A program made the translations under genes and the position numbers. A stretch of DNA of 32,000 bases from positions 1 through 32,000 of the forward strand of contig JACAFS010000001.1 in assembly GCA_013378385.1 (NCBI GenBank), in the 5' to 3' direction. The DNA comes from Nitrososphaerota archaeon (GTDB taxonomy: Archaea; Thermoproteota; Nitrososphaeria; Nitrososphaerales; UBA57). The notes below the pieces were generated by a model. The model saw nothing but the letters and a program-made list of their open reading frames with translations. It had not been told where the DNA came from and searched no databases. This document shows positions 1-32,000 of the stretch, one piece after another; position 1 is the stretch's first letter; every line of letters starts with the position of its first letter.

Positions 1-99
1 AAAAAACTGAAGAAAAAACTGAAGAAAAAACTGAAGAAAAAACTGAAGAAAAAACTGAAGAAAAAACTGAAGAAAAAACTGAAGAAAAAACTGAAGAAA
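1..99 (+). repeat. Perfect 12-bp tandem repeat (aaaaaactgaag) x8 plus aaa, truncated by the window edge; translated as (KTEE)n inside the Rieske ORF
   Basis: Direct reading: nt 1-96 are eight identical 12-mers with no substitutions. In the Rieske frame (codons starting at nt 3) they read aaa act gaa gaa = KTEE. Confidence 0.95.
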
Positions 100-719
100 T
101 TATTGATGCTCCTCCATCTAAAGAACGAAGAAACTTTCTTAAAGTAATAGCCGTTACAGGTGGTATTTTGGGTCTTACTCCTTTCATTCCGTACGGATCA
201 TTTTTCACTGCTACCTTGGGAGGTACCGAAGCTGTTAGACAAAGAATTATGACACCTGAAGGGCGTTTTGTTAACATTGCAGATATTGAAGCTGATAGTT
301 CTGTTGTATTTCCATTTCCTCGAACTGGCGACGACGAAAAAGATTCTGAACCATTTCGCCGTTATCAATTAATTCGACTTGCATCAGATGCTGGTGGCGA
401 TGCAAATGACGCATCTGCTTTTAGAATTTACAGTATGGTCTGTGTTCACCTTTGGTGTCTTTGGGATTATGTTGAAGGTCGTGAAATAGAAGTTAATGGC
501 GAAAAATTAACTGGTAATATTGAATGTCCGTGCCATGGAAGTAATTATGATCCTCGAACTGGATTATCTCATAAAGGACCTGCTATGTTACAATCTAAAC
601 CTAATGACGCGCTTCCAACTCTTCCTCTAGAGGTTGATGAAAATGGAGATGTATGGGTTCTTCCACCTGATACTTCTTTGGAAAAGAATGGAGTTGTAGG
701 ACTTGGCCGCTACGTCTAA
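1..719 (+). CDS. Rieske [2Fe-2S] subunit of a cytochrome bc/b6f-type complex, 5'-partial (true start upstream of window)
   Basis: Rieske boxes CVHLWC (nt 441-458) and CPCHGS (nt 525-542). Twin-arginine motif RRNFLK (nt 126-143) is followed by the anchor helix VIAVTGGILGLTPFIPYG. The frame is open back to nt 3, with no ATG/GTG/TTG between the repeat and TTG 168. Stop is TAA 717-719. Confidence 0.9.
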   Translation, partial: KTEEKTEEKTEEKTEEKTEEKTEEKTEEKTEEIIDAPPSKERRNFLKVIAVTGGILGLTPFIPYGSFFTATLGGTEAVRQRIMTPEGRFVNIADIEADSSVVFPFPRTGDDEKDSEPFRRYQLIRLASDAGGDANDASAFRIYSMVCVHLWCLWDYVEGREIEVNGEKLTGNIECPCHGSNYDPRTGLSHKGPAMLQSKPNDALPTLPLEVDENGDVWVLPPDTSLEKNGVVGLGRYV

Positions 720-2142
720 AAAACAAAGTATTATCTCAAAGTTTTGGGATTATACTATGAATCGGTTGAACCGAACTGTATTTTTAGGACTTAAGTTTAC
801 AATGCCACAAAAATTCCTGAGCCCTATGGGTTTCAGTGGCATGCTTACTTTCTGTTTGTTTTTACTTCTTGGAGTAACAGGTGCATTCTTGATGCTGTTT
901 TATGTTCCAGGAATTGAAGGCGCTTTTGATAGTGTTGAATTTATAGACGAAGAAATTCCTTACGGTTTTGCAATACGAAATATACATTACCACGGTTCAA
1001 ACGCAATGGTCTTTATGGCTGTTTTACACCTTTATTATCAATATTTTAGTGGCAGATATAAAATTAAAAATGAAATGATATGGGTTACTGGTATGATTCT
1101 TGGTGTAATTACTATATTGGAGGCCTTCACTGGATATAATTTACTCTTTAATGATAGAGCTGAACTGGCCGTAAGTATAGGAGTTTCATTAACTGTATTT
1201 AGCCCAATTATAGGGCCGACACTTGCCCAAATGATTTGGGGTCAAGGATTTTCAGATTTCTTAATAAGACTTTATGCACTTCATGTTTTCATAATTCCAA
1301 TTGTAATGGGAATTTTAATGTTCGTTCATTTCCCACGTTTCCTTGTTTTTGATCTTCCAATGTGGTCTACAATGGTTGGTATAATTCTTATTACTGGAGG
1401 CATATTCCCTGTAGAAATGGGCGTGAAATTTGATCCTAACCATCCTCCGGGAATTACTGTTCCAGAATGGTATCTTACAGGTTTGTATGCATTTATTCGG
1501 ACAGGTTTTGATAAATTCATTACTGGCGGTTTGCTGCCGGGTCTATTGATAGCTATGTTCCTATTTGTACCATTTATTGATCATAGCAGAAAAATCTCAT
1601 GGAAAGACAGACCATTCTTCTCTGCTTTAGGTATTGCTAGCATCACTCAAATCTTTATTACCACTATTTGGGGATTTTATGTACATCCAGATCCAACTAA
1701 GAATTTAACTGAAAGGTTATTCATTGAACCAATTCCGTTCTATAGTGTTATGCTAATTAGTGTTGTTTTTAGCTTTGTTGTTGTCTATGGATTCCTCAAG
1801 GCCCGTGCTGCTCTTGTAGTGCCTGGAAAAAGACCTACACCTACAAAACAAACTCCGTTAATTCTGAACACTTTCTGGACTTATGCGGTTCTTATCTCTC
1901 TTGTCATCTTTGAAGTTATCCTTAATGGAATGGCCTTGATGGCATATGCAGGAGGCTTATGGGCTCTTGCCTTATTTGAGACTGGAGCTATATTCTGTAT
2001 ATTTGGTATAATCGCCCATGTTTATCGTTCATATAATCCAAAGGTAATTGCGGCTGAAAAAGCTGCTAAAGACGCCGCAGCAAAAGCTGCAAATGAAACT
2101 GAAGTTCCTGTACCCACAATTACTAATTCTAAAACTGATTAG
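703..2142 (+). CDS. Cytochrome b (fused b6 + subunit IV-like, with extra C-terminal helices)
   Basis: Polytopic 479-aa ORF. Haem ligand spacings are HYHGSNAMVFMAVLH (H-x13-H) and HVFIIPIVMGILMFVH (H-x14-H). Qo-site PEWY motif (TVPEWYLTG). TTG 703 overlaps the Rieske stop by 17 nt; ATG 757 is an alternative start. Confidence 0.9.
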   Translation: MAATSKKQSIISKFWDYTMNRLNRTVFLGLKFTMPQKFLSPMGFSGMLTFCLFLLLGVTGAFLMLFYVPGIEGAFDSVEFIDEEIPYGFAIRNIHYHGSNAMVFMAVLHLYYQYFSGRYKIKNEMIWVTGMILGVITILEAFTGYNLLFNDRAELAVSIGVSLTVFSPIIGPTLAQMIWGQGFSDFLIRLYALHVFIIPIVMGILMFVHFPRFLVFDLPMWSTMVGIILITGGIFPVEMGVKFDPNHPPGITVPEWYLTGLYAFIRTGFDKFITGGLLPGLLIAMFLFVPFIDHSRKISWKDRPFFSALGIASITQIFITTIWGFYVHPDPTKNLTERLFIEPIPFYSVMLISVVFSFVVVYGFLKARAALVVPGKRPTPTKQTPLILNTFWTYAVLISLVIFEVILNGMALMAYAGGLWALALFETGAIFCIFGIIAHVYRSYNPKVIAAEKAAKDAAAKAANETEVPVPTITNSKTD

Positions 2143-2143
2143 T

Positions 2144-3160
2144 TTATAATTCTAATTTCTTTTTGGCCATTTCTGCGCCAATTACCATATTTTTGAGTTT
2201 TGAAAACGACGTTTCTCTTGTTCTAGTTCTTAAACCACAATCGGGATTTACATGTATAAGATTCGGATTGTCTGTCATTTTTACTGCGTATAATATCCTA
2301 TCTCTTACTAATTCGGGAGGTTCTATTTTATCTACGTGAACGTCTAAGACTCCTAAACCAATCTCTTTTTTCTCATTATAATCTCTAAAAGTCTTTAAAA
2401 ATGACTCATATCCATTCCTGTTTGAATGCTTTGTACCTTTGTTCCATGAATCTCTGTTAGCAAATTCTAATTCATACTGATGATTCTTCATTTCAAGTAC
2501 TTCTGGATACATATTTGAATAATCTTCGCTGTAACATATATGAATTCCAAATTTCGCATTAATTCCTTTTATTGATTCATTAAATGAATCAACTACTAAC
2601 TTCATTTCCTCTGGATGTGTTGTCGCTGCAGGTTCATCAATTTGAATAAAATCTGCTCCTGTCTTAACTAAATCTCTAATTAATGGCCTGATTACTTTTC
2701 TCGCTAAGTCTATTGTAAAATCCTCTTTTGATTTGTAAGCCTCATTATAAGACCAATCTGCTAAAGTGTAAGCTCCAGTTATTGGCAGTTTGATCATTTT
2801 CTTAGCATTTTCTTTTACAAATAAAAATTCATCTATGTGATATGGTCCTTTATAATTAACTTTCTTTGTACATCTTCCTTTATTGTAGTATTTATTATCC
2901 CAAGATCTAATCTTTCCTGCTAATTTCAAACCCTCTATTCTTCTTATACTGTATTCATACATCTCTACTCGTCTTGCTTCTCCATCATATACTACATCTA
3001 AACCTATATCTTCAAATAATTTCAAATTCATTAACGCTACATCACTTCTGGCCGATTCCTTGATCTCATCTGACACATTCCTGTCTTGCAATAATTTAAC
3101 CAACCATCTTGGTTTTCTTATACTGCCTATCTCTTGAGTTGCAATAGGAAACTTTTTCAT
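2144..3160 (-). CDS. metE: Cobalamin-independent methionine synthase, catalytic (MetE C-terminal-type) barrel
   Basis: 338 aa with zinc-ligand pattern H-I-C (GIHICYSEDY), a downstream Glu (YELEFANRD) and PDCGL (VNPDCGLRTR). ATG at 3160-3158 overlaps the upstream gene's stop as ATGA. Confidence 0.8.
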   Translation of the reverse strand: MKKFPIATQEIGSIRKPRWLVKLLQDRNVSDEIKESARSDVALMNLKLFEDIGLDVVYDGEARRVEMYEYSIRRIEGLKLAGKIRSWDNKYYNKGRCTKKVNYKGPYHIDEFLFVKENAKKMIKLPITGAYTLADWSYNEAYKSKEDFTIDLARKVIRPLIRDLVKTGADFIQIDEPAATTHPEEMKLVVDSFNESIKGINAKFGIHICYSEDYSNMYPEVLEMKNHQYELEFANRDSWNKGTKHSNRNGYESFLKTFRDYNEKKEIGLGVLDVHVDKIEPPELVRDRILYAVKMTDNPNLIHVNPDCGLRTRTRETSFSKLKNMVIGAEMAKKKLEL

Positions 3161-4095
3161 AGTTTCATTACCCTGGTTTTTTCTTTTATTTGTTTCATTA
3201 TGTCTAATTTTTTACATGCAAATGTTTCTGGTATGAATTCAAAATCCCAACTTGGTATTACTGCTAGTGATGTTGGTTTAAATAATTCTTTAATATTTTT
3301 TAACTCTATAATAATCTCTGACGTTTTTTCCATTTTAGTATTCTTTGCATCTATCAAACCACAAGCTAATCCTTTGTTAATATCTGTTTGATCAAATCTG
3401 TCAATTTTTGAAGTAGTGAAATCTATACCTATTACATCCACAGGAAAATCTTGAAATGCATCTAACGTATCTGACACATCTGATCCCCATAAATTAAGAC
3501 ATGTTGTTACATCCAATCCTTTTACTATTTTTACCATTGCTTTTCTAATTATATCTAATTGTTCTTTTTCCTTTACTCGCGCCAATGACGGAGCGTTAAA
3601 CTGTATTAATTCTATATCTTTTTTTATTGAATTTAGTTCTTTTTTAATTATATCCGCAAATGCGTTTATTGCTTCTTCTTCCGATTTATAAAATTCATTT
3701 GCAGATAAATCATAGAATGTAAATGGATCCAATATATCTACCTTGGATTTTGATTTATTTGAAAATAAATCAAAACAAATGCTGTTCTTCAAAATTTTAC
3801 CTGAAGTTGTAATCTTGTTAGTAATTATTGGCTGGCGATAAAAAGTATTATTCTCATAGTATCTAGTTAGTGGGCCTTTTTCTATTCCTTTTAGATTGTC
3901 TGTGAATGGCCTTATGTTGTCATCCCAATCAATTAACGGATCCGTTATGTAGTTAAATTTATTTTTAGATTGAATTTTTAATAATCGTGATTTTTCTTTA
4001 TTAAATTGTTTTCGTAACGTTTTATCATATAATCTTGTTGATTCAATTAGTGTTTCATTTCGCGGATAAATTCCTGCAATCCAATAATCAATCAA
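3157..4095 (-). CDS. MetE N-terminal-type barrel protein (non-catalytic paralogue, no zinc ligands)
   Basis: 312 aa. IAGIYPRNETLIE and TRYYENNTFYRQPII resemble the MetE PRiG..REL and KWFDTNYHY segments. The H-x-C and DCG positions are replaced by LNLWGSD and IPSWDFEF. TTG start at 4095. Confidence 0.65.
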   Translation of the reverse strand: MIDYWIAGIYPRNETLIESTRLYDKTLRKQFNKEKSRLLKIQSKNKFNYITDPLIDWDDNIRPFTDNLKGIEKGPLTRYYENNTFYRQPIITNKITTSGKILKNSICFDLFSNKSKSKVDILDPFTFYDLSANEFYKSEEEAINAFADIIKKELNSIKKDIELIQFNAPSLARVKEKEQLDIIRKAMVKIVKGLDVTTCLNLWGSDVSDTLDAFQDFPVDVIGIDFTTSKIDRFDQTDINKGLACGLIDAKNTKMEKTSEIIIELKNIKELFKPTSLAVIPSWDFEFIPETFACKKLDIMKQIKEKTRVMKL

Positions 4096-4144
4096 TTCTA
4101 TTCTTATTGTTCTGTAAATTTCTATATTAAAAGTATTTCTTAAT

Positions 4145-4696
4145 CTATTTTAATTTAAATAAATCACTTCGTGTTACAATTCCTATAACTTTTGCCTTTT
4201 CTGTTACCACTACTGCTTCAAAAAATTCTAACATCTGGTATAATAATTCAACCGGCGTATTTGCATCAACTGTTGGAAAAGAAGGATCCATTACATCTAT
4301 TACTTTTTTTGCAAATGCCTCATTTGGCGAACCTGATTCTGATAATACTCGTAAAATTGTTTTTTCTGATAAACTTCCTATGATATTATTCTTGTCGAAA
4401 ACTGGAAGCTGTGATATGTTTTTCTCACGAATCTTCTTGGCCGCTTCTTTTAACGTCTCTTTTTTATCAAGACCTTTTAATGTTTTTGAACATATATTTT
4501 TGGCCGTTCTTTTATCACTTCGTTCTTGTTTTTGCAGAGTCTCTATCAATATCTTTACTTTGGAATATGCAGGTTCTACTTTTTTTGCCTCCATTTTAGT
4601 AATTAATGACTGACTTACCCCTGATAATTTTGCCAATTCTGTCTGTGTTAATCCTAATTGTTTTCTTAACCTCACAATATCATCAATTTCAAACAT
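4145..4696 (-). CDS. XRE-family helix-turn-helix regulator with C-terminal CBS pair
   Basis: HTH LGLTQTELAKLSGVSQSLITKME. CBS-like segments ISQLPVFDKNNIIGSLSEKTILRVL and AVVVTEKAKVIGIVTRSDLF. I prefer ATG at 4696 (MFEIDDIVRLRK) over the TTG at 4759 used by the ORF track. Confidence 0.8.
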   Translation of the reverse strand: MFEIDDIVRLRKQLGLTQTELAKLSGVSQSLITKMEAKKVEPAYSKVKILIETLQKQERSDKRTAKNICSKTLKGLDKKETLKEAAKKIREKNISQLPVFDKNNIIGSLSEKTILRVLSESGSPNEAFAKKVIDVMDPSFPTVDANTPVELLYQMLEFFEAVVVTEKAKVIGIVTRSDLFKLK

Positions 4697-4775
4697 TAAT
4701 TCTAATAAATACACGAGAAAAGATATGTCTTTTGGAAAAAGATTAACTATAGTTAACAATTACTGAAAATATATT

Positions 4776-5462
4776 ATGAAAGCGCTTATTTTAGCAGGTG
4801 GAATGGGAAAACGACTTAGACCACTTACCGACAATAAACCTAAGCCAATGATCCCTATCTCAAATAAGCCAATACTTGAATGGCAAATTATGTGGCTTAA
4901 ATCACATAATATTAGAGAAGTTGTTCTTTGCACAGGTTACATGAGTGAAAATATTACTGAATATTTTGGAGACGGGGAAAAATTAGGTGTTTCTATTGAA
5001 TATTCTAAAGAAGAAGAGCCTCTTGGTACGGGGGGCGCCTTGATGCAATCTGAGCCTTTTCTTAAAGAACATTATAACTTCATTGTTATGAACGGCGATA
5101 TCATGTCTAATATAGATCCAAATAGTTTAATTTCCAATCTTACCGATGGACTAATTGGAACTATTGCAGTAGTTGCCTTACGAAGTCCTTTTGGAGAAAT
5201 TGAAATTAAAGAAGAAGGTCTGATTTCTCGTTTTACTGAAAAACCAATACTTAACGATCATTGGATTAATGCCGGAATATATTGTTTCTCTAATAAAATT
5301 TTCAATTATTTATCAAGCGTTGGCAGTCTTGAATCTGACGTCTTTCCTTTACTTGCCCAAGAAAATAAATTGTCTGCAATAAAACAGAATAATGTGAAAT
5401 GGCGTTCTATTGATAGTCATAAAGATATAGAAGAAGCTCAAAAAGAATTCGTTACTGAATAA
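4776..5462 (+). CDS. Sugar-1-phosphate nucleotidylyltransferase (short form, no LbH domain)
   Basis: N-terminal signature MKALILAGGMGKRLRPLTDNKPKPMIPI and EEPLGTGGAL. 228 aa. Confidence 0.85.
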   Translation: MKALILAGGMGKRLRPLTDNKPKPMIPISNKPILEWQIMWLKSHNIREVVLCTGYMSENITEYFGDGEKLGVSIEYSKEEEPLGTGGALMQSEPFLKEHYNFIVMNGDIMSNIDPNSLISNLTDGLIGTIAVVALRSPFGEIEIKEEGLISRFTEKPILNDHWINAGIYCFSNKIFNYLSSVGSLESDVFPLLAQENKLSAIKQNNVKWRSIDSHKDIEEAQKEFVTE

Positions 5463-6800
5463 TCATTTTCCAATAGTCAGTATCTTTAGTTTCTCAAACT
5501 TAGATTTGTTTAATATATTTCTTCCATCAAAAATTAATGGTTTCTTTTTTGATTTCTTAATTATATAATCTTCTGTAATTTCTTTATATTCATCATGATC
5601 CGTGGCAATTATTATTATATCCACTCCCGATATTACTTTGTCTAAATCCTTACTTAATTTGACCTCTTTCGGCAATAGTGGATCATAACTAAAGAACGGA
5701 TCATGAACTCTTGCCTTTATGTTATTTTGAATCAGTTCATCAATAATGTCATAGGTTGGAGAAATACGATTGTCTGCTACATTTCCTCTAAAACTTAATC
5801 CTAAAATTAATGCCGTTAATTTCTTTTTATTGTTAATTTCTGACATTATTCGACTGACCGAATATTTTGGCATCCCTTCATTCGTATACCTTCCTAATAA
5901 TGCAAAATTCATATCTATTCCTTTGTCTACAGCTGTTTGTGTTAATAACCAAGGATAAACTGGAATACAATAACCTCCTACTCCTATTCCAGGTTTATGC
6001 AGATGACTATATGGTTGTGAATTTGCAGCTTCTCTAACTTCCCAATAATCTATTCCTAAATTCTCACAAAATCTTGATAATTCATTTGCTAAAGCAATAT
6101 TTACATCTCTGTATAAACCTTCAATTAATTTTTCAGCTTCTGCAGCTTCAGTAGTTGACATTGTTATTGGTTTCTTCGATGAAATCACTTCAAACATTTT
6201 ATTTGCAATCTTTATACTGATTTCTCCAGCTCCAGATAATATTGGCGGATAATTATTTTCTATATCACTAATTGCTTGACCTGCAGATATTCTCTCTGGC
6301 GTGTATATTAAAAAGAAATCCTTTTCAACTTTTAACTTACTTTTATTTTCAATCCATTTAATAATTTTATTAGAAGTCCCAATTGGCACTGTCGGAGTTA
6401 TAATTATAATGTCGTTCTTTTTTAATCCTGTAATTATATCTTCTACTGCTGAATACAAAAATCTTAAATCTGCAGACCTTTTGTCTAATCCTACGGGCAC
6501 TGATATAATTTTTATATCAGAATATTTTGATGCCCATTTCCCATTTGTAGTTGCTGTTAATCTTTTACTATTTATTCCCTCAATAAATGCTTCTCTAGCT
6601 TTTGGTTCCGAATTAGTAATTTTCTTATTATTGATATTATTAACTAATGTATTCTTCTTATCCACCGCAATAATTGATGCTCCTGCTCTTAACCATGTTG
6701 ACGCAATTGCAGTTCCCACAAATCCAATTCCATATATCGCTATCTTTTTGTTCCCTAATTTGATATTTCTTGGCAGTTCTTGTATTTGCTTCTTATTCAC
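5463..6800 (-). CDS. NDP-sugar 6-dehydrogenase (UDP-glucose/GDP-mannose dehydrogenase family, UDP-ManNAc/GlcNAc dehydrogenase-like)
   Basis: Rossmann motif IAIYGIGFVGTAIA, PERISAGQAISD, catalytic-Cys motif GIGVGGYCIPVYP. GTG start at 6800. Stop abuts the stop of the convergent gene at 5462/5463. Confidence 0.85.
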   Translation of the reverse strand: MNKKQIQELPRNIKLGNKKIAIYGIGFVGTAIASTWLRAGASIIAVDKKNTLVNNINNKKITNSEPKAREAFIEGINSKRLTATTNGKWASKYSDIKIISVPVGLDKRSADLRFLYSAVEDIITGLKKNDIIIITPTVPIGTSNKIIKWIENKSKLKVEKDFFLIYTPERISAGQAISDIENNYPPILSGAGEISIKIANKMFEVISSKKPITMSTTEAAEAEKLIEGLYRDVNIALANELSRFCENLGIDYWEVREAANSQPYSHLHKPGIGVGGYCIPVYPWLLTQTAVDKGIDMNFALLGRYTNEGMPKYSVSRIMSEINNKKKLTALILGLSFRGNVADNRISPTYDIIDELIQNNIKARVHDPFFSYDPLLPKEVKLSKDLDKVISGVDIIIIATDHDEYKEITEDYIIKKSKKKPLIFDGRNILNKSKFEKLKILTIGK

Positions 6801-6864
6801 GATTAATATTATTCAAAACATTTTAATTAAGTTTCTTACTAGCTTACACCAGTTTAAAAGAAAA

Positions 6865-8256
6865 ATGACCAAAAATAATGATAAAACTTTGTTAATTGTT
6901 CTTCCATATGGCATAGGTTGGAAATCAATCATTAATGAGGAAAATCTAGAAATGCTCACAAATTCTGGCCTAAAAATTATTCTACTTTGTGAACCAAATA
7001 TGATTGAATCTAATAACCCAAACGTGATTATTAAAACTCTCAAGAAAATTCCACGTACAAAGTCTGAAATTGCCGTTGGTTTGTTGCGAAATTATGTATT
7101 TGCAGATACTAGTAAACCTCATTCCGAAACTCTTAAAATAAAAATTTCTGAATTAGATTCTTCACATACTTTTCTATCCATTATTCGAAAATCTATCGGC
7201 AAATTCTTTGCAAGAAGTACAACTATTAAAAATATTCTTGCATGGTCTGATTCTGTATTCTTTAGTAATTCTGAATATGACGATTTATTCTCTAAATTTT
7301 CCCCTGATTTCATCTTTGTAACATATCCTTTTTCATTTTATACATATCCTATCTTAAGACACGCACATAAATCTAAGATTCCAATTCTTGGTTATGTTCC
7401 AAGTTGGGATAATCTTACATCTAAATGGGAAGTTCCTGTTAAATTAAATAAATTGATTGTTTGGAATAATATAATGAAACAAGAAGCAATAAATTTCCTT
7501 GGCTATTCCGATGATTCCGTTTCAATTACTGGAGTTCCACAATTTGATATACATTCAAATCGCTCTTCCTTACTTGATCGTGGAAAATTCATCAACAACT
7601 TACACGGAGATGAAAATAAGAAGATTTTATTATATGCAACTGGCACTGCACAACTTTCTGATTCCGAACCATTTATTGTTAAAATGATTTATGATATGAT
7701 TCAAAACAACAAATTTGACCATCCTTGTCAACTCCTGTTGCGTGTTCATCCACGCCGTAGTTTATCTGACTTTGACGATCTGATTGATAAACCTGACGTC
7801 TTAATTCAGACCCCAGGAAAAGCGTCAAAGGAGTTCCAAGATTCAGGGTATGTATGGAAATCGGATTTCACTGATTATTCTACATTGTCTAACACATTAT
7901 ATCACGCAGACGTTATGATTAATGTTGCATCTACTATTACTATAGAATCTTGTTTATTTGATACTCCTGTAGTAAATATTGGATTTGACGCTAATCTCGA
8001 TCTTGATTTTAATCGTTCCGTTAAACGCCATTTTCAATATTCGCATTATTTAGATATTGTAGAATCTAATGGTGTAAAAATTGCTAATTCAGAACAAGAA
8101 CTAAGTGAATTTATCAATCGTTACCTCAATGACCCTACTCTCGAATCTACTGGACGTAACCTAATTGTTGACAATCAGTGCTCTTTTAGAGATGGCAAAT
8201 CTTCTGAACGCCTGTTAAGATATATAATAGATTTTACTAAAGAATATTCAGTTTAA
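6865..8256 (+). CDS. GT-B-fold glycosyl/glycerophospho-transferase-like protein (TagF/MurG/MGDG-synthase-like C-terminal half), family not assignable by eye
   Basis: 463 aa from ATG 6865. The upstream part of the 6301 ORF is antisense to the dehydrogenase gene. Segments KILLYATGTAQ, LLLRVHPRR and LYHADVMINVASTITIESCLFDTPVVNIGFD resemble the TagF-type ILYAPTxR / HP / aDxLITDYSS...kPii pattern. Confidence 0.5.
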   Translation: MTKNNDKTLLIVLPYGIGWKSIINEENLEMLTNSGLKIILLCEPNMIESNNPNVIIKTLKKIPRTKSEIAVGLLRNYVFADTSKPHSETLKIKISELDSSHTFLSIIRKSIGKFFARSTTIKNILAWSDSVFFSNSEYDDLFSKFSPDFIFVTYPFSFYTYPILRHAHKSKIPILGYVPSWDNLTSKWEVPVKLNKLIVWNNIMKQEAINFLGYSDDSVSITGVPQFDIHSNRSSLLDRGKFINNLHGDENKKILLYATGTAQLSDSEPFIVKMIYDMIQNNKFDHPCQLLLRVHPRRSLSDFDDLIDKPDVLIQTPGKASKEFQDSGYVWKSDFTDYSTLSNTLYHADVMINVASTITIESCLFDTPVVNIGFDANLDLDFNRSVKRHFQYSHYLDIVESNGVKIANSEQELSEFINRYLNDPTLESTGRNLIVDNQCSFRDGKSSERLLRYIIDFTKEYSV

Positions 8257-8273
8257 ACTGGTTGTGTGATGAT

Positions 8274-9956
8274 ATGACAAAAAAATTTAAAGGAATTCTT
8301 GTTTCTCCTCAAACTGGAATCAAGGACGTACTGGAAATAATTAATCAAGCACCCCATAATAATCTGCCTTCTGGTATTGCATTGATTGTTGACGATTCTA
8401 ATTCCTTACTCGGTATTGTTACTGATGGAGATATAAGACGCGCATTACTTGAAAATCATAATCTAAGCGAAACAGTTGACGTTATTATGAATAAATCACC
8501 TCTTACTATTCATGAATCTGATTTTACCGATAAAACGAATACCTTATCGATTCATCCTGACAAACTGAAAACAATAGATCATAATATATTGATTGTGAAT
8601 GACAATAATCAAGTTGTTGATATTATAAACAAATCGCAATTAGTTCAAAAAAATACCCCTTCCATTGCTGTTATTGGTCTCGGATATGTCGGTTTAACTC
8701 TTGCAGTATCTCTTGCAGAGGTTGGTTTCACAGTAACTGGGGTAGATTCTAATGAAGAAATCGTCAAAAAATTAAATCAAGGAACTCCTCATATACACGA
8801 AATTGGCTTAGATTCTCTTTTAAAATTCCACGTTGGAAAAAACCTAAAAATCCAAACTACATCTTCTGAATCCAATTCTGACGTATACATTCTGTGTGTT
8901 CAGACTCCAATTGATGATAACAACGAACCAATTCTTGACTATCTTAATTCTGCCACTGAATACGTTGCAAATAATCTGTCTAAAAATAATCTCGTTATTA
9001 TTAGATCTACTGTTCCTATTGGAACTACTAGAAATAATATTATTCCAATTCTTGAGAACTCTTCTGGTTTAGATTCTAATAGTGATTTCTATGTCGCTTC
9101 AGCTCCTGAACGTACCCTTGCAGGTAAAGCATTAAAAGAAATTCGCGAATTACCACAGATTATTGCAGGATTTAATTCCACTAGTTCTCAACTTGCTAAT
9201 GGTATATTTAACAAATTGACCCCTACCATTATTAATGTCGACTCTCTTGAAGAAGCCGAACTGATTAAACTTATGGATAACACATTTCGTGATATGATTT
9301 TTGCTTATTCCAATCAAATTGCACTTCTTGCTGATAACTACGGTATTGATACGTCTAAATTAATTCAAGCTGCTAATGAAGGCTATCCTAGAAATAACAT
9401 ACCACAACCAAGTCCTGGTGTTGGCGGAATTTGTCTTAAAAAAGATCCACATATCTTAATTTCTAGTTCTAAAAATACTGGTTATATTCCAAAACTTACA
9501 GAACTTGCTAGACTTGTTAATGAAAGCATGTCCGATCACATCATCAAAAAAATCGAACGTTTTAGCAAATCACAAAATAAGGATGTTTCTAAATTGAAAA
9601 TCTTTGTTGTTGGTTTTGCATTTAAAGGAAACCCTGAAACTTCCGATACTCGTCAATCATCTACTCTTGATGTAACTAATAAGCTATCTAAGATTTCTAA
9701 TAATGTATTTGGTTATGATCCTGTAGTTACTGAAACCCAAATTGACTCCTTCAATGTCAAATCTACTAGTATTGAAGAAGGATTCAAAAACGCTGATTGT
9801 GTATTGATTATGAATAATCATGATTCTTATTCTAAATGGGATGTTTATTCTTTACTATCTAAAACAAATCAACCATGTATGTTCTTTGATGGTTGGAGTT
9901 TGTTTGGACGTAAAATGATTGAAAAAATAGAATATGTAGACTATCAAACAATTTAG
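8274..9956 (+). CDS. CBS-pair domain fused to an NDP-sugar 6-dehydrogenase (UDP-glucose/GDP-mannose dehydrogenase family)
   Basis: N-terminal ~125 aa carry two CBS-like motifs (GIALIVDDSNSLLGIVTDGDIRRALL; HNILIVNDNNQVVDIINKSQL). These are followed by IAVIGLGYVGLTLAVSLAEVGFTVTGVD, APERTLAGKALKE and catalytic-Cys GVGGICLKKDP. ATG 8274 preferred; TTG 8262 is possible. Confidence 0.85.
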   Translation: MTKKFKGILVSPQTGIKDVLEIINQAPHNNLPSGIALIVDDSNSLLGIVTDGDIRRALLENHNLSETVDVIMNKSPLTIHESDFTDKTNTLSIHPDKLKTIDHNILIVNDNNQVVDIINKSQLVQKNTPSIAVIGLGYVGLTLAVSLAEVGFTVTGVDSNEEIVKKLNQGTPHIHEIGLDSLLKFHVGKNLKIQTTSSESNSDVYILCVQTPIDDNNEPILDYLNSATEYVANNLSKNNLVIIRSTVPIGTTRNNIIPILENSSGLDSNSDFYVASAPERTLAGKALKEIRELPQIIAGFNSTSSQLANGIFNKLTPTIINVDSLEEAELIKLMDNTFRDMIFAYSNQIALLADNYGIDTSKLIQAANEGYPRNNIPQPSPGVGGICLKKDPHILISSSKNTGYIPKLTELARLVNESMSDHIIKKIERFSKSQNKDVSKLKIFVVGFAFKGNPETSDTRQSSTLDVTNKLSKISNNVFGYDPVVTETQIDSFNVKSTSIEEGFKNADCVLIMNNHDSYSKWDVYSLLSKTNQPCMFFDGWSLFGRKMIEKIEYVDYQTI

Positions 9957-10840
9957 TTTCTAGCTATTTCTCTTAATTCTAATATATTATTCATAAGGTC
10001 CTCATCTGAATAATTATGCCTCTTTTTATGCGCTTCAATAATTAAATGCGGTAGGTTTATTTTTTCTTTAATCTGTAAAAGTATTTCTTTTATTGGAATA
10101 TCTCCTTTGCCCACAAGTTTATGCAAATCTTCAGACCCGTCATTGTCATTAATATGTACCTCATTTACTTTATCCGCCAACGTCTTAATCATTACAGTAA
10201 TATAATCATCCTGTTTTAATTTCATTTTAGTATAGTAAAGATGCCCGATATTCATAATTACGCCTATTTCATCTGGTATTTTATCAAAATCTTCCACTCT
10301 TGAAAATAAATACCTTCTTTCAGGCCGAAAGTTAAAATTCTCTATACTTAATTTAACATCTCCGTCTGCTATGTCAATTAATCTATTCAGTGAGTCGATT
10401 GAATTATTGTATGCCTCTTCATAACTAATACTATCCTGTGAATCTAACGGAGCAAATTCCTGTTTTTGAGACAAAATGTTTGTTGCATAACCTCCATGAA
10501 ACGATATATTTTCCACTCCTATGTCTTTTGCAAATTCAATATTTTTCTCTATACAATTAATACTATTTTTTCTAACTTGTTCATCTGAACTTGCAATATT
10601 TATGTAGAAATCATCTGAAGGCAACCAAATACTCTGATGTATAGTGTAAATTACATCATTTTCATCTCTATAATTATTCAATATGTTAACTAATTCGTTA
10701 TATTTGGTATTGTTTTTTCCTGCTCCAATTTGAATATATGGCCGCATTTCACATCTCGTAAATATGTCGATTAATTTCTTTACTTTATTTTCAATTGATT
10801 CTCCATGATACCCATAATATGAAGTAGAAGCACCTATCAT
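9953..10840 (-). CDS. Xylose-isomerase-like TIM-barrel protein (sugar phosphate isomerase/epimerase family)
   Basis: 295 aa. Strand-end metal/catalytic-type motifs ISFHGG, LSIENFNF, MNIGHLYY, VHINDNDG, IIEAH. Confidence 0.65.
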   Translation of the reverse strand: MIGASTSYYGYHGESIENKVKKLIDIFTRCEMRPYIQIGAGKNNTKYNELVNILNNYRDENDVIYTIHQSIWLPSDDFYINIASSDEQVRKNSINCIEKNIEFAKDIGVENISFHGGYATNILSQKQEFAPLDSQDSISYEEAYNNSIDSLNRLIDIADGDVKLSIENFNFRPERRYLFSRVEDFDKIPDEIGVIMNIGHLYYTKMKLKQDDYITVMIKTLADKVNEVHINDNDGSEDLHKLVGKGDIPIKEILLQIKEKINLPHLIIEAHKKRHNYSDEDLMNNILELREIARN

Positions 10841-10892
10841 ACGTTATTATTAATAACAGGCTTATATTTTAGCAATTCAATTTTAAATTATA

Positions 10893-11834
10893 TTGACAAA
10901 AATTATTGCTGAACTTTGTCAAAATCATAATGGCGATGTAAATATTCTAAAAGATATGATCTGGCGTGCAGCTGACTCTGGCGCATCCCATGTTAAGATG
11001 CAAACAATTTTCTCCGAAGATTTGACTTTTCGAGAACGATTTGAAGAGGGCATCACTTCTAATGGTGTTGTTAAATCCATTAAGAGACCTTACTCGCCTG
11101 AGTTCGAAAGATTGAGTAAATTGGACCTTGAATTTGATACACACGCTCTGTTTATAGACGAATGTTCATCTGCCGGTGTAATTCCTCTTACTACTGTGTT
11201 TAATCGTAGTAGACTTGAATCTATTATTGAATTAGGTTTTAAAGAAATCAAAATTGCAAGTTATGATTGTGCAAGTTTTCCATTAATTAATGACTTGAAA
11301 AATAAATTTAATCACATTTACGTCTCAACAGGTGCGACTCATGATTCGGAAATTGAAACTACTGCAGATATACTTAGCGATCAAAACTTTTCATTTTTAC
11401 ACTGTGTTACAATTTATCCAACGCCAGTAGACAAACTAAATCTTAATCGAATTGACTATCTCCGTCAGTTTACTGATTCTGTAGGATTTAGCGATCATAC
11501 CCGTTCTAGTCAACATGGAATTGATCCAGATATCGTAGCACTGTGGAAAGACGCTGATGTAATCGAACGTCATTTTACTATACTTGATTCTTCACAAACA
11601 AAAGACGGCCCTGTTTCTGTTAATCCTGAACAATTGAAAAATATTGTTGACTATTCAAAGTATAACCATGACGAATTGTTTAAACTCGTAGAAAATATAC
11701 CTGACTATGATAAGATGTTGGGTTCAAAAACTCATTCTTTAAGTGAAGAAGAATTACTTAATCGAGATTATTATCGTGGGCGTTTTGCTTCTAAAATTAA
11801 TGGAAAAACTATATACAATTGGGAAGAAAGATAA
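10893..11834 (+). CDS. NeuB-family PEP-condensing ulosonic acid synthase homologue, apparently lacking the C-terminal SAF domain
   Basis: IIAELCQNHNGDVNILKDMIWRAADSGASHVKMQT matches the NeuB IIAEIGxNHNGdl...aGAdavKfQ pattern. Also KIASYDCASFPLI, YVSTGAT, LHCVTIYPTP, GFSDHT, VIERHFT. TTG start is required to keep the N-terminal motif. 313 aa. Confidence 0.8.
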   Translation: MTKIIAELCQNHNGDVNILKDMIWRAADSGASHVKMQTIFSEDLTFRERFEEGITSNGVVKSIKRPYSPEFERLSKLDLEFDTHALFIDECSSAGVIPLTTVFNRSRLESIIELGFKEIKIASYDCASFPLINDLKNKFNHIYVSTGATHDSEIETTADILSDQNFSFLHCVTIYPTPVDKLNLNRIDYLRQFTDSVGFSDHTRSSQHGIDPDIVALWKDADVIERHFTILDSSQTKDGPVSVNPEQLKNIVDYSKYNHDELFKLVENIPDYDKMLGSKTHSLSEEELLNRDYYRGRFASKINGKTIYNWEER

Positions 11835-11837
11835 TTC

Positions 11838-12530
11838 ATGGTTGATAAGCGCATTCTTGGTATTATTCCTGCTCGAGGAGGGTCAAAAACCATTCCTAGA
11901 AAAAATATTAAAAATATCTTGAATCGTCCTCTTATATCTTATACAATTGTCGAAGCATTAAAATCAAAAACTCTGTCTAATCTTATTGTATCTTCAGAAG
12001 ACGACGAAATTATTCGTATCTCTAAATCTTATGGCGCATCTGTTCCATTTATTCGTCCTGATTCATTGGCACAAGATGATTCATTAGCTATTGACGTTCT
12101 TACTCATGCAATACTGGAACTCGAGAAAAAAGAAAATATTACTTATGATGCAGTAGTAATGCTACAACCTACCACTCCCTTACGTACCGCAGACGATATT
12201 GATTATTGCATAACTAAATTGTTCGAATCTGATTATGATTCTGTTATTAGTGTTGTCGATGTTGGTGCCATACATCCTCATCGAATGAAAAAAATTGTTA
12301 ACGATGAATTAGTAGATTATGCAGATGAAACTGTAGAAAATATGCCAAGACAATCTCTTCCTTCTGTGTATATAAGAAACGGAGCAATTTATGCTACTAA
12401 ACGTGATATTCTCATAAATTCAAAATCACTCAAAGGAACTAAGAGTCATGCATATATTATGCCTCCTGAACGTTCACTAAATATCGATGAAAATCTTGAT
12501 CTCAGATTCACTGAACTACTAATGAAAGAC
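11838..12530 (+). other. Domain: CMP-sugar-acid synthetase (cytidylyltransferase) module of the fusion ORF
   Basis: Residues 1 to ~231; motifs as listed for the full ORF. The boundary is approximate. Confidence 0.7.
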
Positions 12531-13802
12531 TTTGATTGGTCACATATTAAAGAAATTAATTCTATTTCTGTACCTTGGAAATCTTGGTATGGTAATGAAT
12601 CATTAAATCTGACTTTTCCTGAATCTTGGAATATTAATATCTCTCAAATGAACGACGCATCAGCAATCTCTGACGAAGATATCTCGTCTTCAATTTCCAA
12701 TCCGATTAATTCAGAAAAATTATCTGTTCTTGCTAAACAAAAAAAATCTGTCTGTATTGCAGTTGATGATTTAACTAAACCTACTCAAGCCTTCAGAATT
12801 ATCCCTTTTATTTTAGACGAACTTCATCAGTCTGGCTTATCTGATGAAAATATCTATTTCATTATCAGTACAGGAACTCATAGATCTCTAACTCACGATG
12901 AATTGTGTAAGAAACTAGGAACAAAAATCGTTTCTAAATATAAAATATATTGCCATAGCGCTTATCAAAACAATAAATATCTAGGAGAAACATCTGCTGG
13001 CACTCCTGTATACATAGATAATTTATACCTTCAAGCAGATCTTAAAATTGGAATTGGGACTTTAATGCCACATCCATATGCTGGTTTTAGCGGTGGTGGA
13101 AAAATAGTATTACCTGGTCTTGCAGGCATCGAATCTATTGACGTAAATCATAAACCTGTCAATAAATCTCTTCAAGGTAAAATTGGACAAGTTGAAAACA
13201 ATAGCAGAAGAGCTGACATAGAAGAGGCAGCAAATATGGCTGGGTTGGATTTCATTGTTAACACTATTTCTAATTCTCTTGGCGATACTGCTTCTATATA
13301 TTCAGGAAATCCTGTCGATGTATTCTCCACTGCCTCAAAGAAAGCTATTGAAGTTTATTCCACAAAGGTTCCGTACAACATAGACATTGGAGTTTTCAAT
13401 GCTTTTCCTCGCGACACATGGTTCTTACTTGCATTAAATTCACTCAATGTATGGGGTTCTCGAGATTCAGATAAAGAAATTGTCAGAAAAGGCGGTACAA
13501 TTGTCGTAATCACATCTGCATCTGAAGGAATTGGCGAACATGGATTAGTAGGTAAAGGAATGATTCACCATATTCGTAGAGATAAACATGGAACATTTGG
13601 CGGTCCACTTCAAGGTCGAAATCTTATATTCTATTGTCCTACAATTAATCAAAATTATATCTACGATCATTATTCAGAGGAAGTTAAAATTTTCAATAAC
13701 TGGGATTTACTCATTCGTGAATTACAAAAACAGCATGGAAATGACACTGACGCAGTAGTATTTCCTAATAGTTCTCTACAAATTGATTCAAATCTGGTTT
13801 AA
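11838..13802 (+). CDS. Fusion protein: NeuA-type acylneuraminate/ulosonate cytidylyltransferase domain + LarA-type (nickel-pincer nucleotide) racemase/epimerase domain
   Basis: Uninterrupted 654 codons. The N-terminal domain has GIIPARGGSKTIPRKNI, MLQPTTPLRT, IRNGAIYA. The C-terminal domain has NPINSEKL, CIAVDDLTKP, STGTHRSLTHDEL, PHPYAGFSGGGKIVLPG, VNH, GGTIVVITSASEGIGEHG, matching LarA as I recall it. Confidence 0.8.
   Translation: MVDKRILGIIPARGGSKTIPRKNIKNILNRPLISYTIVEALKSKTLSNLIVSSEDDEIIRISKSYGASVPFIRPDSLAQDDSLAIDVLTHAILELEKKENITYDAVVMLQPTTPLRTADDIDYCITKLFESDYDSVISVVDVGAIHPHRMKKIVNDELVDYADETVENMPRQSLPSVYIRNGAIYATKRDILINSKSLKGTKSHAYIMPPERSLNIDENLDLRFTELLMKDFDWSHIKEINSISVPWKSWYGNESLNLTFPESWNINISQMNDASAISDEDISSSISNPINSEKLSVLAKQKKSVCIAVDDLTKPTQAFRIIPFILDELHQSGLSDENIYFIISTGTHRSLTHDELCKKLGTKIVSKYKIYCHSAYQNNKYLGETSAGTPVYIDNLYLQADLKIGIGTLMPHPYAGFSGGGKIVLPGLAGIESIDVNHKPVNKSLQGKIGQVENNSRRADIEEAANMAGLDFIVNTISNSLGDTASIYSGNPVDVFSTASKKAIEVYSTKVPYNIDIGVFNAFPRDTWFLLALNSLNVWGSRDSDKEIVRKGGTIVVITSASEGIGEHGLVGKGMIHHIRRDKHGTFGGPLQGRNLIFYCPTINQNYIYDHYSEEVKIFNNWDLLIRELQKQHGNDTDAVVFPNSSLQIDSNLV
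12565..13799 (+). other. Domain: LarA-like (lactate racemase family) module of the fusion ORF
   Basis: Residues ~243-654. Equivalents of LarA His108 (THR, nt 12867-12884), His174 and Lys184 (PHPYAGFSGGGK, nt 13068-13103) and His200 (VNH). The boundary is approximate. Confidence 0.7.
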
Positions 13803-14917
13803 CTAATTTGTATCTGCCCTAAATTTTCCTTAATCTTTCTCATAAATGCATCCCAACTAAATTCCTCCACTGCTCTGTTTCTCGCTGACATGCCCATTTT
13901 CATTCTCTTTTGATTATTTTCTAGCAGATCAAATATCTTATTCTCCCATTGATCTAAATCATCTTGTAACAAGTATCCCGTTATATCGTTAATTATAGTT
14001 TCTTTTGGCCCGCCTGTATTGAATGCAATTACCGGTTTTCCACATGCCATTGCTTCAATTGGCGCAATTCCGAAGTGTTCTTCTTTGGGCGTATATAAAA
14101 ATACACTACAATTCTTATATGAGTTCACTAATTCTGAATCTGTTACATCTGTATGAATCTCTACATTATCGATTAAATCTAATTCTTTAATTTTCTTATT
14201 TAATTCATCTAAATGCCATTCAAATCCTGGTTGTTTTACTCCGATAATGATTAATTTTATTTTGTTATTTCTTCTCTTCATCTTTTTAATTAATTCTATT
14301 GAGAATGTAAGATTCTTATTTGGAACAATTCTATTTACTGTCAGAATATATTTATTATCTGTTTCATTTAGTGTGAATTTATTTATATCAACTCCTGGAA
14401 AGATAATTGTACTATTTCTGTTAAATTTCTCATGTATTGCACTTTTTGTAAAATCAGAATTGCATAATATTGAATTTGTTTCTTTGAATCCTTTATTCTC
14501 TTCTCGATCTATTGGAAAATGTAATAATCTTCTGATTAAATCACTTTTTTTAACTAATAATTGTTCTGGATGATGACAATATATCATTGATGGTTTGTAT
14601 TTGTCTGCCAGATAGTAATTCGAACTAAACACAAATAAATCAGGTTTAAATTTATCAATTCCAGCTTTCATCATCTCCTTACTTTCTCGGTATGCAGTTA
14701 TTGCTCTAAATCTTCCAAAATAATCTAGTTTTCCATTACTAACTATGACATTTTCTTTTCTAAAATCTTCAAAAGCCTTTTCTTCATCGTAAATAGCAGT
14801 AAAATAAGCAACTTCATGACCTAGTTTCTTTAATGAATCTCCCATTCCTAGCACTAATCTTTGCGCACCAGTCTGCATAGATATATCATAATGTATTATT
14901 GCTATTTTCATAATCAT
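13799..14917 (-). CDS. Glycosyltransferase, GT4-like (GT-B fold)
   Basis: E-x7-E region EEHFGIAPIEAMACGKPVIAFNTGGPKETI. 372 aa. ATG overlaps the upstream gene's stop as ATGA. Confidence 0.85.
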   Translation of the reverse strand: MIMKIAIIHYDISMQTGAQRLVLGMGDSLKKLGHEVAYFTAIYDEEKAFEDFRKENVIVSNGKLDYFGRFRAITAYRESKEMMKAGIDKFKPDLFVFSSNYYLADKYKPSMIYCHHPEQLLVKKSDLIRRLLHFPIDREENKGFKETNSILCNSDFTKSAIHEKFNRNSTIIFPGVDINKFTLNETDNKYILTVNRIVPNKNLTFSIELIKKMKRRNNKIKLIIIGVKQPGFEWHLDELNKKIKELDLIDNVEIHTDVTDSELVNSYKNCSVFLYTPKEEHFGIAPIEAMACGKPVIAFNTGGPKETIINDITGYLLQDDLDQWENKIFDLLENNQKRMKMGMSARNRAVEEFSWDAFMRKIKENLGQIQIS

Positions 14918-15816
14918 TCTACTTGTTTTCTATATATGTTTAATAGTTTCTCAATTACTTTCTTCCTGTCATGATTATCAATTATGAATTGCCTATTCTC
15001 TTTTGATTCCTTTTTTCTTTCAATTTCATCTAACAATTCAATTACTCGCTCATTTACATTTTCTTTATGTCTGTAATCTATAGTTACCAGACCACAGGCC
15101 ATGGCTTCTAAACATGTTTTACTGTATGACGATACTCCTTTCGTAAATATTCTATCAATATATATATCATATTCCTTCAAATTTTCATGCAATTCTAGAT
15201 ATGAAAATGGTCTTCTGTCATGTATGTCTACTTTAATGCCATTCTTTTCCATAAGTTCAATTAAATACTTTGGCACTCTTTCATACCATGAATTAAATCC
15301 AATTGCTTTTAATTGAGCATTTTGTTTTACCTTCGGACAAAATCTAGTTGTATCTATTGGATTAGGTAAATACTCTGCATCTTGTCTAATTGTTTTTGCT
15401 AATTTCAACATTTCTGGCGTTGATACAATCACTGAATTCGCATATTTCAAATTTCCTTCAATAATTTTACTCCATCTTGTTAAGTCTTTACTATTTTTTT
15501 TAAACTCTTCATCATACAATCCAAATAAATCTGTTCCATGACAATGCAATACATTAATTTCTTTCTTAATTAATCGTACAAAAAATGCATCTTGTAATGC
15601 ATAATTCACGTGTATTATTCCTTTCGCTTTAATCGCATTTACAAAAGGATTTATGATTTTCCCATACACTGAGTATAGTGCATTCGTATTTACATTTGGA
15701 CCTGCATAATTTCTCGGTAAATATTTAACATCCATATTTACCTCTCTGAGTCCATTTGCTAATTCATAACCTACCCAAGCTGCATCATTCAGAATTGTTA
15801 CTTGATTGTTGTTCAA
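14914..15816 (-). CDS. Glycosyltransferase-like protein (short GT-B)
   Basis: 300 aa. KTCLEAMACGLVTID resembles the GT-B C-terminal helix motif. Translationally coupled to the GT4 gene. TTG start. Confidence 0.5.
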   Translation of the reverse strand: MNNNQVTILNDAAWVGYELANGLREVNMDVKYLPRNYAGPNVNTNALYSVYGKIINPFVNAIKAKGIIHVNYALQDAFFVRLIKKEINVLHCHGTDLFGLYDEEFKKNSKDLTRWSKIIEGNLKYANSVIVSTPEMLKLAKTIRQDAEYLPNPIDTTRFCPKVKQNAQLKAIGFNSWYERVPKYLIELMEKNGIKVDIHDRRPFSYLELHENLKEYDIYIDRIFTKGVSSYSKTCLEAMACGLVTIDYRHKENVNERVIELLDEIERKKESKENRQFIIDNHDRKKVIEKLLNIYRKQVE

Positions 15817-15868
15817 TATAGATTATTTACAGATATTCTTTATAACATCTACCAATATTGCTGTTTGT

Positions 15869-16843
15869 TTATTCTAATAATTTTTTAAACCATGAAATTG
15901 TTATGTCTAAACCTTTATCGATACTATATGTTGGTTTCCATTTTAACAATTTCTCTGTTTTACTACAGTCAGCTTCTAATCTTTCTAAATCTGCCGCCCT
16001 TTCTGATTCATAAACTAGTTCAGACGAAGACCCTGATATGTCCCTAATCTTCTTTGCAAGATCTAATATGCTTGTTTGAATACCTGTTCCTATATTGAAT
16101 ACTTCTCCTTGTGTTTTTTCCCTTTCTTTCATTACTCTTACATATGCTTCTACTGCGTCTTTTACATACATCAAATCTCTAGTTTGTTTCCCATTTCCAT
16201 GAATCTTGATATTCTCATTTTTTATCGCTCTAGTTGCAAATTCTGGCACTACTGCTGCATATCCTCTATATGAATTACTCTGATTTTCACCATACGTATT
16301 GAAATTTCTAATTACTGAAACTGGATATTTATACCATTCATGTAATACCATGCATTGTTTTTCTGCAGCCAATTTTGTTGCCGCATAAAAACTTCTAGGA
16401 CGACAAGGATGATCCGTATCCATTGGAGTATATACAGGATTGCCATATACTTCTGGCGAAGATGCATAAATTAGAAATGGTTTACTTTTAGTTTTTAATA
16501 ATTCTTGACATAGACTAAACGTTCCTTTTTCATTTGATTCAAAATATTCCATTGGCTTCTGCATTGATTCTGGAATTGATACTAATGCGGCCAGATGAAT
16601 TATCGTGTCAATTCCTGCTTCGTCAATTTTTTCCGATTTTAAATCTCTGTAGTCCATCTCCCAATTTACAAACCTCTCATTAAACTTCTCTTTGTCTTCA
16701 ATTATATCAAACGGATCTACTGGAAAATCTTCTAATCTATGTAGATTGTCTACTCCATATATTTCTGCATCGGTTTCCTTTAATAATAAATCAATTAAAT
16801 GCGAACCATAAAAACCTGAAGAACCTGTAACTAATATTTTCAT
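15869..16843 (-). CDS. NAD-dependent NDP-sugar epimerase/dehydratase (extended SDR)
   Basis: MKILVTGSSGFYGSHL (GxxGxxG), SSPEVYG, YAATKLAAE (YxxxK). 324 aa. Confidence 0.85.
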   Translation of the reverse strand: MKILVTGSSGFYGSHLIDLLLKETDAEIYGVDNLHRLEDFPVDPFDIIEDKEKFNERFVNWEMDYRDLKSEKIDEAGIDTIIHLAALVSIPESMQKPMEYFESNEKGTFSLCQELLKTKSKPFLIYASSPEVYGNPVYTPMDTDHPCRPRSFYAATKLAAEKQCMVLHEWYKYPVSVIRNFNTYGENQSNSYRGYAAVVPEFATRAIKNENIKIHGNGKQTRDLMYVKDAVEAYVRVMKEREKTQGEVFNIGTGIQTSILDLAKKIRDISGSSSELVYESERAADLERLEADCSKTEKLLKWKPTYSIDKGLDITISWFKKLLE

Positions 16844-16885
16844 TTTATTACTCTACTTCTTCATACATAATAAATTCTTTTCTAA

Positions 16886-17584
16886 TTAAATTATCAATCT
16901 GTGACATTCATATGCTTCAGCATATTTTACACCTATCTCGGTACCTCTAAGCTCTGCTATATTCTCAATTACTCTTGGTGTTCTGGGATGGTTCTTACTT
17001 CTTACTTGAGACGAATACAAAGATAATGCCTTGATTTTCTTTTTTAATTCTTTTGATATATCAACATAAAAATTAGGATGAAATCTTTTTCTAGTCCAAT
17101 TTGTTTCAGGTTGTTCATACGATAATACCATATTTGTAATATCTTTCTCATTATTTCTAACAGGCCTACATGCTGTAAAACTAGCTTTGGCAACAGCAAC
17201 ATGATCCTGATTTGTTGAACCTATAAAAGGAATTGCCACTATGTCTGGTTTTACTGTTGATAATGAAACCTCACCTTTCTCAATAGTGTTTATCAAATTC
17301 TTTTGTGGAACTTTGTCGAGTTTAAGGTGATATTCGTCACCTGCCCATGCTAAATCAAATGAATCTACCTTCAGATATCTCATTACTTTATTCATTTCTA
17401 GTATTCTTTTCTCGGAGTTACTGGTTCCTCCATATTGTTTGATATTTCCCACTGTAAAACATAAAACATGAACTTCTCCACCCCCTGCTTTAACCTTTGA
17501 AATTAAACCTCCACATCCAAGGACTTCATCATCAGGATGAGGGGCAATAACTAATAATTTCTTGTTCTTGTAATTTATTGTCAT
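16886..17584 (-). CDS. PIG-L/LmbE-family N-acetyl-sugar deacetylase
   Basis: LVIAPHPDDEVLGCGG and NQDHVAV motifs. 232 aa. ATGA overlap with the upstream methyltransferase gene. Confidence 0.85.
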   Translation of the reverse strand: MTINYKNKKLLVIAPHPDDEVLGCGGLISKVKAGGGEVHVLCFTVGNIKQYGGTSNSEKRILEMNKVMRYLKVDSFDLAWAGDEYHLKLDKVPQKNLINTIEKGEVSLSTVKPDIVAIPFIGSTNQDHVAVAKASFTACRPVRNNEKDITNMVLSYEQPETNWTRKRFHPNFYVDISKELKKKIKALSLYSSQVRSKNHPRTPRVIENIAELRGTEIGVKYAEAYECHRLII

Positions 17585-18339
17585 TTCCTAGCTGATATTC
17601 CCATTACTACTTTTTTTGTTATAAACTTATTTTCTTTTACGAATATGTCTTCGATTACTTTCTCAAATTTATTCTGTTCTTCCTTTTCAAATAACGTATA
17701 AGATTTCCAGTATCTTAATAATTCATCTTTACTAGGAAATGTGACAGGATTCTCAAAAATATCTATTTTTACTTCTCCAAATAATGTTTCAAAATATGGC
17801 AAAGCTTTTGACTCCATAAAATTATTGTGCATATTATATTCTTCAGGAAGCTTTTCAAAAGTTTCATGTATGTCGGTTAATTCTTTGTTATTTCTCTTGA
17901 TTGGCCCACAAACAAAACATTTACCTCCTTCTTTTAACTTATCATATATGTCATTAATTGTTTTTTTATAATTTTTTGAATAATATAAACCAAAACAACA
18001 CAAAATTAAGTCGAATTGAGCATTTTTGAATTCACTATCTATATATTCCATACTTCCATTTTTTAAAAATACTTTCTCTCTTTCTACATTTGATTCAATT
18101 TCATTTAGAAGATCTTTTGATATGTCTAATCCCGTGACTGATCCATTTTCATTAATTGCTTCACTTATTGGAATTAGTTGTTTTCCATTTCCACATGCTA
18201 TGTCTAATACTTGGTCATCTTCTTTAATCTCTAATTTCGGAATTATCCAGTCATTTATTTCGAATTTCGCATAATTTGCATGTGCAGCTAGCCTATTATT
18301 CAATGCATTGCTGGAATTTTGCGCTCTTACCAATTTCAA
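17581..18339 (-). CDS. Class I SAM-dependent methyltransferase
   Basis: Motif I VLDIACGNGKQ, post-I GLDIS, LILCCFGLYY. TTG start is required to retain motif I. Confidence 0.8.
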   Translation of the reverse strand: MKLVRAQNSSNALNNRLAAHANYAKFEINDWIIPKLEIKEDDQVLDIACGNGKQLIPISEAINENGSVTGLDISKDLLNEIESNVEREKVFLKNGSMEYIDSEFKNAQFDLILCCFGLYYSKNYKKTINDIYDKLKEGGKCFVCGPIKRNNKELTDIHETFEKLPEEYNMHNNFMESKALPYFETLFGEVKIDIFENPVTFPSKDELLRYWKSYTLFEKEEQNKFEKVIEDIFVKENKFITKKVVMGISARK

Positions 18340-18373
18340 TCACTTTGCTTATAATTTCTTATAAATTAAACCA

Positions 18374-19957
18374 TTACTCTATTGTGTACTTAATTTTCTT
18401 AATTATTTTAGATTTATCAGCATCTATTATATATTTTCCAAGCCGTGGACCTTTATTGCTACCTAGAAGTATCTGGTATATCAGTTGAAATAATACCCTG
18501 GGTTTCATATCATTTGATTTTGCTATCTCAAATATTTCACTTTGAATAACATCAGGATCGGAATTCTTCTCTAATAACGTAACAATTTCTGATAATGGTT
18601 TCTTATGTTCGTCTAACACTTCCACATTTCCAATCGTATCCGTTTTAAAATCTCGCGCCCAATTTATTCCTAATTTAATCCTATGTAATATATTATCATC
18701 AATTTCCTTCACATACTGATATTCGACCAGTTTCTTTGATATATACTCGATAGAATTATCTTCAGGGGCTATTTCCGCTAATTCTACTAATAGTCTATAC
18801 GGAAGGTGAATTGATTCTTTTTCTGGTGGGTTTAAATGATTGACATATTCATATAATCCCTTCATTCTAATTGTCTTGTCTTTATTCTCGGACATAGTCT
18901 TATTGAAATATATATCCTCTACTACGTCCACTTCATCCATGTATGTTGGAATATCTTCTACTGATAATGATCTTGCTCCTGAAATTCTTTTGAACATTAA
19001 TAATAACAACGATGAAGGAGTTCCATACTCGAGCCATTTTTGTGGTGTTAAAACATTTCCTATTGATTTAGATATCTTCTTACCTGATTTATCTAAAAAC
19101 ATCTCATATCTGATATGAAATGGATGAACGTGATTGAGAATATTCCCTGATATCCAATCATTAATCTTTACAGAATCTTCTATATCTTTTCCATAAGCTT
19201 CAAATCTTATGTCCAGAGCAGACCATCTTGCAGCAAATTCAACTTTCCAACCTAGCTTTCCCTTTCCTTCTGATAACTTTGTTTCACCATCATGGCCACA
19301 ACCTTTGATTAAATTTCCTCCAATTTCAACGTCATTACATCTATAATGTATTATGTCTCTCTCATTGTCGAATTCAGTCGGAACTGTCACATATATCTTA
19401 TTACAATTACCACATATTGGATAATACGGTAATAATTTTTCAAATTTTGTTTGTCCAGTTATTTCTGCTATTTTCTTTCCAATTATCTCTGAATTTTTTA
19501 GTATCTTACTTGTCTGGTTTCTCAATATCCCCTCTTTGTAAATTTTTGTTGCACTCTTAAAATCATAATCAATATTTAATTTGTCTAATCCGTCAAGTAA
19601 CAAAGAACTCATATGTTGACCATAGGATGTATGACATCCAAATGGATCGTCAATTGATGATACGGGTTTCCCTAGCTCTTCTTGAAGTCTATCTGGAAAA
19701 CCCTCTGGAACTTTTCTAAGACCATCCATGTCATCTGAATACGCTATCAGTTTTGATTTATACCCGTTGTCTTCTAGTGCAATTTTTACTCCATATGCTC
19801 GTACTGCATCCCCTAAACTTCCTATATGAGGAATTCCTGATGCTCCTAGTCCACTTTCAACATTAATTATTTCTGTAGAACGTTCTAGTTGAACTTCTCT
19901 CTTTATAATATCATTAGTTAATTTATCTATCCAGGTCCCTCTTCCTATAGTGCTCAA
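18374..19957 (-). CDS. lysK: Lysyl-tRNA synthetase, class I
   Basis: 527 aa. HIGH-type GIPHIGSLGD and KMSKS-type KISKSIGN. No in-frame ATG before the HIGH motif, so the TTG start is used. Confidence 0.9.
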   Translation of the reverse strand: MSTIGRGTWIDKLTNDIIKREVQLERSTEIINVESGLGASGIPHIGSLGDAVRAYGVKIALEDNGYKSKLIAYSDDMDGLRKVPEGFPDRLQEELGKPVSSIDDPFGCHTSYGQHMSSLLLDGLDKLNIDYDFKSATKIYKEGILRNQTSKILKNSEIIGKKIAEITGQTKFEKLLPYYPICGNCNKIYVTVPTEFDNERDIIHYRCNDVEIGGNLIKGCGHDGETKLSEGKGKLGWKVEFAARWSALDIRFEAYGKDIEDSVKINDWISGNILNHVHPFHIRYEMFLDKSGKKISKSIGNVLTPQKWLEYGTPSSLLLLMFKRISGARSLSVEDIPTYMDEVDVVEDIYFNKTMSENKDKTIRMKGLYEYVNHLNPPEKESIHLPYRLLVELAEIAPEDNSIEYISKKLVEYQYVKEIDDNILHRIKLGINWARDFKTDTIGNVEVLDEHKKPLSEIVTLLEKNSDPDVIQSEIFEIAKSNDMKPRVLFQLIYQILLGSNKGPRLGKYIIDADKSKIIKKIKYTIE

Positions 19958-19967
19958 TTCTTAATCA

Positions 19968-20552
19968 TTATTCCTTTCTTTTTTGTATTTTCTTATTTAC
20001 TTTTTTTTCCTCTTTTTTACTAGCTCCGATATAAAATACCAGTAATCCAATTATGACTAAAATATTTGCAATACCACTGTAACTTGATTCAAGTCTTATT
20101 GATATTGAATTCTCTACAGTCTCCTCTGTGTTATGATTCCAAACAACAACTGTTACTTTTTCCATTCCTGGATCTAACATTCTTTTGAATGTTCCTGCCA
20201 ATTCTAGTTTCTCAACTATTGGTTCCCAATCATCACAAATTTCACCTCCCTCTCTTGATCCTCCACATCTCTTGAAAATATCGTAATTCTCCTCATCAAA
20301 TACATACAAATCTATGACATCTCCCCTTGTCTCAATTCCATCTCTAACTTCTGGCCCTTGGTTGTTATTTGTTAATTCAAGTCGATAATTGGCCATGGGC
20401 AGAGGAAGTGTTTGTACATCTGCATAGTATGTTATGAAAGAATTAACTGGGATTACGTCAAATTCTGATAATACTGTTACTGAGCTCAAAGAAAACACAT
20501 ATGCCCCGAATATTGCTATAACCACGCCAATTACTAAGATCTGTTTATTCAT
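19968..20552 (-). CDS. Hypothetical membrane protein (N-terminal signal/anchor helix, C-terminal helix plus Lys-rich tail)
   Basis: ILVIGVVIAIFGAYVFSL at the N-terminus. IANILVIIGLLVFYIGA followed by KKEEKKVNKKIQKRKE at the C-terminus. No recognisable family. Confidence 0.6.
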   Translation of the reverse strand: MNKQILVIGVVIAIFGAYVFSLSSVTVLSEFDVIPVNSFITYYADVQTLPLPMANYRLELTNNNQGPEVRDGIETRGDVIDLYVFDEENYDIFKRCGGSREGGEICDDWEPIVEKLELAGTFKRMLDPGMEKVTVVVWNHNTEETVENSISIRLESSYSGIANILVIIGLLVFYIGASKKEEKKVNKKIQKRKE

Positions 20553-20628
20553 TCTTTACATCTTCTCAATTATAAAAATAGATTAATAAAATATACGCTA
20601 CACTCTCAGAATTGATAAATATGTTCGT

Positions 20629-20808
20629 TTATCGGTTACGAACGACTTTATCCCATTTTTGACCAACAGTTCTATTGAGTATGATTCTTGTTTTGAACGA
20701 TCTCTTTGATTTTACTCTAGGATTCCTACTTGTTCTTACTTTACCTTCGACTTTAGGTGTTTGACCTCTAACTTTACCTGCTTTTGTCAATGAACCGTGA
20801 GTTGGCAT
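20629..20808 (-). CDS. rps30e: Ribosomal protein eS30 (S30e)
   Basis: MPTHGSLTKAGKVRGQTPKV is the eS30 signature. I prefer ATG 20808 over the TTG at 20814 used by the ORF track. Confidence 0.9.
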   Translation of the reverse strand: MPTHGSLTKAGKVRGQTPKVEGKVRTSRNPRVKSKRSFKTRIILNRTVGQKWDKVVRNR

Positions 20809-20830
20809 ATCCAATCATAGTTATTCGACA

Positions 20831-20838
20831 TTTAAAAA
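20831..20838. promoter_or_regulatory. TATA-like element tttaaaaa in the divergent eS30/nop5 intergenic region
   Basis: Centred ~26 nt upstream of the eS30 ATG (minus strand reads tttttaaa) and ~50 nt upstream of the nop5 TTG. Sequence pattern only. Confidence 0.3.
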
Positions 20839-20883
20839 TGTGATGTTATTTTCAGTGTTATTGAGAAACTTTAAGAATGGTTA

Positions 20884-22113
20884 TTGACTATTTTCAATAT
20901 CTTGGCCAATAAACTCATTCTCACTGAAGCAGGTATTATTATTATCAATGATAAATATGAAGTACTTCAAAGCCATAGATTTCAACCTGGTTCTGAAATT
21001 TCACTCTATTCAGAGACCAAACGAGGAATTATTGCCGCTAACATTAAAGAATTCCTTTTAAGTCAATCTGATTTATTATCTGATTCTTCTGAGGTAAATG
21101 ATCAATCATTACTAACAATCCTGCATAACCTCTATCCGAATGAAAATTTTATTTATAAAACAATTAATTCCTCAAACCTCTTCCCATTATTTGTTCAATC
21201 CGGTTTCTTTAATTCTGAAGAGGAAATCCGAAATTTTCTTCAGGAATTCTCTATTGAATACTCCAAACAACAAATTCGTGATGTTTCTGGAAAGGAAGAC
21301 TTGCAAATAATTGAAGGAATTAATTCTCTCGACGAACTTGATAAAGCTATTAACATTCTCATGGCTCGTATTAACGAATGGTATGGCCTACACTTTCCTG
21401 AACTCGAAAACCTACTCAAGGATAGTAATGTATATTTCAAATTTGTATCTCTTGGTCTAGACAGAACATCTATTACTGAAAAAGACCTAAGTTCTTTTAG
21501 TTTTTCTGAAAAAAAACTTGATGCTATCTTTAGTTCCGCTCAAAATTCGAAAGGTGGAAGCATTAACTCCAAAGACTTATCGATTATTTCTATCTTGTCG
21601 GAAAATATAATAAATCAAGTCAAGGTACGTGATAAAGTATTGAATTATATTAATAATTTAATGAATAATATTGCTCCTAATCTAAGTGCAATTGCAGGTC
21701 CTACTGTTGGCGCTCGTTTAATTGCAAAATCTGGTGGTTTGATGAAACTTGCTAGATTGCCGTCAAGTACAATCCAAGTTCTAGGTGCTGAAAAAGCCCT
21801 GTTTAGATCATTAAAAAGCGGAAGTCGACCTCCTAAACATGGAATCATTTTCCAACATGATATGGTACATTCTAGCCCTAAGCACCAGCGTGGAAAAATT
21901 GCACGTTCTTTGGCAAGTAAGATTGCTATTGCTGCACGAATTGATGCATTTCGTGGTACTAAGGAAATAGACATTGAAAATAGCCTTGACGAACGCTATC
22001 GTGAAATTCAGGAAAAATACGCTTCTCCTGTAGCAAATAGAAATAACTTTACAAAGAAAAAACATAAAAAACTTAGGCGAAGTATGAATGAAAAACGACG
22101 AAGATCTTCCTGA
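20884..22113 (+). CDS. nop5: Nop5 (Nop56/58) C/D box sRNP core protein
   Basis: NOP domain AGPTVGARLIAKSGGLMKLARLPSSTIQVLGAEKALFR and HGIIFQH. Basic C-terminal tail. TTG start. Overlaps flpA by 26 nt. Confidence 0.9.
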   Translation: MTIFNILANKLILTEAGIIIINDKYEVLQSHRFQPGSEISLYSETKRGIIAANIKEFLLSQSDLLSDSSEVNDQSLLTILHNLYPNENFIYKTINSSNLFPLFVQSGFFNSEEEIRNFLQEFSIEYSKQQIRDVSGKEDLQIIEGINSLDELDKAINILMARINEWYGLHFPELENLLKDSNVYFKFVSLGLDRTSITEKDLSSFSFSEKKLDAIFSSAQNSKGGSINSKDLSIISILSENIINQVKVRDKVLNYINNLMNNIAPNLSAIAGPTVGARLIAKSGGLMKLARLPSSTIQVLGAEKALFRSLKSGSRPPKHGIIFQHDMVHSSPKHQRGKIARSLASKIAIAARIDAFRGTKEIDIENSLDERYREIQEKYASPVANRNNFTKKKHKKLRRSMNEKRRRSS

Positions 22114-22771
22114 TAATGTAGATTGGATTGAAGTTGCAGGAAAAGAAAAACTTGCAACAAAAAACTATGTTCCAGGTAATAGTGTATATGGGGAGCATCT
22201 CCAAAAATCTTCTACCCATGAATTTCGTATCTGGGACCCATACCGCAGTAAACTAGCCGCTTGTATAATAAATGGTATGAAAAACATTCCCTTCACAAGT
22301 GGTTCAACAATCTTGTATCTGGGCTCTTCTACAGGAACTACTCCTTCACATGTTTCTGATATCGTTGGCAAAGATGGATTATTATTTTGTGTTGAAATTT
22401 CTTCTCGTGTAGCACGTGATTTTATTGATAACGTCGTATCTTTCCGTAATAATATAATTCCAATCATTGCCGACGCTCATAATATTGATAGCTATACTTC
22501 AATTTTTAGAAATATTGATAGCGTTTATTGTGATATATCTCAACCTGATCAAACTGATATTGCTATATCTAATTGTAAAGAATTTCTTTCAAGTGGTTCA
22601 AAGTTACTTCTTGTAATTAAATCACGCAGCATTGATACAACAAAGTCCCCAAAATCTATTTATGAACAAGAAATGACTAAATTAGAATCTAGTGGTTTTG
22701 ATATCGATCAAATGATTGACCTTCATCCTTTTGATAAAGATCATGCGTTAATAATGGCAACAATGCGATGA
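22088..22771 (+). CDS. flpA: Fibrillarin-like rRNA/tRNA 2'-O-methyltransferase
   Basis: RIWDPYRSKLAA, ILYLGSSTGTTPSHVSDI, VYCDISQPDQ. Classic nop5-flpA operon arrangement. Confidence 0.9.
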   Translation: MKNDEDLPDNVDWIEVAGKEKLATKNYVPGNSVYGEHLQKSSTHEFRIWDPYRSKLAACIINGMKNIPFTSGSTILYLGSSTGTTPSHVSDIVGKDGLLFCVEISSRVARDFIDNVVSFRNNIIPIIADAHNIDSYTSIFRNIDSVYCDISQPDQTDIAISNCKEFLSSGSKLLLVIKSRSIDTTKSPKSIYEQEMTKLESSGFDIDQMIDLHPFDKDHALIMATMR

Positions 22772-22778
22772 TATACGA

Positions 22779-23483
22779 TCATAAATAATCTTCAATTTTT
22801 GGCTGTAAATCTATCCATGTTTTCCAAGATTTTCTTGTAAAATCCGGCATTTTTTTATTCTTCATAACCCATTCTCGTAAAAATATTCTAGTAATTGGAT
22901 CTGAAGGATAACCGCTACCTATAATTCCATGAATTCTTTCTAATTTTAGAATCTCATTGTCACGATTGAATTTTGCAATTATTCAAGCCGCTGCAACAAT
23001 TATATATCTCTCATCTGCTTTATGCCTAGAATATATCTTCATTCTCGTATCAATTCGATTAATTATTCTCTGTTTAAATCTCTCTGGATTGACATCACAT
23101 GAATCTACATAAATTGAATTTGATTTCAATTTATTCATCATCTTTGCAATTGAATTTGCTTCTAATTCATTTAGTCCAATTATCTTATTTCCCGGGTAAT
23201 AGTTCTTCTTTTTTGCAAATTCTTTTCTCAATCTTACTGCTTTATCAATTTTCTTTTCGGATAACCTAGTTATTGAAACATGTTGTGATTCCTCCATGAT
23301 AATTTTTGAAAGAATTTCTCTATTCTTTGGCGTGACTTTTTTTGAATCTTTTACACCAAGTTTTGAAAATTTTCTAATTATTTTTTTATCTGCGGTAACA
23401 CACGCTATTACTAACGGACCAATAATAGATCCCCTTCCTGCCTCGTCTACTCCTGATACCAGTTTATTATTCAAATTCTTCAA
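22779..23483 (-). pseudogene. rnhB: RNase HII interrupted by a single in-frame TGA (166 aa + stop + 67 aa)
   Basis: N-terminal part has GVDEAGRGSIIGPLV, YVDSCD, HKADERYIIVAAA then TGA. The same frame continues IIAKFNRDNEILKL...GSGYPSDPITRIFL...RKSWKTW to TGA 22779-22781. Confidence 0.75.
22983..22985 (-). other. In-frame TGA at the position of the conserved Ser in the RNase HII AAAS-I-I/L-AK motif
   Basis: Plus strand tca equals minus strand tga. The flanking codons are gct (A) and ata (I). Confidence 0.9.
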
Positions 23484-24009
23484 TTATACTTTTGTATATA
23501 CTATCAATCACTTCAACTTTGTGTTTATCATTTAAATCATGAAGTTCTAAATTTGCTGATTTTTTTATTTCTTGAATAATTGGATGATTAAATTTTGTTT
23601 GTATTGCACATAGTATCTTCTTATCTTCATTTAATAATGACTGAAGCACATCACAAAATTTATTACTAAAAAGCTCCATTGGCCCTATCATATCTATTAT
23701 TATTAATTCTGCTTTTGTTGATGATTGATGTAATTCATCAATGATCAAGTTGTCAATGTTGTCTATATTTATCCTAAATTTCTGTAATCTTGGACCTGTT
23801 TTTTTATCTACATCTGCTAATTCAAAAGTAATACCTGTTGAAATATTCATAATTTCTATTCCAGTCCTCTTTCCGTATTTTCGTATATCTCTTGTCAATA
23901 TGCCTCCCATAGAAATATTATCCGATGACAATCTATAGTGTAATGTATTGATTACTTTGGTCTTTCCTGTACCAGTTCTTCCTGTTACTCCCCATACCTT
24001 CGAATTCAT
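23467..24009 (-). CDS. THEP1-like nucleoside-triphosphatase (P-loop, COG1618-type)
   Basis: Walker A GVTGRTGTGKTKV and Walker B-like LIIIDMIGPME. 180 aa. Confidence 0.7.
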   Translation of the reverse strand: MNSKVWGVTGRTGTGKTKVINTLHYRLSSDNISMGGILTRDIRKYGKRTGIEIMNISTGITFELADVDKKTGPRLQKFRINIDNIDNLIIDELHQSSTKAELIIIDMIGPMELFSNKFCDVLQSLLNEDKKILCAIQTKFNHPIIQEIKKSANLELHDLNDKHKVEVIDSIYKSIIEEFE

Positions 24010-24098
24010 CTAATTATTCCCTGTTTTCTATAGATATCCGATAATTTATATAAAATATCCATAAATTATTTATTTGGCAATTATATCCAAATGATTAC

Positions 24099-25007
24099 TT
24101 GTCAGAATTAGAATCTACGAACGTCGACGAAATTACCACTAAAATCAAGGATTTACTGGATTCCAGGAAAAATCTTGTGACTCAACTCAAATCCCTGAAT
24201 AAAAAAAGACTCGATATGCGTGATGAAATTAATACTATTACTTCTCAATTGGGAGAAGATCAGGCAGTTTTAGAACCACTATATGGCGAGGTGGGCACTT
24301 ATCGTAAAGAAAGACAAGGATTACTAAATGAAAAGAAACAAATTTGGACACAAATTAATGATACTAATGATGGCATTAAACAGAATGATTCTTTAAGTAA
24401 AGACCAAAACTCAAAACCCGATCGTAAATTTAATAAAAAAGAAAATTCCAAAAATATATCAAAACGAATAAAAGAAATTGAATGGAAACTTCAAACTGCA
24501 CAATTAACACGACAAGAAGAAAAACAGCTTATTGACAGTATTAAAACACTACAAAAAAAATATAACGTTTGGAAAAAATCTGCCACCGCTCGTAAAGAAT
24601 TATCTACATTATTTAAAAAAATTAAAACAATAGGAACTAATATAGACACAATTGACAAATCTCGAGAAAATATAAAAACATCTCTTGATGAAAAAAAGTC
24701 AGTCTTTGATACAAAGTTTAAACAACGTGAACAGCTATTCAATGAAATGAACGGTTTTAACGATGATATTAGAGAGTTAGAAACTACACTCAAAGCCAAT
24801 TCTAAAGAATTACAGTTATTGAAAACTCAACGAACTGAAATTTTCAAATCAATTAAATCTGTTAGCAAGTCTGAAATTCTTAAGAAAAAGAAAGTTATTC
24901 TTGAGAAAGAAAAATCCAAGGCTAAAGAAAAACTTGAATCTGGACAGTCCCTTTCATTTGATGAATTAAGATTAGCTTACGATGATGATGATGAGTACCT
25001 CTCGTAA
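24099..25007 (+). CDS. Archaeal coiled-coil protein (COG1340-like), function unknown
   Basis: 302 aa, K/E/L/Q-rich with heptad character throughout. TTG start. Confidence 0.6.
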   Translation: MSELESTNVDEITTKIKDLLDSRKNLVTQLKSLNKKRLDMRDEINTITSQLGEDQAVLEPLYGEVGTYRKERQGLLNEKKQIWTQINDTNDGIKQNDSLSKDQNSKPDRKFNKKENSKNISKRIKEIEWKLQTAQLTRQEEKQLIDSIKTLQKKYNVWKKSATARKELSTLFKKIKTIGTNIDTIDKSRENIKTSLDEKKSVFDTKFKQREQLFNEMNGFNDDIRELETTLKANSKELQLLKTQRTEIFKSIKSVSKSEILKKKKVILEKEKSKAKEKLESGQSLSFDELRLAYDDDDEYLS

Positions 25008-26154
25008 GAAAAGAACTTCTATTTCTAGAAGAAAAAAACAATCATCAAAACACACTCCTATTCTTATCATATGCATTGATAGAGATGACGATTTAGGTGA
25101 GAAAACTAATCTTAAATCTCCCATTATTGGCTCCAAAAACTGTGAAAATGCTGGAATGAAACTTGCTATTAGTGATCCTGAAGAAGCAGACGCTAATGCT
25201 ATTTTCGCCGCTGTTAAAACCTATAACGAATTATCGCGCACTGGACGTAAATGCGAAGTTGCGATTGTTACTGGTAATCATTCCGGTGGGTTCCAATCAG
25301 ATGAAAAAATGCGTAAACAAATTCAATCAATTGTAAATAAAACAAAGATAGTTGATGCAATTCTTGTATCAGATGATTCTGACGAATCAAGTATTATACC
25401 ATTAGTTCAAGATATAATTTCAATTAACTCAATTCAAAGAATTGTTATCAAACATAGTGGAGCACTTGAAGAAACATACGCTGTTCTCGGCAGATATCTA
25501 AAAATGTTAATTTTTGATCAACGATATTCAAAATTTGCATTAGGTATACCCGGTTTATTATTTCTCTCTTGGGCATTTCTTGCATTATTCAATCTTCTTG
25601 AACAAGCTATCACTGTAACTCTGGCAATTCTTGGTATGGCTTTTGTCATTCGTGGTTTTGATTTAGATAGACTCACTAGATCTTTACCTAAATTAGAACT
25701 TACGTCTTATGTCCGATTATTCTCGTCTGTAGCAGGTTCCCTTGTATTAATTATTGGTACTTTCTTAGGAGCTTCTAGTATCTCACAATCAATTTCCATC
25801 AATGAAGCATTTTCTAGCCCCTCGAATCTTCTTTCATCAGCACCAGAATTAATTGGCGTCTTTGCCGTTGAATCTCTACTTCTTTTATGGATTGGCCTTG
25901 GATTATTTATTGCAGGCGATTTACTATCTAATTGGATTATTAATAAAAAACGACGTGTTATTCGCGGTGTAATACTGTTACTTACATTGGTTTTCCTGTT
26001 CTTACCGATTCAACAATTTGCAAAACTTCTTATTGGTATGGGTGATACATTTACTTTCATTGCATCCCTTATTTTCGGACTTGCTGGATCTTTTATCAGC
26101 GTAATATTTCTCTATCAAAGATACATTCGCTTACCTAGATCACGACGCAAGTAG
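24982..26154 (+). CDS. DUF373-family archaeal membrane protein
   Basis: Soluble N-domain ILIICIDRDDDLGEKT...ISDPEEADANAIFAAV followed by about 6 predicted helices. Four consecutive in-frame ATGs at 24982-24993. Confidence 0.7.
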   Translation: MMMMSTSRKKRTSISRRKKQSSKHTPILIICIDRDDDLGEKTNLKSPIIGSKNCENAGMKLAISDPEEADANAIFAAVKTYNELSRTGRKCEVAIVTGNHSGGFQSDEKMRKQIQSIVNKTKIVDAILVSDDSDESSIIPLVQDIISINSIQRIVIKHSGALEETYAVLGRYLKMLIFDQRYSKFALGIPGLLFLSWAFLALFNLLEQAITVTLAILGMAFVIRGFDLDRLTRSLPKLELTSYVRLFSSVAGSLVLIIGTFLGASSISQSISINEAFSSPSNLLSSAPELIGVFAVESLLLLWIGLGLFIAGDLLSNWIINKKRRVIRGVILLLTLVFLFLPIQQFAKLLIGMGDTFTFIASLIFGLAGSFISVIFLYQRYIRLPRSRRK

Positions 26155-26166
26155 GCAAGATTACTC

Positions 26167-26949
26167 TTGTTTATTAATCTCTTACGTTATGTAGGCGTCT
26201 ACAGGTTTTATGAAAATTATCTAAAAAATCAAATTAGTAAATCAAATCCTCCTGTTCATATTGCATTGATTTTAGATGGTAATAGACGATGGGCTAAATC
26301 TAAATTCATTCCTGAGTGGATGGGACATTTTGCAGGTGCAAACATTGTGGATGATTTATTAGATTGGTGTGTAGAATTAGATGTTAAAATAATTACTCTA
26401 TATGCTTTATCTGCTGAGAATCTAACTCGTCCACAACCTGAAGTAGATAGACTGTTTGAAATCATATCATCTAAATTGTCTGAATTGCTGAACGAACCAA
26501 AAATTGATCAATATCGCGTTCATGTTAAAGGATTGGGTGATTCATCACTTCTTCCAACTGAAATACAAGAAAAAATTAAGGAGATAGAAATCAAAACTCA
26601 AGATTACGACGGCCTATTCTTTAATTTAGCTCTTGCATACGGCGGTAGATCAGAGATATTAGAAGCTGTAAAGAATGTCGCAACTGAAGTGATAGATGGT
26701 TCTATTGAAATTGATAATATTACAAACGAAATGGTCGAAAATCATTTATCTACATCGCATCTCTCATCCCCAGAACCTGATTTAGTTATTAGAACTTCCG
26801 GAGAAGAACGTCTAAGCGGATTTCTTCTATGGCAAAGCGCCTATAGTGAATTGGTTTTTCTTGATGTTTATTGGCCTGACTTCCGAAAAATTGATTTAAT
26901 GCGAGCTATAAGAACATACCAAAATAGAAATAGGAGATATGGTGAATAA
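26167..26949 (+). CDS. uppS: cis-Prenyltransferase (undecaprenyl/dolichyl-type diphosphate synthase)
   Basis: HIALILDGNRRWAK, YALSAENLTRP, RTSGEERLSGFLLWQSAYSELVF. TTG start is required. Confidence 0.9.
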   Translation: MFINLLRYVGVYRFYENYLKNQISKSNPPVHIALILDGNRRWAKSKFIPEWMGHFAGANIVDDLLDWCVELDVKIITLYALSAENLTRPQPEVDRLFEIISSKLSELLNEPKIDQYRVHVKGLGDSSLLPTEIQEKIKEIEIKTQDYDGLFFNLALAYGGRSEILEAVKNVATEVIDGSIEIDNITNEMVENHLSTSHLSSPEPDLVIRTSGEERLSGFLLWQSAYSELVFLDVYWPDFRKIDLMRAIRTYQNRNRRYGE

Positions 26950-26963
26950 GGTGTGAGTATAAG

Positions 26964-27968
26964 ATGACAGTAACCGTTGCAGTTGGTGGATTTTATGGAG
27001 ATGAAGGTAAGGGTAAAATTGTAGCCTTTCTTTCGCTTAAAGACTCTCATTCTCTTGCAGTTCGCGGTGGCGTAGGACCAAATGCTGGTCATACTGTTAA
27101 CTTCGGCGATCAAGTTCTAAAATTAAGAATGCTTCCTAGTGCAGTTGTAAACAAATCTACTAAATTATTAATCGGCCCTGGCGTACTTGTAAACCCTGAT
27201 GTAACACTTAACGAAGCTACAAAATACGATGCATTAAATCGACTTGTTGTTGATAAAAGCTGTGCAATTATTGAAAAAAAACATATTGAATCTGATAAAT
27301 CTGGTTTTCTTGCTTCAAAAGTAGGAAGTACTGGCAGTGGTACTGGCCCTGCAAATTCAGATAGAATAATGAGAATTGCTAAATTAGCTAAAGACATCGA
27401 TGTATTCCAAAATTATATAGACGATGTTCCAGATATTGTAAATTCTACTATTGATTCAGGTAATGACGTTCTTGTTGAGGGAACTCAGGGTACATTTCTA
27501 TCCCTGTATTTTGGCAATTACCCTTTTGTAACTTCTAAGGATGTTACTGCATCCGCTATATGTTCTGACGTAGGCCTTGGACCAAAAAAAGTCGATGATG
27601 TTATTGTCATATTCAAAGCCTTTGTAACTCGGGTTGGCGAAGGCCCATTTACTGGTGAACTATCTCCTGAAGAGACAGAAAATCGAGGATGGGCTGAAAT
27701 AGGCACGGTCACTGGTAGAACTAGGCGTGCTGCTCCATTTGATTTCACTTTAGCAAAAAAGGCTATTATGCTAAATTCTGCTTCTAGTATTGCAATTACT
27801 AAACTTGATGTTCTTTACCCTTCTGCTCGTGGAGTAACAAAATACGAAGAATTAGATTCTCCTTCAAAGTCATTTATTGAAAATATCGAAAATGAACTAA
27901 AAATTAATGTTAGTCTTATTGGTACTGGTCCTGAAGTTTATGAAACGATCGATAGAAGGGTGAAATAA
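26964..27968 (+). CDS. purA: Adenylosuccinate synthetase (short archaeal form)
   Basis: GGFYGDEGKGKIV, GPNAGHTV, GSTGSGTGPA, EGTQGTFLS, VTGRTRR. Confidence 0.9.
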   Translation: MTVTVAVGGFYGDEGKGKIVAFLSLKDSHSLAVRGGVGPNAGHTVNFGDQVLKLRMLPSAVVNKSTKLLIGPGVLVNPDVTLNEATKYDALNRLVVDKSCAIIEKKHIESDKSGFLASKVGSTGSGTGPANSDRIMRIAKLAKDIDVFQNYIDDVPDIVNSTIDSGNDVLVEGTQGTFLSLYFGNYPFVTSKDVTASAICSDVGLGPKKVDDVIVIFKAFVTRVGEGPFTGELSPEETENRGWAEIGTVTGRTRRAAPFDFTLAKKAIMLNSASSIAITKLDVLYPSARGVTKYEELDSPSKSFIENIENELKINVSLIGTGPEVYETIDRRVK

Positions 27969-27987
27969 TTTATCATTCTCTAATAAG

Positions 27988-28719
27988 TTGAAAAAGATCT
28001 CAGAGATAAATCAAAGTCGCGTTATATTGTCATTAGATTTAACTTGTCCTCCTGAACAAATTCTTAAGAAATCAATTTCTTTAATCAAATCTACATCAAA
28101 TGATATATGCGCTGTTAAAATTAATCATCATTTATTGTTGCCCTTATCTCTAAACGACCTCAAAAGACTTTTATCGGTCATTCATAATAATAATCTACTT
28201 GCTATTGCAGATTTAAAATTAAATGATATCTCTGCTACAAATCTTATCGTAATTAAACATCTATGGAAAATGGGGTTTGACGCAATTATTGTTAATCCTT
28301 TTGTAGGATATTCTGAAGGATTAGATTCTCTATTGGAGAAATCTAAATCCAAGAATAAAGGAGTATTGTTTTTAGTTTATATGAGCCATGCAGGTGCTAA
28401 AGATGGTTATGGACTTGATATCCTGAAACAAGGTAAAAAAAAGAAATTATATACTGAATTTATAGAACGTGCTAAACTATGGCATGCCGACGGAATCATT
28501 GTGGGAGCCACTAAACCTAAACTTATTAAAGAAATCTCAAGTCTTACTCATAACAATTTGGATATCTACACACCTGGTATTGGCGCACAAGGTGGCGATG
28601 TGTCTAAATCAGTCAAATCCGGCGCTGATTATATAATTGTTGGACGTTCAATATTGAATTCTAGAAATCCTTCTCTCACTACTTCACGTATTCGGATTAA
28701 TTCTTGGCTAAATTCTTAA
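27988..28719 (+). CDS. pyrF: Orotidine 5'-phosphate decarboxylase
   Basis: VILSLDL, ADLKLNDI (DxKxxD), IIVGRSI. TTG start. The 3' end overlaps the convergent NUDIX gene by 23 nt. Confidence 0.8.
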   Translation: MKKISEINQSRVILSLDLTCPPEQILKKSISLIKSTSNDICAVKINHHLLLPLSLNDLKRLLSVIHNNNLLAIADLKLNDISATNLIVIKHLWKMGFDAIIVNPFVGYSEGLDSLLEKSKSKNKGVLFLVYMSHAGAKDGYGLDILKQGKKKKLYTEFIERAKLWHADGIIVGATKPKLIKEISSLTHNNLDIYTPGIGAQGGDVSKSVKSGADYIIVGRSILNSRNPSLTTSRIRINSWLNS

Positions 28720-29119
28720 TTAATTGACTTCCTTTCCTTAGTATATCTTTTGAATTATCAAAAGTAATCAATTTTAACACGTTATCATAGTCTTCCCATT
28801 TATAATCTAAGTGCTCAGATGATATTTTTACATCCTTTTGTTCTGTTTCAGCTAAGTAGTAAGACACAATTTTATGTACTCTTTTTGTTTTTTTATAATA
28901 ATGATATTCCACTTTTTCATTAAATCCTTTATGAAGTGTAATGCTGTTTATTCCAGTCTCTTCGAATAATTCTCGTTTCACTGTTTCTTCTTCTTTTTCT
29001 CCTTGTTCAATATTGCCTTTTACAAAATCCCAATGCCCAGATGGATATTTTAAGACGAGAAACTGAAGTTCTTCTGCCCTATTAAATAAAATTACTCCGG
29101 CTGACCTTTCTTCTAACAT
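28697..29119 (-). CDS. NUDIX hydrolase
   Basis: Nudix box GNIEQGEKEEETVKRELFEETGI. Confidence 0.85.
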   Translation of the reverse strand: MLEERSAGVILFNRAEELQFLVLKYPSGHWDFVKGNIEQGEKEEETVKRELFEETGINSITLHKGFNEKVEYHYYKKTKRVHKIVSYYLAETEQKDVKISSEHLDYKWEDYDNVLKLITFDNSKDILRKGSQLIKNLAKN

Positions 29120-29125
29120 CAGGTA

Positions 29126-29929
29126 TCATTTATGATAATCCATTTCATTCAATATATTATTTCCTAATATTTCCGTGCACGCTGTAACGTATGATGCCCC
29201 TTCTTTGGATAATATATTGAAATCATTTTGTTCATTGAGGAATTCTATGAATATTCCTGAACACTTCCCAATATACATTGCAGGTAGACAATCAAACGTT
29301 CTCAACTGTTTTGAAGGTGCAATAAAAGCATCTATCTTACCTGCTGCCACGAATACGTTCTCTATTATTGCAGAACCTAGTATTCTCTGCGCCTTAGTTT
29401 TTTCAAATATTTTCTGCATATGTTCATAAGATTTCCTTGCATTTCCTGATCTTATATTCAAATCTACAGCAATTACTGCTTCATTTAGTTTTTCTATGTT
29501 GTTTGGTTTTATTGTTGAATCATTGACTGTTGCTTTTTGCAGCTCACCCAAATACAAATCTCCTTGAATTATATCTATTACTCCTGATGCAATTATATCT
29601 GAAAATTTTTCTCCTTTCGCAATTGCAATAGTTGAACTAAAAAATGGAATCTGCCTTACCGAATTTAAACTTCCATCTAACGGATCAATTAATACGAATA
29701 TGTTGTTATTTCCTTCAATTATTCCTGTTTCTTCTGATACAATTGTCGCTCCTGGTATGTCCTTCTTAATTTCTTTTAGTATAGTTTTTTCTGCCAATAC
29801 ATCAATTTCATATTGCATATCCCCAAATGCATTTTTATCTAATTCACTATGATTTCCTTTAAAGTATCTATCTTTAATCGTATTTTGTGCTTTTATTAGT
29901 GTCTTTTCTATAATTTCCGAATAATTCAA
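29126..29929 (-). CDS. suhB: Inositol monophosphatase / fructose-1,6-bisphosphatase family protein
   Basis: VSEETG, LIDPLDGSLN and a C-terminal FDCLPAMYI region (the WD..A position). TTG start. Confidence 0.8.
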   Translation of the reverse strand: MNYSEIIEKTLIKAQNTIKDRYFKGNHSELDKNAFGDMQYEIDVLAEKTILKEIKKDIPGATIVSEETGIIEGNNNIFVLIDPLDGSLNSVRQIPFFSSTIAIAKGEKFSDIIASGVIDIIQGDLYLGELQKATVNDSTIKPNNIEKLNEAVIAVDLNIRSGNARKSYEHMQKIFEKTKAQRILGSAIIENVFVAAGKIDAFIAPSKQLRTFDCLPAMYIGKCSGIFIEFLNEQNDFNILSKEGASYVTACTEILGNNILNEMDYHK

Positions 29930-29968
29930 TTATATATTCATTGTTCAAAGAATCTTAAAAGCTTAATA

Positions 29969-31057
29969 TTGTATACTATTTTAAATTCATTTGTGCCAAA
30001 GGTAAAAGTAGCTCTTGCCGGTATAGGTAATTGCGCATCTGCATTAATTCAAGGTTTGGAATATTATCGGCAGAATCCTGAAGAAACTGTAGGATTAGTT
30101 GATTATTCTATTGGTGGAATAGAACCTAACGATATAGAATTTGTTGCTGCATTTGATGTTAACGATAAAAAAGTAGGTTTTGATCTTTCCAACGCTATTT
30201 TTGCACATCCAAATAATACTGCAAAAATTATAGACGTACCTAATCTTGGCGTTGAAGTAACTCGTGCTCCTGTTAAGGACGGTATAGGAAAATATCTAAA
30301 AGATGTAGTTGATGTACAAGATCCAAATGGCGCTGACGTTGTTGATATAATTAAAAGTTCCGGTGCAGATATATTGATTAATTATTTGCCTGTGGGAAGT
30401 ACTGACGCTACTAAATATTATGCTCAATGCGCTTTAGACTCTAATGTCGGTTTCATAAATTCAATGCCTGTTTTTATTGCCTCTAATCCTGAATGGCAAG
30501 CTAAATTTATTGATAAAGGACTTCCAATTGCCGGAGACGATGTCATGAGTCAATTGGGTGCCACTGTTGTTCATAAAAGTCTTATTAAATTATTTGTTGA
30601 ACGTGGAGTAAAAGTCGACGAAACCTATCAACTGAATATAGGCGGAGATGCTGATTTTCTTAATATGCTGGAAGAATCGCGATTAGTTGATAAGCGTGAA
30701 AGTAAAACCTCTGCCGTTCGTGCAATGTCTCCTTATCCTATTCCTACTCGAATTGGCCCTAGTGATTATGTAGATTTTCTTAAAAACGATAAGATCTGCT
30801 ATGTCTATATTAAAGGTCATTATTTCGGAAATATTCCTGTTACATTAGATTTGAAACTTCATGTCATGGATGCTTATAATAGTGGAGGGGTCATTGTGGA
30901 TGCCATCCGTGCTACTAAGGTTGCTTTAGATCGAAAAATCTCTGGACCATTGAACAGTATATCCGCTTATTGTTTTAAACATCCTCCTGTTCAAATGCCC
31001 TATGAAGAGGCAAAAACTGAATTTCTTGAATTCATTGCTGGTAATCGAGAACGTTAA
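29969..31057 (+). CDS. ino1: myo-Inositol-1-phosphate synthase
   Basis: KVALAGIGNCASALIQGLEYY, NYLPVGS, SQLGATVVHK, NIGGDADFLN. The start is TTG 29969 or GTG 29993; there is no ATG option. Confidence 0.85.
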   Translation: MYTILNSFVPKVKVALAGIGNCASALIQGLEYYRQNPEETVGLVDYSIGGIEPNDIEFVAAFDVNDKKVGFDLSNAIFAHPNNTAKIIDVPNLGVEVTRAPVKDGIGKYLKDVVDVQDPNGADVVDIIKSSGADILINYLPVGSTDATKYYAQCALDSNVGFINSMPVFIASNPEWQAKFIDKGLPIAGDDVMSQLGATVVHKSLIKLFVERGVKVDETYQLNIGGDADFLNMLEESRLVDKRESKTSAVRAMSPYPIPTRIGPSDYVDFLKNDKICYVYIKGHYFGNIPVTLDLKLHVMDAYNSGGVIVDAIRATKVALDRKISGPLNSISAYCFKHPPVQMPYEEAKTEFLEFIAGNRER

Positions 31058-31066
31058 ATCTCTTAT

Positions 31067-31744
31067 TTATCTACTCTCATCAAATAACTCATTTAATACA
31101 GAAAAAGTCCTTGCTACATCTTTTGTTTTTACTACAATTATTGTATCTGTAAAACAACTAACTGTATCTTCTATATTTATTTGTCTTTTAGCAACCTGTC
31201 CATATATTGTAAATACAAATCCTGGTACTGAGATTACCTCTATTGGGCTATGTACAATTATTGCCGCTAAATCATTTGAATCTTCTAATATCTCTGATTT
31301 ATTGAATATCTTCAATAATTTTTCTCTAAGTCTTTCAGAATATATTATTGTTAATGCTGAAGTTGCTTCCGAAATCTGAATAAATTCTTCATTATTTTTT
31401 AATATTACATTTTGTATATTTTCTTGATTGCGATCATTCTTTTTAACCGATAATTTAGCAACACCAGTTCTTACATTTATATCACTTTTTGCAATAACAT
31501 CTGTAATTTCATTATTGATTGACGTATACTTTGGAACAATTCTTTTTACAGCTGTTATTATTGCATCTTCATTAACTTCTGAAATTCCCATTTTCTCAAT
31601 CTTGGGTTTTAGTAATCTTGCTATTCCACTAATATTAGCATAATCTCTAGCTATTGAATCTTGTATTCCTAAATCTGATTCTATTAAATTTCTTGTAATT
31701 CTTGCAACAGATTGATTTATCTGTTTCTGGTCATCTATAGCCAA
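31067..31744 (-). CDS. ACT-domain protein, probable amino-acid-metabolism regulator (COG2150-like)
   Basis: The C-terminal AIIVHSPIEVISVPGFVFTIYGQVAKRQINIEDTVSCFTDTIIVVKTKDVARTF has an ACT-fold pattern. Divergent from argG. TTG start. Confidence 0.55.
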   Translation of the reverse strand: MAIDDQKQINQSVARITRNLIESDLGIQDSIARDYANISGIARLLKPKIEKMGISEVNEDAIITAVKRIVPKYTSINNEITDVIAKSDINVRTGVAKLSVKKNDRNQENIQNVILKNNEEFIQISEATSALTIIYSERLREKLLKIFNKSEILEDSNDLAAIIVHSPIEVISVPGFVFTIYGQVAKRQINIEDTVSCFTDTIIVVKTKDVARTFSVLNELFDESR

Positions 31745-31760
31745 TAATGGTCAATTATGA

Positions 31761-31776
31761 CCAAAAGATATTAAAA
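31761..31776 (+). promoter_or_regulatory. Candidate archaeal promoter for argG (purine-rich BRE-like ccaaaag + TATA-like atattaaaa)
   Basis: The TATA-like element is centred ~30 nt upstream of ATG 31802, implying a leaderless or very short-leader mRNA. Pattern only. Confidence 0.35.
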
Positions 31777-31801
31777 GGTTTCTTTACAAACTTCTCACAT
31801 A

Positions 31802-32000
31802 ATGTCCAAAAAAGTAGTTTTAGCATTTTCTGGAGGACTTGATACCTCTATCTCAGTTAGTTGGCTAAAGAAAAAGCATAATCTTGACGTAATTACTGCT
31901 ATTGTTGATATTGGTCAAGATGAAAACTTTGACGAAATTGAAAAAAAGGCCTACTCAATTGGCGCATCAAAACATTGTACTATTGATGCCAAACAAGAAT
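31802..32000 (+). CDS. argG: Argininosuccinate synthase, 5' fragment (runs off window)
   Basis: My translation is [41 protein letters not shown]..., which carries the AxSGGLDTS ATP-pyrophosphatase motif. Confidence 0.85.

Follow-up and report, generated by a model that had tools for sequence, protein, structure and literature searches.

A nickel-pincer racemase fold joined to a CMP-sugar-acid synthetase in a putative archaeal surface-glycan gene island: a widespread pairing and its possible function

The question raised by this locus is what a domain with the fold of the lactate racemase LarA might contribute to a CMP-sugar-acid synthetase of the NeuA type, to which it is joined in a single reading frame. 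A preliminary description of the window (the whole stretch of 32,000 nt that was analysed) had proposed this architecture and taken it to be undescribed. The 654 codons do form one uninterrupted frame in the ORF listing (Table 1), every peptide motif quoted at that time is found in the translation, the joining of the two domains is genuine and conserved, and the searchable literature yielded no account of a CMP-sugar synthetase combined with a LarA fold. The same pair turns up repeatedly in archaea and bacteria, and it points to an undescribed step of cell-surface sugar synthesis that uses a nickel cofactor.

Table 1. Features of the fusion gene and its island, in coordinates of the window
Feature	Position (nt)	Strand	Basis or remark
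Sugar-1-phosphate nucleotidyltransferase, left island edge	4776..5462	+	
Second NDP-sugar 6-dehydrogenase	5463..6800	-	Best match UDP-ManNAc dehydrogenase models, below cut-off
TagB-like protein	6865..8256	+	Weak match to BFO_1060 glycosyltransferase family, 54 bits vs cut-off 200
CBS-domain NDP-sugar 6-dehydrogenase	8262..9956	+	Best match UDP-ManNAc dehydrogenase, below cut-off
Xylose-isomerase-like TIM barrel (AP_endonuc_2)	9953..10840	-	Domain search
NeuB-family PEP-condensing synthase, 313 aa, no SAF domain	10893..11834	+	ORF, domain search
Whole fusion ORF, 654 aa	11838..13802	+	ATG 11838, TAA 13800-13802
NeuA/PseF-type cytidylyltransferase domain, aa 1-231	11838..12530	+	Pfam, NCBIfam, Foldseek, motifs
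N215 of metal motif	12480-12482	+	
Linker, aa ~232-250	12531..12587	+	Conserved LarA-like N-terminus WKSWYGNE starts at linker end
LarA-like N-domain (cofactor side)	12588..13355	+	Lar_N match, residue alignment
D311; K314 (for Arg75); H348	12768-12770; 12777-12779; 12879-12881	+	N-domain residues
H412; K422; H438	13071-13073; 13101-13103; 13149-13151	+	N-domain residues
LarA-like C-domain, substrate side rebuilt	13356..13799	+	Alignment, fold comparison
L530/L531/N534	13425-13439	+	Stand for Tyr294/Gln295/Lys298
Basic loop R580-R581-D582-K583-H584	around 13575-13589	+	Clade-specific
GT4, GT4-like, SDR epimerase/dehydratase, PIG-L deacetylase, methyltransferase	13799..18339	-	Island remainder

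The fusion is not an assembly artefact. The exact 654-aa sequence is present in four public sources (NCBI, JGI, Logan and ENA), a near-identical variant occurs on 87 contigs, and the protein belongs to a 215-member 90% cluster. Six independent MAGs carry orthologues that are 93-96% identical (L007-L010, L014 and L015), fused orthologues as low as 45% identity are found in many independent MAGs and fosmids, and the AlphaFold2 model (pLDDT 92.4, pTM 0.87) is confident across the domain junction. The possibility, named at the outset, that an assembly or base-calling error had united two genes could appeal to relatives with two genes, among them two loci (L021 and L022) split by a single in-frame stop at the linker position; against an identical protein in four sources and the many fused orthologues, its probability is vanishingly small. 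The cluster size and the contig count also show the fusion to be common in pelagic marine Thaumarchaeota, which makes it relevant to the surface glycans of an abundant ocean lineage and possibly to how much nickel that lineage needs.

Whether related genomes would carry a fusion or two genes had been left as a question, and both forms occur. The pair is fused in Thaumarchaeota and Anaerolineae, encoded by adjacent genes in SAR324, locus L005 and Acidobacteriota, divided in Omnitrophota and Planctomycetales by a single in-frame stop, and present in reversed gene order in Chloroflexota. Carriers of the gene include the MAGs with WGS prefixes JAKZTE01, DAHJ01 (UBA223), JABUBF01, CAZKFJ01 and PAVW01, and a split pair is found on the complete chromosome OZ252113.1. 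Fused and split forms interleave in a rough midpoint-rooted neighbour-joining tree that carries no support values, which suggests that fusion or fission has occurred repeatedly. Among the best 150 representatives at 50% identity, one (P0007) is fused and the others are stand-alone halves, and LarA-like clades at greater distance (42% identity or less) occur without NeuA and NeuB.

The N-terminal half is readily recognised. CTP_transf_3 (Pfam) spans aa 8-185 (E 8e-20), NeuA 6ifd matches aa 6-230 in a sequence search of the PDB (2e-29), and Foldseek returns the same structure with a target TM of 0.90. No NCBIfam equivalog score assigns this half to a specific sugar, PseF spanning aa 8-229 at 148 bits, below its cut-off of 206. 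The half carries the P-loop GIIPARGGSKTIPRKN, MLQPTTPLRT and NGAIY; the P-loop, QPTxPLR and NGAIY are shared with the CMP-nonulosonic acid synthetases, to which it is 26-36% identical. NeuA of N. meningitidis and V. cholerae, PseF and CMP-Kdn synthetase share its fold (target TM 0.84-0.91), and KdsB is more distant (~0.65-0.7). The fusion also differs from CMP-nonulosonic acid synthetases in a LarA-like C-terminal extension of 400 aa and in a change in the canonical D-I-D metal motif (D209/D211 in the N. meningitidis reference), which here reads N215-I-D217. The second Asp is retained and the first is Asn in 22 of 22 LarA-partnered sequences, and this N-[IV]-D form, common to LarA-partnered NeuA, is absent from the paralogous cytidylyltransferases of the same loci. 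Bifunctional NeuA proteins are themselves familiar: those of E. coli K1 and group B Streptococcus bear a C-terminal O-acetyl esterase, and vertebrate CMAS a phosphatase-like C-domain. The design is the same, a CMP-sialic acid synthetase followed by a domain that edits the same sugar, but the domain appended here has a nickel-pincer fold and belongs to another enzyme class.

The remainder of the protein, from about aa 250 to 654, is a complete LarA-fold domain. Of the Pfam matches expected beyond the cytidylyltransferase, Lar_N spans aa 251-441 (E 1.5e-54), and the LarA C-terminal family has no match in the 654-aa protein, that region being recognised by fold alone. The suggested structural check recovers both partners, Foldseek with the AlphaFold2 model aligning the whole LarA fold of 9eia at a target TM of 0.83 over 425 residues, along with NeuA. 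Sequence matches in the PDB for aa ~251-570 include Mar2 (1.6e-43), LarA_Ip (3e-41) and LarA_Lp 5huq (5e-32). Over aa 251-570, the NCBIfam models LarAH6, LarAH5, LarA and LarAH10 score 185-239 bits, all below their equivalog cut-offs (239, 222, 199 and 185 bits for the racemase families against 500, 462, 460 and 540).

On the cofactor side conservation is strict. In LarA the nickel-pincer nucleotide (NPN) is bound by Lys184 as tether, His200 as nickel ligand and Arg75, and the catalytic residues are Asp72, His108 and His174. The His/His/Lys/His set singled out in the preliminary description withstands a real alignment: the equivalents of His108, His174, Lys184 and His200 (H348, H412, K422 and H438), and that of Asp72 (D311), do not vary among 57 relatives, of which 28 are fused and 29 split (42-94% identity). 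LarA, the malate racemase Mar2, LarA_Ip/Sar and the gluconate 2-epimerase GntE share the two-domain fold and these same five positions, at 23-30% identity between LarA and its characterised homologues and the LarA-like half, a figure that varies by method and reference. At the Arg75 position the fusion differs from them in having Lys, and K or R is found across the clade. The hydride-shuttling cofactor is presumably the same as in characterised LarA enzymes.

The substrate side has been rebuilt. Tyr294, Gln295 and Lys298, which in LarA clamp the carboxylate and 2-OH of the alpha-hydroxy acid and of which Lys298 is counted as catalytic, are not retained; they are Leu, Leu and Asn in the fusion and, clade-wide, L/I, L/Q/M and N/S. 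A basic loop replaces the alpha13-alpha14 element of LarA. Because the C-domain half of the canonical site is thus gone, the alpha-hydroxy-acid chemistry first put forward, inversion of the carbinol beside the carboxylate, is weakened, and with these three substitutions the published LarA mechanism may not apply as such. The setting differs too, LarA homologues lying in organic-acid catabolism clusters and this clade, with its cytidylyltransferase partner, in clusters for glycan biosynthesis. Among the groups described by Desguin et al. (2020), whose data set does not include the clade of the fusion, the best full-length match is to Group 23 (with members such as Deba_0774 and NIDE0743; 31% over 414 aa, E 7e-72), which has the same shortened C-domain and several members likewise without Lys298. 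Unlike the clade described here, Group 23 shows no conserved gene context and no association with NeuA or NeuB, and its representative LarAH23 was inactive on the acids tested (Desguin et al. 2020).

The surrounding genes supply the context. As had been noted, the fusion starts 3 nt past a NeuB-type synthase, the gap being TTC after the TAA, and given this spacing the two genes are probably co-transcribed. The synthase scores 156 bits against a cut-off of 400, and wherever the flank of an archaeal locus is long enough, the TIM barrel gene adjoins NeuB. Most loci whose flanks suffice have a PEP-condensing synthase nearby; it is NeuB throughout the archaeal loci and in several Chloroflexota, and the synthase of L005, which has cluster-mates in L026 and L063, passes the DAHP-synthase cut-off. 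Glycosyltransferases and a synthase of either type almost always stand alongside the pair. Of a full Neu/Leg/Pse gene set, which has a 4,6-dehydratase, an aminotransferase, an acetyltransferase, a hydrolysing 2-epimerase, a synthase and a CMP-transferase, the island has a part, comprising only the NeuB-like synthase, the NeuA domain and an SDR epimerase/dehydratase whose best match is LegB-like; the aminotransferase and hydrolysing 2-epimerase usual in these pathways are absent from the archaeal island, and for this reason the sugar cannot be named. GC content gives no horizontal-transfer signature (0.315 in the island, 0.325-0.33 in the flanks), and Rfam and tRNA scans of the window returned no matches.

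The TagB-like protein, whose start in the mechanical ORF list (6301) lies too far upstream, is a candidate for the enzyme that transfers the CMP-activated sugar acid; the Pse/Leg transferase of Tannerella, which uses ManNAcA as acceptor, belongs to the BFO_1060 family. Together with a KpsC/S-like Capsule_synth protein that accompanies the pair in L029-31, its faint family match hints that CMP-sugar-type transferases may travel with the pair. The island does contain the two NDP-sugar 6-dehydrogenases reported earlier. The idea that their uronic acids serve as the LarA substrate was set aside, as the enzymes score best, though below cut-off, against UDP-ManNAc dehydrogenase models, adjoin the TagB-like gene and would fit the ManNAcA acceptor of its family, making acceptor-sugar synthesis the more ordinary role; most bacterial loci with the NeuA-LarA pair also lack them.

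How might these parts work together? We judge the chances to be evenly balanced that the protein is a bifunctional enzyme of 2-keto-3-deoxy sugar acids, in which the LarA-like half uses NPN to isomerise the acid or its CMP ester by hidden redox chemistry, and that it serves the synthesis of an ulosonic or nonulosonic acid for the cell-surface glycan of a marine Nitrosopumilales archaeon. The adjacent NeuB homologue would join PEP to an aldose, and the N-terminal domain would convert the resulting ulosonic acid with CTP to its CMP ester. The C-terminal domain, holding NPN via Lys422 and His438, would employ the His348/His412 pair in proton-coupled hydride transfer, so that the sugar acid or CMP ester is transiently oxidised at a secondary alcohol and the hydride returned, the net product most probably being an epimer; the TagB-like transferase would then attach that product to the glycan. 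The two domains with their folds, the conservation of cofactor and catalytic residues, and the conserved genetic coupling to NeuA and PEP-condensing synthases are observations; from them we infer NPN loading, the substrate, the carbon attacked, epimerisation as the outcome and the order of activation and isomerisation. The proposed logic resembles that of SDR epimerases such as UDP-galactose 4-epimerase, where a bound hydride acceptor oxidises a sugar carbinol and gives the hydride back to the other face, but the analogy is one of mechanism only, with NPN in place of NAD+ and an unrelated fold.

Since the synthase is of NeuB type at some loci and of DAHP-synthase type at others, substrates of different chain lengths are suggested, and the LarA half may act on the C1-C5 end that they have in common. 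All LarA homologues characterised so far work on free alpha-hydroxy acids, which they invert at C2; in ulosonic acids C2 is a keto or hemiketal carbon, and these acids would therefore be a new substrate class for the fold. A bolder proposal, about which we are doubtful, is that this half represents the first case of a nickel-pincer enzyme whose substrate is a carbohydrate building block and not an alpha-hydroxy acid, working as an epimerase or hidden-redox isomerase of a CMP-ulosonic acid channelled from the fused synthetase, channelling being attractive because CMP esters of ulosonic acids are labile.

Other chemistry could be housed in the same site. NPN might instead support an internal redox isomerisation, with hydride passing between C4 and C2, or an oxidation that enables elimination or rearrangement, much as NAD+ gives transient oxidation in dehydroquinate synthase and SDR dehydratases. 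The pairing in L005, L026 and L063 with DAHP synthase and a shikimate-dehydrogenase-like protein would suit such a role, as would the AP_endonuc_2 TIM barrel, which adjoins both the clade of the fusion and a distant LarA-like clade, and the loss of Lys298, a feature discussed by Desguin et al. Known single-face LarA variants, however, lack one histidine of the pair that covers both faces in racemases and epimerases, and here both are invariant; we regard this reading as unlikely. Still less probable is an ordinary alpha-hydroxy-acid racemase (of lactate, malate or glycerate) that supplies one enantiomer for an N-glyceroyl- or lactyl-type substituent. Glyceroyl nonulosonic acids do exist, for example Pse5Am7Gra in Tannerella, the best family scores come from malate and lactate racemase models, and a basic residue at Arg75 and both histidines are kept, but those scores are under half of every equivalog cut-off, the residues that hold carboxylate and 2-OH are replaced and alpha14 is deleted, and the archaeal island has no aminotransferase or acyltransferase to add such a group. 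It would also leave the fusion to a cytidylyltransferase unexplained.

A LarA half that holds no NPN here, serving for binding, scaffolding or another non-redox purpose on a working CMP-sugar synthetase, has to be considered in light of cofactor supply. Neither the window nor any of the 86 loci whose gene content was analysed showed larB, larC or larE, those loci have no PP-loop (SGGxDS) ORF, and none of the three lar genes was found in two further LarA-homologue contexts (P0090 and P0104). The conserved neighbours of the distant clade, considered as possible Lar proteins, are FtsH, an SDR, a peptidase, an E2 component, an MFS transporter and a TIM barrel. The classical site is partly lost, and Nitrosopumilus has a degenerate LarA-like Group 12 protein, Nmar_0290, without any of the key residues. 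Yet that protein is unrelated by sequence (no significant match to the fusion), and unless the cofactor is used it is difficult to see why the nickel ligand, the tether lysine, Asp72 and the two catalytic histidines should be strictly invariant in archaea and bacteria alike. Moreover, NPN maturation genes exist within Nitrosopumilales, in MAGs other than the source genome: LarB, LarC and LarE homologues are reported there, and the supplement of Kerou 2021 assigns a LarE(COG1606)-LarC(COG1641)-Mdh-LarB(COG1691) cluster to a deep-ocean NP-alpha MAG, and larB/larC to clades from sediment. A cofactor-free half thus seems about as improbable as the racemase. The notion that the NeuA-like half replaces the CTP-dependent step of LarC in cofactor synthesis was rejected on gene context, the pair being linked consistently to glycosyltransferases and to genes for NeuB or DAHP synthase.

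Should the hidden-redox isomerisation described above prove correct, the nickel-pincer cofactor would extend to nucleotide-sugar or ulosonic-acid chemistry, since this clade keeps the cofactor machinery, has a rebuilt substrate side and is coupled to CMP activation. On the bolder proposal above, nickel would be required for surface-glycan synthesis in abundant marine ammonia-oxidising archaea and in several phyla of bacteria. We know of no resolved biosynthesis for several epimeric ulosonic acids, 4-epi-legionaminic acid being one, and the pair may represent a missing route to them. Existing studies name such genes 'lactate racemase' or 'NeuA' and have drawn inferences about metabolism from them, lactate use among these; for the NeuA-partnered LarA-like clade, conclusions of that type would be wrong.

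The fusion ORF encodes one protein with two recognizable halves, as the preliminary description had proposed. It begins 3 bases past the stop of the NeuB-family ORF, and at its other end the stop codon overlaps a convergent GT4 gene's end. Pfam places CTP_transf_3 at residues 8-185 (8e-20) and Lar_N at residues 251-441 (1.5e-54), while searches of PDB sequences match the N-terminal part to Vibrio cholerae NeuA (2e-29) and the C-terminal part to the malate racemase Mar2 (1.6e-43), Isosphaera LarA (3e-41) and Lactobacillus plantarum LarA (5e-32). The NCBIfam PseF model covers residues 8-229 and four LarA-family racemase models match residues 251-570, all of them well below their equivalog cut-offs (e.g. 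239 vs 500 bits for a racemase model). In Foldseek, an AlphaFold2 model built with 54 relatives as input (pLDDT 92.4, pTM 0.87) superposed on LarA along its whole chain (425 residues, target TM 0.83) and on NeuA (target TM 0.90; KdsB reaches only ~0.65-0.7). All motifs quoted in the preliminary description are present. The Pfam LarA C-terminal family that it expected was not obtained; the last 85 residues gave no sequence match, though by structure they are part of the LarA fold.

The fusion is not an artefact. An assembly or base-call error is excluded by the identical protein recorded by NCBI, JGI, Logan and ENA, which sits in a 215-member 90% cluster, by a near-identical variant on 87 contigs, and by 93-96% identical copies in six marine Nitrososphaerales/Nitrosopumilales MAGs. 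Thaumarchaeota and Anaerolineae have fused orthologues with as little as 45% identity. By gene content (class I LysRS, Nop5, fibrillarin, DUF373) the window is archaeal; its GC content is 32%, the island having the same composition as its flanks. Databases know the protein by automatic names only ('DUF2088 domain-containing protein' at NCBI; 'N-acylneuraminate cytidylyltransferase' for the fosmid copies in UniRef). The nearest described group to the LarA-like domain, LarAH Group 23, has no conserved gene context and its tested member was inactive. A cytidylyltransferase fusion or NeuA/NeuB context is not mentioned in Desguin 2020, Urdiain-Arraiza 2024 or recent structural papers, in keeping with the initial view that the architecture is undescribed, and the literature searched held no relevant paper combining lactate racemase with nonulosonic acid terms. 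The NeuA-LarA fusion is therefore real, conserved and uncharacterised.

When the window protein was aligned with 56 relatives and with L. plantarum LarA and Mar2 fragments, the proposed His/His/Lys/His set was borne out: the equivalents of His108, His174, Lys184, His200 and Asp72 (H348, H412, K422, H438 and D311) are invariant in 57/57 sequences. At the Arg75 position the window protein has Lys, and the clade as a whole K or R. Tyr294, Gln295 and Lys298 are replaced by L530 (L/I across the clade), L531 (L/Q/M) and N534 (N/S), respectively. In LarA_Ip-substrate structures the carboxylate is held by Arg, Gln295, Lys298 and two histidines, with Tyr294 on the 2-OH, and Lys298 is counted among the catalytic residues (Desguin et al. 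2020). LarA's alpha13-alpha14 substrate element is absent too, and in its place is a loop, R580-R581-D582-K583-H584, that is conserved within the clade and missing from more distant relatives. The cofactor side is thus conserved, the substrate side rebuilt.

The NeuA half retains the P-loop, QPTxPLR and NGAIY. Its D-I-D metal motif has become N-[IV]-D (residues 215-217 in the window) in 22/22 LarA-partnered cytidylyltransferases, fused or split, from the window and loci L001-L023, whereas paralogous enzymes of the same loci have DIH or NIH there. Relatives of this half (~50% identity) occur in other fusions among the protein matches (P0097, P0183, P0233, P0277), P0097 (482 aa) with a methyltransferase domain; enzymes of this cytidylyltransferase subfamily readily acquire domains that edit sugars.

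Comparison of 85 related loci with the window confined the CTP_transf_3 partner to a clade at least ~44% identical to the window's LarA domain. In archaeal loci NeuB always precedes the gene, which is fused, and the island's TIM-barrel, CBS-dehydrogenase and TagB-like genes recur close by. Anaerolineae have the fused form; SAR324, Acidobacteriota and locus L005 have adjacent genes. In MAGs of Omnitrophota (L021) and Planctomycetales (L022) the two parts share a frame interrupted by one stop codon, which could reflect recent fission, read-through or sequencing error. In Chloroflexota the order is reversed, the LarA-like gene adjoining proteins with an unassigned N-terminal region, SAF and CTP_transf_3, possibly degenerate NeuB-SAF-NeuA fusions. 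In Anaerolineales (L029-31) it lies directly downstream of a short NeuB. In a rough, midpoint-rooted neighbour-joining tree with no support values, fused and split forms are intermingled.

The synthase beside the pair is NeuB in many loci. L005 instead has a protein over the DAHP-synthase cut-off (340 vs 335 bits) in its glycan cluster, along with shikimate-dehydrogenase-like and GFO/UDP-GlcNAc-3-dehydrogenase-like proteins. L026 and L063 carry cluster-mates of its DAHP-synthase-type and shikimate-dehydrogenase-like proteins, and no dehydroquinate synthase was seen in these three clusters; the gene set suggests a heptulosonic-acid-derived sugar. Seven bacterial loci with the pair (L001, L005, L019, L020, L024, L026, L063) also encode a ~460-aa fusion of a GT2 glycosyltransferase with a second CTP_transf_3 domain, and ABC exporters, polysaccharide deacetylases and a KpsC/S-like protein recur as well. 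In SAR324 (L003/L023) neither NeuB nor DAHP synthase occurs within 10 kb of the split pair, whose neighbours are instead split transketolase-like and E1 dehydrogenase subunits and NUDIX, SDR and nucleotidyltransferase genes; the sugar acid may be made in another way there. Across the analysed loci of the clade, the constant unit, set in glycan clusters, thus combines the LarA-like protein with a CMP-transferase and a PEP-condensing ulosonic-acid synthase.

In the proposed pathway NeuB would make a 2-keto-3-deoxy sugar acid, the NeuA half would form its CMP ester, and the LarA-like half, with nickel-pincer nucleotide (NPN) on K422 and H438, would remove and then return hydride at a secondary alcohol via H348/H412. 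An epimer is the most probable outcome; that this half catalyses some other hydride-mediated reaction seems unlikely. Since loci differ in synthase type (NeuB- vs DAHP-synthase-type) and probably also in how long the acid's chain is, attack within the shared C1-C5 part is favoured. CMP-ulosonates are labile; given this and the basic loop, a reaction on the CMP ester, and hence the fusion, would be sensible. A plain alpha-hydroxy-acid racemase serving a substituent, its substrate residues being those replaced here, is quite improbable.

It is likewise very doubtful that the LarA-like half is an NPN-free module, its cofactor residues being invariant. Maturation genes of the lar set were found neither in the window nor in any of the 85 related loci. 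A deep-ocean NP-alpha MAG has a LarE(COG1606)-LarC(COG1641)-Mdh-LarB(COG1691) cluster, and larB/larC are listed for sediment clades (Kerou et al. 2021 supplement), so the NPN pathway exists in Nitrosopumilales. That study's 'LarA' shares 32% identity with the L. plantarum enzyme and may be a homologue other than the window's domain. Nmar_0290, the Group 12 protein of Nitrosopumilus, is degenerate, and it is not related to the window's domain.

The NeuB homologue lacks the SAF (antifreeze-like) domain, whose Arg314 is reported essential in canonical NeuB, and scores 156 bits against a cut-off of 400. A TATA-like TTATATTT lies ~25-30 nt upstream of its TTG start, inside a 52-nt divergent intergenic region. 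The aminotransferase and hydrolysing 2-epimerase of Neu/Leg/Pse pathways are absent from the island, and its gene set points to no particular sugar. Both island dehydrogenases score best against UDP-ManNAc dehydrogenase models, and the TagB-like protein weakly matches the BFO_1060 glycosyltransferase family (all below cut-off). To this TagB-like family belongs the pseudaminic/legionaminic acid transferase of Tannerella forsythia, which has ManNAcA as acceptor. The dehydrogenases would thus have the ordinary role of making a uronic-acid acceptor sugar, which weakens the suggested connection of uronic acids with the LarA domain.

Positions of features in the window and in related loci (L handles)
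Feature	Position	Strand	Size	Remark
Fusion ORF	11838-13802	+	654 codons	ATG start, uninterrupted
N-[IV]-D motif	12480-12488
NeuB homologue	10893-11834	+
TagB-like ORF	6301-8256	+	651 aa, mechanical	real start ~6865 (463 aa), since the alignment with orthologues (460-489 aa) begins at MTKNNDKT
Dehydrogenase gene	5463-6800	-		overlapped 500 nt by mechanical TagB-like ORF
Methionine synthase pair	2144-4095
Inositol gene pair	29126-31057		 	divergent
SAF-CTP_transf_3 proteins	L024:1654-3204; L027:4447-6249		517; 601 aa	directly downstream of LarA-like gene
Intervening stop codon	L021:3615-3617; L022:10727-10729
DAHP-synthase-type, shikimate-dehydrogenase-like and GFO-like proteins beside pair	L005:5474-8513
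GT2-CTP_transf_3	L001:12022-13416; L005:3315-4688
SAR324 split pair	L003/L023:1-7142
LarA homologues	L086:2482-3759; L086:9587-10831

Distant stand-alone LarA-like genes (Thermodesulfobacteriota, Latescibacterota, Gemmatimonadota) have none of the clade's glycan, NeuA or NeuB partners in the analysed loci. One such clade (30-33% identity; L060, L065-L084; Latescibacterota, Gemmatimonadota) consistently has a xylose-isomerase-like TIM barrel upstream, of the same family as that beside NeuB in the archaeal island, and an SDR downstream. In a Thermoproteota MAG (L086, a 14.8-kb contig) two LarA homologues have AstE/AspA-like deacylases, Ldh_2, an aminotransferase and an amidohydrolase around them; this setting looks catabolic and has no relation to that of the fusion clade. 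Elsewhere, the window opens with genes for Rieske and cytochrome b proteins and with a cobalamin-independent methionine synthase split into a pair, and inositol monophosphatase-family and myo-inositol-1-phosphate synthase genes stand side by side.
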